Source of the DNA: Alphaproteobacteria bacterium
Lineage (GTDB): Bacteria; Pseudomonadota; Alphaproteobacteria; Bin95
Reading direction: 5' to 3'
DNA length: 64,000 nucleotides
Assembly: GCA_963665325.3 (NCBI GenBank)
Contig: OZ224045.1
Coordinates: forward strand, 2,080,001 to 2,144,000
Each line of letters begins with the position of its first letter. Positions within the stretch are counted from its first letter, which is position 1. Position numbers and translations under genes: made by a program. A model generated the notes under the pieces. That model saw only the letters and a list, made by a program, of their open reading frames with translations. It had not been told where the DNA came from and ran no database searches. This document shows, one piece after another, positions 1-64,000 of the stretch.

Positions 1-335
1 ACGTCGTTCCGAAGATTCGCCGCCAGACCGTGCGGCTTGCGCGGGTAGCTCGCGCTGTGAAGCGCGCCGCCGCAGCGCGGGCAACCCGCCGCCCGGCACG
101 CCTCCGCCTCGGCCGCGTCGACCTGCTTCAGAAAATCCCAAACCCGGGCGTTGGAGAGATTGGAGTGCCGGAACAGCTTGTGCGACATTGGGGCCGTCTC
201 AGGTTGATGTCACTGTCACCGAGACAAGCCCTCCGGCGGCCTTCTTGCAAGATCGCCGGGGGGCACCCAATCCAAAACCTCGATTAATCCGAGCCGATCA
301 GCCCCTGATCGCCGCTGAAAGCCTGCGCCCGCTCA
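1..335 (-). mobile_element. Partial second copy (terminus) of the 4-gene DDE element at 17541-21890
   Basis: Bases 1-335 match 21556-21890; identity stops abruptly after ...GCCTGCGCCCGCTCA in both copies. Confidence 0.92.
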
Positions 336-794
336 GCGTATCCATTGGATGCCGGCCCTCGCACCGGGTCCCGGTTCTGGCTCGTCGCCATCATGCTGTT
401 GCCGGTCGGGCGAAGACGGGGATGTGGGGGCGTCGTCGTCAAGTGGTCTGGGGCTCTCGGCCCAGGGTCCGAAGAAGACAGGCTCGGTGTCGGGCTCGAG
501 CTGGATGGCGAAGCGGAGACGGTCGTGGTCGTAGACTTCGAACGTGAGGGTGGAGGCGTGTTTGATGAGCTCGTGGTTGGTGTCGTAGTAGGGTTCCGTG
601 TCGTCTTCTTCGTAGTCGATGCGGCGTTGGTTCTGGCGCCAGCGCTGAAGATCGGTGAGACATTCCTCGCGGGTGGCATAGGTGCGGATGTCTTCCGGCG
701 GGTCGATATCGTCCGGGAAGTCGGGATCGATTTCGGTGAAGACCGTGGTGAACGGTCGTTCCGGGTCGAGACGAATGTGGAAGGGGAGCGGCAT
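333..794 (-). pseudogene. Hypothetical protein, N-terminal paralogue of the 829-2508 protein, probably truncated by the DDE element
   Basis: MPLP..DPERPF..IRTYATREECLTDLQRW..TFEVY..GPWA matches the start of the 559-aa ORF; its stop codon is the TGA of the element terminus. Confidence 0.7.
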
Positions 795-828
795 CGGTTC
801 GTTTCCGGGAAGGGGGCGTTGCGGCCGG

Positions 829-2508
829 TCAGGCGCTCATGGAGAACGACTCCTCCCGGGAGTCGGCGCGGGCTTCGGCGCGGGCCCGGCGCTGAGCGGC
901 GACTTCCTCGGGAGAGGGGGGCTTCTGGAAGCGGTCCTCGCGAAGGAACGAGATAGCGGTCCGGGCGGACTCCTCGGAGGCGCCGGCGCGCTTGAAGTGG
1001 GGGGCGAGGCGGGGATCCTGCAGCATTGCTTCGCTACGGGATGCGGCCCGGTCGGCCTTGTCGCGCCAGGCGCTGAACCCTGGAGCCTCGTGAATGGGCT
1101 GGCGGCTCGATTTCGACCAGTTGATGTGCCGGACCAGTTCGTCGGACATGTCGGTGAGGTCTTGGGCGGCCTCGACCGCGGTGACTTTCCTCTGGATGGC
1201 GACTTCGAGCTGGGCGGCCAGGGACTCGATATGAGCGAGTCTCTCCGGGATGCCCGCGCATGTTTCGCGGGTCTGTCGAAGGGTGAACTGCAGACTGTCG
1301 AAGCCCTGCGAATAGGGAAGAAGGTTGGCGTCGCCGTCAACGGACTCCAGGGCGCGGTCGTAGTCTGCGGCGAGCCGGTTCATGGGAGGATTCTGGACCG
1401 GCTCGCGGGTTATCGAGAGGACGCTTGGATGAAAGACCGTAGGGATGGCGGGGTCAGCCAGGCGGTCGATCTGAAGCTGGAGGTTCGGGAGGAAGGGCAG
1501 GTGCTCGCTGAGAGCCGGATCTGCGCGGATCTCCGTCCAACCTGCGATGGCCTCGTTTCGGTAGGCGAGCCATTCGAAGAAGTCGGGCGCATATTGAAGG
1601 GCTCTGACGCCGACGCCGGAGTCTCTGGCTTGTTGCAGGAGTTTGTCGAGGCGCAGGCAGGCAGAGTGGGCGCTTCCGCAGGTGGTGGCGACTTTGGCGC
1701 GGTTGTCCTTGCCGGTGTCGAGGGTATGGAGCAGGGCCTTGAGCTTGTCCTCCTGGCGGTCGGGGTAGTGAGCGGTGTCGAGCGCCTTCCGGGTGAGGTA
1801 GTGAAGATCCTCGAAGCCCTCCTGGTGGACGAGGCCGGCAAGATTGTCGCCGGCTGCCTGGAACAGCGCCGCGTAATCGGCCTTGATGGTTTCCCAGGTG
1901 TTTTCCGGTGTTTCGGTCATGGTCCGGAAATGCTGTTCGGCAGCGCGCTTGAGGAGGCGTTCGGTCTGGCTGCGGTCGATGTGGCCACCCTCCGCGCGGG
2001 CCCGGTCGCCCATGTCTTCGAATGTCTTGATGATGGCGCGGCGGGTCGCAGGAGCAACTTCGTCGGGGTCGGAGAGGTAGCCCAGGAACTGACCGATGGA
2101 TGAGGTCTTGTCCTGTGCATACATCCAGATAGCGGTTTCACGTCTCGGGTCGCCCGCGTCTTGCGCGATGTAGTCATCGACCTGGATCTGCGACCGGGCT
2201 GCGGATGCGCGCGCCCAGGGACCGGCTTCGCGGTGGCCGAGCCGGTCTATGTCGAGCTGGAGGCGGAGTTCGCCGTTCTCGTAAACCTCGAAGGTGTAGG
2301 TGTTGTCGTCGCCCTGGTATCCGACGCCTAGATGGTAATAGCGGTCCTGGCGGACCAGGCTGGAGTCCTGCCAGCGATCGAGGTCGGCAAGGCACTCTTC
2401 GCGGGTCGCGTATCGGCGGATTTCGTCGGGATCGTGGAAGCTGGTGGCCTTGCGGACCGTGATGAACGGCCTGTCGGGGTCCGGGGTCACGCCTTCGGGA
2501 AGCGGCAT
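829..2508 (-). CDS. Modular hypothetical protein (559 aa); C-terminal half paralogous to that of the 1038-aa protein
   Basis: Long ORF; TWETIKADYAALFQAAG vs TWEKIKADHTTIFQAAG; both proteins end in SMSA. Confidence 0.8.
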   Translation of the reverse strand: MPLPEGVTPDPDRPFITVRKATSFHDPDEIRRYATREECLADLDRWQDSSLVRQDRYYHLGVGYQGDDNTYTFEVYENGELRLQLDIDRLGHREAGPWARASAARSQIQVDDYIAQDAGDPRRETAIWMYAQDKTSSIGQFLGYLSDPDEVAPATRRAIIKTFEDMGDRARAEGGHIDRSQTERLLKRAAEQHFRTMTETPENTWETIKADYAALFQAAGDNLAGLVHQEGFEDLHYLTRKALDTAHYPDRQEDKLKALLHTLDTGKDNRAKVATTCGSAHSACLRLDKLLQQARDSGVGVRALQYAPDFFEWLAYRNEAIAGWTEIRADPALSEHLPFLPNLQLQIDRLADPAIPTVFHPSVLSITREPVQNPPMNRLAADYDRALESVDGDANLLPYSQGFDSLQFTLRQTRETCAGIPERLAHIESLAAQLEVAIQRKVTAVEAAQDLTDMSDELVRHINWSKSSRQPIHEAPGFSAWRDKADRAASRSEAMLQDPRLAPHFKRAGASEESARTAISFLREDRFQKPPSPEEVAAQRRARAEARADSREESFSMSA

Positions 2509-2541
2509 TTCCGTATCTCCGGTTGGGGTGGGGTCGGCCGG

Positions 2542-5500
2542 TCAGGCGCTCATGGAGCGGCCTTCTTCCATGCTCTCCTGCCGGGCCTGCTGCAGGGCTG
2601 CCGGCAGTTGGGGAACGATCGGAAGCTGGAAGCGCTCGTCGCGCAGGAGGGCGACGGCGACTTCGGTTGACTCGGCCGAGGCGCCGGCGCGTTCGAGGTG
2701 CGGCGCGAGCTTGGGGTCGTTGCGCATGGTCTCGCAGCGCGAGACGATCGCATCGGCGCTGTCCCGCCACTCCTTGAAGTTGGGAGCTTCGTGAACGGGC
2801 CGCTCGGTCTTCGCGGCCCACTGCTGGAAGCCGAGGACCTGGGTGCAGGCTTCGGAGAGATCGCGGGCCGCGGCGCCGGCTTCCGCCTGGCGTTGGCTCG
2901 ATGCCTGGAGCCGGCCGTCCAGTTTCTGGAGGTCCTTCACCTGGTCGGGTTGCGAGACGAGCTCGCCGGCGACTTGCCGGACGGTCTGGCGGAGCTCGTC
3001 GAAGTGAGGCGAGTAGGCGACGAGGTTCGGGTCCCGGTCGACGAAGGCGAGCGCGTGCTCGTAGAGATTGTTGACGCGCTCCATGTGCCTGTTGCCGGTC
3101 TCGAGGGCGGGATGGAACAGCGACGGCAGGTCGGGATTGGAGAGGCGCTCGATTTCGGCCTTCATGCCGTCCTCGCCGAGCCGGGGCAAATGATCCTTGA
3201 GCTCGGGGTTTCGGGCTGCGTTGTTCCACTGGGCAACGGTCGCATCGCGGTCTCTCAGCCAGGCGATGAAGCCCGGGGCGAGCTCGATCGGGCGTCCGGG
3301 CTCGGCCGCCACCCACTCCTTCAGGCCGTCCAGCCGATCCGTGAGGCCTTCTATGCGGCCCTGGAGGGTCTGGACGGTATCCCGGCGTTCTGCCTCGGTA
3401 TCGAGGTCGTCCCGGAGTTTGTGAAGACGGGGCGCGTGCTGTTTCGGGTGGTTCCCGGTCGCTATGGCGGTGGTGACCAGGCCGCGGAACTCATCGAAGC
3501 CTTCCTGGTAGGGGAGAAGGTGGGCCCGGTTGCCGGCGGCCTGGAAGATGGTCGTGTGGTCGGCCTTGATCTTCTCCCAGGTGCCGTCCGGATCGGGCTG
3601 GAGAACCGGCGTGGGCAGGTTTGCCATTTCGGCAGCGGGGTCGACGTGCCAGGTCGATCTTCCGGCGCGCTGGATCATGTCCTCGAGGATTGCGCCCCTG
3701 GCGCCGAAGGCGACGAGGCCCTGGATCGACAGTTTCTCGAAGATCTTCTCGTTCCGCATGATCGGGGCCTTGCCCTGGGTATGCGGGCCCCATTCCGGCT
3801 GCGCGGCGATCTGGGGGACGTCGTTACGCTCGGCCCATTCGGCGAAGAGCTTGTCGTAGCCCTTGTCGTTTCCGCCATGGACCAGGACCGTGTCGGGATA
3901 TTTGGCGAGCACGCTGTCGAGATAGCGGTCGACAACGGGGCGGTGCGGCTCTTCCTGCTCGGGGGCCAAGGCGCCGCCGGCGGCGACGACATACTGGCCG
4001 TGGCGGTAGATGGCTTCGTGCCGGTGCTGTTCGACCTGCTTCAGGAGGTTCTCGGCCTCGAGTGTCGCGAGCGTGTGGGTATGGTCGAGCCTGGCGTATC
4101 CGTCCGGGTTCCAGGGCTGCCGGGCTTCGCGCTGGTAGACTTTCCCGGCCTGGAGGAAGAGTTGGTTGAAGACGTCGCGGCGCATATCGTAGTTGCGGGA
4201 GAGTGCGTCCCTGGTCTCTTGAGCCAGGTCGGTATCGCGCGCAGTATCCCTGGCTTCGCCGTTGAGGCGTCCCAGCTGCTTCTTGAAAACATTGACGACG
4301 CCCCAGAGCAGTTGCTCGCGTTCGTCGTTGAGCTGGTAGCCGTCGGCGGTAACGCGTTCGGCCAGAAGGTTGATGGCGAAGGCCAGGGTTTCCCGGGGCG
4401 TTTCGATCCTGTCGGGGTGCTCGGGGTCTGCGGCGCCAGCGGCGGTTGCGGCGCGGCCGGTGCGGCGCTCGCTGCGCGCGGGATCGGTGTCGCCTGCGTC
4501 CAGCTCCGGACGGAATTCGTTGTGGTCGAGCGTGTAGCCGGGCATGAGGCGGCCGCGGGTGGCATGGAGCTGGGCGGCGCTCTCGATCTCCGCGATGGGG
4601 ACGCGGGCGGCCCTGGCCTTGGCGACGAGGTCGCCCGGCACGCCGGTCCGGGCGCCGGGGAAGACGACGAGGCCGTTGATGGCGACTCCTTCCTCCTTCC
4701 GGCCCTTCTCGTCCATGTGGTGAACGATGCGGGTGTTTCGGGCCCTGAGTTCGGCCTGTAAGTCCGGGGCATCGAAGTCGGGCTTCACGGCCTGGAGCGG
4801 CACGTTGTACTGGGTCGCCCATTCGGCTGCATGGCGGTCGGCGCCGGTCTTGTTGCCTCCCGTAACGACGACGAGGTCGGGGTGATCCTTCAGCAGCCGG
4901 GAGAGGGTTCCCCAGACGAGAGCGTGCCCGGGGCGCTGTCCGGAGACGACGGCTATGCGGGTGCCTTCGGCGCGTTCGAGCCAGGTGCGGGCCTTGAGGT
5001 GGTCGGTGAGCGATACCTTGGGCGCGCGGGCCGGCTCGGTAAGGGAGAAGGTGGACTTGTTGGATTCGCGCGCGCGCCAGGCGCTGTCGGTCAGCGTCTC
5101 GTAGGCGATGGATGCGGTATTGGTGAGGCGGTCGAAGGCGAGCGCGCGGTCGTAAAGGTTCCGGGCCTCGTCAGTCTTCTGTGTGAGTTCGTTGTCGCGG
5201 ACTTCGGATCCGTCCTGGGAATGGATGAGCTCGCGGATTGTATGGGCCATGCCTTCGATGCGCTTGTGCAGGCGTTCCGACTGGGCGTTGAGGACGTAGA
5301 CGAAGCCCCAGAGGATCTGGTCGCGATCCTCGGCGAGCGGCGAGCCGTCGGGCGCGAGCCTGGTCGCGATGATGTTCATGACCTCTTCGACGGCGGTGTG
5401 TGCGTCGTCCGGGTCGTAGACGGCCCGGGTGTCGGGCTCGCCGCGGGCGGGCCCGAGGCCGAAGATGCGGGCCTGGTTCATCCAGTCGCCGACGTCGGAG

Positions 5501-5658
5501 CCGAGGGCGCGGTCGGTCGGGTCGGTCCGGTCGGGATCGTCCTGGTCGTAGGGGTCGGGTTCGTCGACGTCCGGCCCCGCTCCTACCGGCCCGAATTGTT
5601 CGAATTCGTCGGGATCTTCGATTTGGAAGGGATCGGTATCAATGTTGGGATTATCCAT
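2542..5658 (-). CDS. 1038-aa protein with two DUF2493/SLOG-like (YspA-related) domains plus a C-terminal helical module
   Basis: Two copies of the SLOG-like signature (HPDLVVVTGGNKTGADRHAAEWA; YPDTVLVHGGNDKGYDKLFAEWA), each preceded by a helical unit (ERxQ(I/L)LWGxVxV-like). Confidence 0.75.
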   Translation of the reverse strand: MDNPNIDTDPFQIEDPDEFEQFGPVGAGPDVDEPDPYDQDDPDRTDPTDRALGSDVGDWMNQARIFGLGPARGEPDTRAVYDPDDAHTAVEEVMNIIATRLAPDGSPLAEDRDQILWGFVYVLNAQSERLHKRIEGMAHTIRELIHSQDGSEVRDNELTQKTDEARNLYDRALAFDRLTNTASIAYETLTDSAWRARESNKSTFSLTEPARAPKVSLTDHLKARTWLERAEGTRIAVVSGQRPGHALVWGTLSRLLKDHPDLVVVTGGNKTGADRHAAEWATQYNVPLQAVKPDFDAPDLQAELRARNTRIVHHMDEKGRKEEGVAINGLVVFPGARTGVPGDLVAKARAARVPIAEIESAAQLHATRGRLMPGYTLDHNEFRPELDAGDTDPARSERRTGRAATAAGAADPEHPDRIETPRETLAFAINLLAERVTADGYQLNDEREQLLWGVVNVFKKQLGRLNGEARDTARDTDLAQETRDALSRNYDMRRDVFNQLFLQAGKVYQREARQPWNPDGYARLDHTHTLATLEAENLLKQVEQHRHEAIYRHGQYVVAAGGALAPEQEEPHRPVVDRYLDSVLAKYPDTVLVHGGNDKGYDKLFAEWAERNDVPQIAAQPEWGPHTQGKAPIMRNEKIFEKLSIQGLVAFGARGAILEDMIQRAGRSTWHVDPAAEMANLPTPVLQPDPDGTWEKIKADHTTIFQAAGNRAHLLPYQEGFDEFRGLVTTAIATGNHPKQHAPRLHKLRDDLDTEAERRDTVQTLQGRIEGLTDRLDGLKEWVAAEPGRPIELAPGFIAWLRDRDATVAQWNNAARNPELKDHLPRLGEDGMKAEIERLSNPDLPSLFHPALETGNRHMERVNNLYEHALAFVDRDPNLVAYSPHFDELRQTVRQVAGELVSQPDQVKDLQKLDGRLQASSQRQAEAGAAARDLSEACTQVLGFQQWAAKTERPVHEAPNFKEWRDSADAIVSRCETMRNDPKLAPHLERAGASAESTEVAVALLRDERFQLPIVPQLPAALQQARQESMEEGRSMSA

Positions 5659-5688
5659 AGTTCGATCTCCCTGGGGCCGTTCGTATCA

Positions 5689-5720
5689 ATTATAGGAGTC
5701 GAGTAGAGCGAAGCTGTCAA
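5689..5720 (-). promoter_or_regulatory. Sigma70-like promoter with perfect hexamers and a 20-bp spacer, upstream of the 1038-aa gene
   Basis: Minus strand TTGACA-N20-TATAAT in an AT-rich divergent intergenic region. Confidence 0.45.
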
Positions 5721-5800
5721 GAATCGATGAAATTGTGTTGACGGAATAATTAGTTTCGGGGCTTAGTGATTGTACCGACTTAGATACGGGGAGACGTGGA

Positions 5801-6151
5801 ATGGTTGGTGAGCATATGAACGGGGAAGATACCAACTTCGATCTTGGGAAAGTTCAAACGGTCGACGATGTTAAAGATGCCGTCGATTCGATGATCGATG
5901 CAACATTCGGTGTAATGGCGGAAACGGGCGGTGAAGTTGCGAACGAGGACAGGGGTCCGGTGCTGCTGGATATCGTGAACATGTTCGACGAGCGGGTGCT
6001 GGCACTGGAAGGAGCGCAGGGGGAGGTTGCGGAGGGGATCGACAGAGGGGCGCTGGAGGCGAGCCTGCACAGATGGGCGGCTGCGCGGGATCGGGCGGTG
6101 GAGCGGTATGAAGGAGAGACGGGAGTGATCTGGGAGCGCGCAGCAGGGTGA
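5801..6151 (+). CDS. Hypothetical protein resembling the stand-alone helical unit of the DUF2493 protein
   Basis: RBS-like GGAG; EDRGPVLLDIVNMFDERV..YEGETGVIW resembles EDRDQILWGFVYVLNAQS..YETLTDSAW. Confidence 0.6.
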   Translation: MVGEHMNGEDTNFDLGKVQTVDDVKDAVDSMIDATFGVMAETGGEVANEDRGPVLLDIVNMFDERVLALEGAQGEVAEGIDRGALEASLHRWAAARDRAVERYEGETGVIWERAAG

Positions 6152-6188
6152 ACGGATGGCCGGGTCGCGTTGGGACCCGGTCGAGCTG

Positions 6189-6233
6189 CAAGAAAAAGCC
6201 CCGCGGGCCGTAGAGGCCGGCGGGGCTTCTTGC
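6189..6233. terminator. Bidirectional rho-independent terminator
   Basis: AAGCCCCGC...GCGGGGCTT hairpin flanked by A and T tracts, between convergent genes. Confidence 0.7.
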
Positions 6234-6251
6234 TGGTGAAGGGGGTGTGGG

Positions 6252-6506
6252 TCAATTGAAGAGCAGCGGCTGGCCTTCCATGGAGGCGGTCATGAGGGCA
6301 GTCCAGATATCGCGGGACATGCCGAGCCTCGCGTTGAGCTTGTCGCACAGCCTTTCGGCGTCTTCGAGGCTGCGGGTCGAAAGGCTGGTGGAGATATAGC
6401 CGGGGTGTCCAAGGAAGACGATCCGGATTTCCTGGGGTTCGTCGGGGAAGTCGTAGGCGGGGCAGAAGGCGTAGGTTGGGTTGGCCTCGATCTGTTGCAG
6501 ACTCAT
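6252..6506 (-). CDS. Small hypothetical protein
   Basis: 84-aa ORF with normal composition, followed by a terminator. Confidence 0.6.
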   Translation of the reverse strand: MSLQQIEANPTYAFCPAYDFPDEPQEIRIVFLGHPGYISTSLSTRSLEDAERLCDKLNARLGMSRDIWTALMTASMEGQPLLFN

Positions 6507-6850
6507 GGCGCGGGTGCTTTTCGGTCCGGTGATGGGGGGAGGGGCGGCGTCCTTTCGTTGAGCTGGGGTTTCCGGATTGCTGGCCTGGAGGGGGCCGGCG
6601 GGTGAGGAGTGGCGAAAGCCGGTCGCCGGTTTCGTGCGATCGGTCGCGATTTGAGCGCGTTGGTGTAGGTGACGGCCCCAAACTGCACTTATTTGCTGAA
6701 GTCGACGGTTGAGCGCAGCAACCCGATAGCCACGCGGACGGCGGTTGGGAGCGTTCCTCGGCGGAGCGGTGGGTAAGTGTAGTCCGCCGCAGCGACCGGC
6801 GACGAGTTTGGTGCCGGCGGGCTGGCGTCCCGGAGGTCAGTACAGCGAGG

Positions 6851-7195
6851 CTATTCGTCTGCTCCACCCGGTTCGGGCGATGCCCCGGAAGCCTGAAGGT
6901 TACGGGCGATGATGTAGCGCTCGATGAAGTCGAGCTTGCCGAGGATCAGACCCTTGAGTTCGGCCTGTGAAGTCTCAAGGGCGCGAAGACGTTCGTCGAA
7001 GCCGTCCATGCGCTTTTCGAAGCCATCCATGCGCTTTTCCAGGCTGTTGCTGACTTCGCTGATGCGCTTGCCGAGGCTGTCGTTGACCTCGTCGATGCGC
7101 TTGCCGAGGCTGTTGTTCAGGCCGCGTTGGCCTTGAAGCATCAGCCCTGCGAGGGCTACGCCGACAGCGAGGATGGCGATCATCTCGGGGCTCAT
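6851..7195 (-). CDS. Membrane-anchored coiled-coil repeat protein
   Basis: Hydrophobic N-terminus, then 11-aa (SLGKRIDEVND) and 7-aa (KRMDGFE) repeats, with matching 33- and 21-bp DNA repeats. Confidence 0.7.
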   Translation of the reverse strand: MSPEMIAILAVGVALAGLMLQGQRGLNNSLGKRIDEVNDSLGKRISEVSNSLEKRMDGFEKRMDGFDERLRALETSQAELKGLILGKLDFIERYIIARNLQASGASPEPGGADE

Positions 7196-7384
7196 GAGGG
7201 ATTCCTATCAGGTCAGGGGTTGAAGGTCCACGCGGGGCGTTTCCGGGCGGTCGCAGGCGGGTGTCGCCCGGTTTGGAGGAACGGGGGAAGGTCCTGCCCG
7301 AAATTTCGGCATGTTGCCATCTCCGGCTTTGCTTCACTTCGGGTAGGGCGCTGGCGATGTTTGCGGTCCTGGGTTGCGGTGTCG

Positions 7385-10300
7385 TCAGGCGGCGAGCGGC
7401 CAGCGGGCGAAGATGCGGTCCAGCACGTGCGGCGCCGTTGGGAAGATGCGCGCGCGCCAGTTGATGAGCTCGATGGTGCAGCCGAGCTGGCGGAGCGCTT
7501 CGGTGTCGGTGTCGTCGGGGCCTTCGAGCTCGACGCGGTTGTCGCCCGAGATCGAGCGGCGGGTGAGGCGCCATCCGTTGGACAAGGGGAGGGCGGTGCC
7601 CCGGTTCAGGATCGCGTCGTAGGCCTCTTCGCCCGTGAGCTCGGTGGATCCTTCGAGATTGAAGGCTTTCCTGACCTTGCGCACCTGGTCGGCGTCGAGG
7701 ACCCGGCCGATGAGCTGTTCGCCGTCGTCGGTTGTGAGGCGCCGGACGCGCATGTTGTCGTCGGGGAGCCGGTTCCAGATGGGCAGGAGCAGGCCGGAGG
7801 TGATCCAGAAGCGGGAGTCGGTGTGGCTCGGGAGGCCGGCAAGTTCCCGCTGCCAGTGGGCGCGCCAGGGGGCTTCGTTGGAGAGCGTCCAGTTGGAGGC
7901 CTGGAGATCGGCGTAGGGGATGGTTTCGTGGCTTGCGGGCCTTACCAGGCGGACACGCCGCTGGACGCCCCCGTCGTCGAAGAGGCGGGAGGGAGCGGGA
8001 AGTATGAAGGCCGCGCGCCCTGAGCGGGTATTGATGACGAGGCGGGGCTTGCCGTCGGCGTCTCCGTATCGGCTGGCGGTGTCGATGGCCTCGTCGGCGG
8101 GGAGGGGGACGAGCCGGTTACGCCGGGCGATCTCGACGAGCTCGGTGACAGCGGAGGAGCGGGGATGTTCGAACAGGGTCTCGCGGGCGGTGATGGTGAG
8201 CGAGTCTGCGCGGACGGTCTCGACACCGACCTCGTACGTGCCGGCTTCCCTGGCACGGTCGATATTCTCGTCGATGCGCGTTTCCAGTTCGGTGAAGAGC
8301 TGGTTCTGCTCGTCGATCGGGAGCGCGAGCAGGCGGTTCAGGAACTGCGGCATCGGCGGCAGGTCTTCCTTGAGGGAGCCCTCATGCACGATCTTGAGGC
8401 CGGTCGCTTCCTGGAAGCGCTTGACGGACCATTCCTTGATGATGCCGCGGTGGATTGCGGCGTAGAGAAGGCGGAGCGCGGCCTTGGCGTACGGGCTCTC
8501 CAGGTTGTCGCTCTCGTTGAAGAGCGTCTGGCTGTCGGTGCCCATGGAGGCCTGGGAGTTGCGTTGGCCGCGGGTGATGGCGCCGAGGGAGTCGAGGCGC
8601 CGGGCGATGGTGGCGATGAACCTGCGCTCGCCTTTAACATCGGTGGTGACGGGCCGGAACAGCGGGGCGGAGGCCTGGTGCGTCCGGTGGGTGCGGCCGA
8701 GGCCCTGAATGGCCTGGTCGGCGCGCCAGCCGGGTTCCAGAAGATAGTGGATGCGCCGTTCCGTGTTGGGGCAGCCGAGATCGGCGTGATAGCTCCGGCC
8801 CGTGCCTCCTGCCATGGAGAAGACAAGGATGCGCTTGTCGCCTTGCATGAAGGCTGAGGTCTCGGCGAGGTTGGCGGATGCCGGGCGGCTGCGCAGCGTG
8901 AGGCGTTCTCCGTTGGCGTCGTTGATGCGCAGGACCCGGCGCGACCTGCCGGTGATTTCTGCGACGGCGTCGTGACCGAAATGCTGCACGATCTGGTCGA
9001 GGGCGGAGGCGACGGGCGGCAGAGCGGCGAGTTTGCCGATGAGGGCGTCGCGCCGCGCGATCGCTTCCTGGCAGAGGACGGCGTGACCGTCCTGGTCGAA
9101 GACGGGCCGGGAGTAGAGGTTGCCTTTGTCGTCGGTGAACTCCTGTTGGAGCTGGACCGGGAAGGAGTGGGCGAGGAACTCGATCACGGTTTCGCGCGGG
9201 GTGAGGTCGATAGAGAGATCGTCCCACTCGGAGGCCGGGATTTCGGCAATGCGCCGGTCCATGAGCGCTTCGCCGGTGGAGACGAGCTGGACGACGGCGG
9301 AATGGCCCGCTTCGAGGTCTTCCCGGATCGAGCGGATGAGCGTGGGACACTTCATGCTGGTCAGCAGGTGTCCGAAGAAGCGCTGCTTGGCGCCCTCGAA
9401 GGCGGAGAGTGCGGCGGCCTTGGCGCGGCGGTTGAGGGTGTCGTCGTCCTTGACGATTCCGGTGGCCTTGAGCGCTGCGTCGATATTCGAGTGTATGACT
9501 TTGAAGGCTTCGGCGTAGCTGTCGTAGATGCGCCGCTGCGACGGGGTGAGGGGATGTTCGAGGATGTCGACCTCGACGCCCTGGTAGGAGAGGGCGCGGG
9601 CCTGGTAGAGGCCGAGGGCCTTGAGGTCGCGGGCGACGATTTCCATGGCGGCAACGCCTCCGGCCTCCATGGCGGTGACGAAATCGGTCCGTCGATTGAA
9701 CGGGGAGTCGTCGGTGGACCAGAGGCCGAGCCTGGTCGCGTATGCCAGACCGGGAATGGTTGTGGCTCCGGTTGCGGAGACGTAGAGGATGCGGGCGTCC
9801 GGAAGGGCGTTCTGGAGGCGGAGGCCGGCTCGGCCCTGGAGTGAGCCCTTGGTGTCGCCGTGGTCGGTCCTGGTGCCGGCGGCGTTGGCCATGGCGTGGG
9901 CTTCGTCGAAGACGATGACGCCGTCGAATTCGTGGCAGTGGTGTTCCTGCAGGGAGCCGGCGAGCCATTCGACGATCTGGTCGAGGCGGGAGGGCTTGCC
10001 CTCGCGGGCGGGTGAGCGGAGCGTCGCGTAGGTGGCGAAGAGGATGCCTTCGGGCAGGGCAATCCTTGTTCCCTGGCGGAACTTCGAGATCGGAACGATC
10101 TGGTGCGCGGCGCCTCCGACGGATGTCCAGTCGCGCCTGGCGTCTTCGACGAGCTTGTCGGACTGGGAGAGCCAGAGTGCCTTGCGGCGGCCCTTGATCC
10201 AGTTGTCGAGGATGACGGCGGCGGCCTCGCGGCCCTTGCCCACTCCGGTGCCGTCGCCGAGCATCCAGCCGCGGCGCAGGTGAACCGGGAGCGATAGCGC

Positions 10301-11839
10301 CTCGTTGGAGTTTGCCGGAACGACGGCGCTGTCGTCATCGTCCTCGTAGTCGCTGACGCGGTGGATGGTCTCCCAGCCTTCGCCGATCCTGTAGCGGGCA
10401 GGGAGATGACGGGAATGGGCGGCGCCGGCGAGGACGACGGATTCCAGCTGGGCGTCGGAGAGCAGGGCGTCGGCAAGGATCCGGGTGGGTAGTTCGGGGC
10501 GGTAGTCCGGGCAGGGGTGGCGCACTGCTGCCATGGCGGCGGACTGGACCAGCGGTGTGGGGTGCTCGGCGGCGCCGGTTATGCGGAAGGCGGACGGGCG
10601 CCAGGGATGATAGGCCCCGGCGCCGGCGGAAGGAGCCGGGTCGGAGTCGTTGGCGGCGGCGGTCTCGATTGAGAGCGGTGCGGTGGGGCCCCACTCGTGT
10701 GGCATTGGGGTGAGGTGGGTGCGGCTGCCCGAGGGGGGTGTGATGGGCCGGCCGAAAAGATCGGCGGCAGGTCCCAGGGACTGGAGCGGCAGTGTGGCGG
10801 GCGGCTGCTGGCGGGGTGGAAGGTTGCGGCCGAGGGCGGCGAGGAGGTCGGCAGCGGATGAGGCGCGGTCGGTGGGGTCGAGCCGGGAAGAGGGTTTGTC
10901 GGAACGCTCGATGACCGTGAGACGGGTGTCGACGGTGGTTCCCCGGCGCGCATAGAGGCAGCGGTCGATGAGGGACGTGAAGAGGATGCGCGGGGGCGGG
11001 GTCTGGCCGGCGAAAGCGGCGTTCCAGGCGTCGGATCCGGGAATGCAGTTCGGGGAGGTGATCGCGGAGAGGCGTCCGCCCGGGGCGAGCATGGCGTAGG
11101 CGGAGCGGATATGGCGGAGGTCGGCGCGGCGGCTGGTTCTGCCGACTTCGACGGTTGCGGAGAAGGGCGGGTTCATGGCGATGGCCGTCGGATGGAGGCC
11201 TGGCATGAAGTCGGCGAGAGTCTCGGCGTCGTGGGATGTGATGGAGGCGCCCGGGAAGAGGCTGCCGAGGAGGGCGTGCCGGGTTTCGGCGATCTCGTTG
11301 AGGTGGAGGACGGGCCTGGCGTTTTCGGCGAGGAGCTGGCAGGAGGCTGCGAGGATGCCGGTGCCGGCGGAGGGTTCCAGGACGATGTCGCTGTGCTGGA
11401 CGTCGAGGGCAGTGGCTGCAACATAGGCGAGCGGCAGCGGGGTGGAGAACTGCTGCAGCTGGACCTGGTGCTCGGAGCGTTTCGTGTGGGAGGGCTCGAG
11501 GGCGGAGATGCGTTCGAGCATGGCGAGGACGCGGGCAGGACCTTCTTTGGCGGCGTGATTGACCAGGGCGGGTCCGAAGTGCTGCAGGAAGAGAACGGTC
11601 GCTGCTTCGGCGGCCTCGTAGGCCTCTTTCCAGAGCCAGCTGCCGGAATAGTGTCCGAAGACCTGTTTCATGGTCTTGCGGAGAGCGGGGGCGTCGAGCG
11701 GCCGGCCGGCCGAGAGGATGGGCAACAGGGTCTGGGCGGCGGCGAAGATGGCGGCCGCGCGGTTGCGGGTCTGGCCGGCGCCGGAGCGTGGGAGGGGGAG
11801 GATGGGTGCGCCGGAGATGGCGGCGGGGAGTTCATGCAT
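7385..11839 (-). CDS. Strawberry-notch family methyltransferase/helicase fusion
   Basis: N6-MTase motifs VLEPSAGTG and MNPPFS; SNO helicase motifs LGDGTGVGKGR, FDEAH, YVSATGA, AIQGLGRTHRTHQ. Confidence 0.92.
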   Translation of the reverse strand: MHELPAAISGAPILPLPRSGAGQTRNRAAAIFAAAQTLLPILSAGRPLDAPALRKTMKQVFGHYSGSWLWKEAYEAAEAATVLFLQHFGPALVNHAAKEGPARVLAMLERISALEPSHTKRSEHQVQLQQFSTPLPLAYVAATALDVQHSDIVLEPSAGTGILAASCQLLAENARPVLHLNEIAETRHALLGSLFPGASITSHDAETLADFMPGLHPTAIAMNPPFSATVEVGRTSRRADLRHIRSAYAMLAPGGRLSAITSPNCIPGSDAWNAAFAGQTPPPRILFTSLIDRCLYARRGTTVDTRLTVIERSDKPSSRLDPTDRASSAADLLAALGRNLPPRQQPPATLPLQSLGPAADLFGRPITPPSGSRTHLTPMPHEWGPTAPLSIETAAANDSDPAPSAGAGAYHPWRPSAFRITGAAEHPTPLVQSAAMAAVRHPCPDYRPELPTRILADALLSDAQLESVVLAGAAHSRHLPARYRIGEGWETIHRVSDYEDDDDSAVVPANSNEALSLPVHLRRGWMLGDGTGVGKGREAAAVILDNWIKGRRKALWLSQSDKLVEDARRDWTSVGGAAHQIVPISKFRQGTRIALPEGILFATYATLRSPAREGKPSRLDQIVEWLAGSLQEHHCHEFDGVIVFDEAHAMANAAGTRTDHGDTKGSLQGRAGLRLQNALPDARILYVSATGATTIPGLAYATRLGLWSTDDSPFNRRTDFVTAMEAGGVAAMEIVARDLKALGLYQARALSYQGVEVDILEHPLTPSQRRIYDSYAEAFKVIHSNIDAALKATGIVKDDDTLNRRAKAAALSAFEGAKQRFFGHLLTSMKCPTLIRSIREDLEAGHSAVVQLVSTGEALMDRRIAEIPASEWDDLSIDLTPRETVIEFLAHSFPVQLQQEFTDDKGNLYSRPVFDQDGHAVLCQEAIARRDALIGKLAALPPVASALDQIVQHFGHDAVAEITGRSRRVLRINDANGERLTLRSRPASANLAETSAFMQGDKRILVFSMAGGTGRSYHADLGCPNTERRIHYLLEPGWRADQAIQGLGRTHRTHQASAPLFRPVTTDVKGERRFIATIARRLDSLGAITRGQRNSQASMGTDSQTLFNESDNLESPYAKAALRLLYAAIHRGIIKEWSVKRFQEATGLKIVHEGSLKEDLPPMPQFLNRLLALPIDEQNQLFTELETRIDENIDRAREAGTYEVGVETVRADSLTITARETLFEHPRSSAVTELVEIARRNRLVPLPADEAIDTASRYGDADGKPRLVINTRSGRAAFILPAPSRLFDDGGVQRRVRLVRPASHETIPYADLQASNWTLSNEAPWRAHWQRELAGLPSHTDSRFWITSGLLLPIWNRLPDDNMRVRRLTTDDGEQLIGRVLDADQVRKVRKAFNLEGSTELTGEEAYDAILNRGTALPLSNGWRLTRRSISGDNRVELEGPDDTDTEALRQLGCTIELINWRARIFPTAPHVLDRIFARWPLAA

Positions 11840-11955
11840 CAGCGGGGTCCCGATCGGTCAATGGCGGCGCCGGGCGTTCTTGCAGCCCGGTGTCATTGGG
11901 TTCGGGAAGAGCCTGCTTTTCTGGTCTCTGGAGTGGGCCGTGATGGCGAAAGGTG

Positions 11956-12282
11956 TCAGAGTGAAATGCGATGAATTCCGGGCTGGGGGTTGGAATGGAG
12001 AAGTTCCGTTGCAGAGGGAATCAGGGGTTGAAGATCGTTGAGTCGGTTGGTCACGGAGACGAGTATGAGGACGGCAATCGGGATGGTGTGGAGGTTTTGC
12101 TGGTATTCAATCCCGCGATCTACGGTGAGGAGGGCGTCAAAGGAGTGGGATGCTGCGCGGCGCAGGAGTTCTCCGTTGGATATCCCTGACCAGCCCATGA
12201 TTTGGGTGGTGAGGATGTCGAACTGAGGCGGGAAGAGAACGGACAGGCGGCGGGGAAGGGATTCGTCAAGCAGCAGCTTCAT
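11956..12282 (-). CDS. DUF5615/PIN-like toxin (VapC45 type)
   Basis: MKLLLDESLP..GWSGISNGELL..LLTVDRGIEYQQN; overlaps the DUF433 gene. Confidence 0.85.
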   Translation of the reverse strand: MKLLLDESLPRRLSVLFPPQFDILTTQIMGWSGISNGELLRRAASHSFDALLTVDRGIEYQQNLHTIPIAVLILVSVTNRLNDLQPLIPSATELLHSNPQPGIHRISL

Positions 12283-12490
12283 TGGGAGAGCTTGTCAGGA
12301 TTGTCTTTGCGCGTTCGAGAACTGCGACGGCCTGGTCGCGAGTGACCGTCGGATAGTCGTAGAGAAATTCATGAAGCGGATCGCCCGCTTCCAGATATTC
12401 GATGAGCGTTCGGACGGGGACCCGGGTTCCGGCAAAAACGGGAGTGCCTGCGAGAATTTCAGGGTCGCGGTTGATGAGCGTGTCGGTCAT
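12266..12490 (-). CDS. DUF433 antitoxin
   Basis: DPEILAGTPVFAGTRVPV..FLYDYPTV. Confidence 0.9.
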   Translation of the reverse strand: MTDTLINRDPEILAGTPVFAGTRVPVRTLIEYLEAGDPLHEFLYDYPTVTRDQAVAVLERAKTILTSSPNEAAA

Positions 12491-12608
12491 GGGAACCTGC
12501 GCGTTTGTGTTGTCAGGAACGAGAGGCAGGCTTGTGCCGGTTCGGGAATCATATCACAGCCGGGGTGAGAGGTGGATGTTGGCTTCGCTGGACTGAAGGT
12601 CGGCGGGG

Positions 12609-14117
12609 TCAGGCGGCGAGAGAGTGGAGATGCGGCCGGACGTTGGCTGCGACGAGAGCTTCGGCCACGTCGGGGCAGACGGAGTTTCCGCACATCCGGA
12701 TCTGGGCTTCCTTGGTGAGAGGCTTGCCGTTCAGCTCGAAGGCGATGCGGTATGTGTCCGGGAACCCCTGGGCGTTGTAGAGCTCGCGGGCGGCGAGCAT
12801 GCGCATGCCGATATCGGTGAGCTGGTAGTCGATGGCATCGACGGTGACGAGGCCGAAGCGGGCTTTTGTTGTTGCTATAGGACAGGGGTGCCGGAGTTCC
12901 GATCCGGTGTTGGTGCCGTAGTATTTGGCGAGGAAGGCGGCTACGAGCGCTTTGTGCTGGCCCTGGGCGAGGATGGTGTTGACGGGCTTTCGAAGGTCTC
13001 CGGACCCGCCATTGGTGTTGCTGTGGTGGAAGTTGGTAAGGCAGGCGGAGACGAGAGTGGTCTTGCCGCCTCCACCGGGCATGACCGTGGGCATGGGATT
13101 GTTCAGGGCCTGTCCGGTGCTGGCGCCGAACTCGCGGGTGAGGAGAGACGTGACGAGAGCCTGGTTGGAGCCCCGGGAGACGATGGTGCTGACGGGCTCG
13201 TTGCAGGAGTGGCCGGTCATTCCCGTGTTGTGCTGGGCCATGTGGGCCGCAACGATGGCGAGCTCTCCGCGCTTCGCGGTGGTGATGGTCCGCAGGGGCT
13301 CGGTAATGGCGTGTGTGCGGTGGTCGCCGGCATGGGTGACGGGGATGATGAAGGGCTGGGCGGCGTCCAGAACGTAGCGTTTGACGCCTCGAGCGATGCG
13401 GGCGAGGGTTTTGTTGGCGAGCGGGCGGCGGACGCCGATTTTGCGGGCCTGCTTGCGTGACAGGAAGATGGAGTGGACGGGGATGGTCCAGTCCATGCAG
13501 TCGGCGGCGACGCGGAAGGGTCGGCGCCCGGGGCCGTGAGTGGGTTCGGGCCAGGCGATCGGAAGGCCGTCCCGGCGGGCGACCAGGAAGAAGCGGGTTC
13601 TGAAGGTGGGCGATCCGTAGTCGCATCCGCGCAGCTTGCGCCACTCGAAGCGGTATCCTGCGTCGGAGAGTGCCGCGAGCCATGCGCGGAAGGTCTCGCC
13701 TTCGCGCGACTTGTCGGGGCGGCCGTTCGCAAGGAGCGGTCCCCACCCCATGAACTCCTGGACGTTTTCCAGCATGATGACGCCGGGACGGGCAAGGCGC
13801 GCCCAGTGGATGACGACCCAGGCGAGGTCGCGGCTGCGCTGCTGGTCCGGGCGGATGGGAGCGGCGCCCTTGGCAACGCTGAAATGCGTGCAGTCGGGAC
13901 TGAACCACGCCAGAGAGATGGGACCGCGTCGGGAGATCTCTGCGGGGTCGACCGACCATACGTCCTGGAGGTGGTGGATCGTGGCAGGGTGGTTGAGGCG
14001 GTGCATGGCGACTGCTTCGGGATCGTGGTTGACGGCAATGTCGACCGGGCGGCCGAGGGCCTTTTCGATTCCGAGCGATGCACCTCCCCCGCCGGCGAAG
14101 TTGTCGACGGTGAGCAT
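12609..14117 (-). CDS. DNA (cytosine-5) methyltransferase, orphan
   Basis: FAGGGG, SPDCTHFS and ENV motifs, C-terminal GNSV; about five PxxTI-like repeats in the variable region. Confidence 0.92.
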   Translation of the reverse strand: MLTVDNFAGGGGASLGIEKALGRPVDIAVNHDPEAVAMHRLNHPATIHHLQDVWSVDPAEISRRGPISLAWFSPDCTHFSVAKGAAPIRPDQQRSRDLAWVVIHWARLARPGVIMLENVQEFMGWGPLLANGRPDKSREGETFRAWLAALSDAGYRFEWRKLRGCDYGSPTFRTRFFLVARRDGLPIAWPEPTHGPGRRPFRVAADCMDWTIPVHSIFLSRKQARKIGVRRPLANKTLARIARGVKRYVLDAAQPFIIPVTHAGDHRTHAITEPLRTITTAKRGELAIVAAHMAQHNTGMTGHSCNEPVSTIVSRGSNQALVTSLLTREFGASTGQALNNPMPTVMPGGGGKTTLVSACLTNFHHSNTNGGSGDLRKPVNTILAQGQHKALVAAFLAKYYGTNTGSELRHPCPIATTKARFGLVTVDAIDYQLTDIGMRMLAARELYNAQGFPDTYRIAFELNGKPLTKEAQIRMCGNSVCPDVAEALVAANVRPHLHSLAA

Positions 14118-14134
14118 GGGGATTCTCCGGTGGG

Positions 14135-14890
14135 TCAGATCAGGCCGGCTTCGGCGAAGCTGAGATGGCCGGAGTTGGTGATGATGATGTGGTCGAGGAG
14201 CCTGATGCAGAGGCAGGCGGCGCCGGTCTTTATCTCTTTGGTGAGCGCGAGGTCGTGGGGGGACGGTTCTGCCACCTGGCTGGGGTGGTTATGCACGAGC
14301 ACGATGGCGGTGGCGTTGAGTTCCAGGGTCCGCATGACGATGTCGCGGGGATGGGCGGGGACGTTGTTGACGGTGCCGGTGCGGTGCAGCTCGAAGGCGA
14401 TGGGCCGGTTGCGGATGTCGAGGTAGAGGATGTGCAGTTCCTCGTGCGGTTTGTGACCGATGAGGGACCGGCAGTGCTCGATCACGGACTTGTAGTTGTT
14501 GAGCATCGGGTTGACGTTGGTCGGGAGGCGCGCTGTGGAGTGCCGGATGGCGAGGGATTCGGCGACCTTGATTGCGACGATGGCGTCATTGTCGATGCCG
14601 GGGATGGAGCGCAGGCGGCCGGGAGTGGCGGCAAGGATGCGGGAGGGGTCGCGGAAGACGTCCAGCAGGGTGTCGGCAAGCGCTTCGGCCTCGTCGTTCG
14701 GCCGGGAGCCCGAAAGGAGAAGGGTGACGAGCTCGCGCTCGTCTAGGATGTCCGGCTGTTCGCCTATGAGCCTGAGGGCGGGAGAAGCAAGCGCAGAGGC
14801 CGGCGCTGTTTCGGCGTGGGTGCAGGGGCTGGAAGCGAAGAGGGGTAGGCCGGGCGTGCGCGGGGCCGCGCAGTCGTCGAGCGGGGGCAT
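14135..14890 (-). CDS. radC: RadC/JAB-domain protein
   Basis: HNHPS..PSPHD..LLDHIII; start chosen at the internal ATG. Confidence 0.85.
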   Translation of the reverse strand: MPPLDDCAAPRTPGLPLFASSPCTHAETAPASALASPALRLIGEQPDILDERELVTLLLSGSRPNDEAEALADTLLDVFRDPSRILAATPGRLRSIPGIDNDAIVAIKVAESLAIRHSTARLPTNVNPMLNNYKSVIEHCRSLIGHKPHEELHILYLDIRNRPIAFELHRTGTVNNVPAHPRDIVMRTLELNATAIVLVHNHPSQVAEPSPHDLALTKEIKTGAACLCIRLLDHIIITNSGHLSFAEAGLI

Positions 14891-15083
14891 TGGCAGGGTC
14901 CCATAGCGTCGGGGGTCGATGACGGACCGGAGCGGTCCGATCTGGCCGAAAGCGGCTTTCCTCGGCTTTGGGCTGCGGTGCTCAGAGGCTGACCTGGATG
15001 GGGGACAGGAACTTGCGGTGAGCGAGGGGTGTTGGGACCGGTCAGTTGTCTTCTGGCTGGTGGACCTGGATTGTGTCTGCGAG

Positions 15084-15593
15084 TCAGCCCTGGATGTGGC
15101 GTGTGACGAGCAGGCCGGTGAGGAAGGCATCTGCCTGAGTAGTTCGCCGGATGTCCTTCCAATGTTGAAGCGCTCTGATTGCTAGCTGGTGGTAGTACAG
15201 GGCATCGGATCGCTGGAAGAGGCGATAGGTGTTGTAGTCGGCTTGGTGCCGGGCTTCCTGAAGGTCTTGGAATGTTTGTGCGATTGCAACGAGCCGGGGG
15301 TCTATGGCAACGCCGGTGAAGGCTGGGGCCAGGTTGCTGGGAGGGTTGCCTGCCGCGAATGACTTGCAGACGGCGCGCATGTCGGAGTGGCGGAAGGCAC
15401 GGGAGACGCATTGACGGATGGAGGTACGATGCGGGCCCGGCATCATCCGTCGTGTCGCGTCGTCGACCAAGCAATGGAACAAAGCGTAGTACGACGCCGA
15501 TATGGCGCGGCGCAGGCTGGCTTGGGAGGGGCGTCTGGGTTCTTTTGTCGCCAGGTGATGCGCCTGCTTCAGCAGGTCGGCATGCAGGCTCAT
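15084..15593 (-). CDS. HEPN-like protein (putative toxin)
   Basis: RRAISASYYALFH and LQEARHQADY. Confidence 0.75.
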   Translation of the reverse strand: MSLHADLLKQAHHLATKEPRRPSQASLRRAISASYYALFHCLVDDATRRMMPGPHRTSIRQCVSRAFRHSDMRAVCKSFAAGNPPSNLAPAFTGVAIDPRLVAIAQTFQDLQEARHQADYNTYRLFQRSDALYYHQLAIRALQHWKDIRRTTQADAFLTGLLVTRHIQG

Positions 15594-15877
15594 CCGATCT
15601 CCTCCGCCTCAGCGGGGGTCTTGAAGCTGACATAGACAGAGACAGGGAATTCGCTGCGTTCCCGGATAAATTGGAGGACGCGGTCGCGAATCTGGATACG
15701 GGTATCGATATCGGTGTTTTCGTCGGGGAGAACAGCCCAGATCCACACGGCGGGATCGTCGGCGGAGTCGGAGCCGATTTCGACGAGCCAATCGGAAACC
15801 GGCGTAGGTAAAGGATTACATTCGGTGAGGGCGGTGCGGATTTCGCTGTTTGCGAACTTCATGGCGCTATCGCTCAT
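15590..15877 (-). CDS. Small acidic partner of the HEPN gene (MNT-like antitoxin candidate)
   Basis: 95 aa, overlaps the HEPN start; GSDSADDPAVWIW. Confidence 0.55.
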   Translation of the reverse strand: MSDSAMKFANSEIRTALTECNPLPTPVSDWLVEIGSDSADDPAVWIWAVLPDENTDIDTRIQIRDRVLQFIRERSEFPVSVYVSFKTPAEAEEIG

Positions 15878-15942
15878 CGAAGGTTTCCTTTTGGGTAGTT
15901 ACTTTCGTGAGGACAGGACTGCAAGGGCAAAGCAGCGGCGGG

Positions 15943-16248
15943 CTACGGTTGCTGTAGCGGTTGAGCATCGGAGGGAATGTCGAGCTGCATCTGGCCGCGC
16001 TCGGTGAGGATATGCGGAACCTCGATCGGCGTGGGCGATGTGCCCGGGTCGGAGTTGGCACCGTCGCAGGCGGCAACAATGAAGATCGGGCCGGCGTAGT
16101 CGAGGCTTTTCCATCCGTCGTCGAAATTGGCCTCCTCGATCGCTCTGTTGAGGGCCGTGTCGAGGTCCTCGTCGTCGGAGACCTCGATCTGGACGGTATT
16201 CGACATGTAGGTGGCGAAGCAGCACTGGACAGAGACGGTGCGCGACAT
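15943..16248 (-). CDS. Hypothetical protein (101 aa)
   Basis: ATG overlaps the upstream stop (TGATG); acidic composition. Confidence 0.6.
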   Translation of the reverse strand: MSRTVSVQCCFATYMSNTVQIEVSDDEDLDTALNRAIEEANFDDGWKSLDYAGPIFIVAACDGANSDPGTSPTPIEVPHILTERGQMQLDIPSDAQPLQQP

Positions 16249-17540
16249 CAGGCGGCTTCCTTCGGTTCGGGTCCGGCAATGGAGACGGAGATCCTGTTGC
16301 GGTCGATGGTAATGGTGACCGGGCGCTCGCGTGGTGCGATCCAATGGATATGGCGGCATACCATCTCCTTGATCGCGTCGATGGTGGCTTCGTCCTCGGA
16401 GCAGAGCAGCCGGGTCGCGATCCGGTTCGCTTCCAGCATGAAGTCGTTGCGCTGGGTTTCCCAGGCATTGGCTTCGGCATCGTCGGAGTAGCAGAAGAAG
16501 GCGCTGTAGATGAGGTCTGCCAGCTCGAAGGGTTGGAGGTTGCTCGAGGCGGAGACGAGCGGCGCTATCTCCTCGACGTAGCAGTCCTGGTCGCAGGCGA
16601 ACGCCATGTCGGCGTCGGTGACGATGGCCGTCGTGGAACCGTCCGGATGTTGGATCTCCAGATGCATCGTCATGGCGTCGGGGCGAATGCCGGCCGGGGT
16701 GTCGTCTGTCGGGTAGTCTTCGAGGGCACGGCTGTGTTCGCCCGCGATGACTTCGATGCGGACTCCGGTGATCCGCGGCAGGCAATCGTACCAGTCGTAG
16801 CCGGCGAGATCGCTCTCGGGGCGGTAGAGACGCTCGGCGATGCTGGCGCGCTGCGCTGCGCGCCAGAAGGCCTGCGAGAGCGGCGGCTCGTCCTCGAAGT
16901 CGACGACGAGGGCGTCGACCGGGAGGATTTCGGGGGCGGGGTCCTCCTGGTTGTTGCACCAGTCGGCGTTGCGAGGACGCCACGGGTGGAGGTGCGGGGG
17001 CGCCGGGCGGATGTGGATGCCGGCATCGCGGGCGGCCGTCCAGGTCTTGTAGGTGGGCCGGGGATCGGGGTGTGCGGCCATTGCCCTGTAGATGGCGTGG
17101 GTGGAGGCCTCGTGCATGCGAGGGACGAAGGGGGTTGCGACGAGCTGCTTGCGGGCCGGGAGGACGAGCTCCAGCTCGGGACAGTCCCGGACGTCGGCGC
17201 GGATGGACCAGGTCGGGCCGCCTACGGAGGAGATTTCGGGGAAGCCGGTCTCGATCGTGTGGCCGTGGAAGTTGATCGTCGGGTCGTGGAAATGCTTGCG
17301 TCCGTTGACCATGACCCCGAAGTCGATGCCGTGCCATGCCTCACGGTGGACGGCGTCCTGGAGGAAGTCGCGGCGCGGGAGGGTTTCTCCGTCTTCAGGC
17401 GAGTCCGGAAGACCGGAAAGGGTTACAGGGAGCGGGTGGTAGAGGGCGGCCGCTTCGGTGGCTCTCCGGATGTCGAGGACGTGGGAAACGATGAGGAACG
17501 ATATGGTGAGTGTGCTCTCGGTATCTGATGGCGGGATGGT
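16248..17540 (-). pseudogene. 3' part of a GHKL/HATPase-domain gene split by the DDE element
   Basis: Removing 17541-21890 joins ..PHGTSI to TIPPSD.. in frame. Confidence 0.8.
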
Positions 17541-17752
17541 CACGTTGTTCGATGGTTTTCAGGCGTCGGGCCGGGCGTGACGGCGGGGGTGTCGGACGGC
17601 CGTCGGCGCGTCAAGCCGCTTCGCGGCTCCTGCGCTGCGCTCCGGCCCTTCGGGTGACCCGCCGCCGTCCCTCCGACGGAGTGCATCCATGGCCGTAAGC
17701 AAGCTTCCGGCCACGGGCCGGCCGCTTTACGCAGTGTGACAATGGGAGCGGT

Positions 17753-17813
17753 GTTACCCGTTACCGTTACCCTCTCTCCCTAGGGGTTCGAGGCGGTAAC
17801 GGTTTTCGGTAAC
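17753..17813. repeat. GTTACC x3 facing GGTAAC x2 (iteron-like)
   Basis: Seen directly at the 3' end of the AAA gene. Confidence 0.6.
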
Positions 17814-18778
17814 GTGTCCCTGCGGTCGTTGCCGTTGAGGGCGGCGAGGCGGTATCCGCCTTCGGATGCGCGCTCGACGCGTCCTTCGCGGACGAGCCTG
17901 TGCAGCGCCTCGGCGACGGTTGCGGGCCGGGTTGCCGCGCGCTCGCGGATCCGGCGCTGGGAGAGCGGCGCGTCGGCGTCGGCGAGGGCCTGCAGGATGC
18001 GCCGTTCGGGGGTATCCGGCTCCGGCGCCTGGTCTTCCGGCGTCTCGCGCAACCGCAGGGCGGGGCGCTCGTCGTCGTCGGCGAGTTCGATCTCGAGGTC
18101 TTCGAGGCCAGGGGCGTCGCGATGCTCGACGGTCATGAGGATCTGGCGGTCTCGCCGGCGCAGGTACAGATTCGAATCGCCCCAGGCGTGAAGTTCGCTG
18201 CTGCCGCGCAGCGCCTGCCCGGGCCGGGAGCCGCCGCTCTTTCGTGCGTGATGGACGAGGAGGACGGCGGTTTCGAAGCGGCGCTGTATGTCGCGCAGGA
18301 AGCCCAGCATGGGGGCGACCTCGGCGACGGTATTTTCGTCGACGCCGTGCAGGCGCACGAGGGGGTCGAGGACGACGAGGCGGGGTGAGACGCGCTCCAC
18401 CGTCTCGACCAGGCGCTGGCGATCGGCGCGATGGTCGAGACGCAGCGTGGGCACGTCGATGACGGCGATGTCGAGGGTCTCGAACGCGGTGCCTGCCGCC
18501 TTTGCGATGCCCTGGAGGCGTGCGCGCACGATATGGCCGGCGTCCTCGGCGGCGAACAGCAGCACGGGGCCGCTTGCGGCGGGACGGAAGTGGCGCAGGC
18601 AGGGGACGCCGGCGGCGACCGCGACGGCGATGTCGAGTGCGAGGAAGGATTTGCCGCACTTGGGCTCGCCGCCGACGATGCCGACGCCCTGCTCGGACCA
18701 CAACGCCTCGACCATCCAGCGGCGCGCCTGGGGGCGCTCTTCGAGCTCCGCCGGCGCCCGTGTCGGGAAGCCCTTCAC
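17780..18778 (-). CDS. AAA_25/RepA-like (RecA-fold) ATPase with C-terminal HTH
   Basis: GGEPKCGKS, LFAAED, VVLDPLVRLH, LLVHHARK, LRGSSELHAWGD; GTG start overlaps the upstream stop. Confidence 0.85.
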   Translation of the reverse strand: MKGFPTRAPAELEERPQARRWMVEALWSEQGVGIVGGEPKCGKSFLALDIAVAVAAGVPCLRHFRPAASGPVLLFAAEDAGHIVRARLQGIAKAAGTAFETLDIAVIDVPTLRLDHRADRQRLVETVERVSPRLVVLDPLVRLHGVDENTVAEVAPMLGFLRDIQRRFETAVLLVHHARKSGGSRPGQALRGSSELHAWGDSNLYLRRRDRQILMTVEHRDAPGLEDLEIELADDDERPALRLRETPEDQAPEPDTPERRILQALADADAPLSQRRIRERAATRPATVAEALHRLVREGRVERASEGGYRLAALNGNDRRDTLPKTVTASNP

Positions 18779-19608
18779 CGCCGCGCCCTCCTCGGCTTGG
18801 CGGGTTCGCCCAGGGTCTCGATGAAGAGCTTCTCGTCGAGGACCTCGCGCTCCTTCTCGGCGGCGGCGGCGAGCAGGGCGTCGGCCATGACGGTGAGCGC
18901 CCGCGGGTTGCCGTCGGCATGGGCGACCAGGGTGTCCTTGAGGCCCGCGGTCATGAGGCCGGGATTGCCGGCCTGCTCGATCAGATGGTCGAGCAGGGCC
19001 GCGAGGTCGCCGGCCTCGGCCTTGGTCATGACCAGGCGCTGGCGGATGCGCGAGGCGATGGGCTGCAGATCGGGCTGGCGGAGCTTGTCGAGCAGGCGCG
19101 TGTCGCCGGCGAGGACGACCGAGAGGATGGCGCGCGAGTCGAAGTCGGTCGAAGCCAGCAGGCGGATCTCGGAGAACACCGAGGGCAGCAGCTCCTGGGC
19201 CTCGTCGACGAGCACGACGGGGCGCATGCGGGTATCGTCGACATGGGCGAGCCAGCGCTCGCGCAGGCTTTTGAAGCTGGCCCAGCGGTTGTTGTACATC
19301 AGGTCGACGCCGAACATCTCGCCGATCTCGCGGTAGAAGTCGGACAGCCGGGAGGAGGGATGGGTGATGGCGGCGATGCTGAGCCCCTCGCAGCGGCCGA
19401 GACGGTCGGCGAGCAGGCGCAACGCCACACTCTTTCCGGCGCCGGGCTCGCCGGCGATCAAGGCGAAGCCGCCCTGGCGCACCAGGTGGCGCTCGATCCT
19501 GAGGCAGAAGCTGTCGACGGCAGGCGTCGCCATGAGACTGTCGACCGGCAGGTCGGTGGCGAAGGGGTTCCACTTGAGCCCGTAGAAGGTGAGCAGTTCC
19601 CGGTTCAT
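18775..19608 (-). CDS. ExeA-like AAA ATPase (transposition helper)
   Basis: YGLKWNPF, GEPGAGKS, VLVDEAQ, GNPR. Confidence 0.9.
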   Translation of the reverse strand: MNRELLTFYGLKWNPFATDLPVDSLMATPAVDSFCLRIERHLVRQGGFALIAGEPGAGKSVALRLLADRLGRCEGLSIAAITHPSSRLSDFYREIGEMFGVDLMYNNRWASFKSLRERWLAHVDDTRMRPVVLVDEAQELLPSVFSEIRLLASTDFDSRAILSVVLAGDTRLLDKLRQPDLQPIASRIRQRLVMTKAEAGDLAALLDHLIEQAGNPGLMTAGLKDTLVAHADGNPRALTVMADALLAAAAEKEREVLDEKLFIETLGEPAKPRRARR

Positions 19609-21080
19609 GGCGCATCTCCCCGATCTTCGTCCTCGCCCGGACCGGGCGTCTTGTCATGGGGCAGCCAGGCCGGCGGCAGGCCGGTTGCGGCCTGGGCGTC
19701 GAGCATGCCCTTGAGCAGCGGCGGAAGTTCCCCCGTCCCCGCGCCGCCATTGCCATCGTTGCCGCCGGGGCCGGCGGGACGGCGCACGCCATCGGCGTTG
19801 CCGCGCTTGTCGAGGGGGTACAGCGTGCACAGGCGCTCGCCGCCTCGACCGTCGATCAGATCGACGCTGGCGAGGTTCCAGCGCGCGTAACGGATCCAGG
19901 CCTCGCGCAGGTGGCGCCACGGCTGTGGCACCTGGTAGCGGATGCCCTCGACCGAGACGGTGCCGTCCGAGCGCCTGAGCGTGCGCTTCCTGGTGATGCG
20001 GAAGGCCGCCTTGAGCTCGGCCGAGCCGGGGCAGGATCTCGACGCGTCGACGCTCCCGGCCAGGCGTTGATGCGGCGTCATGCCGAGCTCGCGGTGCTTG
20101 CGGCGGTGATAGTCCTGCTCCAGCCAGGCGATGGTGGCGTCGTTGAGCATCTTCAAGGTAAGCGCGTCGACGCCTTCGAGCTGAGCCATCAGGCGCGATT
20201 CGACCGTGCCCCAGAACGACTCGATCTTGCCGTTCTGATGGGGGCTGTAAGCGAGCGTCGTGACCCCCGCGATGCCGAGCCGGTGCAACCCCTCCTCGAC
20301 CTCGCCCGCGGTCATCGCCGCGCCGTTGTCGGTCAGCAGGGACCTCGGCAGACCGCGCTTCATGAAGGCCTGGCAAAGGCCGTGGACGAACACCTCGGCG
20401 GTCTCGGCGAGGTACCACTGAAGGTGGCAGCCGAGGCGCGAGTGGTCGTCGAGGAAGCCGAGCAGGATCGGCGTCTTCCACTCGCCCGAGGCGGTCAGCA
20501 CGCGACGCTTGGCGCTGTGCATGTCGGCGTGCCACAGGGCGTGAGAGCGCGAGACCTCGTAGCTCAATACCTCGCGGGCTTCGACCGCCGGCCTGGCCTC
20601 GCTCTCATGCCACTTGCGCCGGCGCTTGCGTACCAGCCCGCGAGCCCGCATCGCCCGGGTCAGCGTCGCGTAGGACGGTATCGGGCCGAGCTCGGGATCG
20701 GCCTCGACCCGCGCGGCCAGATTCTCGTGATGAAGCTGCGCCGACCACGACGGATGCGCCCGGTACTGCTCGTGCAGCGCCTCGATCAGCGTCGGCGACA
20801 TCGCGCGCGGGCGCCCGGCATCGGCGCGCGGGCGCCGCTTGAGCGCCCCCACCGGATCGTTGTCCGCCGCCCGCGCCTGGTAGTACCAGCGCTCGATCGT
20901 GGACACCGCGAAGCGCACCCGGCCCTTGCCGGACGGGTGATCCCACTCGCGTTCGGCAAGCCGCTCAAGCTCGGCGTGCAGCCGCCCCGCCGGCGGCGGC
21001 GAGGCCAGAAGCGGCCCGACCACCGCGAAGCGCAACCGCGCCCACCGGTCGCGACGCTCGCTCCCGTCGTTGCTGTTCAT
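19605..21080 (-). CDS. DDE (rve) integrase/transposase with Mu-like C-terminus
   Basis: LWHAD, FLDDHSR, LLTDNGAA, NGKIESFW, YHRRKHRELGMTP. Confidence 0.92.
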   Translation of the reverse strand: MNSNDGSERRDRWARLRFAVVGPLLASPPPAGRLHAELERLAEREWDHPSGKGRVRFAVSTIERWYYQARAADNDPVGALKRRPRADAGRPRAMSPTLIEALHEQYRAHPSWSAQLHHENLAARVEADPELGPIPSYATLTRAMRARGLVRKRRRKWHESEARPAVEAREVLSYEVSRSHALWHADMHSAKRRVLTASGEWKTPILLGFLDDHSRLGCHLQWYLAETAEVFVHGLCQAFMKRGLPRSLLTDNGAAMTAGEVEEGLHRLGIAGVTTLAYSPHQNGKIESFWGTVESRLMAQLEGVDALTLKMLNDATIAWLEQDYHRRKHRELGMTPHQRLAGSVDASRSCPGSAELKAAFRITRKRTLRRSDGTVSVEGIRYQVPQPWRHLREAWIRYARWNLASVDLIDGRGGERLCTLYPLDKRGNADGVRRPAGPGGNDGNGGAGTGELPPLLKGMLDAQAATGLPPAWLPHDKTPGPGEDEDRGDAP

Positions 21081-21128
21081 TCCGGCATCCCCCTCGCTGC
21101 TTCGTGGAGGTGCCGATGATGCGGTGCC

Positions 21129-21743
21129 CTATCCGTGCATCATAGAAACGCTTTCTGCGGGCGAAGCCGGACCTGCGCCGAGCGCGCAAAAGCCGGTCCA
21201 CGGCATCAGCCAGACCAGGCTCCGCAGCAGCCGCGAGCGGAAGCCACGGCCCCGCATGATGCGCAGCAGCCGGCGCAGCGGCGCCTCTTCGGGCGGCGCC
21301 GCCAGCTCGCCCCGTCTCGCCTGCCACTCCCGGGTCAGCGGGAAGGCTTCCAGCCACCAGCGCCGCCAGCGCTTCAGCGTCGAGGCCGGAACCCCGCACC
21401 GCCGCGCGATCGTCTGCAACCGCGCGCCGCCGGCCACAGCCAGCGCACTCACCACAAGGAACAGCGCCCCGACGTAAAAGCGCCTGCCGAAGAAACGCAC
21501 CGACGGCGGCTTCACGCGGCGTCGGCACACCGAACAGCACAGGCTGAAGCGCCGAACGTCGTTCCGAAGATTCGCCGCCAGACCGTGCGGCTTGCGCGGG
21601 TAGCTCGCGCTGTGAAGCGCGCCGCCGCAGCGCGGGCAACCCGCCGCCCGGCACGCCTCCGCCTCGGCCGCGTCGACCTGCTTCAGAAAATCCCAAACCC
21701 GGGCGTTGGAGAGATTGGAGTGCCGGAACAGCTTGTGCGACAT
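21129..21743 (-). CDS. Zn-finger + HTH accessory protein of the element (DUF6431-like)
   Basis: CPRC..H, CSVC, PPSVRF, STLKRWRRWW. Confidence 0.75.
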   Translation of the reverse strand: MSHKLFRHSNLSNARVWDFLKQVDAAEAEACRAAGCPRCGGALHSASYPRKPHGLAANLRNDVRRFSLCCSVCRRRVKPPSVRFFGRRFYVGALFLVVSALAVAGGARLQTIARRCGVPASTLKRWRRWWLEAFPLTREWQARRGELAAPPEEAPLRRLLRIMRGRGFRSRLLRSLVWLMPWTGFCALGAGPASPAESVSMMHG

Positions 21744-21890
21744 TGGGGCCGTCTCAGGTTGATGTCACTGTCACCGAGACAAGCCCTCCGGCGGCCTTCT
21801 TGCAAGATCGCCGGGGGGCACCCAATCCAAAACCTCGATTAATCCGAGCCGATCAGCCCCTGATCGCCGCTGAAAGCCTGCGCCCGCTCA

Positions 21891-22376
21891 TATGGACGTT
21901 CCATGCGGCCAGGGAGCCTGCTCGCAAGAAGAGACGGCAGCCGGGAGCTTGCCCGTGAAATGGTCGGGGTCGAGTTTGACGCGCCAGCCGCTATAGGAGC
22001 GCCCATTGAGGGACCGGGGCCGCGAGGTGACGGTGCAGCCGATCCGCGCCAGCGAAAGGAAGCCCATGCCGGCGGCGTCCTCGCGTGCGACGAGCTCGCG
22101 GCTCCAGCCGTTCCGTCCGTAGGAGAGCAGGACGGAAGGGTCGGCTATGCCTGAGCCGTCGTCGCAGATCGTGACGAGCTGCGAATTCGGCGTCGAGGGA
22201 TGACGGGGCTCGATATGGATGCGGACCATGGTGGCGTCGGCGCGGCGCGCATTCTGCAAGGTCTCCGAGAGGACGTCTTCGATCTTGGCCGAGAACATGC
22301 GGGGCACGCGTTCCAGGGTGGAATCGTCGATGCGGGCCCGGATGGTGCGGGGAAGGACGGAAGGCGAAGCGGACAT
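21891..22376 (-). pseudogene. 5' part of the GHKL/HATPase gene
   Basis: ETLQNARRADA, DDGSGI, AGMGFLSL, GT motifs; cut at the element junction. Confidence 0.85.
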
Positions 22377-22400
22377 GAGCGCTCCTTGGAGAAGGACTGA

Positions 22401-22443
22401 AAGAAGAAGCGCCCCGCCAGTGGGAGGATCTGGCGGGGCGCTC
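22401..22443 (-). terminator. Rho-independent terminator-like hairpin
   Basis: AGCGCCCCGCCAG / CTGGCGGGGCGCT stem followed on the minus strand by a T-rich tract. Confidence 0.6.
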
Positions 22444-22465
22444 GGGTCAACGTCTCCCTTGGGGA

Positions 22466-24613
22466 TCAGGAGACGTTGCGGAGGAACTCCGGGACTTCCG
22501 GTTCCGGCGCGGCGCCGGTGTCGGCCGCCTGGGCGGTGTCGTCATTGGCGGGCTCGGAAGCGGTCTCCACGGGAGGCTTCTCGTGGTCGGCGCTCGGCGC
22601 GTCGGTAGTTGTATCGGCCGACCCGTCGAAGGCGGCGAAGCCGGGTGGGACCCAGCCGAGCGCAGCGGCGTGGCCCTCGGCATTGACGCCCAGGGGAATG
22701 TCGCCGGTGGCGAAGGCGGTCTCCATGGCGGCCGCGAGCTCCGTCTTCTTTTGCTTGGCGTGGGAGTTCACCCAGTCTGCGCCGAGGGTGTGGCCCGCGA
22801 TATCGAGGAGCTGGCTCTTGTTGATGCGCGACCAGAACATGTCCGCGGTCGGCCGGACCTGGCTGGCAAAGTCGATATCGAGCCGGGCGACGGTTGCCTC
22901 GAATTCCGGCAGGGCGTCGTATTCGAAGGCGAGCTGGCCCTTCAGCGTGCGGGCGACGGCAGCCGCGAACAGTTCCTTCTTTTCGTCGATCGGAAGGGCG
23001 CGAAAGGCCTCGAAGCACGTCGAGCTGTCCGGGTGTTCCATCCAGTCGAAGGAGAGGTGCGAAGCGTCGTCGATCTCGTCCATCGAGGGGTTCCAGGCGG
23101 AGAAGTCCGGGTCGTTGACACGCAGGGTCGGCCGGTCCGGGGTGACGCTGGCGGAGATGTCGAGCGCTTTGGCCCTGTAGCTGTGGCCGTCCGTGAAGAC
23201 GGAGCGCGCCATCTGGAAGACGGTCAGGTCGAACGCGGCATCGAAGTCGTGCTGCAGGTGGGTCTTGACGATGGTGGTCCGGATTGCCCGCATGTCGTCG
23301 GCAAGGCCGATGCCGATGCCGGCCTCCTTGCGCGCTGCGGCCCTGGGGTCGGTGTCGCGGATGGCCGGCTGTGCGACCCGCTCGCTGTCGTTGGCCGGGG
23401 GCGCGGCGGAGCCGGATGTGCTGTCCTGTTCCGGCGCCGGCATGTCCTCGGGACGGACAAGGCCGGGGATGATCCGGAGCGAACCGTCGCGGTCGATCGT
23501 GACGATACAGCCTGCGATGGCCCTGTCCTCGTCGCGGTAGGACGTGCGCTGCTCGACTTCGCCCTGGATCCGGGCGATCTCGCTGTGGGCGGTCCCGTAT
23601 TCCGCGGCTTGCTCTTCGGTCCAGTCTTCCCTGGCCGTGCTTTCGAGCTGGGCCATCCGCTCGCGGTGGCGATCGATGGCGGCCTGTTCGTCATCGGTGG
23701 GTTCGCCCGGAACCGGATAGACGCGGCCCAACTCGGCGGTGATCTGCCAATGGACCTCGGTCATCGGAACGGCCCAGCTCCAGTCGCCGGAGATGCTGTC
23801 GGCTTCCCTGGTGAGCTTGGCAGTGGCGAGTTCGTTCAGGAGGTCAGGGTTGTCGAGCCAGGTGTTCGAGCCGGTGGAGAAGAGGTCGCGGAGGAAGCTG
23901 CCGCCCGCTGCCTTGTACGCATTGACGCCGACAAACTTCGCGATGGCGGCGTCAGACGGGATGCGCTCGGAGGTGAGCATGCGTTCGACTTGATAAGCGT
24001 TCGGCCGGAAGGCCATGCCGGAGAGCTGCTCCCAGACGGCCATCTGCCTCGCATGGTCGGTGGTAAGGCTGAAGGCCTGAAGCGCGTCCATGTCGATGCG
24101 CTCGTCGCGGTAGGCCTGGATGATCTCCGGCGCGATATTGCCGAGGCGCATGCGCTGTTTCACCAGGCGCTGCGAGACGCCGAAGCGGGTGGCGACCTGG
24201 GAAACGCTGGCGCCGGCGTCGAGCAGGCGCGAGAAGGCGGTGATCTGGTCCGCGGGGTGCATGGCCAGCCGGACGGTGTTCTCGGCAAGGGAGATCTCCT
24301 CGGCTGGCGTGTCGGACGAGGCGACGATGCAGGGGATGGGGTGGTCTGCCGGGAGTTCGTCCTCGGATGCCAGGTCCTGGAGGACGGTGAGGCGTCGGCC
24401 GCCTGCGAGGACGGCGAAGCGCGGGCTGCCGTCCCTGGCGGGATCGGCTTCGCGGACGACCAGGTTCTCGAGGAGGCCGTGATTGAGGACCGAGGCCTTG
24501 AGTTCGGCCTGGGCGCTCTTGCTCGGCGGCGTCGTGCGGACGTTCTCGGGCGCGAGGAAGAGATGGGCGAGGGGGACGGTCTGGATGACCGCGACGGATG
24601 CGGGTGTCGCCAT
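22466..24613 (-). CDS. Long plasmid-type ParB/Spo0J-domain protein
   Basis: GLLENLVV, VLAGGRRL, ISLAENTVR, MHPADQ, HTH VATRFGVS. Confidence 0.9.
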   Translation of the reverse strand: MATPASVAVIQTVPLAHLFLAPENVRTTPPSKSAQAELKASVLNHGLLENLVVREADPARDGSPRFAVLAGGRRLTVLQDLASEDELPADHPIPCIVASSDTPAEEISLAENTVRLAMHPADQITAFSRLLDAGASVSQVATRFGVSQRLVKQRMRLGNIAPEIIQAYRDERIDMDALQAFSLTTDHARQMAVWEQLSGMAFRPNAYQVERMLTSERIPSDAAIAKFVGVNAYKAAGGSFLRDLFSTGSNTWLDNPDLLNELATAKLTREADSISGDWSWAVPMTEVHWQITAELGRVYPVPGEPTDDEQAAIDRHRERMAQLESTAREDWTEEQAAEYGTAHSEIARIQGEVEQRTSYRDEDRAIAGCIVTIDRDGSLRIIPGLVRPEDMPAPEQDSTSGSAAPPANDSERVAQPAIRDTDPRAAARKEAGIGIGLADDMRAIRTTIVKTHLQHDFDAAFDLTVFQMARSVFTDGHSYRAKALDISASVTPDRPTLRVNDPDFSAWNPSMDEIDDASHLSFDWMEHPDSSTCFEAFRALPIDEKKELFAAAVARTLKGQLAFEYDALPEFEATVARLDIDFASQVRPTADMFWSRINKSQLLDIAGHTLGADWVNSHAKQKKTELAAAMETAFATGDIPLGVNAEGHAAALGWVPPGFAAFDGSADTTTDAPSADHEKPPVETASEPANDDTAQAADTGAAPEPEVPEFLRNVS

Positions 24614-24881
24614 TGGGCACTGCCTTGTCGTGTTTGAAGGAAAGCAAGCGGACCGGCCGGGAGTCCCGAACGGTCGAAACGCTTGGAAAAAAAGGGGCTT
24701 TCCTCGAAACTGGACGGCAGACCGGCGTCGCGGTTCGTGTCCTGGCTGCCTGTTGCGGGTTCGGCGTTTCCGAACTCGGGCGGGACCGGGGGTGTCCCGG
24801 AAACAGGCCGGTCGGTTGCAAACCGGGGTCTCCGGCAAGGGACAGCCCCATGTCGGAGGGCTTTTCTTTACCTGCCTATGG

Positions 24882-25175
24882 TCAGGCAGGTGGCGAGGCG
24901 GCCTGGCGCTGGATTTCTCTCAGTTCGTGACGGGGCGCGGGAGGCCGGAACGGGTGCTGGGGCTTCGCAAGGGCGAGCAGGCAGAGCAATTGGTGTCTGA
25001 CGGGAAGCGTCGGGAAGGGGAGCTGCTTCCAGTCCTGGACCTCGGCGCGGCCGGCTTCGACGGCATGACACTGGACGGCCCGGCAGTGATCGCACTGGTA
25101 GATCTGGATCGTGGGTTGGCCGGTTGGCGAACCTTCGAAGATAAGGGTCGAGTAGGGATGCTGGCAGCGGGCCAT
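24882..25175 (-). CDS. Hypothetical protein (uncertain)
   Basis: 97-aa ORF with CxxC; no family recognised. Confidence 0.3.
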   Translation of the reverse strand: MARCQHPYSTLIFEGSPTGQPTIQIYQCDHCRAVQCHAVEAGRAEVQDWKQLPFPTLPVRHQLLCLLALAKPQHPFRPPAPRHELREIQRQAASPPA

Positions 25176-25393
25176 GCAATGGTTCCGGAAGGGTTGTTCA
25201 AAGGGATTTGATTATAGCGAAAACGGCGCAATCCGTCGAGGTTCAGGATGACAATGTGTGTTGATGGAGAAGGAAAGTTTCTCAGTCTGGTGGAGCAGAA
25301 GATGGTTATACGCAAGGCATATAGGGTGTTCGTCTGGACTCGGACACGGTGTGGGGTTATTGACGGTGACGGGAATTCCGGTAGGAGCCGACG

Positions 25394-25681
25394 ATGGCGG
25401 CAGGAAAGATGGAAATTGCCGAGAAGGTCGCGACGAGACTGTGCGTGACTCGTCAGACGGCGATGGTGTTCGTCTCGGCGGTGGTGGATGCCCAGGCGCG
25501 GACGCTTGCGGAACACGGGGAGGTGACGTTGCGGGGGTTCGGGGCGTTCCGGGTCAAGGAAGTGGCAGAGAGCCGGGCGAGAAATCCGAGGACGGGCGAG
25601 ATGGTGGCTGTTCCGCCGCATAAGCGGGTCCGGTTCAGGGCCGGAAAGGTTTTGCGGGATATCGTGTCGGGTCGGCGCTGA
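25394..25681 (+). CDS. HU/IHF-family DNA-binding protein
   Basis: VTLRGFGAF, RARNPRTGE, VRFRAGKVLRD. Confidence 0.92.
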   Translation: MAAGKMEIAEKVATRLCVTRQTAMVFVSAVVDAQARTLAEHGEVTLRGFGAFRVKEVAESRARNPRTGEMVAVPPHKRVRFRAGKVLRDIVSGRR

Positions 25682-25705
25682 CGAGGTGCGGTGGCGCAGT
25701 ATCGG

Positions 25706-27216
25706 TCAGGCGTTGGCAAGTGTTCGGGTTGCGACGCGAATCAGCGCGATTGCATTCGGTTTGATACGAAGACGGGCCTTTCCTCGTGTTGGGCCGGCGG
25801 ACATGTCGATATGGTCGAGCAGGTCGGCAAGGCGAATGGTTGCCTCGATACGCGTTTCGGGGTCGTCGCAGTCGATGGACGCTTGAAGGTTGCTGGCGTA
25901 TTCGGCCAGGATCGGTTTGAGGTTGATGGTCTCGGGCTGGAACTGGGAACCGATGGCGTACCGGTTCAGTTCGGCTTCGATTGAGTGGATTTCGTCCGAA
26001 AGCTCCATCATCCTGTCTCGCATTTGTGGCGTATCGGTTCCGGTTTCGATAGCTTGCACGAGGCGGTTCATGCGCAGGTTGCAGTCCGAGAGTTCGGCGC
26101 GCAGATGGGCGCGAGTTTCGACGATGCGGTTATGGGCGTCCTGGAGGATATGGTTCCAGTCCTTGTGACGACGGACCCAGGACGTGAGTTGACGGGCGGA
26201 AAGACGGTCGATGTCGCGCAGGACGAAGGTCCGGGCCGTGCATTTTCCTCGCGCCTTGCTTTCATTGCACGCCCACCGATGGCGGCCGATGGTACGAACC
26301 GGTCCCTTGCAGCGTGAACAGCGCAGCAGGGTGGTCAGTGGCATGGCCCCGCGTGCAAGACTTGGAGCTCCGGCCGTGTGTCTGCGGGGGAGGGATCTGG
26401 AATGGATGCGCTCCTGGACTGCATGCCAGGTCTCGTCGTCGACGATTTGGAGGGCTGGAACCTGGGTGATTCGCCAGGTCTCCTTGGGATTGGGTCGGTA
26501 TACGCGCTTGGCGGTGGCGGGGTCGGTAGCTGTTTCGATTACGCCGTAGTGCAGGGAGCCCTCGTAGATCGGGTTTGTCAGGATTCCGAAGAACGAGTGG
26601 GCGCCGGTTAGCGAGCTGTGGTTCCAGGCTCTCGCAGTGTGAGGCGGCGGTATGCGTTCTTCGTTGAGAGTCCGAGCGATTGCCCGGGCGGAAGATCCGT
26701 CGAGATACAGTCGGTATATGCGGCGGACGATTAGTGACGTATCCGGATCGATTTCACGCAAGCCGCGGATGATCTTGGAACCTTCGATGCGGTTTGCAAT
26801 GCGATAGCCGTAGGCGGGACGACCGATCTGTCGTCCCTGGTTGATGAGGGCTATCTGGCCTCGGCGGGTCTTTGATGCGAGGTCCGTCAGGAACATAGCG
26901 TTCATCGTTGACTTGAAGGCGGCGATAACAGGGCCGACGGGGCCCTCATTGATCGTGAGGAGCGTAACATGGCTGAATTCGAGTTGCTTTTGTATATGGG
27001 CGGTATCTTCGATGTCGCGGCTGATACGGTCGAGCGCTTCGGCGCAGACCGCTGTGAAGGCGTTGCGGCGGCAGTCGCGAAGCAGGGCCTGGATGCCAGG
27101 ACGCTTTAACGCGGTGGATCCGGAAACGGCAGCGTCGGAGTATCTGGCGACGACGGTGCCTCCGAGATCGTGGATGTAGCGCTGGCACTCTGCGAGCTGG
27201 TCGTCGATGGATTTAG
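25706..27216 (-). pseudogene. Large serine recombinase, 3' part (interrupted by IS1634)
   Basis: SIDDQ..DAAVSG..RPG..ALDRISRD, AYGYR, recombinase domain, Zn ribbon CSRC..C..C, coiled coil. Confidence 0.9.
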
Positions 27217-29286
27217 CCCAAGTTTAACGTTTTGGTGGCCGATTTTGTCGAGGTTGGCCGGCGCGGTGTCATCAAGCCATTGATATTGCTGGATTGAGGT
27301 TTCCGGGGGCGCAATGTAGTGCCATAATATTTTCACTTGGGGATTTCGAGACCTTGCGCCCGCTCCTATGCTGTGCGCCATGTTCATTCGCCGCACCAGG
27401 ACCGGAACCGGCGAGCGCGGCGAGGTCTATTATTCCCATCGCCTTGTTCGCTCGGAGCGCGACGGCGGGAAGATCCGCCAGCGCACCCTGCTCAACCTGG
27501 GGAGCGACTTCCCTGTCGAGCGGCGGCACTGGGCGGTGCTGTGCAGCCGGATCCAGCAGCAGCTCGACCGCCAGGCCGAGCTGGTTTCGCTGTCCTGTCC
27601 GGAGGAGGTCGAGCGGCACGCCCAGCGCATCGCCGCGCAATTGCTCAACAGCGCGCCGTCCGGCGGGACCGGGCGCCCTGACCTGCAGACGGTGGATGTC
27701 GGCTCCCTGGAGCTGATCCGCCCGCGTTCGGTCGGCGTCGAGCATGTCGGGCTGTGGGCCATGGAGCGGCTCGGCCTGGAGGCTTTGCTGGAGCGCCTGG
27801 GCTTCAACGGCACGCAGCGCGCGCTCGCCATGGCCACCGTGATCGCGCGCATGGCGGCGCCGGGCTCGGAGCGCGCCTCCTGGCGCTGGCTGTGCGAGCG
27901 TTCGGCGCTCGGCGAGTTGCTGGGGGTGGACTTCGAGCGCATGAGCATGATGCGCCTGTACCGCGCCTCCGACGCCCTGATGGCGCAGCGCGCGGCGATC
28001 GAGGCGCATCTGTTCGATCGGGCGACGGATCTGTTCGGCCTGCGCCACACGGTGACGCTGTACGACCTGACCAACACCTTCTTCGAGGGCGCGGCGGCGG
28101 CCCAGGCCAAGGCCGAACGCGGCCATTCCAAGGAGAAGCGCTCGGATTGCCCGCTCTTGACCCTGGGGCTGGTGCTCGACGGCTCGGGCTTCGTGCGCCG
28201 CTCCGAGGTGTTCTCGGGCGCGGTCAACGAAGACAGGACCCTGGCGTCGATGCTCGGCGCCCTGGGCGCGCCGGCGGACGCGCTGGTGGTGATGGATGCG
28301 GGGATCGCCACCGAGGCCAACATCGCCTGGCTGCGCGCGAACGGCTACCGCTATCTCGCGGTCAGCCGGGAACGCACCCGCCGCTTCGATCCCGAGCTGG
28401 CGCTGGCCATCGAGACCCGGTCGCGCCAGACGGTCCATGTCCACAAGGCGGTCGACGCCGAAGCTGGAGAGGCGCGGCTCTACTGCTACTCCGAGGCGCG
28501 GGCGAAGAAGGAACAGGGCATCGCAAACCGCTTCGCCGCGCGCTTCGAGGGCGAGATGCAGAAGCTCCACGACGGCCTCAAGCGGCCGCGCACCCGCAAG
28601 CGGCTCGACCATGTCTGGCAGCGGATCGGCCGGATCAGGGAGAAGAGCCGCGGCGCCGCGGCCCACTACGACATCGACGTCATCGCCGACGAAAGCGGCG
28701 AGAAGGCCCGGGCCGTCACATGGGAGCGCCGCCCGCTCGCCGGCACCATGGCCACCCATCCCGGCGTTTACTGCCTGCGCACCAACGTCGAGGACTGGGA
28801 CGAGGAGGCGCTGTGGCGGACCTATACCTCGCTCACCGATGTGGAGGCGGTGTTCCGATCGCTCAAGTCGGAACTCGGCCTGCGCCCCATCTTCCACCAG
28901 ACCCAGAGGCGCTCCGACGGCCACCTGTTCATCACCGTGATCGCCTACCAGATGGTGCAGACCATCCGCCGGCGCCTCGCCGAGCACGGCGAACACGCCA
29001 GCTGGGCCAGCCTGCGAGCCATCCTCGAAGGCCAGCAGCGGGTCACCGCGACCTTCAGGCGCAAGGACGGACGCACCTTGCATGTCCGCAAGGCCACACG
29101 GGCCGAGCCCGAACAGCAAGAAATCTATCGCGCGCTCGGCATCGACCCCGCCCCTGGAGGCATCAGGAAAATGATCGTCTGATCCCGAACCGGGCGAAAT
29201 AACCGAAATGTAGTGCCAGACGCGAAATTATTGCTCCGTAAGGCATTGATAATCAATGATCTTCAAAATGCTCTGTTAAACTTGGG
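27217..29286 (+). mobile_element. IS1634-family insertion sequence
   Basis: 12-bp inverted repeats CCCAAGTTTAAC; TTAG duplicated at 27213-27216 and 29287-29290. Confidence 0.92.
27380..29182 (+). CDS. IS1634-family transposase
   Basis: RLVRSER..RQRTLLNLG, YDLTNTFFEG, GHSKEKRSD, VMDAGI, VEAVFRSLKSELGLRPIFH. Confidence 0.93.
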   Translation: MFIRRTRTGTGERGEVYYSHRLVRSERDGGKIRQRTLLNLGSDFPVERRHWAVLCSRIQQQLDRQAELVSLSCPEEVERHAQRIAAQLLNSAPSGGTGRPDLQTVDVGSLELIRPRSVGVEHVGLWAMERLGLEALLERLGFNGTQRALAMATVIARMAAPGSERASWRWLCERSALGELLGVDFERMSMMRLYRASDALMAQRAAIEAHLFDRATDLFGLRHTVTLYDLTNTFFEGAAAAQAKAERGHSKEKRSDCPLLTLGLVLDGSGFVRRSEVFSGAVNEDRTLASMLGALGAPADALVVMDAGIATEANIAWLRANGYRYLAVSRERTRRFDPELALAIETRSRQTVHVHKAVDAEAGEARLYCYSEARAKKEQGIANRFAARFEGEMQKLHDGLKRPRTRKRLDHVWQRIGRIREKSRGAAAHYDIDVIADESGEKARAVTWERRPLAGTMATHPGVYCLRTNVEDWDEEALWRTYTSLTDVEAVFRSLKSELGLRPIFHQTQRRSDGHLFITVIAYQMVQTIRRRLAEHGEHASWASLRAILEGQQRVTATFRRKDGRTLHVRKATRAEPEQQEIYRALGIDPAPGGIRKMIV

Positions 29287-29360
29287 TTAGGGTTCTGGAG
29301 GTGGGACGAATAGCGGGCGTACAAGGCTACGCGCGAAAGGTCGGGGCCAGTTTCGAACAT
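29287..29360 (-). pseudogene. Large serine recombinase, 5' part
   Basis: MFETGPDLSRVALYARYSSHLQNP contains the catalytic YARYS; joins the 3' part in frame when the IS is removed. Confidence 0.88.
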
Positions 29361-29493
29361 GGATCGGTCCATAGCATCAAATCCGGCTCAGCAAATTTTG
29401 CGACCGGGCCGTATCGACGACACTACCGGATTGGGGAGCGGTGATGGAAGGGCGGGGACGGCGACCGAATGAGGCCAAGTAATCGGTGAAGGG

Positions 29494-29778
29494 TCATTCG
29501 CTGTTGCCGTTGGGCAGGAGGCGGGCGCTGAAGCCGACTCCGTTCTGCAGATCGATGATGTGCTCGGCGACTTCCCCGGGGCTCCACTTCGAGAATTCTG
29601 CTGCATATACCTCGTTGAATTCGTAGCCGCCCCAGTCGTCGAGATCGCCGGCGTCGGGATCGGCGTTCGCGAGGCGGGAGGTGGTGACTTCGGTTCCATC
29701 CCACTCCTGGATCCATGTGGGCTCGTCTGTCACCAGGTGGGAGATTTCGATGCGGACGGAAAGTGTTGTGCCGGACAT
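29494..29778 (-). CDS. Small acidic hypothetical protein
   Basis: GGAG RBS before ATG; 94 aa. Confidence 0.55.
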   Translation of the reverse strand: MSGTTLSVRIEISHLVTDEPTWIQEWDGTEVTTSRLANADPDAGDLDDWGGYEFNEVYAAEFSKWSPGEVAEHIIDLQNGVGFSARLLPNGNSE

Positions 29779-29819
29779 GTACAGGTCTCCGTTGGATCGT
29801 CTTGGTGAGGGGATGGCGG

Positions 29820-30527
29820 TTACCGGCGGGAGCGGCGCCAGCCGCCGGCTCGGGCCTGGGCCTCGCTGCAGAACCAGCGTTCGCCGCGCGATTCGTCGAT
29901 GCGGGTTCGGTCGTAGTACATGCCTCCGGGCACGTGGTAGATGCGGCCGCTGGCAGAGATGTTTCCCTTGATGAGGCATCCGCCGGCGCTTCGCGACGGC
30001 GCGGTCTGCGGTTGGCGACGATGGCTTGAGGTGCTACGGGTTTTCTGGTGCCGGCGCCACCGCCAGGGCTCGATGAACGAACCGGACCACAAGCCGCGTT
30101 GCGCTTCGCGAGCCTCGTCTTCGGCCGGGACATAGCGTGTCGAGTAGCGACGGTATGCAAGGGCCAGGCCCTGCCGGACAAGCTCGTGCTGCAGGTCCCG
30201 GCCGTTGACGAAACAGGCGCCGATCCCGCGGCCGTATTTGTCGCGACGGTCGATCCTGCAGAGAACCTCGTTGGGACCGATGAGGCGGTGCAAAGCCTGT
30301 GTGGAGGCTTTGCCGCAGGCCCATTGGCGGCCGTCGCGTCCGCAGGTCTGCCTGCTCTCAGGGGCGTCGATGCCGTTGAGCCGGATGCGCTCGCCTGCGA
30401 CGGCCAGGGTGTCGCCGTCAATGATGCGGGCCTGGCCGGAGAGCGTTTCGGCTTGCGCCGGCAGAGCGAAGGCGAGCAATCCGGCGGCAGTGACGATCGA
30501 TGGGAGGAGTCGGAAGAGGGATATCAT
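29820..30527 (-). CDS. Secreted thermonuclease (SNase-like) with C-terminal IKGNI..YH..ERWFC domain
   Basis: Signal peptide, IIDGDT, IRLNGIDAPE, DKYGR, LVRQGLA. Confidence 0.9.
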   Translation of the reverse strand: MISLFRLLPSIVTAAGLLAFALPAQAETLSGQARIIDGDTLAVAGERIRLNGIDAPESRQTCGRDGRQWACGKASTQALHRLIGPNEVLCRIDRRDKYGRGIGACFVNGRDLQHELVRQGLALAYRRYSTRYVPAEDEAREAQRGLWSGSFIEPWRWRRHQKTRSTSSHRRQPQTAPSRSAGGCLIKGNISASGRIYHVPGGMYYDRTRIDESRGERWFCSEAQARAGGWRRSRR

Positions 30528-30687
30528 GGGGTTGTCAACTCCGGGACGGCCCTAGTCGCGCGCCAGGACCTTGCTGTGGAAGCGCTCGTGTGAAGAGCGC
30601 ATATCTCGCTGACCGAAGGACGTGTACGAGATCATGGCTCCAGCTCCCGCAATGGAGCTGGCGAGTTCCGACATGCCGCACTGGACT

Positions 30688-30927
30688 TCAACCATGTGTC
30701 GGCCTGTACAAGACGGACGTGGGCAAGGTGAGAGGCCCTGCTCCGACTCTTCGGATCAGGTAGGGTCCGCGGCCGAATCGCTCGACGGTCGAGCTCGCAG
30801 CGGTCTGAAATTCATCGAAACATCCAGCCAGGGTTTCGCCATGGATGATGACCCACTTCCCAAAGTGCTCTGTCTCCAGCCGGTTACGCATCCGTTCGTA
30901 AGCGGCGATTTCGGCGTTTAGGGTCAC
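30688..30927 (-). CDS. Small protein (DUF5678-like)
   Basis: HFGKWVIIHG..FGRGPYLIRRVG. Confidence 0.6.
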   Translation of the reverse strand: MTLNAEIAAYERMRNRLETEHFGKWVIIHGETLAGCFDEFQTAASSTVERFGRGPYLIRRVGAGPLTLPTSVLYRPTHG

Positions 30928-30957
30928 TGTTTTCTCTCGGATCCGTTGTCCCCAGAT

Positions 30958-31251
30958 TCAACTCTTCCGATCGGCGAGGCGGATTTCGGCTATGGGTGCG
31001 CGCGTCGCGCGCGCCAGGGCCTCGCTGTGGAAGGGTTCGTGCGACGCATGGGCGCTTTGCTGACCCGAGAACGTGGGAGAGATACGCGGATCCCCGCCAT
31101 GTTCCCGGCAAGGTTCGGATACGGCGCCGTCGGCGACCAGGCCGGGCTCGCAGGTCGGGCAGCACCGGATTGTCCAGATTGCTGCGAGGCCGCCGGTGTG
31201 CGGGTCGATGGCGTTGAGAGACGGATGGGGCGTGGTGGAGGGGCCGGTCAT
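30958..31251 (-). CDS. Hypothetical protein
   Basis: Overlaps the upstream ORF stop; Cys/His cluster. Confidence 0.35.
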   Translation of the reverse strand: MTGPSTTPHPSLNAIDPHTGGLAAIWTIRCCPTCEPGLVADGAVSEPCREHGGDPRISPTFSGQQSAHASHEPFHSEALARATRAPIAEIRLADRKS

Positions 31252-31691
31252 TGCAATCTCTGTCTGTTGGAGGGTGAAGCGTCCGACGCCCAGCCCTTGC
31301 CGAAACGCGCGTCCATTTCGGCCACCAGCTCGTGGCCGGCGTCAGTGCCTCGGAAGGAGCAGTGTTCGTCCTGTTGGCCGGTACGGGCGGCCAGGCCGGA
31401 TTGCTCGAAACGGCCGAGGACGGCGCCCGGAGCGTCGAGGAGTGTCCCCGACCGGTCGGAGCGCCAACCTTTGGTCGGCCAGACGACGCCGTGCTCCAGT
31501 GCATGGAGCAGCGCCAATTCGTGCACGGAAGGGGCGAAGCCCGTGCGCGAGGCGAAGAGGCCGGCAGGCGTTGGTTGAGCATGTGCCAGACCGGCCTGGA
31601 TGACGGATGCGAGGCCGACTGGAGACGCGGCGGGCTTACCCTCCCGGATTTCAGCAAGACGCGAGAGCGAAGCGTTCGGCAGTTTTCTCAT
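31248..31691 (-). CDS. Hypothetical protein
   Basis: RBS and ATG right after nrdJ, same strand. Confidence 0.45.
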   Translation of the reverse strand: MRKLPNASLSRLAEIREGKPAASPVGLASVIQAGLAHAQPTPAGLFASRTGFAPSVHELALLHALEHGVVWPTKGWRSDRSGTLLDAPGAVLGRFEQSGLAARTGQQDEHCSFRGTDAGHELVAEMDARFGKGWASDASPSNRQRLQ

Positions 31692-31739
31692 TTCCGGCGC
31701 TCCTCCTTGTCGATGAGGAAAGTCCCGGGGCTGATGCGG

Positions 31740-33986
31740 TCAGCCGCACCTGGAATGGCCGCAGGACGGGCAGACATCGCAACCTTCCTGGTGGATCATC
31801 CCGGGCTGGTTGCACTTCGGGCAGACCGGTCCGGCAGGTCGCCCGGCCCCGGGCGCCGGGCCGACCTTGATCGGCGGGAGGGGTTCGTCGGGGTCGATAT
31901 GGCCGAGCTCGACCATCCAGTCCCGGATCTCCATGCCGATGAGGGCGATGAGGGACGCCACCCAGCCGCGGCCCTTGACCCACTGGCCGTCGTTCGGGTC
32001 GGCGATCGCCATCAGCTCCTCGGCGACGAACCCGACATCGCCCTGGCGGCGCCAGACTGCGGAGATCATTCGGGTGACGGCCGTAACCCAGGCGTGGTGC
32101 CGGGCGTCCTTCGTGGCGATGAAGATCTCGAAGGGACGGTTGTTGCCGTCCCGGTCAATGGTGTGGTTCAGCGTCAGGTAGAAGGCGTGCTCGCTGCCGG
32201 GCCAGGGGACCTTGCGGGTCTGGCCGTGGAGGACGGAAGGCCGGTCCATGACGGTAGGGGCCGGCTCTCCGGGGCTGTCGCCGTCCGCGACCAGGATCGC
32301 GCCGGTGATGTCGTTCGGCCGGTAGGTGGTGCAGCCCTTGCAGCCGGACTCCCAGGCGAGGAGGTAGATGTCCCTGAAGGCCTCGAAGGATATGTCCCTC
32401 GGGACGTTCACGGTCTTGGAAACAGCGCTGTCGATATGCGCCTGGGCGGCGGCCTGCATCCGGACATGGTCCTCGGGAGATATGGTGCCGGCGTCGACGA
32501 AATAGTCCGGAGGCAGCTCGTCGCCGCGCAGTCGGCGCCAGAGCGCCATCGAAGCGGATTCGACCCGCTCTTCGGTATGGGTGTTGTCCGGCTGCAGGAC
32601 CCGGCGCGTGTAGCTGTGCGCGAAGACGGGTTCGATGCCGCCCGAGACGTTGCCGGCAACCAGGGAGATCGTGCCGGTCGGCGCGATCGAGGTGAGGTGG
32701 GAGTTCCGGAGTCCGTTGTTGACGATGAAATCCAGCGTTTGCGGGTCGAGCTGCCTGGTGGTCTTGGTTTCGAGGAAGTGCTCGGCGTCCCAGAGCGGAT
32801 AGGGCTCGGTCTCTGCGGCGAGGACCGCGCTTGCGCGGTAGGCGGCCGTCTGCACCATGGAGACGAGGTCGCGGGTGCGCTCGGCGGCGAGCTCGGAGCC
32901 GTAGCGGATTCCCAGATACGCGAGCGCGTCGGCCAGGCCCGTGATGCCGAGGCCGAGGCGCCGCTTCGAGAGCGCCTCCTCGCGCTGTTGCTCCAGCGGA
33001 TAGAAGGAGGCGTCAACGACGCGGTCCAGCATCCGCACGGCCGTGCCGACCGTCCAGGCAAGGTGATCCTCGTTGATGTGCGCATCGTCCTCAAAGGGCG
33101 ACCGCACGAAGGCGGCAAGGTTGATGGAGCCCAGCAGGCAGGAGCCCCAGGGCGGGAGGGGCTGCTCGCCGCAGGGGTTGGTTGCGTAAATGGTCTCGCA
33201 GTGCCGGAGATTGTTCGCGGCGTTGATCCTGTCGATGAAGATCACGCCCGGTTCCGCGCAGTCGTAGGTCGAGCGCATGATCCGGTCCCAGAGTTCGCGG
33301 GCCGAGACCGTGCGATGGACTTCGCCGTTGAACACGAGGTCGTGGCCACCGTCCCGCTTGACCGCGTCCATGAAGTCGTCGGTGACCAGAACCGAGAGGT
33401 TGAACATGCGCAGGCGCTTGGCGTCGCGCTTGGCTTCGATGAACTCCCCGATGTCGGGATGGTCGATGCGCATCGTGCCCATCATGGCGCCGCGGCGGCT
33501 GCCGGCGCTCATGATCGTCTTGCACATGCTGTCCCACATGTTCATGAACGAGAGCGGCCCGGATGCGTCGGCGCCGACGCGGTGGACCGGGGCGCCCTTC
33601 GGACGGAGCGTCGAGAAGTCATGGCCGATGCCGCCTCCGGCCTGCATGGTCGTGGCGGCGTCCTTCAGCGCGTCCATGATGCCGTCGAGGCTGTCGTCGA
33701 TCCGGCCGAGCACGAAGCAGTTGATGTTGGTGACGCGCCGGTCCGTCCCGGCGCCGGCGAGGATCCGGCCGGCCGGCAGGAACTTCCAGCCGGACATGGC
33801 GTCCATGAACATCTGCTTTTCGGTGTCGTTCCCGGCCAGGAAGCCGGCAACGCGCCGGCGGGTGTCGTCCATCGTCGCGTCGACCGGCGTACTGTCCCGC
33901 TCCTTGAAGCGGTATTTCATGTCCCAGATGGTGTGAGCGACGGGCGGGAGCAGCTCGTCGCTGTCGGGCAGTGTCGCGGCGTCCAT
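31740..33986 (-). CDS. nrdJ: Class II (adenosylcobalamin-dependent) ribonucleotide reductase
   Basis: PAGRIL, NCFV, TNPCGEQPL, SCLLGSINL, SIAPTGTIS, C-terminal Cys pairs. Confidence 0.95.
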   Translation of the reverse strand: MDAATLPDSDELLPPVAHTIWDMKYRFKERDSTPVDATMDDTRRRVAGFLAGNDTEKQMFMDAMSGWKFLPAGRILAGAGTDRRVTNINCFVLGRIDDSLDGIMDALKDAATTMQAGGGIGHDFSTLRPKGAPVHRVGADASGPLSFMNMWDSMCKTIMSAGSRRGAMMGTMRIDHPDIGEFIEAKRDAKRLRMFNLSVLVTDDFMDAVKRDGGHDLVFNGEVHRTVSARELWDRIMRSTYDCAEPGVIFIDRINAANNLRHCETIYATNPCGEQPLPPWGSCLLGSINLAAFVRSPFEDDAHINEDHLAWTVGTAVRMLDRVVDASFYPLEQQREEALSKRRLGLGITGLADALAYLGIRYGSELAAERTRDLVSMVQTAAYRASAVLAAETEPYPLWDAEHFLETKTTRQLDPQTLDFIVNNGLRNSHLTSIAPTGTISLVAGNVSGGIEPVFAHSYTRRVLQPDNTHTEERVESASMALWRRLRGDELPPDYFVDAGTISPEDHVRMQAAAQAHIDSAVSKTVNVPRDISFEAFRDIYLLAWESGCKGCTTYRPNDITGAILVADGDSPGEPAPTVMDRPSVLHGQTRKVPWPGSEHAFYLTLNHTIDRDGNNRPFEIFIATKDARHHAWVTAVTRMISAVWRRQGDVGFVAEELMAIADPNDGQWVKGRGWVASLIALIGMEIRDWMVELGHIDPDEPLPPIKVGPAPGAGRPAGPVCPKCNQPGMIHQEGCDVCPSCGHSRCG

Positions 33987-34057
33987 GATAGGCCTCCGTC
34001 TGTTCGGTCCGCCTCGAAGAGGCTTCCCTCAAACTCCTGGGTTCGACCGGTTTCCGG

Positions 34058-34294
34058 TCATGGAAGATCCGGGGGGGCGTCGTCCGCATAGAGACCCGCA
34101 CAGGCGGGGTTCGCTGCGGCCTGTATCTGCGCGGCGCAGCCGGAACAGAGATCCGCTTCGATCCACCGGCACGGCCCGTCGAGTGCGTCCGCGCAGGCGT
34201 TCCTGTCCGAGTGGCGGCACTCGCGGTAGACTTGGTCTTGCGGTTCCGGCGGCGGGAGTTCCCGGCAAAGCCTCTCGGACGGGGCGTCAGCCAT
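34058..34294 (-). CDS. Small Cys-rich protein
   Basis: ECRHSDRNAC..CRWIEADLCSGC; overlaps the upstream gene. Confidence 0.6.
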   Translation of the reverse strand: MADAPSERLCRELPPPEPQDQVYRECRHSDRNACADALDGPCRWIEADLCSGCAAQIQAAANPACAGLYADDAPPDLP

Positions 34295-34628
34295 GGTCCA
34301 GAAGTCTCCTGACTTGCGATTTGGCGCGGCGCAGGTCTGCGCTGAAATATTTCGGTGCCTGCCGCGGGAGGTGCGTCCGCAACGGCGTGGTCGCCTGCCA
34401 TTCAGTTCTGCCCCGGCCCAGCTTGACGAGCTCGCCCAGGAGATTGCGGACGTGTCCTCCCCTTCCGGTCCGCTGGACCCAGAAGACGGGCACGCTGCGA
34501 CGATCCCATGTCGGAAGGAAACCGTCCGGCTCCGTGTGGAGCTTTCCGAAACGCACGGTCACAGCGAGAGTCCTCCCGGGCGTGTAGGGGGTTGCGTCCG
34601 TCGACTCGATTTCGGCCGTGTCAGCCAT
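34287..34628 (-). CDS. Hypothetical protein
   Basis: Overlaps neighbouring ORFs on both sides. Confidence 0.55.
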   Translation of the reverse strand: MADTAEIESTDATPYTPGRTLAVTVRFGKLHTEPDGFLPTWDRRSVPVFWVQRTGRGGHVRNLLGELVKLGRGRTEWQATTPLRTHLPRQAPKYFSADLRRAKSQVRRLLDHG

Positions 34629-35094
34629 GGCGTGCCCGGTCGAGAAGACCGTCCAGGGTCGCGGGCCGAGCGCCGGCCTGCAGGCATTTCAGCAGTTGCT
34701 GGTGATGCTCCTGGGACATGCCAGCGATCCGGACGAGGTCCCTCTTGCGCTCTGCGATGCGTGTGTCGGCCAGCTCGGCCTGAAGGGCCGGGGGGATGCG
34801 TTCGGCGATACGCACGGTCACCTGGATGGATCGGGTCGTGCAGCCGAGAACGCGCGCAGCGAAATCGGTGAAGCCGTATCGCTCTGGGTCGGGAACGTCG
34901 GATTGACGGTCCTCGCGGTTGCTGCCGGCGCGGAAGGCGGCGGACTGGCGATCTCCACCATGAGCGGTCGCCGGGTAATGCCGTTCGTGACGGCGCTTCC
35001 CGCGGGCAAGCGCTTGCGCCTGTTCCAGGGCGGTGAGCCGGCCGAAACGTTCGGGAAAGTCCGGAGCGGTGAGGAGGGGGACTGCTTTGGCCAT
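34621..35094 (-). CDS. ParB-like paralogue lacking the N-terminal ParB/Srx domain
   Basis: LTALEQAQALARGKRRHERHYPATAHGGDRQS..RIAERI..DLVRIAGM aligns with the C-terminal part of the neighbouring ParB-like proteins. Confidence 0.7.
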   Translation of the reverse strand: MAKAVPLLTAPDFPERFGRLTALEQAQALARGKRRHERHYPATAHGGDRQSAAFRAGSNREDRQSDVPDPERYGFTDFAARVLGCTTRSIQVTVRIAERIPPALQAELADTRIAERKRDLVRIAGMSQEHHQQLLKCLQAGARPATLDGLLDRARHG

Positions 35095-35258
35095 ATGCCT
35101 GTCCTTCAGGCCGTCTTGCCTGGCAGCGAACCGCGAGGCGCCGGTTGTGTGCAGGGAGGGCAAGGTGGATTGCCGCGGCATCGCCGGTGGGCGGCGACCG
35201 TGACACGGGAGCCGCGCGCGTTTAGCATCGGGCAGCGTCGACGACCGGAGTGAACGGT

Positions 35259-35837
35259 ATGAGTGCGCAGGGAGCGTTGCGGCGGTCCAGGTCGGCCCGC
35301 AGGGCCAGCTACCGGGACGTGCTCGACGCGCCGGCGCACATGGTCGCGGAGATCGTCGAGGGCGCGCTGCACATGCAGCCGAGACCGGCCAGTCGGCACG
35401 CACTGGCGGGATCGTCGCTCGGAATCGAGATCGGAGGCCCGTTCCAGAAGGGCCGGGGCGGACCCGGCGGCTGGTGGATCGTCGACGAGCCCGAGCTCCA
35501 TTTCGGGGAGGACGTCGTTGTGCCGGACCTCGCCGGCTGGCGCCGGGAGCTGATGCCCGACTATCCGGACGTGCCTTATTTCACGCTGGCGCCGGACTGG
35601 GTGTGCGAGGTTCTTTCGCCTTCGACGCGGAAGTTCGACCTCGAGAAGAAGCGCCCGGTCTATGCGCGGGAGGGCGTCGGTCACCTCTGGTTCGTCGATC
35701 CCGGTGCGAGAACGCTGGAGGCGTTCGCCCTGGAGGATGGCTCCTGGAAGCCCGCCGGCGCGGCGCGGGACGATGACCCGGTGTCCTTTCCGCCCTTCAA
35801 GGCGGTGACCTTCCCGTTGGACGCTCTCTGGCCCTGA
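35259..35837 (+). CDS. Uma2-family (PD-D/ExK) endonuclease
   Basis: EIVEG, VVPDLAGWR, APDWVCEVLSPST, GVGHLWFVDP. Confidence 0.92.
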   Translation: MSAQGALRRSRSARRASYRDVLDAPAHMVAEIVEGALHMQPRPASRHALAGSSLGIEIGGPFQKGRGGPGGWWIVDEPELHFGEDVVVPDLAGWRRELMPDYPDVPYFTLAPDWVCEVLSPSTRKFDLEKKRPVYAREGVGHLWFVDPGARTLEAFALEDGSWKPAGAARDDDPVSFPPFKAVTFPLDALWP

Positions 35838-35961
35838 CACTGTGTGAACCGGCCCGGGTCGCGTTCGGCCCGGTTCGGTCATGGCCATGCAGCCGCAACG
35901 CCAGGCTACAGCGGTGCCGTATCTCCGTTTGGAATCCATGACAGGATTGAAAGCGGGAAAA

Positions 35962-36080
35962 TCAAAGTGGGGATAATTCACATTTGATCGGCCGTGAGGC
36001 CGATTTTCAAAGTGGGTATTGTACCAACTTTGATCGGTGCGGGGCCGGAAGACCAAAGTGGGTATTATACCAATTTTGAT
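35962..36080. repeat. Three ~27-bp imperfect palindromes, 45-46 bp apart (candidate parS/operator array)
   Basis: CAAAGTGGGGATAATTCACATTTGAT / CAAAGTGGGTATTGTACCAACTTTGAT / CAAAGTGGGTATTATACCAATTTTGAT. Confidence 0.75.
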
Positions 36081-36196
36081 TTTTTCGGCGCCCGGCGCAG
36101 GCCTGAAGGCCGCCTCGATCAAGGAGAGACAATAGCGCGACGCGGCGGTTGTTGCAAGGGGTGCATTCATCTGTTTGTCGGGCCTCGATAGGCTTG

Positions 36197-37102
36197 TCAG
36201 GAACTCGTGGGTTGTCCGGCGCCGCCCTGTCCGTTCATGAGCTCGAGCCAGGCGATGAACTCTTCTTGCTCTTCGGCGCTGGCGGCGATCCACAATTTCT
36301 GGAGGCGCTCCAGGGTGGTCTTTTCCGGGGAAGGTTCGGCACCGGCGGGTGGCTCCGGAGCTTCGTCCGGTGGCTGTTCCTGTTCTCGGCGGGGATAGAC
36401 GTCGGACAGGGCCTCGACTTCGTAGTTGGCGCTCTGGAGGTCCTGTAGAAGGGCGTCCTGTTCGTCTGAGTCCATGCCGGAAATGGTGAAGAGGTCGCCT
36501 TCGCGGTGCGCGATGGGTGTCATGGCGAGCTCCTCGCGCAGCTCGTCGGTGATCTTGTCTCCAATACGGAGCGCCCGGCGGATCGTGTAGGAGCTGAAGG
36601 GAGTGAACGATGCGGTTGCGGCGACGAAACCCTGCTGCGAGCCATCGGCGTTCTGGTCCTGGAAGTCGCTGCTTCTTCGGTCGCCTCCGCGCCGGGTCTC
36701 CGGATAGAGGCGCTCGTAGATCTGCTTGCGCCGAGAGAGGAACAGGCCGCGGTCGAGCGGGTTGAGCTCGGCGCGCATCAGGTTCTCGTCGATCTCGAGC
36801 AGGGCCAGCGTGTCCTCGTCGAGCAGGTCGAGAACGAAGGCCTCGATATGCGGCCAGGCCAGGAAGCGTGCGGCCTGGACGCGATGGGCGCCGGAGACGA
36901 GCGCGTAACGGTCGCCGTCCATGCGCACCTGGATCGGATACTGAAGCCCGTGCAGCTTCATGCTCTCGGCAAGGTATTGGACGGTTCCGCCGTTGACGGT
37001 CCGGAGGCGCTTGCCGAGATCGATCAGGTCCAGCTCCAGAAGGACCGTCTGGCGGGGTTGTTCCCGCACGATGACGGGGGCGGCGGCCGGAGCGTCCATC
37101 AT
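36197..37102 (-). CDS. ParB N-terminal-domain protein
   Basis: GLQYPIQV, LVSGAHRVQAA, EIDENLMRAEL, GGDRRS. Confidence 0.9.
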   Translation of the reverse strand: MMDAPAAAPVIVREQPRQTVLLELDLIDLGKRLRTVNGGTVQYLAESMKLHGLQYPIQVRMDGDRYALVSGAHRVQAARFLAWPHIEAFVLDLLDEDTLALLEIDENLMRAELNPLDRGLFLSRRKQIYERLYPETRRGGDRRSSDFQDQNADGSQQGFVAATASFTPFSSYTIRRALRIGDKITDELREELAMTPIAHREGDLFTISGMDSDEQDALLQDLQSANYEVEALSDVYPRREQEQPPDEAPEPPAGAEPSPEKTTLERLQKLWIAASAEEQEEFIAWLELMNGQGGAGQPTSS

Positions 37103-37281
37103 TCTTCTCCTTCAGGCCCGTCGGGTAGTGAGGGGATCGTTGGATGTGCGCTGTCCGGTTCGGGCCAGGCGTCCTGGAGGGGGTCGAAGATCTGCTTTCG
37201 TGCCGCGAGCAGGCGGGCGCGGTCGAGCGGAGCAAGTCCCGGTCGGCGCGGCGCACCATCCATGTCGGCCAGGGCGGTCAT
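37099..37281 (-). CDS. 60-aa ParB-like mini-paralogue
   Basis: LAPLDRARLLAARKQIF matches LNPLDRGLFLSRRKQIY; overlapping start/stop on both sides. Confidence 0.55.
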   Translation of the reverse strand: MTALADMDGAPRRPGLAPLDRARLLAARKQIFDPLQDAWPEPDSAHPTIPSLPDGPEGEE

Positions 37282-37820
37282 GACCCTGCATCCGGGTCGG
37301 CAAGCCACTCGCGGAATTCGTCGCGCTCGGCCCGGGAGGAGTTGCGCCAAATGCGCTTGAAGCGGTCGAGATTGCTTGGGGTTGGCGCCGGCGCGTCCGG
37401 GTTCGCCATGAGAGCGGACAGGGTGGCAGGCGGCTGTGCCGCTTCTTGCAGGCATCGCAGTAGCTGCTGCTGGTCGTCAGCGTCCATGTCGGCGATTTGC
37501 TCCAGGTCTCGAGTTCGCCTGGCAATCGGTGTGTTTGCGAGAGCGTCCAGGAGCGAGATTTCGATCCGCGCTCCGATCCTGGCGGCACGCTGGATGGTGC
37601 GCATGGACCACGGTGTCGACGCGGCGGCAACTGCCGCGAATGAGGGTGGGCGTTCCGTGGCTGTGATTTCGCGTAGAAACTGAGGGATGCTGAGGTGGGC
37701 GCCTCGTTTGGTTTCGGGATAGCAGTGCTCGTAGACCTGTTTCTCCTTCGCCAGATAGCGTGCGCGGCCCAATGGAGTTAGCGAGGTGAAAACATCGTCG
37801 TTTTCGGGCGAAGTGCTCAT
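37278..37820 (-). CDS. ParB-like paralogue lacking the N-terminal domain
   Basis: LTPLGRARYLAKEKQVYEHCYPET..RIGARI..DLEQIADMDAD. Confidence 0.75.
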   Translation of the reverse strand: MSTSPENDDVFTSLTPLGRARYLAKEKQVYEHCYPETKRGAHLSIPQFLREITATERPPSFAAVAAASTPWSMRTIQRAARIGARIEISLLDALANTPIARRTRDLEQIADMDADDQQQLLRCLQEAAQPPATLSALMANPDAPAPTPSNLDRFKRIWRNSSRAERDEFREWLADPDAGS

Positions 37821-38755
37821 TTCTGTTCATCCGCGTGCTGCTGCTGGAGCCAGGTGTAAAACCGCCGCTGATGGGATTGAGGCGTCTTGTCCCAGAGTTT
37901 CTGCAGACGCTCGAAGGGGTCGGGTCTGGATGAGGGCCTGTAAGGGTTCGTCGTAAGAGCGGAGAGAGAGAGCGGCTGTCGTTCCGCGTTCTGGATGCGT
38001 TGCAGCAGGTCCTGCTGCTTGTCGGCGTCCATGTCGGCGATGCGCTCCAGGTCTTTCCGCCGACGGCCAATTGGCGTGCCGGAAAGAGCCTTGCGAAGGT
38101 CGGGATCGAGCCGCTCCCCGATGCGGGTGTAGACGTGAATCGTGTGGGGGGACCACCGGGTTGAAGCCGCGGTATCTTCGACGAATGAAAGCGGACGGGC
38201 TTGGGGGGTGTCATGGCCCTCTTGATCAAGTTGTCGTTTCGACAGGTTGATATTATTTCGGTATTGCAAGCTCTTACGATCTCCCCCGTGCCTGGTTTCC
38301 GGATACAGGCGCTGGTAGATCTCCTTGCGCGTGGCGAAGAAATGGGCCCTGTCGACCGGATCGAGCTCGGCGCGGCAAAGGTTCTCGTCGACTTCGAGAA
38401 GTCTCGCCTCTTCCTCCTCCAGGTCATCGACCAGGAATGCCTCGATGTGCGTCCATCCGAGCTTGCTGGCTGCGGCGATGCGGTGGGCACCCGCGATCAG
38501 ACGGAACCGGCCGGGCTCGATGGTCCTGATCTGTATGGGGTAGATCTGCCCGCGGGCCTCCATGGATTCCGCGATGTGGTCGACGGCTGCCTCGTCAACC
38601 GACCGAAGCCGGTCCTCGACTTCGATCATGTCGATCGGGGTTGGCAGCGAACGGCGGTGGGGAACCGCATTCGGTAGGTTGGCTGCTTCCGGAGCTCTGG
38701 GTGCGTTGGATTTTCCCTGGGCCATCTTGGTTTTGAGCTTGGCAAGGCCGGTCAT
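37817..38755 (-). CDS. ParB N-terminal-domain protein
   Basis: GQIYPIQI, LIAGAHRIAAA, EVDENLCRAEL, GGDRKS; coupled to parA. Confidence 0.9.
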   Translation of the reverse strand: MTGLAKLKTKMAQGKSNAPRAPEAANLPNAVPHRRSLPTPIDMIEVEDRLRSVDEAAVDHIAESMEARGQIYPIQIRTIEPGRFRLIAGAHRIAAASKLGWTHIEAFLVDDLEEEEARLLEVDENLCRAELDPVDRAHFFATRKEIYQRLYPETRHGGDRKSLQYRNNINLSKRQLDQEGHDTPQARPLSFVEDTAASTRWSPHTIHVYTRIGERLDPDLRKALSGTPIGRRRKDLERIADMDADKQQDLLQRIQNAERQPLSLSALTTNPYRPSSRPDPFERLQKLWDKTPQSHQRRFYTWLQQQHADEQK

Positions 38756-39432
38756 CGGGAATCTCCGTTGGGTCGGGAAGCGTCCGAAACGACGGTGAGT
38801 GAGGGTTCCGGCCAGGCGAAGACGGCTGCAGCGAAGGCGCGCGCCTCGGCTGCGGCAGGGGATCCGGGCGTGAATTCGCTCACGCCAAGGCCGTAGGTGC
38901 AGGCGTGGGCGAAGGCGGACCGTTGACGAAGCATGGTCGGGAGGATCGGAATCTTCTCGTCCAACAGGAGTTGCCGGGCTATGCCGACCAGACGGTGACC
39001 GCGCGTCGGTGCTGCCGAGAAGACGATGACCGCTGACGTCTGCGCCATTCGGCAGACGTCGAGGGTCATCCGGATCGAGGCGAGGTCGAAAACCTGGGGC
39101 CGGCAGGGAATGACGACGAGGGTGGCGAGTTGGGCCGCGGCCAGCATTGACATGTCCGTGTGTCCGGGTGTGTCGAGGACGATGACCTCGTAGCCCCGCT
39201 GGGCCGCCCCGCCGATCTCACGGGGGAGCCGGCTCGGCTGGGTCGTGATGACGTCTGGGAAGGGCTTCTCGCGGAGATCGCTCCAGGTGCCGGAGGAGCC
39301 CTGCGGGTCGGTATCCACGATCATCGCCCTCTTTCCGGCCAGGCAGGCCTCGACCGCGAGGTTCGTGGAGATCGTCGTCTTGCCGGATCCGCCCTTCTGG
39401 GAGATGACGGCGTAGATGTCGGGTTCGGTCAT
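38752..39432 (-). CDS. parA: ParA-family ATPase (short form)
   Basis: SQKGGSGKTT, VDTDPQGS, VLDTPG. Confidence 0.93.
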   Translation of the reverse strand: MTEPDIYAVISQKGGSGKTTISTNLAVEACLAGKRAMIVDTDPQGSSGTWSDLREKPFPDVITTQPSRLPREIGGAAQRGYEVIVLDTPGHTDMSMLAAAQLATLVVIPCRPQVFDLASIRMTLDVCRMAQTSAVIVFSAAPTRGHRLVGIARQLLLDEKIPILPTMLRQRSAFAHACTYGLGVSEFTPGSPAAAEARAFAAAVFAWPEPSLTVVSDASRPNGDSR

Positions 39433-40340
39433 GGATTTACTCCGTTGGCTTGGTCGGCGCCGGCGGAACGGCGGCGCGAAGATGCAAGGAGGTCGGCAAC
39501 AATGCGGTCGAGGTGGATTTGGTCAGAGGAGGCGCGGTCGATGATTTGACGGACGAGAGTGGTGGGGTTCCTGCTGCTGCTGGTTGCATGGTTTGCGCTG
39601 GAGAGAATGACTGCGACGGCCGCGCCGTGGGCGCGAAGTAAGGTGCGGAGAAGTTGCCAGGTCTTGTCCGAAACCCCAGCGTCGAGACTGAGGTCATGGC
39701 GGGCTTCGCGGATAACCTCGAGCCAGCCTGCGTCGGGTGAAAGTGGCTGCCAATCAGGGTCGATCAGCCGGAGACAGGCATGGACATCTGCAAGGGAAGG
39801 CAAGTGATCGATCGCGTAGGGGGGAGCGGGGTGACGGAGATTGCGTAGCTCTGTGAGAAAGCATGCGCATGCTCTGTCGAGATGGATTTCCTTCGCGTTC
39901 TCGGAGTCTCCCAATGTGTCGGTGAAGTTGTGCCGGGGTTCCGAGGGGAAGGGGCGAATGAGGCCGATCGCATAGGAGAGTATGTCGGCGGCGCTCCCGG
40001 GGCGGTCGCCGATTTCTGTGAAGATGCGCTGGGGCTCGGCGTCGAAGGGACGAAGGAGATCCATTGCGGCGGATAGAATGGAGGCGGTGGCGGCCGCACG
40101 GTCCCCGATTCTGCCGGATACGCGTTGCCAGGCGGTTTGAGGGGAATAGGTAATGCCGAGCCAGGGTTCCGAGATTTCGATGTTGACTTGCTGGGCCCGG
40201 ACCACGAGTTCGTCCCACGTATTGGGAACCGGACCGGGAGCGGCGTAGAGGAAGAGCTCGACAAGGCCGAGGAGATCGCGGAGCACCGGGAACGGCGGCA
40301 GCGAAAACACGGGGCTTTCACGAGGGGGTTCGAGCGTCAT
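39429..40340 (-). CDS. Protein with two RepC C-terminal-like domains
   Basis: TWDELV..AWQRVSGRIGDRAAA and GWLEVI..GVSDKTWQLLRTLLRAHGAAVAVIL resemble RepC LGISPEAWRDAC..ASMAVVIV. Confidence 0.65.
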   Translation of the reverse strand: MTLEPPRESPVFSLPPFPVLRDLLGLVELFLYAAPGPVPNTWDELVVRAQQVNIEISEPWLGITYSPQTAWQRVSGRIGDRAAATASILSAAMDLLRPFDAEPQRIFTEIGDRPGSAADILSYAIGLIRPFPSEPRHNFTDTLGDSENAKEIHLDRACACFLTELRNLRHPAPPYAIDHLPSLADVHACLRLIDPDWQPLSPDAGWLEVIREARHDLSLDAGVSDKTWQLLRTLLRAHGAAVAVILSSANHATSSSRNPTTLVRQIIDRASSDQIHLDRIVADLLASSRRRSAGADQANGVNP

Positions 40341-40507
40341 GTGAGCTGTCCTTTCGGGCGGTCCGGTCGTGGGCTTGAGGCCGTTCTGTGTGTTGGAATG
40401 CTGTGGGCGCTGGCGTAGCCGGTGCTCTGGAAGCGCTTCCGGTCGATGGTGGCGGCCCGGGCCGGCGCCGAATTGAACGGCGCTGCCGCAGGCTGTAGGA
40501 TCGGCCC

Positions 40508-40708
40508 ATGGACAGGTACAGAATCGGTGGCGAGCCGCCCGCCATACCGGGATTCCCGGAGGACTGGCGCGACCGGATCAAGGCCGACCTCGCGGCCCAG
40601 CTTGAGGCCGGGGGCACGCTCTACAGCCTCCGCCCGGACGGTGCCTATGTCGCGCGCACCAGGGAGGGAGACCGGGTGCTCGGTTGGCCCGACTGGGAGT
40701 GCGACTGA
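40508..40708 (+). CDS. Small protein upstream of the zeta-like ATPase (possible partner)
   Basis: 66-aa ORF in operon position. Confidence 0.5.
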   Translation: MDRYRIGGEPPAIPGFPEDWRDRIKADLAAQLEAGGTLYSLRPDGAYVARTREGDRVLGWPDWECD

Positions 40709-40728
40709 CCCGGCAGGCGCCGTTCGCC

Positions 40729-41301
40729 ATGGCAACACTGCATGTGGTTGCCGGCCCGAACGGATGCGGCAAGTCCACCCTGACAAGAATGAGGGGCTTC
40801 GGCGATATCGAGGCCATCGACCCGGACGCCATTGAGCGCGATCAAGGGTCCGGAAACCCGGGCGCGGCCGCCCGCGAGGCGTTGCGCCGGCGGCGGGACG
40901 CACTTGCATCCGGCCGGTCCCACCTGGTGGAAACCACCCTTGCCGGCGCCGGCGTTCTCCGCCACATGGAGGTCGCGCGGAGGGCAGGCTACCGGATCGT
41001 CCTGCACTATGTGTCCGTCGCCTCGTCCGCCCAGGCGCTTGATCGTATCCGCAACCGGGTCGCGTTCGGCGGTCACGATATCCCGGAAGCGGACGTGCGG
41101 CGGCGATTTGCGCGCTCGCACGCCAATCTGCCGGCGGCGATGGTGCGGGCGGACCTGTCTCTGCTCTACGACAACGCCGATTCTGATCGGCCGCATCGGG
41201 CGTTTGCGATTCTGGGCGAGGGGACAAGGTGGATTGCCAATGCGGTTCCAGGTTGGGCGGTCGCGGCTCTCGCCCGGGCCGGGCCGCTACTACCGGGGTG
41301 A
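40729..41301 (+). CDS. Zeta-toxin-like / AAA_33 P-loop kinase
   Basis: VAGPNGCGKST, ETTLAG, RVAFGGHDIPE..RRF, YDN. Confidence 0.85.
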   Translation: MATLHVVAGPNGCGKSTLTRMRGFGDIEAIDPDAIERDQGSGNPGAAAREALRRRRDALASGRSHLVETTLAGAGVLRHMEVARRAGYRIVLHYVSVASSAQALDRIRNRVAFGGHDIPEADVRRRFARSHANLPAAMVRADLSLLYDNADSDRPHRAFAILGEGTRWIANAVPGWAVAALARAGPLLPG

Positions 41302-41375
41302 GACCGGCGGACAATGCCAACCTGCGGTTGGATCGGCCGTTGGTGGAAACGGCCTTTGTGGCTATGGTGGCTATC

Positions 41376-41627
41376 ATGAAACAGATCGCAGCCAGGGATG
41401 CCAAGAACCGCTTCGGGCAATTTCTCGATGCCGCCCAGAGCTCGCCCGTGAGCGTGACCAAAATGGGTCGCCCGGTCGGGGTAATGATGTCGATGCAGCA
41501 CTATGAACGGCTGCGCGGTGCCGCCTGGGAACGTTTGGCTGCGACGATGGATGCAATAGGCGAAGAAGCATCCGCGAACGGTTTGACGGAGGACGGACTC
41601 GAAGCGCTTCTGGCGGATGAGAGCTGA
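41376..41627 (+). CDS. Phd/YefM-family antitoxin
   Basis: ARDAKNRFGQFLDAAQ..PVSVTKMGRPV. Confidence 0.9.
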   Translation: MKQIAARDAKNRFGQFLDAAQSSPVSVTKMGRPVGVMMSMQHYERLRGAAWERLAATMDAIGEEASANGLTEDGLEALLADES

Positions 41628-42039
41628 CCGCGTTGTTGCCGATACCAACGTCCTGATCAGCGCGGTGCTGCGCCCTCAGGGACCGCCGCGCGCAGCGATC
41701 GATGCGGTCAGGCTGGAGAACGGTGTTCTCCTGTTGTCTGAGGGGACCCCGATGGAGCTTCGGACGCGGATTTTGGGCCGGAAGTTCGATCGTTATGTCG
41801 GCCGGGATGTGCGGACAGCGTGGGTGGCCCAGCTTGAAGCGGTCTCGGAATGGATTCCGGTCTTTGGCGCAAGGCTCGGGTGTCGGGATCCGGCCGACGA
41901 CAAGCTGCTTGAGACGGCCCTGATGGGCGATGCCGGCTGCCTGATTACGGGTGACCGGGACCTCTTGGCGATGTCGCCGTTTCGCGGGATTCCTGTGCTG
42001 ACGCCGGCTGCTTTCCTGGACAGCGTGAGGAGCGGATAG
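41617..42039 (+). CDS. PIN-domain toxin
   Basis: VVADTNVLISA, CRDPADDKLLETA, LITGDRDLL. Confidence 0.9.
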   Translation: MRADRVVADTNVLISAVLRPQGPPRAAIDAVRLENGVLLLSEGTPMELRTRILGRKFDRYVGRDVRTAWVAQLEAVSEWIPVFGARLGCRDPADDKLLETALMGDAGCLITGDRDLLAMSPFRGIPVLTPAAFLDSVRSG

Positions 42040-42059
42040 CGCCAATCGGGACAGGCCTG

Positions 42060-44081
42060 TCACAAGCCAGTCTCCAAGCTGACGGAATCAGACACCTCGA
42101 ACGAGGTCCTGGACCGGTAGAGGAGCGAATTGTGGGGGAACAGTTCCGGGAGAGACCCGGGGCGTGTGGCTTCGTGGAACACGATCCTGGCGAAGTCCTT
42201 GCGGTTCCGTTCCTCTTCGAAGGCAGTTGCCGCGAGCGCGGCGGCGGCGGCCCGGCGGGGGCCGAGAATTCGGCAGGCGCGCTGCCAGTCGTTCTCCGAG
42301 AGACCCAGCCGCCCGGTGGCAAGGCCGTGTGCGGCCGCGGTCAGCTCGTCCCAGTCCAGTTCGGAGCCGTCGTCGATGCGCTCGCGTATCGAACGGGGGC
42401 CGTGCCGCTTCATGACTTCCGGGCCGGGCAGAAGTTCGGGAGCTGCGGGCTGGAATTCACCGTTCTCGAGCGCGGCGACGACGGCCAGGTCGATCTCGGC
42501 CTCGATCGCGGAGAGAGCCCGTGCATGGATGCCGTGAAACCAGTTCCTGTCGTATTGGCTCCTCAGCGCGGCGATCCGGTGGATGAGGCGGGGCTCCGGG
42601 GCGAGGTGCGGGCGCGGCGCGGCATACAGGACCGCGGCGGCCGCGCCTCTGGGCCCGACTTTGTCTTCGAGACGGGCCCAGGTCTCGTCGTCGATGTCGA
42701 GCGTCTGTCGGCCCAGCCGTCGGGCATTGTCGATCACCGAGTCCCAGCCGTGGCACTGGCCGGGAGCGGCGGAGACAGGCGCCCATTGCGTTTCGGGGAT
42801 GCGTCCCCGGATGTCGTGGATGTCGGGGACCGGCTTGAGAGGCTCTGTGAAGGCGATGGCTGCCGGAGAAGTGCCGAACCCGTCTCCAGCGGAGACGATC
42901 TCGTCGAGATCGAGTGTGCCAGCGCGGGCCAAGCGTATCGCCGACTCGAAACAGAGCTCGGCCAGGCCGTAATGCCGGGGACTCCAGTTATCCCAAGACA
43001 GAGCCAGCATGGCGACGACCGTGAAGGCGCGCTGTCCCAGCAGCTCCTTCGCCTCCGACAGGTCGGGCTTGTTGGCGAACCGGTACCGGTTCGGAAGATG
43101 GATGCGCACCATCCGGTCGTAGAGATTGTGCCAGGAGCACATGTCCGTGTCCGGGCCTGTCGGCGAGTGCGGGCAGCGGCGTCTGTACAGTTCGCGGGCC
43201 CGCTCCAGCGACGGGGTCCGGACGTCCAGGGTTCCGGAGTTCGGGAGGAGGGACAGCCGCGCGGTTGCCTGGACGAGCTTGCGGGCGGTCCGGTCGAGGG
43301 TGGCGGGCTTCTTGAGCGCGGCGGCGACCGTGCCGCGCAACGAGCCCGCAGGGTCGGAGACGAGCTCGAGCGACTGCTTGGCCATTGCGATGATGGCGGC
43401 CGCAGCCGCGCCGTGCCGCCCGAGCTGCGTCCGGGCCTGCCGCCAGTCCTCTCTCGGGACGAGCCGGTCGAAGAGGGCGATGCGGCGGGCCTGGTGGATG
43501 ACCTGGGGCCAGAGGGGCGCCTGGCGGTCCGGCCCCGGCGGATGGATATGGCGAAGGAGAGTCGCCAGGACATTCGGGTCGGGAAGGCCAGGCGCCGCGA
43601 CTGCGGGCTCCGTCTCGTACCGGACTGCCGCGAGCAGCTCTTCCGCCCGGGCCCGCAGGTCGCAATCGCCCCGCGCCAGTGCGCTCAGGGTCTCGTCGAG
43701 CGCAGTCGGTCCCGGCAGGGTTCCGAGGTCCAGAGATTCGGCGACATCGGCAAGAATGACGGCTGCTGCTGCGGCTTCCGGGCCGACCTTGCGGGCATGG
43801 GCCTTGAAATGATCCTCGGGCTCTTCGACGTAGAGGTGCGATGGGGTTATCGGACCGCTGTCCCCGTCATCGAAATGGTGGAAGGGACTGCCCGGATATC
43901 CGGCCCAGAGGAAAGGAAGAATGTGGGGCGCCAGGCGTGCGAGGTCCTCCGGGGTTTCGGGCGGGCCGCCCGGGAGCACCCGGGGAGCGGCCTGCGACCA
44001 GGGCAGCAGCTGGCGCAGGGTCTCCAGTGAGGGAAGGGGGACGGGCGGCCGGTTCCCGGCCGCGATGTCGGTGTCGGTCAT
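42060..44081 (-). CDS. 673-aa protein of five tandem RepC C-terminal-like domains
   Basis: Five units of about 125-150 aa, each with LP..L..W....A....W.....(L/V)G..(G)AAAA. Confidence 0.72.
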   Translation of the reverse strand: MTDTDIAAGNRPPVPLPSLETLRQLLPWSQAAPRVLPGGPPETPEDLARLAPHILPFLWAGYPGSPFHHFDDGDSGPITPSHLYVEEPEDHFKAHARKVGPEAAAAAVILADVAESLDLGTLPGPTALDETLSALARGDCDLRARAEELLAAVRYETEPAVAAPGLPDPNVLATLLRHIHPPGPDRQAPLWPQVIHQARRIALFDRLVPREDWRQARTQLGRHGAAAAAIIAMAKQSLELVSDPAGSLRGTVAAALKKPATLDRTARKLVQATARLSLLPNSGTLDVRTPSLERARELYRRRCPHSPTGPDTDMCSWHNLYDRMVRIHLPNRYRFANKPDLSEAKELLGQRAFTVVAMLALSWDNWSPRHYGLAELCFESAIRLARAGTLDLDEIVSAGDGFGTSPAAIAFTEPLKPVPDIHDIRGRIPETQWAPVSAAPGQCHGWDSVIDNARRLGRQTLDIDDETWARLEDKVGPRGAAAAVLYAAPRPHLAPEPRLIHRIAALRSQYDRNWFHGIHARALSAIEAEIDLAVVAALENGEFQPAAPELLPGPEVMKRHGPRSIRERIDDGSELDWDELTAAAHGLATGRLGLSENDWQRACRILGPRRAAAAALAATAFEEERNRKDFARIVFHEATRPGSLPELFPHNSLLYRSRTSFEVSDSVSLETGL

Positions 44082-44905
44082 GGTTTTTCGCCCTTGAGCT
44101 CGCGGGACTTGATGAACGCGGTCGTGCCTTCATGTGTGGAAAGCTGCTTCAGGATCTTGTCGGGCAACTCTTCCGGGACCGGTCCGGGATGTTCGAGGAT
44201 TTCGTTTACCGTGATGCACACGGCGATCACCGCGCCGAACTCGTCCTGGCGACGGCAAAGGGTCTTCCAGACGCGCGGCGATATCCGGAACTCGGGCAGG
44301 GCCCGCTTCGTCGCCGCGATCACGGTCTTGCAGTCCAGCCTGCCGAGAGGCGGCATGAACCGCGCGAGAGGCACGGGCATGCGGCTGACCGCCAGGGCGG
44401 CCAGCCAATGATCGATATCGGCCGGCGCAAGCGCGTCGCGCTCGGCTTCGGTCATCGTCTCGATCTTTTCGACGAGCGCGTGCGCTTCCCTGATCGAGGG
44501 GGGCATGCGCTCCCGTCCCCGTATCTCCACGGGCGGGAGATCGGCGAAAGCTGCGGGAGATATTGCCTGGAGCGGGGTATCGGAGGATCCGGGATCGTTG
44601 TCGTTCCCGATCTCGACCGGCACGAAAGCTCCGATCTCTCTGAGCCGGTGCGCATATTCCAGAAACTCGGCCTCGGTCAGTCCCAGTGCCATCATGGCTT
44701 GCTGCGGTGTCACGGTTGATACGGGACGCCCGCCCGCGAGCCATTCCTTCTCGTCGATGCTGCCAATCCAGTATTCCAGCAGGCGGACCGGCCCTTCCGG
44801 ATCGCTGCCCAGCCCCGCGCGCGCCGCAACAGCGGGGAGTCGCAGAAGCCGGATAACCTCCCGGGGGTCGGTGTCGTTTGGCAAGCCGTTGGCGAGGTCA
44901 GGCAT
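44078..44905 (-). CDS. Compact RepC-like protein (winged-helix-like N part plus RepC C-like part)
   Basis: LLEYWIGSIDEKEWLAGGRPV..ALGLT..HRLREIG parallels RepC YLRLSFKKLFRNDFEPGDCPPTV..KLDLS..KDLARAG; ISPRVWKTLC..GAVIAV. Confidence 0.65.
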   Translation of the reverse strand: MPDLANGLPNDTDPREVIRLLRLPAVAARAGLGSDPEGPVRLLEYWIGSIDEKEWLAGGRPVSTVTPQQAMMALGLTEAEFLEYAHRLREIGAFVPVEIGNDNDPGSSDTPLQAISPAAFADLPPVEIRGRERMPPSIREAHALVEKIETMTEAERDALAPADIDHWLAALAVSRMPVPLARFMPPLGRLDCKTVIAATKRALPEFRISPRVWKTLCRRQDEFGAVIAVCITVNEILEHPGPVPEELPDKILKQLSTHEGTTAFIKSRELKGEKP

Positions 44906-46598
44906 GGTGCAGTTCCGTTTCCCTTTCAGCTCTGCGGCTGCTGTTTCCTCCGGTGCGGACCGTTGCTTGCTCTGCAAGGAGCTGCTCGTAGTGGCGCTCG
45001 ACTTCGTCGAGATACGGCCAGCAGCGATATCGGGAGACCAGCTCTCGCCAGGCCAGAAGAAGACCGCGCGGGTCTGCGGCGGTCCGGCAGATGGCTGCCA
45101 TGGTCGCCTGGTCGGCCCGCTGCCCGCCGACTCGCAGCGGTACGGGTCGAAGGCTGGGCTCCGGACCGGGGATGGAATGTTCTTCCTCTGTTGCTGGCGC
45201 GACCCGGTCGACGTGAAGCTGCTCGCTGCGCTCGATCGCGCCCCATAGCGAGCCCGCAAGGTTGAGAGTTCCCTTCCGGGCCCGCTCCGTCAGCTTCCGG
45301 AAATAGCCGCCGGCGCTGGTGTGGATCTCGCCGGCGTCGTCCCGCGAGGCGACGATCACGACCGCCATGGATGCCCAGGCAGGCGAGAGAGCCGTACAGG
45401 CGTCGCGCCAGGCTTCGGGCGATATCCCGAGTTCGCTGCGGGTCCGCGCGGCGGCCTCGAAGAACTCCTCTGCGGTCGGAGGCCGCCCGGCAGGCAGGAA
45501 ACGCGACTGGCGCGGGCTGAGGGAGTCCAGGATGAGCCACGCCGGCGGTCCTCCGGGGACCGGCGAGCGGCCGAGGCCGGAGGGACTACCGTCTCCCCTT
45601 TCCGGCGAAGGGCGGGCGGCAGGCGCTGTGCGCGGTTTCGGAGAAGGCTCTGTCGGTGGGTCTGCCGCTACAAGAGTACTCTCTTGGAATTGGTCTGTAA
45701 TTGAATTGGACCCTGTCGTCAGAGGGTACCCCAGGGTGAAAATTTCAGCATCTTTTTCGGATTCAGGCGGTGCGGAGACAGAGGGTTCGACCTCCTCCAC
45801 GATCGGCAGTTCGCCAGCATCCAGGCGCGGTTCGGTGAGTGTGCGAGCCTGGTGCTCAACGTCGAGGGCCTCGTCCCGAAGAGAACGAAGGATGGCGATG
45901 TTGGAGCGGTCGATACGCTTCGCGTCGGGGAGCGCCAGGACACGGGCGAGCAACGGCTGGAGTGCGCCTGCGGGCGCCTCGTCCCTGCGCAGCGCGGCCT
46001 GGAGAAGAATCCGAGTGTGGCAGCGGATGGTCGAAATCCTGTGGACCAGGCCCTCGCTCTCGATCTCCTCTTCCTCGGCCAGCAGCTGCGCGTCATCGAC
46101 TTCATCGGCGATGGCGTCCAGGGGGGCGAAGGTCACGCCATTGGCCCAGCGGATGCGGCCGTCCTGCTTGCTGCGCTTGCCGTCGCGGCGCCGGCTGGCC
46201 GTGTCGGTCCAGTAAAGGAAGCCGGCCCGAGCGAGATCCTTCTCGATGTTGGAGACGGTGCGCGGGCTGAGGTCCAGCTTCTCGGCAAGTTTCCGTTTGC
46301 TTATCCAGACGGTGGGCGGGCAGTCGCCCGGCTCGAAGTCGTTCCGGAAAAGCTTCTTGAACGACAGACGGAGATATTCGACATGGACGGGCTTCAAGCC
46401 GAAGCGCTCCCGGACGCGCCTGACCTCGAGGCGGGCGTGAAGCGCCCAATGGTCGAGGCCGTCCTCGCGGCCCGTCCAGGCCTCGGCGGCATCGCGTGCA
46501 CGGTCGAACTCGGGCTTGTGGAGTCGGCAGCCGGTGGAACCGGGGCCGCGCGGGGTGTTGCCGCTGCGAGAGCGGCCTGTACCGTCTTGTTCTGACAT
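44898..46598 (-). CDS. repC: RepABC-type replication initiator RepC
   Basis: PTVWISKRKLA..LARAGFL..D...RRDGKR..GVTFAPL; C-terminal LGISPEAWRDAC..SAGGYFRKLTERARKGTLNL. Confidence 0.88.
   Translation of the reverse strand: MSEQDGTGRSRSGNTPRGPGSTGCRLHKPEFDRARDAAEAWTGREDGLDHWALHARLEVRRVRERFGLKPVHVEYLRLSFKKLFRNDFEPGDCPPTVWISKRKLAEKLDLSPRTVSNIEKDLARAGFLYWTDTASRRRDGKRSKQDGRIRWANGVTFAPLDAIADEVDDAQLLAEEEEIESEGLVHRISTIRCHTRILLQAALRRDEAPAGALQPLLARVLALPDAKRIDRSNIAILRSLRDEALDVEHQARTLTEPRLDAGELPIVEEVEPSVSAPPESEKDAEIFTLGYPLTTGSNSITDQFQESTLVAADPPTEPSPKPRTAPAARPSPERGDGSPSGLGRSPVPGGPPAWLILDSLSPRQSRFLPAGRPPTAEEFFEAAARTRSELGISPEAWRDACTALSPAWASMAVVIVASRDDAGEIHTSAGGYFRKLTERARKGTLNLAGSLWGAIERSEQLHVDRVAPATEEEHSIPGPEPSLRPVPLRVGGQRADQATMAAICRTAADPRGLLLAWRELVSRYRCWPYLDEVERHYEQLLAEQATVRTGGNSSRRAERETELHHA
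45665..45765. other. Candidate oriV inside repC
   Basis: Locally AT-rich stretch with a GANTC site and the palindrome CAAGAGTACTCTCTTG, in the position known for repABC origins. Confidence 0.45.
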
Positions 46599-46656
46599 GA
46601 TTTTCGACGCTCGGCGGCGTCCATGCCTCGATCCCCACTTTTTTCGCTTTCCCGGC

Positions 46657-46685
46657 TTGACTGGGCAGACCGGGGGGGTTACCTT
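46657..46685 (+). promoter_or_regulatory. Promoter of the antisense RNA upstream of repC
   Basis: TTGACT-N17-TACCTT, opposite to repC. Confidence 0.6.
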
Positions 46686-46691
46686 CCGCGC

Positions 46692-46800
46692 TTGAGGCGC
46701 TTCGGAAGGTCCTTGATTGTCGTGTGGGGACTGAAGCTTCAGTCCGATTTTCGGGCTAAGATCGGGGGGCGGAAAGGGCATTCCGCTCCCCGCTTTCTTT
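46692..46800 (+). ncRNA. Putative counter-transcribed (ctRNA/incA-like) antisense RNA
   Basis: Promoter, an internal 18-bp palindrome and a GGGGGCGGAA/TTCCGCTCCCC hairpin with T tract; same layout as repABC ctRNAs. Confidence 0.55.
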
Positions 46801-46875
46801 AACCGCTTGACCGCTGAGGGCTAACCGAGCACAATTCTCCGGCTCCTAAGGTTAGAAGCCTGCCGGCTGTGGTGG

Positions 46876-47046
46876 CTAAGACAGGAGCATGTGCCAGCCC
46901 GGCGGGATCGCGGCGCCATCTTCGGGCTCCAGGTCCTGTCGCCCGAGCGTCTTTTGGAACAACAGCACGGGGGCTGCCGCCGCTACATCGCTGTCGGTCT
47001 GGCGGGTGCCGATATGGCTGCGGATATCGGCAAGATCGTCGGGCAT
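46876..47046 (-). pseudogene. Truncated 5' part of a MaoC/HTD2-type (mesaconyl-CoA hydratase-like) gene; probable integration junction
   Basis: MPDDLADIRSHIGTRQTDSDVAAAAPV..LGR..GAAIPPGWHMLLS then stop; absent from the ORF track (56 aa). Confidence 0.7.
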
Positions 47047-47123
47047 GGGTCGCGTTTCCCCCTTGTCTCGTGTCTCGTCGCGACTCTATCACAGCGATTG
47101 CAGCGCGAGGAAAGCGCCAGCGG

Positions 47124-48980
47124 TCAGGCCATGCCGACCAGCTGATAGACGGCGACCGGCGCGGCTCGGCCCTTGACCTCCATCTCTCCCACCGGTTCGA
47201 CCTCGAACAGCCCGTCGAGATCGGCCACCGTCGCGGCGCTGAGGATGATCGCGACCTCGGCACCGGGCGAGACGTCCTTACCGAGCTGCTCCAGCCGCTG
47301 CGCGATGTTCACGTCGTCGCCGATGACCGTGTAGTTCACGCGGCTCGGCGGGCCGATATTGCCTGCCGTCGCCTGCCCCGAATGGATGCCGAGGCGCACG
47401 CGGACGGGCGGCTCGCCCCGGCTTTCCCGCTCGCGGTTGTCGGCGGCGATTCCCTCGCGGATGGCGAGCGCCGCCCAGCAGGCGCGGATGGCGCGATTCT
47501 TCTGCTTCTCCGGCGCGCCCCAAAACGCCATCACGCTGTCGCCGATGAACTTGTCCACGGTGCCTTCCTCGGCCTCGATGGCGCTCGTCAGGATGCCAAA
47601 ATGGCGGTTGAGCAGGTCTGCGACCTCAGCCGCGCTCTTGCCTTCGGATATCGTTGAGTATCCGGCGATGTCGCTGAACATCACGGTGACATTGCGCCGG
47701 TCCGACGCCAGCGATGCGAGGTCGCCTTCGCGCATGAGTTGATGGACCAGCGAGCGCGGCACATAGGCCTGGAACCATCTGAGCGCGCCTGTCATCGAGT
47801 TGAAGGCGTTCGACTGCTCGTCCAGTTCCCGCACCCGGCTCGCCGGCAGCTCCCGGATATCGTCCAGGCGTAATTCGCCGATCAGGCGGGCGACGGAGGA
47901 AAGGCGCAGCACGGGCCGCGAGAGCCGCCGGCCGATGAACAGCGCCAGCAGGACGGAGAGAACAAGCGCGCCGACGCCGATCACGATGGAATTGACCAGG
48001 CGGTCGATCTCGTCGCTGACGATGTCGGTGTCGAAATAGGTCCCGACGATGAGCGGCGTCGCCGTGTAGGAGTCGAACTGCCGGTAGAGGAACACGTAGT
48101 GGGAGCCGTCCGCCTCGACCAGATGGCTCTTCGTTGGCGGGAGGGGCTTGATCGTCGTTGGCCGCATGGTCTCCCGGTCCCACATGCGGGCCAGGATGCG
48201 GTCCCCGAATCCCGACAGCGCGGGCAGCGGCTCTTTCAGGGAGAGGCCCGGATATCCGGGCGCCATCAACTTGTGGGCCAGCACCCGCTCCTTGCCGTAG
48301 AGCAGGAAAGTGTGGGGAACCCTGCCATCGGTACCGCCCGCCAGATATTCCGACAGGCTCTTGACGCCGAGCACGATCACCAGGATGCCGCGGAAGCTGT
48401 CCTCGCTGTAGATGGGCACCTGCAGAGACAGGAACGTCGAGTCGTAATCGGGCCGGTAAATGGGCGGCACCCAGATCGGCTTCCTGCTGGACTGGCCGTA
48501 TCGCAGCGCCGCTTCGGCTGCCAGGTCGCCCGAGAAGTCCAGCGTCGCCACCTTCGCCAGGGTTTCCGTTCTCTCGGTCAGGGACGCTTGCCCGTCGGCG
48601 CGGATATAGACGATGGCGTTGATGGCGGGGTCCGCCGCCATCGCGCCGAACAGGAGCCCGCCCACATGGTCGAGGTCGTCAGGATCGACCTCTCCGGCAT
48701 GCAGGGCGCGCGCCACGAAGTCCGCCTGGTTGGCGGCAGCCTGGAAATGGCTTTCCACTTGCCGCGCGAGAGTGCCGATGCCGAGGTCCGCCCTGTCCCG
48801 CAACAGGTCCATGGTGTTGCGGGTCGCGCTGTAGACGGCGAAGCCCAGCACCACGAGGATGGAAATCGAGATCAGCGAGCCGAAACTCAGGACCAGCAGC
48901 CAGGACAGCGAAAGCCTGCGGCGCGGCTGTCGCTGCCCGGCGACGGGCGTTCCCAGGACAGCGGATTGCGGCCGGTTCAT
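47124..48980 (-). CDS. Membrane adenylate/guanylate cyclase with HAMP domain
   Basis: Two TM segments; MFSDIAGYS, DKFIGDSVMAFWGAP, YTVIGDDVNIAQRLE. Confidence 0.93.
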   Translation of the reverse strand: MNRPQSAVLGTPVAGQRQPRRRLSLSWLLVLSFGSLISISILVVLGFAVYSATRNTMDLLRDRADLGIGTLARQVESHFQAAANQADFVARALHAGEVDPDDLDHVGGLLFGAMAADPAINAIVYIRADGQASLTERTETLAKVATLDFSGDLAAEAALRYGQSSRKPIWVPPIYRPDYDSTFLSLQVPIYSEDSFRGILVIVLGVKSLSEYLAGGTDGRVPHTFLLYGKERVLAHKLMAPGYPGLSLKEPLPALSGFGDRILARMWDRETMRPTTIKPLPPTKSHLVEADGSHYVFLYRQFDSYTATPLIVGTYFDTDIVSDEIDRLVNSIVIGVGALVLSVLLALFIGRRLSRPVLRLSSVARLIGELRLDDIRELPASRVRELDEQSNAFNSMTGALRWFQAYVPRSLVHQLMREGDLASLASDRRNVTVMFSDIAGYSTISEGKSAAEVADLLNRHFGILTSAIEAEEGTVDKFIGDSVMAFWGAPEKQKNRAIRACWAALAIREGIAADNRERESRGEPPVRVRLGIHSGQATAGNIGPPSRVNYTVIGDDVNIAQRLEQLGKDVSPGAEVAIILSAATVADLDGLFEVEPVGEMEVKGRAAPVAVYQLVGMA

Positions 48981-49007
48981 GATCCCTCCCCGGATTCCGC
49001 GCCGGCG

Positions 49008-50054
49008 TCACCAGGCTGTGGCATAGCCCTTGAAGGCGGTGGGCAGGCGGCGGATGTCCTGGATCAGGTCGGGCGGGATGTCCGGGCGCATGTCCATCGA
49101 GAGGCTGGCATAGATGGCGTCCGCCGCCCCGCCGAAGCGCTCTTCCACCGCGTCTGCAAGCTCGTCATGCCGGCCGACGGCCGCGAACAGGCGCAGCGTG
49201 TCGTCATCGACCTCGGCGGCGATCTTGTCCCAGGCGCCTTCCTTGGTCATGCGGTTGAGCTTGCGGCCAAGATCGCCGAGATCGTGCAGGTCCAGCACCG
49301 GCCAGTAGCCGGGCGTCGAGCCGTAGAAGGCGACCCGGTAGCGTATCCACTCGACCGCCTTCTCGACTTCCTCGTCGTCCGCGCCGGTGGCTATGAAGCC
49401 GCCGCCGGTGACCTCGAAACCCTCGCGCTTGCGCCCCGTCCGCGCCATGCCCTCGGCAATGCGCGGCAGGCAGACTTCCTCCAGGTAGCGCCTCGTGCAG
49501 AAGCCATGGAGCCGCACCCCGTCTGCGACCTCGCCCGAAAGGCGCAGCGAATAGTCGCCGACCGCCGCGAGGGTGACCGGCACCATGGGCTGGCCCGTCG
49601 ATGCCGGCGTGAAGTTCGGCGTCATCAGGGTGAAGGTGTAGTGCTCGCCCTCGAAGCGCAGCCGCTCGCCGGTCTCCCAGCTCCGCCAGATCGCCCGCAG
49701 CGCCTGCACATATTCGCGCAGCCGCGGCACCGGCGCTGTCCAGGGCACCGAGAAGCGCTTCTCGTTATGCGGTCGGATCTGCGGCCCGATGCCGAGCGCG
49801 AAGCGCCCCTTCGAGGCGGTCTGCAGGTCCCAGCAGGCGTTCGCCACCACCATCGGGCTGCGCGGGAAGGCGATGGCCACGGCTGTGCCGAGCGCGAGGC
49901 GCTCCGTCGCGGTGGCGGCGACGCCGAGCGCCAGGAACGGGTCGTGGCGGTTCTCCATGGTGAGCGCGCCGTCGAAGCCGGCGGCCTCGGCCGCGGCCGC
50001 GGCGGCGGGCACTTCGTTCAGGTCGTTCTGCGGCAGGGTCGTCAGTATGCGCAT
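49008..50054 (-). CDS. LLM-class (probably F420-dependent) oxidoreductase
   Basis: HDPFL, AIAFPRSPM, GRFALGIG.Q, VAFYGSTP.Y. Confidence 0.88.
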   Translation of the reverse strand: MRILTTLPQNDLNEVPAAAAAAEAAGFDGALTMENRHDPFLALGVAATATERLALGTAVAIAFPRSPMVVANACWDLQTASKGRFALGIGPQIRPHNEKRFSVPWTAPVPRLREYVQALRAIWRSWETGERLRFEGEHYTFTLMTPNFTPASTGQPMVPVTLAAVGDYSLRLSGEVADGVRLHGFCTRRYLEEVCLPRIAEGMARTGRKREGFEVTGGGFIATGADDEEVEKAVEWIRYRVAFYGSTPGYWPVLDLHDLGDLGRKLNRMTKEGAWDKIAAEVDDDTLRLFAAVGRHDELADAVEERFGGAADAIYASLSMDMRPDIPPDLIQDIRRLPTAFKGYATAW

Positions 50055-50082
50055 CGTCGGTCGGGCCTTCCCGGTGGAGGTG

Positions 50083-50853
50083 TCAGGAGCCGGCGGTCAT
50101 GCCGTGGTCGATGACGAGCTCGGAACCCGTCATGTAGGAGGAGTTGTCGGAGAGCAGGAACACGATGCCGTCCGCGATATTCCCCGGGCCGCCGGGCTGT
50201 CCGCCCGGCACCCGGCCCGAGGCGCGCTGCACGGGGTCGGTGGAGGCGGTCGGGTCGTTGAAGGGCGAGGGGCCGCTCTCCGCCATCCGGTCCCAGATCG
50301 GCGTGTCGATAATGCCGGGATGGACCGAGTTCACGCGCACGTTCCAGCCGCGCCGGGCGCTCTCCAGCGCGGCCGACTTGGTGAACAGGCAGACCGCGCC
50401 CTTGGTCGCGCTGTAGCAGGAAAGGCCGACAGAGTTGCCGCGCAGCCCGGCGACCGAGGAGAGGTTGACGATCGAGCCGCCGCCCGAATCGCGGATGACC
50501 GGCAGGATGTGCTTCACGCCGAGGAACACGCCCTCGACATTGACCGCCTGCTGCTTGCGCCAGTCTTCGAGGCTGGTTTCCAGCAGCGGGCGCACGATGG
50601 CGATGCCGGCATTGTTGACCAGCCCGTGCAGCGGCCCGGCGGCCTCGGCCACTTCCTGCCAGCGCGCCTCGTCGGTCACGTCCTGGCGCATGAAGCGACC
50701 GCCGGTCCGCTCGGCGGTCTCGCGCCCGCCGGCCTCGTCGATGTCGGTCGCAAGCACCGAAGCGCCCGCCGCCGCCGCCGCCAGCGCCGTCGCCCGGCCG
50801 ATGCCGGAGCCGGCGCCCGTAATCAGAATCGTCCTGCCGTCGAGCACGCCCAT
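50083..50853 (-). CDS. SDR-family oxidoreductase
   Basis: TGAGSGIG, NNAG, YSATK, VNSVHPG. Confidence 0.93.
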   Translation of the reverse strand: MGVLDGRTILITGAGSGIGRATALAAAAAGASVLATDIDEAGGRETAERTGGRFMRQDVTDEARWQEVAEAAGPLHGLVNNAGIAIVRPLLETSLEDWRKQQAVNVEGVFLGVKHILPVIRDSGGGSIVNLSSVAGLRGNSVGLSCYSATKGAVCLFTKSAALESARRGWNVRVNSVHPGIIDTPIWDRMAESGPSPFNDPTASTDPVQRASGRVPGGQPGGPGNIADGIVFLLSDNSSYMTGSELVIDHGMTAGS

Positions 50854-51080
50854 GGCTCTCCCTCCCATTCTGTCGCCGGCATTATGGCAGCAATCGAATG
50901 GGTTGGGGGGAAGCCCGGCCAACGGCCGCATATCGTTGCGACCTGCATCCGGCGCGCCCGCGAATCCGTTTGCCCTCGGCGAAGGCGGGGATCGCCTTCC
51001 GCGCCCATGTCGTCAAGCCGCCATATATACTCCCTTCGTGACGGGTAATACCGGCGGTGCCGGGTTGGGACTCATGGGTC

Positions 51081-51224
51081 GGCGCCGCCGCGCCGAACGC
51101 GGCGAACATTTCGGATGGCGGCGTTGGCGCCGCCGCGCCGAACGCGGCGATTGTTACGAATGGCGGCGTTGGTGCCGCCGCGCCGAACGCGGCGAACATT
51201 TCGGATGGCGGCGTTAGCGCCGCC
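51081..51224. repeat. 45-bp tandem repeat x3.2
   Basis: Unit GGCGCCGCCGCGCCGAACGCGGCGAACATTTCGGATGGCGGCGTT; the middle copy varies. Confidence 0.9.
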
Positions 51225-51494
51225 CCGCTCGGCGTCCCGGCCCTCTCCTCATCCTGAGTAGCGCCCGCGCCAGCGGGTGCGTATCGAAGGACCGTCCCGC
51301 CGGCGGAAACGCCCTGACAGTTCTTCTTCGACTGCCTCGCCGGCCAAGAGGTCAATCATCGTGTCGAGCTTACCGAGTGCGATGCGAATACGTTGCCCGT
51401 CCCTCTCGGCGCGATCCACGATTGATCGTGCCCTCTCCAGAGTAGCCCGAGCCCCGCCGCGGGCCTCGCCGGACCGCGAGCGCCCGTCCGCCCG

Positions 51495-51600
51495 CGTCGC
51501 ATATGCCAGAGTAGTTTCCCGATCATCGGGAGACTTTCGCCGAGAGCCAAGGTGCGGGAAGCAAAGCTGGGAGGAAGATCGTCCAGCTGGAAGCGATCGG
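51495..51600 (-). pseudogene. Degenerate tyrosine-recombinase C-terminal fragment
   Basis: LDDLPPSFASRTLALGESLPMIGKLLWH, a decayed HDLRHSFAS..IGKLLGH. Confidence 0.7.
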
Positions 51601-51788
51601 CGCAGGGAAGCCCGCAATGCAGACCGGAAGTGTCGGAGGGCCTGCCGGATACGTTCGCATCATGCATTTTCTCTCAATCGGCATTTTCATTGTCGGGCTT
51701 TCGCTGTTAGTGCGGAAAGCAAGTGGCGGAGAGCGCCGGGCGATGGGGTGTCCTCCGGGCCGCCAAGGCGCCTGTTGAGGAGGTGCCC

Positions 51789-52481
51789 ATGCATATCGGA
51801 CTGATCGGCGGCATCGGACCTGCCGCGACGGCGCATTACTACCGCCATCTTGTGCAGCATCACGAGGCGGCGGGCCGGCGCATGGAACTTACCATCGTCC
51901 ATGCCGACGCGCACGGCTTGGCGGCCAATGCAGAGGCGGGCGATGCCCAGGCGCAGGCGGCAGTCTTTGTCGGGCTCACCGAACGTCTCAAGGCAGCCGG
52001 CGCCGGGGCGGTGGCGATCTCCTCCATCGGCGGGCATTACTGCTTCTGCGCCTTCGAGCCGATCTCGCCCTTGCCGGCGCTCAATGTCGTGCCGGCAATC
52101 GCCGCCGGCCTGAGCGAACGCGGCATCGGGAAGATCGGCCTGATCGGCACGGCAGTGGCGATGACCAGCGGTATTTACGGCGGCCTTGCCGGGGTCGAAA
52201 CGGCAATCCCGGAAGGCGACGATCTAAAGGCCGTCCACGACGCCTATATCGCGCTTGCCAGGGCCGGCGCCGTCACCGAAGCGGGGCGCAATATCCTTTT
52301 CCGCATAGGCCGCGATCTGGTCGAACGACAGGGCGCGGAAGCGGTGCTGCTCGCCGGCACCGACCTGTTCCTCGCCTTCGAGGATCGCGACCCGGGCTAT
52401 CCGGTCATCGACGGCGCGCTGCTACATGTTGGGGCGATCGCCCGTGCCTCAACGGACGGGCTGGCGGCCTATGCGGCGTAG
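51789..52481 (+). CDS. Aspartate/glutamate racemase family protein
   Basis: IGLIGGIGPAAT..YY, GAEAVLLAGTDL. Confidence 0.88.
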   Translation: MHIGLIGGIGPAATAHYYRHLVQHHEAAGRRMELTIVHADAHGLAANAEAGDAQAQAAVFVGLTERLKAAGAGAVAISSIGGHYCFCAFEPISPLPALNVVPAIAAGLSERGIGKIGLIGTAVAMTSGIYGGLAGVETAIPEGDDLKAVHDAYIALARAGAVTEAGRNILFRIGRDLVERQGAEAVLLAGTDLFLAFEDRDPGYPVIDGALLHVGAIARASTDGLAAYAA

Positions 52482-52689
52482 AAGAACCCGCTATACAAAC
52501 GGCAACAGCACCGTCGGGCCGCCTCTAAGCCCGCGTCGGCCAGCACGCGTGCCAGGGCGACGAACGCGATTGCGGCCTGGGTGGTCATGTCGTCTCCCAC
52601 CACCTGTCCGTTTTCGTTCAGCGACATCTGGCCGCCGACAAACACGAGGCCGCCTGCCCGAACGGCCTGTGTCTTTCCGGGAGAGGTCC

Positions 52690-52806
52690 CTCCGCGATGA
52701 GCGCTTGCTCGTCACGGCAAGACAGGTCTTGGCGCTCAACGACCAAGCCGTCGAAGCCCTGGCCCATCGAAACCTGTCCGGGGAGGTTGCGATCGGAGCA
52801 ATCTAG
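52690..52806 (+). pseudogene. LysR-regulator fragment
   Basis: ERLLVTARQVLALNDQAVEAL..LSGEVAIG, the LysR linker helix, followed by a stop. Confidence 0.55.
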
Positions 52807-53190
52807 GATAAAGCCTTGAAGAAGCTGTTTGTTCGAATTCAATTGGAAATTATTCTCGAAACAGCTTGACCTTCAGGAAATTATGCTAAGATGGGTGCGA
52901 GGTAGGCGGCGTCCGCGCGGACCACTTCCCTTCGCGCCGGCCCGGCGCGGAACGACCCCGATTCAGCAGACAGGCGAAGTGCGTCCTCCGGCTCGCGCGC
53001 GCAATCAGGCGCGCGAACCGCGCCGGCGCCGACACCCGCCCGCGCCCGCCCGCGATACGCGCGAAACAGGGTCGCTCCCCGTCGGGGCGACCTGTCTGTC
53101 CGTCAACGCCGTCCTCCCGGCCCGGCGCGGTCCTGCACCGCAGCCGGGCTTCCGGTATCGAACGCCAGCGGAACGAAGGAGCCGCACCCC

Positions 53191-54171
53191 ATGCCCATCA
53201 TCGACCCGGCCGTCGCGCTGTCCACACGCCAGGAGGCCTTCTGCCGCCACTATGCCGTCTCCGGCAATGCCGCAGACGCCGCAAGGCAAGCCGGCTACTC
53301 GGCGCGCTCCGCACGCCAGACCGGCTGCGCCCTGCTGGAGCGACCCTACATTGTGGAGCGGCTGCGTCGCATCCGCCTGTCGTGGAAGCGCACCGAGCGG
53401 GACGAGGCCCGCATCCTGCTTGCCCGGCTGGAGCAGGCTTGGGACGCGGCCGTCGCCAGCGGCTCGGCCTACTCGATGCTCCGGGTATTGCGCTTCCAGG
53501 CCGAGGTCGCGGGGCTTACGGGGCCGACGGCCGCGCGCCGTGCGGGGCTCTGGCCGCTGCCGCACGAGGACGAGCTCGGCGAGATCGAAGCGGGCGAGGC
53601 GCAGGAGGCCGGAACCGAACCCGGCCCCTTGGCCGAGGCCGTGCGCAGCGGCCTCGACCGCGCCCGATGCGCGCTCGCGCGGCACCGTGCCTGCCGGGAG
53701 GAGATGGAGGTGCAGGAGGGCTTCGACGGGGCCGCGCACGAGGAGGTTGCCCGCAGGCTCGCCGGGGCCGTCGAGGAGCGGACGCGACTGCCCGTCTGCT
53801 TCGAGGCCCCCGAACCGGCTTCGCCCGAAGACCGGCCCCCCGCCGACGACCCGCCCGAGCAGACCTACGAGGACTGCCCGTGGGCAGGCGGCGAAGGGTC
53901 CGGCGACGAGGACAGGATCGACGGTGACCGGGCCGACGGCGCCGAACATGACTGGCTCTACCAGCGCCGCAACGGCTACGCCGGAATCTACGACCCCTGG
54001 GCCCCGGAGGAGGTCCGGCAGCGAACGCGGAACCGCCTCGAACGGGAAGAGCGGGGCGGCGGCGAAGACGGTGACTGGAGTGGACCGGCGACGAAAAAGA
54101 AAAAGAAGAAGAGGGGAAGGAAGACCGTGCCCGAGGGCGCCGGTTTCGCGCCGGACCATGACAGATCATGA
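53191..54171 (+). CDS. Terminase-small-subunit-like protein with long low-complexity tail
   Basis: LSTRQEAFCRHY..GNAADAARQAGYS..A...LL..P. Confidence 0.7.
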   Translation: MPIIDPAVALSTRQEAFCRHYAVSGNAADAARQAGYSARSARQTGCALLERPYIVERLRRIRLSWKRTERDEARILLARLEQAWDAAVASGSAYSMLRVLRFQAEVAGLTGPTAARRAGLWPLPHEDELGEIEAGEAQEAGTEPGPLAEAVRSGLDRARCALARHRACREEMEVQEGFDGAAHEEVARRLAGAVEERTRLPVCFEAPEPASPEDRPPADDPPEQTYEDCPWAGGEGSGDEDRIDGDRADGAEHDWLYQRRNGYAGIYDPWAPEEVRQRTRNRLEREERGGGEDGDWSGPATKKKKKKRGRKTVPEGAGFAPDHDRS

Positions 54172-54285
54172 CATTCCACGACACTTCCCAAGGGGGGCCG
54201 AAAGCGGCGTTCGGCTCATCGACAACGCGCCGAAGGAAATGTAGGCTCCGCCGTCCGAAATTCGTTCGTGGAGGCTCACCCGCCC

Positions 54286-54912
54286 ATGCCGTCCCGCATC
54301 GTTCTCGCCGGCCTGCCGTTCGTTCTTGCCGCCGCGCCCGCCTTCGCCCACCACCCGATTGGCGGTGCGGTGCCCGCGACTTTCATGCAGGGGCTGCTGT
54401 CGGGCATCGGGCATCCGGTGATCGGGCTGGATCATTTCGCCTTCCTGGTGGCGCTGGGGCTGGCGGCGGCCTTCATGCGCAATGTCTGGGCGCCGCCGCT
54501 GGCGGCCGTCGCCGGCATGGCGGCCGGCTGCCTGCTCGCGGTCGGTTCTGTAGCCCCGCCGATGGTGGAGCCCGTCGTGGCGCTGTCCGTGCTGCTGCTC
54601 GGCGGCATGGTGCTGTTGGGGCGCAGTTTGTCCGCGCCGGCGGCAGCGGCCCTGTTTGCCGCCGCCGGACTCTTTCACGGCGCGGCCTATGGCAAAGCTG
54701 TGATCGGCGCGGAGGCAACGCCGATCGCCGCTTATCTCATCGGTCTCGCGGCGGTGCAGATGGCAATTGCGCTCGGCGCCGCCGCGGCGGTCCGGGGCAT
54801 CTGGAAGTCGGGCTCGGCCGCGGCGATTCAGCCGCGCCTCGCCGGCGCCGTCTGCGCCGGCATCGGCCTGGTCTTCGCTGTCGAGTTACTGGAAGGCGCG
54901 CTGCTCGGCTGA
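54286..54912 (+). CDS. HupE/UreJ-family metal transporter
   Basis: AFAHH, GHPVIGLDH, GLFHGAAYG. Confidence 0.9.
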   Translation: MPSRIVLAGLPFVLAAAPAFAHHPIGGAVPATFMQGLLSGIGHPVIGLDHFAFLVALGLAAAFMRNVWAPPLAAVAGMAAGCLLAVGSVAPPMVEPVVALSVLLLGGMVLLGRSLSAPAAAALFAAAGLFHGAAYGKAVIGAEATPIAAYLIGLAAVQMAIALGAAAAVRGIWKSGSAAAIQPRLAGAVCAGIGLVFAVELLEGALLG

Positions 54913-54931
54913 GCGCGCCGGCCCGCTGCAT

Positions 54932-55387
54932 CTACCGGCGTTTGCGCTTCGGCATCGTCTCGGCAAGCGGTGCCACGCGGATATCGACGGTTACCGGAGC
55001 GGCCTTCTCGAAAACGAGCGTGAGCGCGAAGCTGTCGCCCGTCTTTAGACCTGTTTTCATGCCGAAGAGCATGAGGTGGTCGCCGCCGGGCTCAAGCGCC
55101 GCCTCGCCGCCCGCGGGTACGGCGAGGCTCTCCACCTTGCGCATCATCATCACGCCGTCCTTGTGGATGTGCGTGTGAATCTCGACGCGCTCAGCTGCCG
55201 GGCTCTCGGCGCCGACCAGCCGGTCGTCACCGCCGGAATTGCGGATAGTCAGCCAGGCTGCCCCCGGACGGGACGGCAAGAGGACACGCGCGCGGGCGTC
55301 TTCCACGGTCAACGCGCCGCCGGCCGAGGCCGGAGTGGCGGTCGAAAGGAACGCAGCGAATGCAGCCCCGAGAGCAAGGCGGAGCAT
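54932..55387 (-). CDS. Periplasmic copper chaperone PCu(A)C
   Basis: EIHTH..GVMMMR..LEPGGDHLML. Confidence 0.92.
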   Translation of the reverse strand: MLRLALGAAFAAFLSTATPASAGGALTVEDARARVLLPSRPGAAWLTIRNSGGDDRLVGAESPAAERVEIHTHIHKDGVMMMRKVESLAVPAGGEAALEPGGDHLMLFGMKTGLKTGDSFALTLVFEKAAPVTVDIRVAPLAETMPKRKRR

Positions 55388-56570
55388 CAGGCGGCGGTCA
55401 ACACCCTGAGACCCCGGTCGAGGCCGTCTATGGAGAGCGGGAACATCCGATTTGCCATGACCTCCTTGACGATCATGGTCGAGGGTGTGTGCTCCCAGCG
55501 GGTATCGGGCCGCGGATTGAGCCAGATGGCGTTCGGCCACTGGTCAAGCATGCGCTGTGCCCAGAGCAGGCCGGGCTCCTCGTTCCAGTGCTCCACGGAG
55601 CCGCCCTTGTAGGTGATTTCGTAGGGGCTCATGAAGGCGTCGCCGACGAAGATCACCTTGTAGTCCTTGGGATAGGTGTTGATGACATCCCATGTCGGCG
55701 TCCGCTGTTCGTGGCGTCGACGGTTGTCCCGCCACATGTATTCATAAGTGAAGTTGTGGAAATAGTAGTATTCGAGATGCTTGAACTCGGTTCGTGCGGC
55801 CGAGAACAACTCTTCGCAAACACGAATATGGTCGTCCATCGAGCCGCCGACATCGAAGAACATCAGCACCTTGACGCGGTTGCGGCGTTCCGGGCGCATG
55901 ACGATATCCAGCAGCCCGCCATTGTGCGCCGTGCCGCGGATCGTCTCGTCGAGGTCGAGTTCGTCGTCCTCGCCGACCCGCGCAAACTCCCGCAGCCGCC
56001 GCAGTGCGAGTTGGATATTGCGAATGCCGATCTGCACGGCGTCGTCGTAATTCTTGTAGTCGCGCCGGTCCCATACCTTGAGCGCACGGCCCTGCCGGCG
56101 GCGGCGCTGGCCGATGGCGACGCCTTCCGGATTGTAGCCGCCGGTGCCGAACGGCGAGGTGCCGGCAGTGCCGATCCAGCGGTTGCCGCCCTGGTGGCGT
56201 TCTTTTTGCTCCTCCAGCCGCTTGCGAAGCTCCTCCATGAGCTTCTCCCAGCCGCCCATGGCTTCTATGGCCGCCTTGTCCTCCTCGCTGAACAGCTTTT
56301 CCGCCTGAAGCAACAGCCATTCCTCGGGGATATCGCCGCCGAACAACGTCGCCGTTATGTCCTCGACGCCCTTGAAGAACGTCCCGAAAACGCGGTCGTA
56401 GCGGTCGAAATACTTCTCATCCTTCACCAGCGCCGCACGGGACAGATAGTAGAAATCGTCGATGTTGTACATCACGAGACGCTTGTCCATCGCCTCGATC
56501 AGCATCAGGAATTCGCGGATCGTTGCCGGTATCTTCGCCTTCTTTACGTCGAAAAAGAAGTTGATGAGCA

Positions 56571-56571
<1 letters not shown>
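55387..56571 (-). CDS. vWA-domain (CoxE-like) protein
   Basis: FDVGGSMDDH, FVGDAFMSPYE, WLNP; coupled to MoxR. Confidence 0.9.
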
Positions 56572-57425
<854 letters not shown>

Positions 57426-57605
57426 GGGGCGCCTGTTTCCTTCGTCGCTTCGCTCGCGCGGGTCGAGCGGACCCTAAAGGCGGGCCGGACCGTAATCAAG
57501 GCGCGGCGCGGTGACGCGGCAGGCCGCGCTGCGGGTCTCCGCGGCGTTGAACCGAGTGTCACAGTTCGCTAGAAGCGGCCCGGAGAAAGAGAGGAGACTA
57601 GGGCC

Positions 57606-57797
57606 GTGTGGGACAACGGGGTCGGAAAATATCTTTACGGGATGACAATGATCCTCTGCGCGGCGGGCTTCCTGTTCGTGGCAAGCCGGATGCACGGCGC
57701 GATGGAGTGGATCGCCTGGGCCGGTTTCCTCGGATGCACGGTCTTCGTCTTCTGGCTGATCGCGCACTACACCCGCGAGCCGGGCGGCGGGCACTGA
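57606..57797 (+). CDS. Small two-TM membrane protein
   Basis: GAGGAG RBS; two hydrophobic segments. Confidence 0.6.
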   Translation: MWDNGVGKYLYGMTMILCAAGFLFVASRMHGAMEWIAWAGFLGCTVFVFWLIAHYTREPGGGH

Positions 57798-57831
57798 GGC
57801 GCTAGCGGCGCCGCGTCCGGCGGCCGCACGT

Positions 57832-58245
57832 TCAGGGCGACTTGCGGACACCGCCGCGCGGGTCGCCCAGGCTGTCGATGATCGGGCAGTCCGGCCGGTC
57901 GTCGCCCCGGCACGCATCGACGAGGTGGGCGAGTTCATCGTGCAGCGACTGGAGTTCGCGCTGTTTCTTCGCGATTTGCTCCAGGCGCGCCGTTGCAATG
58001 CGCTTCACGTCTGCGCTTGAACGCCGGCGATCTTCATAGAGGCCCAGCAACTCCCGGCATTCCGAGATCGAGAATCCGAACTCCCGCGCCCGGCGCACGA
58101 ATACCAGCTTGCGCACCGAAGCGTCGTCATAGCTCCGGTAGCCGGATTCCGACCGTGCAGGGGCCGGCACCAGCCCGATGTCGGCGTAGTAGCGCACCGT
58201 CTTCGCGGGCAGTCCTGCAGCCTTCGAGGCAGTGGAGATATTCAT
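57832..58245 (-). CDS. cueR: Cu(I)-responsive MerR-family regulator
   Basis: TVRYY..IGL..R..SGYRSY; C-terminal CRGDDRPDCPII. Confidence 0.93.
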   Translation of the reverse strand: MNISTASKAAGLPAKTVRYYADIGLVPAPARSESGYRSYDDASVRKLVFVRRAREFGFSISECRELLGLYEDRRRSSADVKRIATARLEQIAKKQRELQSLHDELAHLVDACRGDDRPDCPIIDSLGDPRGGVRKSP

Positions 58246-58257
58246 GGGCTCAGGCGC

Positions 58258-58288
58258 TTGACCTTCCAGCTGCTGGAAAGACTAGATT
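58258..58288 (+). promoter_or_regulatory. CueR-type promoter/operator
   Basis: TTGACC-N19-TAGATT containing the dyad CTTCCAGC-T-GCTGGAAAG. Confidence 0.85.
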
Positions 58289-58318
58289 TCCAGTAGAACC
58301 CGTGCAAGAGCCATCGCC

Positions 58319-58765
58319 ATGGTCGCCATTACCGCAAGAGTCGCTATCGACTGGCACTGCCGCCACACTTGGCGCAGGGCTTCGAAGAACACGGCCTGGT
58401 GCCTGCTCGGCTGCGCCATTGGCGATTTCGCCACCATCGCCTTCTTTCAGTTCACCGGCATACCCTGGCCGACGATGGCGATCATGGTCCTCGCCATCGT
58501 GAACGGGTTGCTGACGTCCATCGCTCTGGAGACATTCATACTCTCCCGCCAGATGGACCTCGGGACTGCGTTCCGGACAGCCATCGGGATGTCCTTCATC
58601 TCGATGATCTCGATGGAAGCCATGATGAATGCGGTGGACTGGGCGCTGACCGGCGGCGCCATGCTGACATGGTGGGTCGTGCCGCTCATGCTGGCCGCCG
58701 GCTTCGTCACGCCGCTTCCCTACAATTACTGGCGGTTGAAGGCGCTTGGGAAGGCATGCCACTGA
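58319..58765 (+). CDS. DUF4396-family membrane protein
   Basis: NTAWCLLGCAIGD, MSFISMISME, PYNYWRL. Confidence 0.85.
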   Translation: MVAITARVAIDWHCRHTWRRASKNTAWCLLGCAIGDFATIAFFQFTGIPWPTMAIMVLAIVNGLLTSIALETFILSRQMDLGTAFRTAIGMSFISMISMEAMMNAVDWALTGGAMLTWWVVPLMLAAGFVTPLPYNYWRLKALGKACH

Positions 58766-59184
58766 GGCGGGTCGGGTTCCTGCTCGCCGCAATCGCCGCT
58801 GCAGGCCTCGGCGGATATCTCTATCTCGGGGGGTACAGCGACGACACGGGCGCCGACGGCGGGGCGCCCATCGTCGCCGTCAAGCTGCCCGAAGCCCTCT
58901 CCGCTCGGGCGCAACTGGGGCGGGACGCCTACGACGCCAACTGCGCAGAGTGCCATGGCCGCAATGCAACCGGACTGGCCGGGACCGCTCCGCCGCTGGT
59001 GCACGTCATTTACGAGCCCGGCCATCATGGCGACGAGTCGTTCCAGAGGGCGGTCGCCAGGGGAGTCAGGGCCCACCACTGGCGCTTCGGGAACATGCCG
59101 CCGGTGGACGGACTGACCCGCAGGGAGGTCGCCGACATCGTGGCCTATGTCCGGGAGCTTCAGCGGGTGAACGGCATCCGCTAA
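58756..59184 (+). CDS. Cytochrome c
   Basis: CAECHG, YEPGHHGD, HHWRFGNMPP. Confidence 0.9.
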   Translation: MPLRRVGFLLAAIAAAGLGGYLYLGGYSDDTGADGGAPIVAVKLPEALSARAQLGRDAYDANCAECHGRNATGLAGTAPPLVHVIYEPGHHGDESFQRAVARGVRAHHWRFGNMPPVDGLTRREVADIVAYVRELQRVNGIR

Positions 59185-59308
59185 GGCGACGGCGAGGAAG
59201 CGTTTTGCAGTGTCGGCCCCGTCGCGCTATCCATGGAAACGGCAATGCGCCGGGACATTCGAACGGGCCCGACCGGGGCCGAATCCGCACTGAGCGAGGC
59301 AATCTTCC

Positions 59309-60079
59309 ATGGCTGGAACGCCGGGTTATTTCCAAGGTAAGACCATCGTCATCACCGGCGCGGCGAGCGGCATCGGCCGGGCGACCGCGCAGATCTTCAC
59401 CCGCGAGGGCGCAAATGTCGTCGCATGCGACATCGATGACGACGGCAACGAGAACACGGTCGAGATCATCCGCCAGACCGGGGGCAGGGCGCTTGCCGTC
59501 GCCACCGATGTCACCCGCCGCGAGGATGTCGATGCGGCGGTCGCGGAGGCCATCCGGGAGTTCGGGCGGATCGACTTCATGTTCAACTGCGCAGGCGCCG
59601 CGGTGCGACGGTCCGGCTTTCTCGATATCGACGACGATCTCTGGCAGCGGACCTGGGCGATCAATGTGAACGGCGTGCTCTACGGCATGCAGGCGGTGCT
59701 GCCCCACATGCTGGAGAACGGCAAGGGCGTGATCGTGAATGTCGCCTCCATGTCCCACAAGCGGGGCGGGCCCGGCACCTCCGTGCACTACGCCTCCGCC
59801 AAGGGCGCGGTGCTCACCATGTCGCTCGGCGTGGCGCGGGAATTCGCAAGCCGAGGCATACGCTGCCTGTCGATTTCGCCGGGCCCGGTCGAGACTCCGT
59901 TCCAGGCCGCGGCCGCGACGACGCCCGACACGATGGCGACCTTCCTCTCGGACGTGCCGATGGGCCGCTTCGGCAAGCCGGAGGAGATCGGCGAGCTCGT
60001 GCTTTTCATGTGCTCCGACGCCTGCGAGTTCATGACCGCGGACACCGTTTATGTGAACGGCGGCGGCGGCTGGCGGTAA
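59309..60079 (+). CDS. SDR-family oxidoreductase
   Basis: TGAASGIG, YASAK. Confidence 0.92.
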   Translation: MAGTPGYFQGKTIVITGAASGIGRATAQIFTREGANVVACDIDDDGNENTVEIIRQTGGRALAVATDVTRREDVDAAVAEAIREFGRIDFMFNCAGAAVRRSGFLDIDDDLWQRTWAINVNGVLYGMQAVLPHMLENGKGVIVNVASMSHKRGGPGTSVHYASAKGAVLTMSLGVAREFASRGIRCLSISPGPVETPFQAAAATTPDTMATFLSDVPMGRFGKPEEIGELVLFMCSDACEFMTADTVYVNGGGGWR

Positions 60080-60084
60080 GGCCT

Positions 60085-60651
60085 CTACTGCCCGAAGCGG
60101 TTTTTGGGCTCGGCGGCGAAGGCTTTCTCCTCGGGTGTGGAGGGGCGCCCCAGCACCGCATTGCGGTGGGGGAAACGCCCGAAGCGGCGGATGACCTTGC
60201 GGTGCCTTCGGGCGTATTCGCGGCTGTCGGCGCTGCCCCAGGCGTCAAACAGGCGGACGACGAGATCCTGATCGGCAAGTGCCTCGCTGTGTTCCAGCGG
60301 CATGTAGAGGAATGTGCGGAGCGCGGCCGGCACGGCCCGGTCGAAACCGCGCGCAAGGGCGAAGCGGGAGAGCTCGCGGGCGCGCGGGTCGCCGGCGAAG
60401 GCGCGCGCCGTCCCCCGGTAGATGTTGCGGGGGAACTGGTCGAGCAGCAGGATGAGCGCAAGGCAGTATCGCGGCCGCCAGCGCCAGTCGTCGAAGCCGC
60501 CGGCCAACGCCTCCTCGACGGCTGGTTCGAACCGGCGGCACAGTTCGTCGAATTCCGGTCCGCCCTGGAACCAGGCCTCGCGCGGCCAGCCGAAATCGGG
60601 CGCATCGGGCGGGCCGAACCAGAAGTCGAGCACGGCATCCGGTTCCGTCAT
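60085..60651 (-). CDS. DUF924-family protein
   Basis: LDFWF, LLDQFPRNIYR, FGRFPHRNAVLGR. Confidence 0.92.
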   Translation of the reverse strand: MTEPDAVLDFWFGPPDAPDFGWPREAWFQGGPEFDELCRRFEPAVEEALAGGFDDWRWRPRYCLALILLLDQFPRNIYRGTARAFAGDPRARELSRFALARGFDRAVPAALRTFLYMPLEHSEALADQDLVVRLFDAWGSADSREYARRHRKVIRRFGRFPHRNAVLGRPSTPEEKAFAAEPKNRFGQ

Positions 60652-61607
60652 CCGATCAACCCCTTCTCCTGCAGCAGGCGGTCTAGGCCGCCGGGGTCGC
60701 GCCATTCGATATTTACGGGCACGGTCTCCACCGCGCCGCGTATGTCCGGCGGCAGGCGCACGGCGTCCTTCTCAGTCGTGACGCATCGTGCGCCGAGCGC
60801 CGCCGCCTGCTCAAGGAGCGTCATCGCCTCCTCCGGCCGGTAGGCGTGGTGGTCCGGAAAGGCGCGGAAGTCCACCAGCCGCACGCCCAGCTCCTGCAGC
60901 GTTTCTGCGAATTTGGCCGGGCGCCCGATGCCGGCAAAGCCGAACACGGGCTCGCCCGCGAGCCGCTCGCTGCCCGGCGCCGGCATGAGACGCGCCTCGA
61001 GCCGGGGCAGGCCGTTCGGCAGGGCGCATAGAGGGCTGCCGATCACGATGAGCGCATCGGCCCGCGCATGGGCCGCTTCGGCGGGCTCGCGCAATGGTCC
61101 GGCCGGGAAGACCCGGCCATTGCCGTAGCCGACCGCGCCGTCGGCCACCAGGAGCGCCGCGTCCTTGGCGAGGCTCCCGTTCTGGAAGCCGTCGTCCATC
61201 ACGACGATGCTGGCGCCCGCTTCGGCAGCGGCGAGTGCGCCGGCGGGGCGGTTGCGCGCAACCCAGGCCGGCGCGGCGCGGGCAAGCAGCAGCGGTTCGT
61301 CGCCGACATCGCCCGCACTGTGCGCCGCCGGATCGACCCGCACCGGGCCGCGCTGCCGTCCGCCGTAGCCGCGGGAGAGGAAATGCGGGCGGTGCCCGGC
61401 GGCGGCGAGGCGTTCGGCAACGGCAAGCGCAACCGGGGTCTTGCCGGCCCCGCCCAGCACGGCATTGCCGATGCATACCACCGGAATGGGCGCCCGCCGC
61501 GCTCCGCCCTGTCGGGGACGCGCGATCCGCGCATAGAGCCAGGCCGCAGGGGCAAGCAGCCGGCCTTGCGGCGCGCCCGCATCGTTCCAGAAGGCTGGCG
61601 GACGCAC
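60648..61607 (-). CDS. lpxK: Tetraacyldisaccharide 4'-kinase
   Basis: GGAGKTP, SRGYGG, GDEP, MDDGFQ, TTEKD. Confidence 0.95.
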   Translation of the reverse strand: MRPPAFWNDAGAPQGRLLAPAAWLYARIARPRQGGARRAPIPVVCIGNAVLGGAGKTPVALAVAERLAAAGHRPHFLSRGYGGRQRGPVRVDPAAHSAGDVGDEPLLLARAAPAWVARNRPAGALAAAEAGASIVVMDDGFQNGSLAKDAALLVADGAVGYGNGRVFPAGPLREPAEAAHARADALIVIGSPLCALPNGLPRLEARLMPAPGSERLAGEPVFGFAGIGRPAKFAETLQELGVRLVDFRAFPDHHAYRPEEAMTLLEQAAALGARCVTTEKDAVRLPPDIRGAVETVPVNIEWRDPGGLDRLLQEKGLIG

Positions 61608-61611
61608 AGGC

Positions 61612-62880
61612 TCAGATGCGGGCGAGCAGCGGCGAGAGCGCGCCTAGCACCTCGTCCAGCACGCCGCCGCGGGCGTTGGCCACCGCCGCCGCGCGGGCCG
61701 CCTGCGTGCGCCGCGCTTCGCTGTCGGAAAGCAGTATGCCGATGGCGGACACCAGCTCGTCCCGGTCCGCGACCCGGCGCGCGCCCCCCGCTGCCGCCAG
61801 TTCGGTCACGATCTCGGTGAAATTGAACATGGCCGGCCCGTGTACGAGCGCCGCGCCCAGCCGCGCCGGCTCGAGCGGGTTCTGCCCGCCATGCGGCACC
61901 AGCGAGCCGCCGACGAACACCGCCTCCGCCACGCGGTAGAACAGTCCGAGCTCGTCCAGTGTGTCGATCAGATAGACCCCGGTCGCCGCGCCCGGCAGTT
62001 CCCCGCGCGAGCGCCTGGCGACGGCGAGGCCGTTCTTCACCGAAAGCAGCGTCTCGATCTCGTCGCCGCGTTCGGGGTGGCGGGGCGCAAGCAGGGTCAA
62101 CACACCGGCATGGCTGTGCCTGAGCGCCTCGTGCGCATAGGCGACCTGCGCCTCTTCGCCGGGATGGGTGGAGGCGGCAAGCCAGACCGGCCGGTCGGCC
62201 ACCGCATCTAGCACCGCTTCGAGCGCCGTTTCGTCCGCGCCGAGCGGCGGGGCCGCGTATTTCAGGTTGCCGGGAATACGCACGGGATCGGCCCCCAGCA
62301 TGCGGAACCGCGCCGCATGTTCGGCGTCCTGCGCGAGCGTCACATCGAACGAGTCGAGCAGCCTGCGGGCGAAGCGCGGGAAGCGCCGCCAGCGCCTGAA
62401 GGAGACGGGCGACATGCGCGCATTCAGGAGCGCCGCCGGCACGCTTTGCATTCGGAGCTCGCAAAGCATGTTGGGCCAGAGCTCGGACTCGATCCAGAGC
62501 GCGAGGTCCGGGCGCCAGTGCTTCAGGAAACGGCGCACCCACGCCGTCCTGTCCATGGGGTAGTACTGGTGGATGGCACCCGGCGGCAGGCGCCGTGCCA
62601 GCAGTGTGGCGGCAGTGCGGGTGACGGAGGTTGCGAGCACCGCCGCATCCGGGCGCATGGTGGTGATCCTGTCGATCAGCGGCAGGACGGAGGCGGTTTC
62701 GCCGATGCTTGCGCCGTGGAACCATACCAGCGGCCCGTCGGGCCGCGCCGCGCCGGCGATGCCCCGCCGCTCGGGCAGGCGCGCCGGGTCTTCCCGGCCG
62801 CGCCGCCGGCGGTGGGCGACGTAAAACGGCAGCGCGGGCGCCAGCAGGCCGGTCGCCGCCCGGTAGGCGAGATGCATCAT
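61612..62880 (-). CDS. waaA: Kdo transferase
   Basis: WFHGASIGE, ESELWPN, GNLKY, ASTHPGEE, PRHPER, GGQNPLEPA. Confidence 0.95.
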   Translation of the reverse strand: MMHLAYRAATGLLAPALPFYVAHRRRRGREDPARLPERRGIAGAARPDGPLVWFHGASIGETASVLPLIDRITTMRPDAAVLATSVTRTAATLLARRLPPGAIHQYYPMDRTAWVRRFLKHWRPDLALWIESELWPNMLCELRMQSVPAALLNARMSPVSFRRWRRFPRFARRLLDSFDVTLAQDAEHAARFRMLGADPVRIPGNLKYAAPPLGADETALEAVLDAVADRPVWLAASTHPGEEAQVAYAHEALRHSHAGVLTLLAPRHPERGDEIETLLSVKNGLAVARRSRGELPGAATGVYLIDTLDELGLFYRVAEAVFVGGSLVPHGGQNPLEPARLGAALVHGPAMFNFTEIVTELAAAGGARRVADRDELVSAIGILLSDSEARRTQAARAAAVANARGGVLDEVLGALSPLLARI

Positions 62881-63563
62881 GGCACGGCCCCGGACGGCAG
62901 CGGCTGGTGTCCGCACAGCCGGTCGGCGCGGTCGGTCAGGCTGTCCAGCGCTTCCTGGAGGCGCGGCAAGGCGTCGTCGTCCGAAACCGGCAGCGCTTCG
63001 CCGAACAGATAGACGCCGCGATTGACGGGAAGCGGCAGCAGCAGCCGGTCCCAGCTTCGCAGAAGAACGCGGCGTCGGACCGACCAAGACACCGGCAGGA
63101 TGCGCACCCTGGTGAGCCGCGCGAGAGCCGTCGCCCCCGGATGCGGCACCCCGCGCGGTCCGCGCGGCCCGTCGGGGGTGATCGCCACGATATCTCCTGC
63201 GCGTACCAGCCTGACCAGCCGACGCAGCGCCAGCGCCCCGCCGCGCTCGGTCGAGCCGGAGACGGTATGCAGGCCGAAACCCTCTGCGATGGAGCCGCCG
63301 ATCTGGCCGTCGCGATGCGCGGAAATGAGCACATGCGTGCGGTCGGGCCAGGGCCAGTCCACCGGAAAGAGCATCAGCCGGCCATGCCAGAAGCAGACCA
63401 CGGCGCTGCCGTCTTCCTTCAGCGCCGTTTCCAGGTGCTCGCGCCCTTCGACGCGCCAGCGCGTCGTGCCGGCCACCAGCCGGACATAGGCGACCAGCAA
63501 CCGCTTCGCGAGGCGCTGCGCCGCCGGGTGGCGCAACAGCCGCCTGCCGAGGCGTCTAGGCAA
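62877..63563 (-). CDS. DUF374 lysophospholipid acyltransferase family protein
   Basis: [26 protein letters not shown]; start approximate. Confidence 0.88.
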
Positions 63564-64000
63564 TGCGGCGGTCCGCTTCGGCGAACTGGAGCGCATGCAG
63601 GCGTGCATAGACGCCGCTCCGCGCCAGAAGCGCACCGTGAGCACCCGACTCGATAACCCGGCCCTTGTCGATGACATGAATGACGTCGGCATTGGCCACG
63701 GTGGAGAGGCGGTGCGCGATGACGACGGTTGTGCGGCCCTGCTTCAGCCGCTCGAGCGCGGCCTGGACCAGCCGCTCGGTCTCGGTGTCGAGCGCCGAGG
63801 TCGCTTCGTCCAGCAGCAGGATAGGCGCGTCCTTCAACATGGCGCGCGCGATGGCGATGCGCTGGCGCTGGCCGCCCGAGAGCCTGACGCCGAACTCCCC
63901 GACCCGCGTCCGGTAACCTTCCGGCATGGCCTCGACGAAGTCATGCGCGCCCGCGTTGCGCGCGGCGGCCTCGACCTCCTCCTCCGCCGCGTCCGGCCGC
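63556..64000 (-). CDS. msbA: Lipid A ABC exporter, 3' part (runs off the window)
   Basis: [32 protein letters not shown]; lipid A gene context. Confidence 0.85.

Follow-up and report, generated by a model that had tools for sequence, protein, structure and literature searches.

Within the window, a 64,000-nucleotide stretch of an alphaproteobacterial genome, a host gene is interrupted by a four-gene element which, with a probability of roughly 0.88, belongs to a set of 24 copies of a conventionally behaving, Tn6049-type DDE transposon of 4384 bp. Because its ends and target duplications are normal and it is akin to Tn6049, the element points to no new transposition chemistry. Compared with Tn6049, its one unusual feature, as judged from sequence, is an extra gene for a replication-type, helicase-like protein (orf4), followed by a conserved element predicted to fold as DNA or RNA. 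The four genes, all co-oriented on the minus strand, had been named in a preliminary description of this DNA as Zn-finger/HTH, rve, ExeA-like ATPase, and AAA_25/RepA-like; both the open reading frames and Pfam confirm them. The features are listed in Table 1.

Table 1. Coordinates of the transposon, its genes and signals, and the flanking host sequence (positions of the window).
Feature	Position	Strand	Description and basis
Second copy, orf1-side 335 bp	1..335	-	belongs to G000 C1:2075952-2080335; truncated at the edge of the window; duplication GCGT
Host gene, C-terminal part	16248..17506	-	90% identity to the intact G012 orthologue (residues 211-627)
Target-site duplication, copy 1	17502..17506		TATGG; single at the same site in the G012 orthologue
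Whole transposon	17507..21890	minus-strand genes	4384 bp, TG...CA termini; boundaries common to 24 genomic copies
Terminal inverted repeat, helicase side	17507..17530		begins TGAGTGTGC
Two subterminal direct repeats	17519..17554	-	CATCAGATACCG and CATCGAACAACG (minus strand)
Structured element	17585..17743	-	160 nt, conserved; predicted RNA or single-stranded DNA structure; 3' of orf4; covariation
Inverted GTTACC / GGTAAC hexamer arrays	17753..17813		flank the orf4 stop codon; read from sequence
orf4, 332 aa	17780..18778	-	predicted RecA-fold AAA_25 ATPase (RepA/DnaB-like) with C-terminal winged helix
orf3, 277 aa	18775..19608	-	MuB/TnsC-type target-activator AAA+ ATPase; Pfam AAA_22, E 5e-20
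orf2, 491 aa	19605..21080	-	DDE (rve) transposase with N-terminal HTH; Pfam HTH_32, rve, rve_3
orf1, 204 aa	21129..21743	-	Cys-rich Zn-ribbon + HTH_23 accessory protein; Pfam HTH_23, E 3e-6
Terminal inverted repeat, orf1 side	21867..21890		terminates in GCGCCCGCTCA
Target-site duplication, copy 2	21891..21895		TATGG
Host gene, N-terminal part	21891..22376	-	HATPase_c_3 domain (Pfam); 89% identical to G012 residues 72-210

All other copies in the genome align from position 17507 onwards, which fixes the left boundary there. The preliminary description had placed this end at 17541, 34 bp too far inward, and for that reason had reported neither inverted repeats nor a clean target duplication. From the corrected ends, the element opens with TGAGTGTGC and closes with GCCCGCTCA, and the pentamer TATGG lies directly outside both termini. 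With the termini anchored, 7 of the outermost 9 bases match, and 14 of the outermost 24 (17507-17530 against the reverse complement of 21867-21890), a repeat that is weak in the present lineage and yet was attained by just 17 of 20,000 shuffles; a gapped local alignment of the two ends did not exceed shuffles (966/2000), and the terminus-anchored comparison alone does. Moreover, a pair of subterminal direct repeats adjoins the helicase-side end, and this arrangement is kept beside the same end in relatives of both transposon backbones discussed below (alignment; the L038 end). The paired repeats are probably the binding sites of the transposase.

The empty site leads to the same boundaries. 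In a congener (G012), an intact orthologue 90% identical to the interrupted gene has the same joint, with the N-terminal part stopping at residue 210 and the C-terminal part continuing from 211, and in runs X2 and X4, contigs pass straight from 17502 to 21892 with exactly 4389 bp left out. The true excision is thus 4384 + 5 = 4389 bp and gives the host sequence PHGTSISFLIVSH, not the 4350 bp whose removal had earlier been found to restore the host frame. That restoration is a coincidence: 3 divides both 4350 and 4389, and the element's final 13 codons (TIPPSDTESTLT...), which are missing from the G012 orthologue, by chance contain no stop in the host frame. The corrected boundaries matter for annotation of the genome, in which at least one host gene, the one described here, is simply interrupted.

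The 24 copies are spread over all five contigs, and the matching terminus noticed earlier at the start of the window is the orf1-side end of one of them. As 22 of the 24 are identical, the element has been active recently, in agreement with the preliminary description. Perfect target duplications of 4-6 bp flank 20 of the 24 copies (5 bp, n = 10; 4 bp, n = 8; 6 bp, n = 2), the duplication of two further copies is 5 bp long and has a single mismatch, and in two the flanks are reciprocally exchanged, GGTCG and CCGT being swapped between C2:25283 and C4:930514. Apart from G+C richness, the target sequences of the 24 copies share no consensus. Collection of all copies and empty sites, the check that had been set beforehand, therefore returned conventional repeats, conventional duplications, and a match to the described transposon Tn6049; the proposal of an atypical pathway had rested on missing repeats and duplications and is left unsupported now that both are present. 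Circular or replicative intermediates are possible; the 21890-to-17507 circle joint was absent among the joints listed (15 of 18), which come from assembled contigs of four runs, and such contigs drop rare forms.

Tn6049 is also found on the Pseudomonas aeruginosa plasmid pHS87a, and comparison with that copy reveals a shared order of orf1, DDE transposase, and GspA/ExeA-like ATPase genes with shared overlaps and identities of 40%, 50.4%, and 52%, respectively; both ATPases are 277 aa long. Tn6049 was reportedly first described by Van Houdt et al. in 2009. According to PMC4739549, it has 12-bp imperfect inverted repeats that begin with TG and a 4-bp duplication, and the element described here, with its TGAG...CTCA termini, short imperfect inverted repeats, and duplications of 4-6 bp, accords with the values for Tn6049 given there and in L001. 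Both transposons are multicopy and associated with genomic islands: PMC2864759 gives 12 copies of Tn6049 in Cupriavidus metallidurans CH34 and notes its frequent association with genomic islands, and 24 copies are present here. They differ in size (3.5 kb for Tn6049 and 4384 bp here) and in the fourth ORF, which in Tn6049 encodes 90 aa without a Pfam match and is dissimilar to orf4, whereas the present element has a 332-aa ATPase gene and a 160-nt structured element. No counterpart of orf4 was found among the Tn6049 genes. The view that the family is poorly characterised holds in that Tn6049 has a name and literature searches found no mechanistic study of it.

The core proteins also have similarities to those of other transposition systems. 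In orf2, the catalytic triad D186, D251, and E287 is invariant in alignment A5. Its best NCBIfam model is that of IS481 (NF033577; 123.9 bits, E 8e-36), and PGAP calls the Tn6049 enzyme an 'IS481 family transposase'; the score lies under the model's cutoff of 224, however, and IS481 is a single gene of ~1-1.5 kb without a partner ATPase, in contrast to the four-gene operon of 4384 bp. With the IS21 transposase model, orf2 scores 45 bits (cutoff 160), and a search of PDB with its profile returned retroviral integrase cores only, neither MuA nor TnsB. The profile of orf3 (19 homologues) matches phage Mu MuB (8xvb, E 4.4e-13) and ShCAST TnsC (7m99, E 1.7e-4), as expected of a Mu/Tn7-type AAA+ activator (MuB/TnsC/TniB), and orf3 also matches the PHROG family 'DNA transposition protein' (E 1e-23). 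The element has in common with Mu (MuA/MuB), Tn7 (TnsB/TnsC), Tn5053 (TniA/TniB), and IS21 (IstA/IstB) the logic of a DDE enzyme with an AAA+ ATPase and TG...CA ends with subterminal repeats, and both orf2 and orf3 match PHROG Mu-type transposition families. Unlike the transposases of Mu, Tn552, Tn5053, and Tn7, orf2 has no Mu-transpos_C domain detectable by Pfam, and the duplications vary from 4 to 6 bp instead of being fixed at 5; nor does the element carry a TnsA, TniQ, or resolvase gene. The helper differs from the DnaC-like IstB type of IS21 as well, orf3 being of the AAA_22, MuB/TnsC kind with no IstB_IS21 match among the Pfam matches listed. The neighbours of orf1 in the Atlas are DUF6431/HTH_23 clusters, which offer a lead only.

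These kinships suggest how transposition might proceed. The rve-fold transposase orf2 would bind the paired subterminal repeats, expose a 3'-OH at the terminal CA, and link the transposon ends to the target with a 4-6 bp stagger, while the MuB/TnsC-like orf3 would capture target DNA and activate strand transfer; the small Zn-ribbon/HTH protein orf1 may be a DNA-binding accessory or a regulator. Gap repair would then generate the target duplication. The net outcome is presumed to be copy-and-paste, which is implied by the 22 identical copies and is thought to apply to IS481-type enzymes, described in PMC6794481 and PMC10045372 as having a DDE/rve fold, duplications of variable length, and presumed copy-paste transposition. 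The product of orf4 and the structured element may serve the DNA-synthesis step, by helicase loading and priming on whichever strand is copied or transferred.

The preliminary description rightly singled out the RepA-like ATPase as an oddity for a DDE transposon: to our knowledge, no textbook DDE transposon carries a replication-type helicase, and a literature search on transposon-encoded helicases, including the IS481/ATPase/helicase combination, gave no relevant work. Translation of orf4 begins at GTG 18778, overlapping the orf3 stop; the operon overlaps are ATGA at orf2/orf3 and GTGA at orf3/orf4, with GAGGAGG upstream. Pfam detects AAA_25 (E 5e-36) and HTH_IclR/MarR/GntR domains in the protein, and its Walker A (GEPKCGKS) and Walker B (VVLD) motifs are invariant. 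The sole significant sequence match in PDB is RSF1010 RepA (1g8y, E 2.4e-8, residues 35-196), and orf4 also matches PHROG primase/helicase families. Foldseek matches include Rad51, DnaB (2r6a and 4esv), RadA, and KaiC; since the model is of low confidence (mean pLDDT 62.3) and the matches span the whole RecA superfamily, the fold search does not separate helicases from recombinase-like relatives. With a RecA-fold core, both Walker motifs, and homology to a solved helicase, orf4 is predicted to be a helicase of the SF4 (DnaB/RepA-like) group. It resembles RSF1010 RepA and phage primase-helicases in these matches and in the Toprim neighbour that it has in three relatives, and it differs from RSF1010 RepA in its C-terminal winged helix, its setting in a DDE transposon, and the lack of any close relative on 72,556 plasmids.

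The structured element downstream of orf4 is visible by comparative analysis only, because neither strand of 17507-17790, folded as a single sequence, surpassed shuffles (z -1.10 and 0.02). RNAalifold, applied to 13 sequences, predicted 48 pairs, 7 of them with compensatory change; in 45 distinct sequences, 94.1% of cells were paired and two-sided changes occurred in 33 of the 48 pairs, which none of 500 shuffles matched. On the minus strand, G-U combinations outnumbered A-C by 92 to 23. The element is composed of C-GNA-G mini-hairpins. Rfam gave no match at E up to 1 across 17300-22100 and nothing relevant at nine loci with the element, and its core motif, searched as text, had no match in the literature. 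It mostly occurs without orf4, which lies upstream in 6 of the 36 metagenome loci with sufficient upstream sequence, and it is also present in IS110-family elements; besides IS110-family genes, its neighbours include RecD2-like helicases and housekeeping genes, and its function may therefore be independent of the helicase. A role as an IS110/IS1111 bridge or seek RNA was considered for the present transposon and rejected, as its targets share no sequence and it lacks an IS110-type recombinase. In a relative, parts of orf4 and of the structured element are covered by one metatranscriptome contig (X17, record 9), which may be DNA carry-over. The neighbouring hexamer arrays may be a winged-helix operator or a hairpin; relatives keep the arrangement with different hexamers (GGGAAC or GGAACC).

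Together with the structured element, orf4 makes up a portable module that is also present on an unrelated, Mu-like transposon backbone. The orf4 product is 74-82% identical at all 19 related loci, at 10 of which TnpA is 30-34% and the ATPase 25-28% identical; these ten have Mu-like backbones with TGTTGT...ACAACA ends, and the second backbone contains Mu-transpos_C. Such portability argues against a backbone-specific protein contact. In three relatives (L038, L076, and L084), a primase-like gene (DUF3991 + Toprim_2) stands behind orf4 and replaces the structured element. The service of the module in DNA synthesis during transposition is the leading candidate among its possible roles, though a tentative one. 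Since Tn6049 transposes without such a gene (12 copies in CH34), orf4 is not essential to the transposition chemistry. A more specific proposal, which we regard as doubtful, is that a portable 'mini-primosome', comprising the predicted helicase and then either a Toprim gene or the structured element, was captured by at least two unrelated DDE/AAA+ backbones and supplies loading and priming. The synthesis in question could then be copy-out; alternatively, it could make the second strand of an intermediate that is single-stranded or circular. If this proposal is right, the structured element would act in mobile DNA as a widespread and new signal for single-strand priming or loading, founding a new family of such signals; if helicase, alternative primase, and structured element all serve replication, the transposon would offer an uncomplicated model in which to examine the recruitment of DNA synthesis by copy-and-paste transposons.

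It is similarly uncertain, and on balance improbable, that orf4 and the structured element are a cargo or hitch-hiker without a role in transposition, perhaps a replication remnant of a plasmid or integrative element, or a regulator retained for the host's sake or its own. The passage of the module between unrelated backbones, its absence from Tn6049, the far commoner occurrence of the structured element without orf4, and the extra cargo behind the module in L076 (an SF1 helicase-nuclease) all fit such an origin. Nevertheless, orf4 is translationally coupled to orf3, intact in all 24 genomic copies, constant in its position beside one terminus in relatives, and, across backbones and phyla, better conserved than any other gene of the element (among the best 120 of 7823 homologues at E up to 1e-5, identity is 72-86%). 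None of the defence-family models matches it, and it is almost missing from plasmids, with matches in 4 of 72,556 records at an identity of at most 30.5%.

An unlikely alternative to a role in DNA synthesis is that orf4 selects targets or confers immunity, its winged helix guiding the MuB-like ATPase to particular DNA, for instance mobile or replicating DNA, in the manner of TnsD, TnsE, or TniQ in Tn7-like elements. Its place behind the ATPase gene resembles that of tniQ or tnsD, 7 of the 24 copies sit in a plasmid/ICE-like region of 119 kb (C1:1,982,775-2,101,890), and the island association of Tn6049 (PMC2864759) could be read in the same way; Tn6049, however, has that association without orf4. 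Clustering can also result from local hopping or relaxed selection in islands, and the targets show no consensus beyond G+C richness. We know of no RecA-fold ATPase that acts as a target selector, which counts further against this role. Finally, a new DDE class without inverted repeats or target duplications that follows an atypical pathway is very improbable: the inverted repeat is indeed short and imperfect even with corrected ends (7/9, 14/24) and the duplication length does vary from 4 to 6 bp, but that proposal started from a left end misplaced by 34 bp and conflicts with the TG...CA termini, the above-chance inverted repeat, the duplications at 20 of 24 copies, the exact empty site, and the inverted repeats of relatives, in which as many as 24 bases match perfectly.

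Those relatives comprise six multicopy families in metagenome-assembled genomes, whose ends are TG...CA and which have 9-24 bp inverted repeats and 4-6 bp duplications. Matches to orf4 extend to Chloroflexota, Gemmatimonadota, and Acidobacteria bins, and several long-read Alphaproteobacteria assemblies contain dozens of identical copies each, pointing to a massive spread of the orf4-bearing transposon family among uncultured bacteria.

The basic element is, with a probability of about 0.9, a conventional Tn6049-type DDE/AAA+ transposon. When its boundaries were set by BLAST of positions 17400-22000 against the whole genome, the matches of all other genomic copies ran from 17507 to 21890, delimiting a transposon of 4384 bp that starts TGAGTGTGC and ends GCCCGCTCA. 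The preliminary description had placed the left end at 17541, 34 bp off, and had reported neither inverted repeats nor a clean target duplication. Both features are present. Compared from the tips inward, the two ends agree as an inverted repeat at 7 positions out of 9 and at 14 out of 24; of 20000 shuffles, only 17 gave as many as 14 matches. A local alignment of the ends that allowed gaps did not exceed chance (966/2000). TATGG is duplicated on both sides of this copy (17502-17506 and 21891-21895).

The empty site is known from two sources. In a congener (G012), the orthologue of the host gene is uninterrupted and 90% identical; the upstream half stops at its residue 210 and the downstream half starts at 211, reading ...PHGTSISFLIVSH.... 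Independently, contigs from two public sequencing runs (X2 and X4) pass directly from 17502 to 21892 and lack precisely 4389 bp (4384 + 5). The true empty site thus corresponds to removal of 4389 bp rather than the 4350 bp previously proposed, which seems to restore the host frame only because 4350, too, is divisible by three and that frame stays open through the element's final 13 codons. Paralogues of the host gene form a large family within the genus: a single genome may contain as many as a dozen matches with 40-48% identity, several of which are mutually adjacent.

The multicopy state was borne out, with 24 copies distributed over all five contigs of the genome (14 on C1, two on C2, four on C3, three on C4, and one on C5). 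Twenty-two are identical, including one split by a 2070-bp insertion sequence; one copy lacks 1 bp of a G run within the transposase gene, and another lacks 1 bp upstream of orf1. Perfect duplications are found at 20 of the 24 copies (5 bp at ten, 4 bp at eight, and 6 bp at two), and two of the remaining four are flanked by 5-bp duplications whose copies differ at one position. The copies C2:25283-29666 and C4:930514-934897 have each other's flanks (GGTCG on C4-left and C2-right, CCGT on C2-left and C4-right), which indicates a reciprocal crossover between two ordinary insertions, an exchange between two replicons or contigs via the transposon. Seven copies lie inside 119 kb (C1:1,982,775-2,101,890, including window positions 1-21890), approx. 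2% of the genome. Judged by gene content, the region around the window is plasmid- or ICE-like (see the table).

Domain matches confirmed the four genes recognized earlier (Zn-finger/HTH-type orf1, rve-type orf2, the ATPase gene orf3, and AAA_25-type orf4), all of which lie on the minus strand between 17780 and 21743. The orf4 start codon sits four bases into the orf3 stop and is preceded by GAGGAGG, and orf2 and orf3 overlap by ATGA; therefore, the genes form a single translationally coupled operon. Residues D186, D251, and E287 of orf2 are invariant in an alignment of homologues.

Features of the transposon and its surroundings (window positions)
Feature	Position	Strand	Description
YspA/SLOG protein	2542-5658		
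Strawberry-notch-type helicase	7385-11839		
C5 DNA methylase	12609-14117		
RadC	14135-15130		
Interrupted host gene	16248-17506 and 21891-22376		HATPase_c_3 N-terminus; ~580 aa if whole
Structured element	17585-17743	minus	~160-nt block downstream of orf4
orf4		minus	AAA_25 ATPase, winged helix at C-terminus; GTG start at 18778
orf3	18775-19608	minus	AAA_22 ATPase
orf2	19605-21080	minus	HTH_32 and rve domains
orf1	21129-21743	minus	Cys-rich N-terminus and HTH_23 domain
Serine recombinase	25706-26905		
2070-bp insertion sequence	27217-29286		contains 615-aa ORF, 27272-29119
ParA	38752-39432		
Three RepC-type ORFs	39429-46781		

The IS481 model is the best for the transposase, yet scores under its cutoff (124 vs 224 bits), and the only matches in a profile search with orf2 were retroviral integrase cores. 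With a profile built from 19 homologues of orf3, matches were obtained to phage Mu MuB (E 4.4e-13) and to TnsC (E 1.7e-4). Among 72556 plasmids, the best transposase matches are the Tn6049 enzymes on pHS87a and Cupriavidus plasmids, with 50.4% identity over 94% of the protein. Tn6049 on pHS87a has four genes, whose products are 181 aa ('transposase'), 479 aa (IS481-family transposase), 277 aa (AAA ATPase), and 90 aa long. For the first three, identity to orf1, orf2, and orf3 is 40%, 50%, and 52%, respectively, whereas the fourth is unrelated to orf4. One account of Tn6049 gives a length of 3.5 kb, 12 copies in CH34, frequent occurrence in genomic islands, and a 'gspA' ATPase that is always present (PMC2864759); another gives imperfect inverted repeats of 12 bp and a 4-bp duplication (PMC4739549).

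The product of orf4 matches RSF1010 RepA (1g8y; E 2.4e-8) and phage primase/helicase families; its AlphaFold model is weak (pLDDT 62.3) and matches RecA-superfamily proteins in general (Rad51, DnaB, RadA, KaiC). In a search of published papers, no description was found of a DDE transposon, Tn6049-like or otherwise, that carries a helicase of this kind. The number of homologues with E up to 1e-5 is 7823; the best 120 are 72-86% identical, and nearly all are metagenomic. A relative is encoded in 142 stretches of a species-representative genome collection, and some long-read Alphaproteobacteria assemblies contain dozens of identical copies; single matches in Chloroflexota/Dehalococcoidia, Gemmatimonadota, and Acidobacteria bins may reflect mis-binned short contigs. 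Homologues occur in 10 of 16 other species of the genus (63-83% identity; 12 copies in one genome, G011) and in none of 24 genomes outside it, and the plasmid search returned four records at no more than 30.5% identity.

Twenty representative loci were compared, namely the Tn6049 locus (L001) and 19 related loci, in all of which orf4 is 74-82% identical. Nine share the backbone found here (orf2 73-91% identical, ends TGAG...CTCA). The other ten have a different backbone, with a Mu-transpos_C-containing transposase 30-34% identical in its core only, an ATPase 25-28% identical, ends TGTTGT...ACAACA, and no orf1 homologue. Both backbones have conventional ends, with ~9 to 24 perfect inverted-repeat bases and 4-6 bp duplications. 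Present on both backbones, orf4 is part of a portable module. In L038, L076, and L084, a DUF3991 plus Toprim_2 gene replaces the structured element, and in L038 the usual subterminal repeats and terminus come after this gene. L076:5719-10187 is a relative in which orf4 is followed by additional genes, namely one resembling Toprim primases, a 97-aa ORF, and one for a 1100-aa SF1 helicase ending in a C-terminal MTES_1575/DUF559 nuclease domain.

For orf4 we prefer, tentatively and at less than even odds, a role as a helicase-plus-priming module that would serve the DNA-synthesis step. This reading is suggested by its homology to replicative helicases, the occurrence of an alternative primase gene, its translational coupling to orf3, its fixed position beside one end, and its stronger conservation relative to the transposition genes. 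However, Tn6049 manages without orf4, and the structured element mostly occurs without it: orf4 lies upstream in only 6 of 36 metagenome loci having at least 1300 bp of upstream sequence.

Of the 19 sequences aligned, 13 share the structured element; L077 contains a version with a gap inside it, and L085 has other sequence in its place. The predicted fold consists of a hairpin and a long stem that encloses three mini-hairpins, whose loops are of the C-GNA-G type, and 7 of 48 pairs show compensatory changes among the 13 sequences. When a covariance model was applied to 50 instances from metagenomes, 45 of them distinct, 94.1% of cells were paired, 33 of 48 pairs changed on both sides, and the covariation score, which none of 500 shuffles reached, was 0.330 vs 0.02-0.03 for slid partners, all in an alignment fitted to the model; the invariance of the three tip helices follows from their use as the search pattern. 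G-U pairs outnumber A-C pairs (92 vs 23); hence, the sense strand is the folding strand. Rfam yielded no match. In DNA, mini-hairpins of the d(GCGAAGC) type have unusual stability and are present in the complementary-strand origins of phages; plasmids are known to carry priming signals of the G4 type with three hairpins.

In the genome under study, a model search found the element only in the 24 copies and one fragment, and its 33-nt core occurs in at least 120 metagenome stretches. In loci that lack orf4 upstream, the element lies downstream of IS110-family transposase genes, in sense orientation in L100 and opposed to the gene in L098 and L176. IS110/IS1111 elements have non-coding guide RNAs. 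The same ~60-nt three-mini-hairpin core is found near one end of IS110-family elements (L098, L100, L139, L176, and others), running either with or against the transposase gene, and a group of ten loci has another ~150 conserved bases next to it. The structured element is also located directly 3', on the same strand, of RecD2-like SF1 helicase genes (L119:1285-3264 and L143:609-3200; AAA_30, UvrD_C_2, weak TraI_hel_assoc_N), which are a second helicase family, unrelated to orf4. It adjoins an IS91-type gene in L134, and a short form adjoins housekeeping genes in metagenome loci.

A remnant of a related element lies outside the window and comprises the final 44 codons of a gene homologous to orf4 (70% identity) together with the initial portion of the structured element (81-83% identity); these parts (C1:446405-446548 and C1:452255-452355), contiguous in the transposon, are separated by ~5.7 kb of inserted DNA. 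The 2070-bp insertion sequence (C1:2107217-2109286), whose 615-aa ORF has no Pfam match at 1e-5, ends in CCCAAGTTTAAC...GTTAAACTTGGG and is present in 12 full identical copies. One, at C1:2290873-2292942, lies within a transposon copy, at a duplicated CTAG that holds the orf4 stop codon.

Follow-up and report, generated by a model that had tools for sequence, protein, structure and literature searches.

A chromosomal repC-parA-parB module with separate genes made of RepC C-terminal-like units

Described systems and layout of the locus

Shortened or extra initiator forms modulate replication in R6K (the short forms of pi) and RK2 (TrfA-33/44); they are made from start sites within the initiator gene itself and retain its DNA-binding part. 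The locus described here resembles them in idea, namely a partial-initiator protein that is co-produced with the initiator and would alter its activity or oligomeric state, but it has separate genes with one to five copies of a non-DNA-binding domain. Bacillus DnaD and DnaB are primosomal proteins built from repeated DDBH2 domains, and small helical domains of this type occur in plasmid and phage initiators too. The likeness, to helpers of replication initiation that repeat a small helical domain, is here a weak fold lead with a Z of only 3.7, whereas Pfam finds only RP-C_C in the protein concerned (p673) and the PDB holds no sequence relative of its unit at E ≤ 10. Replicons of the repC family, which are controlled by antisense RNA, carry repC without preceding repA and repB. 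In our window, the whole 64,000-nt stretch of alphaproteobacterial DNA that was analysed, repC likewise has no repA and repB before it.

In repABC replicons the order is repA-repB-repC in one operon, whereas the window has repC-X-parA-parB, with X for the extra genes; ParA/ParB-type partition genes adjoin in both. RepC of Rhizobium etli p42d likewise has both Pfam domains, RP-C and RP-C_C. The p42d report places oriV in the middle of repC (PMC3155836), and an AT-richer stretch is found at the same place in the window repC; unlike p42d, the window module is chromosomal. RepC of repABC replicons has ~400 aa according to PMC10194956, against 566 aa here, and the lineage of the window differs further in having one to three extra genes of RP-C_C-like units after repC. 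Over-long RepCs are known elsewhere, as in pSmeLPU88b, whose RepC2 has 611 aa; the same paper (PMC10194956) attributes its ~200 extra residues to an IS event and calls them dispensable, whereas in the long RepCs of some related modules the extension is a second RP-C_C-like unit.

In the window, repC (44898-46598, minus strand) encodes the replication initiator. Pfam assigns its residues 34-201 to RP-C (PF03428; 57.0 bits, cut-off 24.4) and residues 360-456 to RP-C_C (PF11800; 73.5 bits, cut-off 32.6), and residues 461-566 form a lineage-specific tail. The GC content dips to 0.50-0.55 at 45640-45819, in the middle of the gene, against ~0.67 around it, and we consider this stretch a candidate internal oriV. 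The ~300 nt 5' of repC (leader/control region, 46599-46900, minus strand) are conserved in eight modules, though their RepCs are only 30-91% identical, and RNAalifold on these eight predicts a structure of 31 pairs, six of them with compensatory changes. Since an alternative upstream ATG at 46781 would give a RepC of 627 aa, whose extension overlies the conserved leader, the true start of repC is uncertain. A hairpin at 46763-46792 with a U-run looks like an intrinsic terminator when the antisense (plus) strand is read, which makes the leader a candidate counter-transcribed RNA. Being conserved, structured and equipped with such a hairpin, it is similar to repC-family leaders; it matches no Rfam family, ctRNA families included, at E ≤ 1.

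On the minus strand the order is repC-p275-p673-(TA block on the plus strand)-p303-parA-parB. The partition ATPase gene parA (38752-39432; Pfam AAA_31, CbiA, ParA and MipZ) is followed by tandem ParB-type genes (36197-38755, minus strand; ParB_N 34.2 and 28.5 bits): parB (37817-38755), p180 (37278-37820), which is ParB C-terminal-like and has no N domain, and a second parB (36197-37102). This parB/p180/parB set recurs in other modules. As read directly from the stop and start codons, repC and p275 overlap by 8 nt (ATGCCTGA), and ATGA overlaps join p275/p673, p303/parA, parA/parB and parB/p180. Judged by these overlaps, the extra genes are translationally coupled to repC and parA. An earlier, sequence-only reading of this DNA had placed the RepC-derived genes at these positions, with intact frames, overlapping stops and starts from repC through p275 to p673, and p303 coupled to parA; rechecked coordinates and codons agree with it throughout.

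The TA block inserted between p673 and p303, also described in that reading, is confirmed; its genes (40508-42039) are on the plus strand, opposite to the rep and par genes. Pfam and ORF analysis give two toxin-antitoxin-like pairs. In the first, a small ORF (40508-40708) is paired with a zeta/AAA_33-like kinase (40684-41301; AAA_33 28.7 bits, cut-off 27; Zeta_toxin 22.1 bits, just short of the cut-off of 22.3). In the second, a Phd-like ORF (~41364-41627), recognised by eye in the sequence and not by a tool, overlaps the gene of a PIN_3 protein (41617-42039; 59.8 bits, cut-off 27); with a PIN_3 toxin domain and an overlapping small upstream ORF, this is a type II toxin-antitoxin arrangement.

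The proposed integration into the chromosome holds as well: dnaA shares the contig with this repC module, lpxK and kdtA are present within the window, and modules of this type sit in chromosomes. From this context, the integrated element is possibly silent. The locus is best explained as a repC-X-parA-parB module for replication and partition that belongs to a large, chromosomally integrated plasmid-like element, and we regard its anatomy as nearly certain.

RP-C_C-like units in the extra proteins

The 673-aa protein p673 (42060-44081, minus strand) is composed of five RP-C_C-like units of ~125 aa each: U1 (residues 35-160), U2 (161-290), U3 (291-415), U4 (416-545) and U5 (546-673). As a whole it matches RP-C_C in two stretches with 56.8 bits (cut-off 32.6). 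When it is cut into five pieces, Pfam recognises piece 2 (E 7e-5), piece 4 (E 0.085) and piece 5 (E 1.3e-6), and pieces 1 and 3 alone have no Pfam match. In hhalign, U2, U4 and U5 match one another and the RepC C unit at P 2.4e-6 to 7.7e-9, bar U4 against the RepC unit (P 8.5e-4); U1 and U3 align with U2 in register (P 1.3e-4 and 2.5e-4, respectively), and the RepC N-terminal region, taken as negative control, gives P of at least 0.12 against every unit. Thus, three units of p673 are strongly supported and two, U1 and U3, weakly. U1 gains support from homologue P0003: in its Atlas model, residues 10-161 align to a protein cluster that has RP-C_C alone (hit-normalised TM 0.50). U3 groups (96/89) with unit 3 of the G016 protein X734, which is picked up by the iterated unit HMM at E 8e-17.

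The AF2 model of p673 is all-helical (pLDDT 77.7, pTM 0.66). No solved fold is recognised for the unit by VIA, the best Z being 5.3 against helical designs. The C-domain of a DnaD-like replication protein (2zc2_B) aligns to U2 over 72 of 75 residues with Z 3.7 and rmsd 3.7, values in the noise range for helical models.

The 275-aa mini-RepC p275 (44078-44905, minus strand) was said to echo both halves of RepC, and hhalign matches both: residues 1-100 to RepC 25-215 (96.3% probability, P 1.5e-9) and residues 131-275 to the RepC C unit (94.0%, P 1.3e-7). Its winged-helix part (residues ~9-100) resembles RepC 42-127 and its helical domain (131-271) the RepC C unit; the linker between the two (96-130) is disordered. 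Pfam gives no family for it at E ≤ 10, and its AF2 model has a pLDDT of 70.6. All 50 VIA matches listed fall on residues ~9-100, two of them extending to 218 and 223, and the majority of those listed bear the name of a winged-helix or HTH DNA-binding protein (Z 5.3-6.7). Residues 1-100 of p275 have a pI of 4.6, against 8.8 for RepC 1-215. The acidity of the X proteins and of the p275 winged-helix domain is more in keeping with binding to proteins than to DNA.

The third extra protein, p303 (39429-40340, minus strand, 303 aa), scores 30.9 bits for RP-C_C (E 3.4e-7), just below the cut-off of 32.6. Both its halves match p673 units at 91-97% probability in hhalign (half 2: 97.4% with U2, 79.7% with the RepC C unit), which supports homology to RP-C_C despite the Pfam score, and p303 is colinear with p673 residues 12-277 (E 4e-9). 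It carries the two further copies ascribed to it. With one unit in RepC, one in p275, five in p673 and two in p303 the total is nine, as the sequence-only reading had estimated, seven of them strong and two weak; Pfam and hhalign support its structural view of RepC C-terminal-like domains amplified in intact, coupled genes, with units that match RP-C_C.

The three extra proteins have full-length conserved homologues: 11 clusters for p275, 19 for p673 (42-100% identity) and seven for p303. Twelve aligned p673 homologues, as little as 42% identical, are still 669-683 aa long and share many invariant columns, which are spread over all five units. Against the closest relative, L022, dN/dS is 0.20 for p275, 0.46 for p673, 0.31 for repC and 0.17 for parA, each value coming from one sequence pair; U3 of p673 looks relaxed at 0.79. 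GC3 in the coding frame is 0.82. These comparisons show the extra genes to be under purifying selection, and the neutral decay against which the sequence-only reading had set its proposal is not seen.

The repC-parA slot in related modules

We compared the slot between repC and parA in 15 related modules of one genus, the window's included. The slot is hypervariable, with 0-3 genes and 0-8 extra units, and this is a new finding. The repC-first order holds in all 14 other modules, and synteny recurs in other genomes. In three of the 15 (C1b of this same genome, G016b and G001) parA directly follows repC; the other slots hold p275 only (as in G005), a two-unit X, a four-unit X, or the 1+5+2 units of the window. 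Since chromosomal modules with an empty slot exist, the arrays are needed neither for replication nor for quieting the integrated copy. Wherever the slot is filled (12 modules), its last gene adjoins or overlaps parA. The starts of the modules and the boundaries of some X ORFs (G004 X442, G007 X253) are uncertain.

The slot is also mosaic. ParA of G012 is 97% identical to that of the window and its RepC only 63%; in P0013, RepC 1-190 is fused in frame to p673 235-673; and the segment 39438-42000, with p303 and the TA block, has no counterpart in L022, so that the run in the window is itself a mosaic. A counterpart of p303 is seen in G006, where the order is repC-X265-parA and X265 is 40.7% identical to p303 (tblastn). 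What did not stand is a single recent "cascade" of duplications: in the unit tree the units fall into old, diverged types that are represented in other modules too, and most units are far from any canonical RepC unit in the set, on long branches.

Long RepCs (C3 and C1b of this genome, G004, G007) carry a second RP-C_C-like unit fused in cis. It matches p673 U5 in hhalign (97.5% probability, P 5.4e-12, 101 columns) and groups with U5 in the unit tree (94/92). Thus, one and the same domain occurs in some modules as part of RepC and in others as a separate product encoded beside repC. Arrays of this kind are rare, with 21 matches among 1.84 billion representative proteins and not one in 72,556 plasmid records. 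Such a rare arrangement could show what the poorly understood RP-C_C tail domain does.

Possible roles of the extra units

We suggest, with a probability of about 0.4, that the extra proteins are trans-acting, non-essential partners of the RepC C-terminal domain that tune initiation and incompatibility. The probable antisense RNA upstream of repC would be the conserved core of control, and the slot would collect accessory genes built from RepC's own C-terminal domain. The extra proteins are devoid of RepC's DNA-binding RP-C domain, its winged-helix part being kept only in p275. If the RP-C_C unit mediates protein-protein interaction, free arrays and mini-RepC, made in fixed proportion with RepC, may bind its C-terminal domain in trans and shift RepC between active and inactive assemblies. 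The frequency of initiation would thereby be tuned and the coexistence of related replicons set. Arrays and mini-RepC would then be accessory regulators rather than core replication machinery. In the p42d report, the last 39 residues of RepC determine trans-incompatibility, and its authors hypothesise replicon-specific dimerisation via the RepC C-terminal region (PMC3155836). Dimerisation through RP-C_C is a published hypothesis and not a demonstrated fact. The sequence-only reading had put forward three possible functions: a dominant-negative silencer, a replisome scaffold and a panel of decoys.

Less probable, though the best placed of the alternatives, is a positive cofactor or scaffold, in which the RP-C_C unit recruits helicase, loader or primase and the arrays multiply the docking sites in trans, as the equivalent of the second unit carried in cis by long RepCs. 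U5 is indeed the counterpart of that cis-fused unit, eight of the 11 tabulated modules with a one-unit RepC have a slot gene with at least one unit (iterated HMM, E < 1e-3), and the p673 model forms one compact helical body. The arrays are, however, not required, since in G001 a one-unit RepC is directly followed by parA and G005 has only p275. The number of units varies too freely for a stoichiometric part of a machine, and the extensive alignment with the DnaD-like domain stays at noise level.

It is rather unlikely that the slot is a fast-evolving compatibility locus in which the units act in trans as mimics of initiator C-domains and the arrays, together with the mini-RepC, determine which RepC-type replicons fire in the cell, keeping the integrated copy silent and rivals out. 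Nor do we give better odds to its more specific form, a panel of decoys that each mimic the C-domain of a different rival RepC and trap it in dead hetero-oligomers, the slot being an arms-race locus through which the element excludes or silences related replicons. The slot is hypervariable and mosaic, related modules do co-reside (three in this genome, two in G016), U5 is similar to the second unit found in the RepC type of C3, a module of this same genome, and the C-terminal determinant of incompatibility in p42d (PMC3155836) points the same way. However, the distance of most units from the canonical RepC units argues against mimicry, and orthologous units are conserved between modules and not diversifying, with dN/dS below 1. 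If true, amplification of part of the initiator would have given rise to a protein-based system of incompatibility or "replicon immunity".

We consider it improbable that the arrays are adaptors bridging RepC or the origin to ParA/ParB. Their constant position right before parA and the multiplied ParB genes of these modules would fit, but position is weak evidence, p677 of L022 lies ~240 bp from parA, and ParA is nearly constant (81-97% identity of the window's ParA to those of other modules) while the arrays vary widely, which is unexpected for a co-evolving pair. Finally, non-functional fragments of duplicated or recombined repC, drifting in a decaying integrated replicon, are very improbable: the recombinant P0013, weak variant joints in public runs, the relaxed U3 and the modules without arrays speak for them, but the intact frames with kept overlapping starts, the coding-frame GC3, the overall dN/dS of 0.20-0.46 and the constant length and invariant columns of p673 speak against.

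Last, the unit fused in cis to the long RepCs fits a constitutive cofactor as well as a regulator.

RP-C_C-like units between repC and parA

The genes from repC to the second parB form a single minus-strand run at 36.2-46.9 kb of the window. repC (44898-46598, 566 aa) is followed by p275 (44078-44905), p673 (42060-44081), p303 (39429-40340), parA (38752-39432), parB (37817-38755), p180, an ORF resembling the ParB C-terminal part (37278-37820), and the second parB (36197-37102), all on the minus strand. The repC stop overlaps the p275 start (ATGCCTGA), and ATGA overlaps occur at p275/p673, p303/parA, parA/parB and parB/p180. Two toxin-antitoxin-like (TA) pairs occupy the plus strand between p673 and p303; one has a zeta/AAA_33-like kinase and the other a PIN_3 protein, and a small ORF lies upstream of each. 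This gene order differs from that of a repABC operon, as the RepC module fails the corresponding gene-order test.

RepC passes both Pfam domain tests (RP-C, 57.0 bits; RP-C_C, 73.5 bits). The p673 protein matches RP-C_C with 56.8 bits against a cut-off of 32.6, p303 falls slightly below it (30.9 bits, E 3.4e-7), and p275 matches no Pfam family. Of five p673 pieces searched separately, 2, 4 and 5 match RP-C_C (E 7e-5, 0.085 and 1.3e-6), and 1 and 3 give no RP-C_C match. Profiles for hhalign were built from 12 p673 homologues and 8 RepCs. Units U2, U4 and U5 of p673 and RepC's own C unit are mutually related with P from 2.4e-6 to 7.7e-9, except for U4 versus the RepC C unit (P 8.5e-4). U1 and U3 align with U2 in register and more weakly (P 1.3e-4 and 2.5e-4, respectively), and the RepC N-terminal region, used as the negative control, gives P of at least 0.12 against each unit. 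U1 is further supported by the Atlas model of a homologue (P0003), in which residues 10-161 resemble an RP-C_C-only protein cluster with TM 0.50 normalised by hit. In the unit tree, U3 sits closest to the third unit of a four-unit protein from a related genome, G016 (support 96/89); that unit was found at E 8e-17 by an iterated unit HMM, which contains the family's own sequences and thus inflates E-values. In hhalign each half of p303 pairs with p673 units at 91-97%. The count of nine RP-C_C-like units, made in the sequence-only reading, is upheld, with seven strong units and two weak ones.

Residues 1-100 of p275 align with RepC 25-215 (96.3% probability, P 1.5e-9) and residues 131-275 with the RepC C unit (94.0%, P 1.3e-7). 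By these profile alignments p275 is a true mini-RepC. Its AF2 model has two domains and a disordered linker (pLDDT 70.6). All 50 VIA matches listed fall on the N-terminal domain, two of them extending to residues 218 and 223; most bear the names of winged-helix or HTH DNA-binding proteins (Z 5.3-6.7).

For p673, AF2 predicts an all-helical structure (pLDDT 77.7, pTM 0.66). The whole model finds nothing in the PDB at E <= 0.001 (Foldseek), and in the wide VIA-align search the best match is to designed helical repeats (Z 5.3) and none stands out. The p673 and RepC profiles give no matches to PDB sequences at E <= 10. Scanning the p673 alignment over genome contigs gives 33 pattern matches, none of them confirmed.

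Variation of the slot and its rarity

We compared 15 repC-parA modules: three from this genome, one at locus L021/L022 and 11 from nine congeneric genomes. The module L022, from a metagenome, is the closest relative. Every module begins with repC, parA-parB come after it, and what fills the slot between repC and parA differs. Recurrence of repC-first modules within the genus, together with Pfam, hhalign and full-length homologues, confirms the tail-domain array noticed earlier. The slot is empty in G016b, G001 and C1b, one of this genome's other two modules. It holds a ParA-like ORF after a 60-nt gap, with ambiguous content, in G011, a p275 homologue only in G005, a 147-aa ORF with one weak unit in G012, and a doubtful 253-aa ORF with no units detected in G007. 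A two-unit protein fills it in G006, G004 and C3, this genome's remaining module, and a 734-aa protein with four units detected in G016a and G013. L022 carries p275 and the five-unit protein, and the window carries these two, the TA block and the two-unit protein. G008, outside the 15, has an RP-C_C match by Pfam, and no module was recovered by the ORF filter from the stretch fetched.

RepC itself occurs in two forms. The short one, with one unit and a special tail, is found in the window, L022, G005, G006, G012, G016a, G013 and others, and the long one, with a second unit, in C3, C1b, G004, G007 and G016b. The second unit matches U5 of p673 (97.5%, P 5.4e-12 over 101 columns, hhalign) and clusters with it in the unit tree (94/92); on this comparison it is the counterpart of U5. 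In some modules the RP-C_C-like domain is thus part of RepC itself, and in others it is encoded alongside and co-translated. The further repC-parA-parB modules of this genome lie at C1:2342240-2344252 and C3:623382-625373, and both encode long RepCs with a second RP-C_C-like unit.

ParA of the window (38752-39432) and ParA of G012 (locus L026, 3476-4279) share 97% identity, while the two RepCs share 63%. Hence, the module is a mosaic whose recombination seam falls in the repC-parA slot. Exactly the segment 39438-42000, with p303 and the TA pairs, is absent from L022. P0013, encoded on a 5.38-Mb contig of another genome, is an in-frame natural hybrid of RepC 1-190 and p673 235-673; the join removes the middle of RepC, where the putative oriV lies, together with the RepC C unit, U1-U2 of p673 and p275. 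As far as sequence comparison goes, the slot is a recombination seam. Among the sequencing runs listed as containing the region, none is of RNA. Contigs from four of the runs contain window-identical pieces and ~85%-identical variants. The variant joints 39433>40407 and 39391>41705 would drop p303 or p303 with the TA pairs, respectively, and their short sides of 21-30 letters at 85% likeness are too weak to count as evidence.

Among 1.84 billion representatives, 21 proteins match the p673-family profile at E <= 1e-3; one of them, of 1046 aa, has three strong RP-C_C stretches, and another, of 263 aa, has two. The profile matches 5 of 61 related genomes, these 5 all of one genus, and RP-C_C is present in 11 of the 37 genomes of the order that were searched, all 11 in that same genus. 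A tblastn search of PLSDB plasmids with p673 gives no match. P0045, a two-unit protein, matches 430 plasmid records, each time with a single unit, and none of them covers at least 80% of the query; 23 of the 25 matches listed coincide with a gene annotated as repC (or replication protein C). Single stand-alone RP-C_C proteins do occur, in Atlas clusters of ~50 members. Among the matches listed, literature searches for RP-C_C or the RepC C-terminal domain returned only unrelated 'RP-CC' chemistry terms, and stand-alone C-domain proteins are absent from the titles and abstracts on truncated or partial RepC. In agreement with the earlier impression that no such system had been described, the arrays have no described counterpart in the literature searched.

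Possible role of the free units

RepC initiates replication of the commonest type of replicon in Alphaproteobacteria. Closest in concept to the arrays are the shortened forms of the initiator by which R6K or RK2 replication is regulated, and the DnaD/DnaB proteins, which consist of repeated helical domains and give a weak fold match from p673 (Z 3.7). The role of the RepC C-terminal domain is known solely through an incompatibility phenotype: the last 39 residues of p42d RepC set trans-incompatibility, and replicon-specific dimerization via the C-terminal region is proposed (PMC3155836).

We suggest, with a probability of about 0.4, that the units are a trans-acting partner of the RepC C-terminal domain. 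Free units would bind this domain in trans and modulate initiator assembly, and the changed assembly would in turn affect copy control and replicon compatibility. The slot proteins lack the DNA-binding RP-C domain of RepC, p275 alone retaining a winged-helix part, and are acidic. The predicted complex of p673 with RepC 340-566 scores 0.00 and counts neither for nor against binding. The array units are dispensable, because 3 of the 15 modules lack them. The sequence-only interpretation is supported in part: its structural reading, of RepC C-domains amplified in intact coupled genes, is right, and its proposed roles as inhibitors, replisome scaffolds or decoys are qualified by the modules with an empty slot.

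The units might instead be a positive cofactor for replisome docking, which we regard as rather unlikely; the dispensability of the arrays has to be weighed here also. It is less likely still that they form a panel of decoys against rival replicons, although trans-incompatibility maps to the RepC tail in p42d and the slot is variable and mosaic. An adaptor between replication and partition, with which the ATGA coupling of p303 to parA would fit, seems improbable. Drift is very improbable, for the array genes have dN/dS below 1 (p275 0.20, p673 0.46), with repC at 0.31, parA at 0.17 and parB at 0.20, all from single sequence pairs against L022, the closest relative with DNA (90% nucleotide identity). 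Within p673 the same single pair gives from 0.25 (U2) up to 0.79 (U3). Homologues of p673 fall into 19 clusters at 42-100% identity, and the 12 that were aligned are 669-683 aa long with invariant columns across all five units; p275 has 11 clusters and p303 has 7.

A protein family made only of this domain, co-translated with RepC, joined to it in some relatives and differing in copy number, gives a direct handle on the domain's binding partners and on RepC-based incompatibility. The arrays are a natural dissection of the RepC C-terminal domain. They also bear on how a plasmid origin persists inside a chromosome without disturbing its replication.

Control region and chromosomal setting

Replicons of the repC family are controlled by counter-transcribed RNA. 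About 300 nt upstream of repC (46599-46900) are far more conserved than RepC across eight modules, whose RepCs are 30-91% identical. This leader has conserved TTGAC and GGTAAC blocks 17 nt apart and, at 46763-46792 on the antisense (plus) strand, a GC-rich terminator-like hairpin followed by a U-run. In the predicted fold 6 of 31 pairs show compensatory changes, and no Rfam family matches the leader. It looks like the carrier of a candidate counter-transcribed RNA, similar to that of repABC/repC-family control. GC dips to 0.50-0.55 at 45640-45819, in the middle of repC, from ~0.67 elsewhere in the gene. The dip is a candidate origin: repABC plasmids have theirs at the same mid-repC position, and in p42d oriV is located at the matching site (PMC3155836).

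The window belongs to the dnaA-bearing contig of a 5.58-Mb genome in 5 contigs, and 8 of the 15 modules lie on contigs > 2 Mb. Right of repC are ordinary chromosomal genes, including lpxK and kdtA, and left of it are island-type genes for ribonucleotide reductase, a nuclease, transposases, HU, a Strawberry-notch-type helicase, a C5 methylase and RadC. One type-IV coupling protein is encoded on the repC contig, ~95 kb away from the gene, and a second at a distance of ~120 kb from the C3 module. From the flanking genes, the coupling proteins and the contig sizes we read the modules as plasmid-like elements integrated in chromosomes. Searches of the genome revealed neither VirB4 (PF03135) nor a PF03432 relaxase, so we rejected the label ICE. 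No tRNA gene lies within the window. The GC skew of the contigs has no clean origin signal and so does not tell whether C3 is a separate replicon.

ParB is multiplied too: nearly all modules examined encode a pair of full ParB_N proteins, with an ORF of 180-200 aa that resembles the C-terminal half of ParB placed between or just after them (36197-38755 in the window; loci L017-L020, L022-L024 and L026). Tyrosine recombinase (PF00589) has 62 matches in this genome, many grouped 2-4 within a few kb, and some recur as identical copies on more than one contig, close to the C3 and C5 ends. These repeats probably explain the break of the assembly into 5 contigs. The cargo at 2542-15130 comprises a 1038-aa YspA/SLOG protein, a 1484-aa Strawberry-notch-type helicase, a C5 cytosine methylase and a RadC-like protein, and looks like an anti-restriction or defense region.
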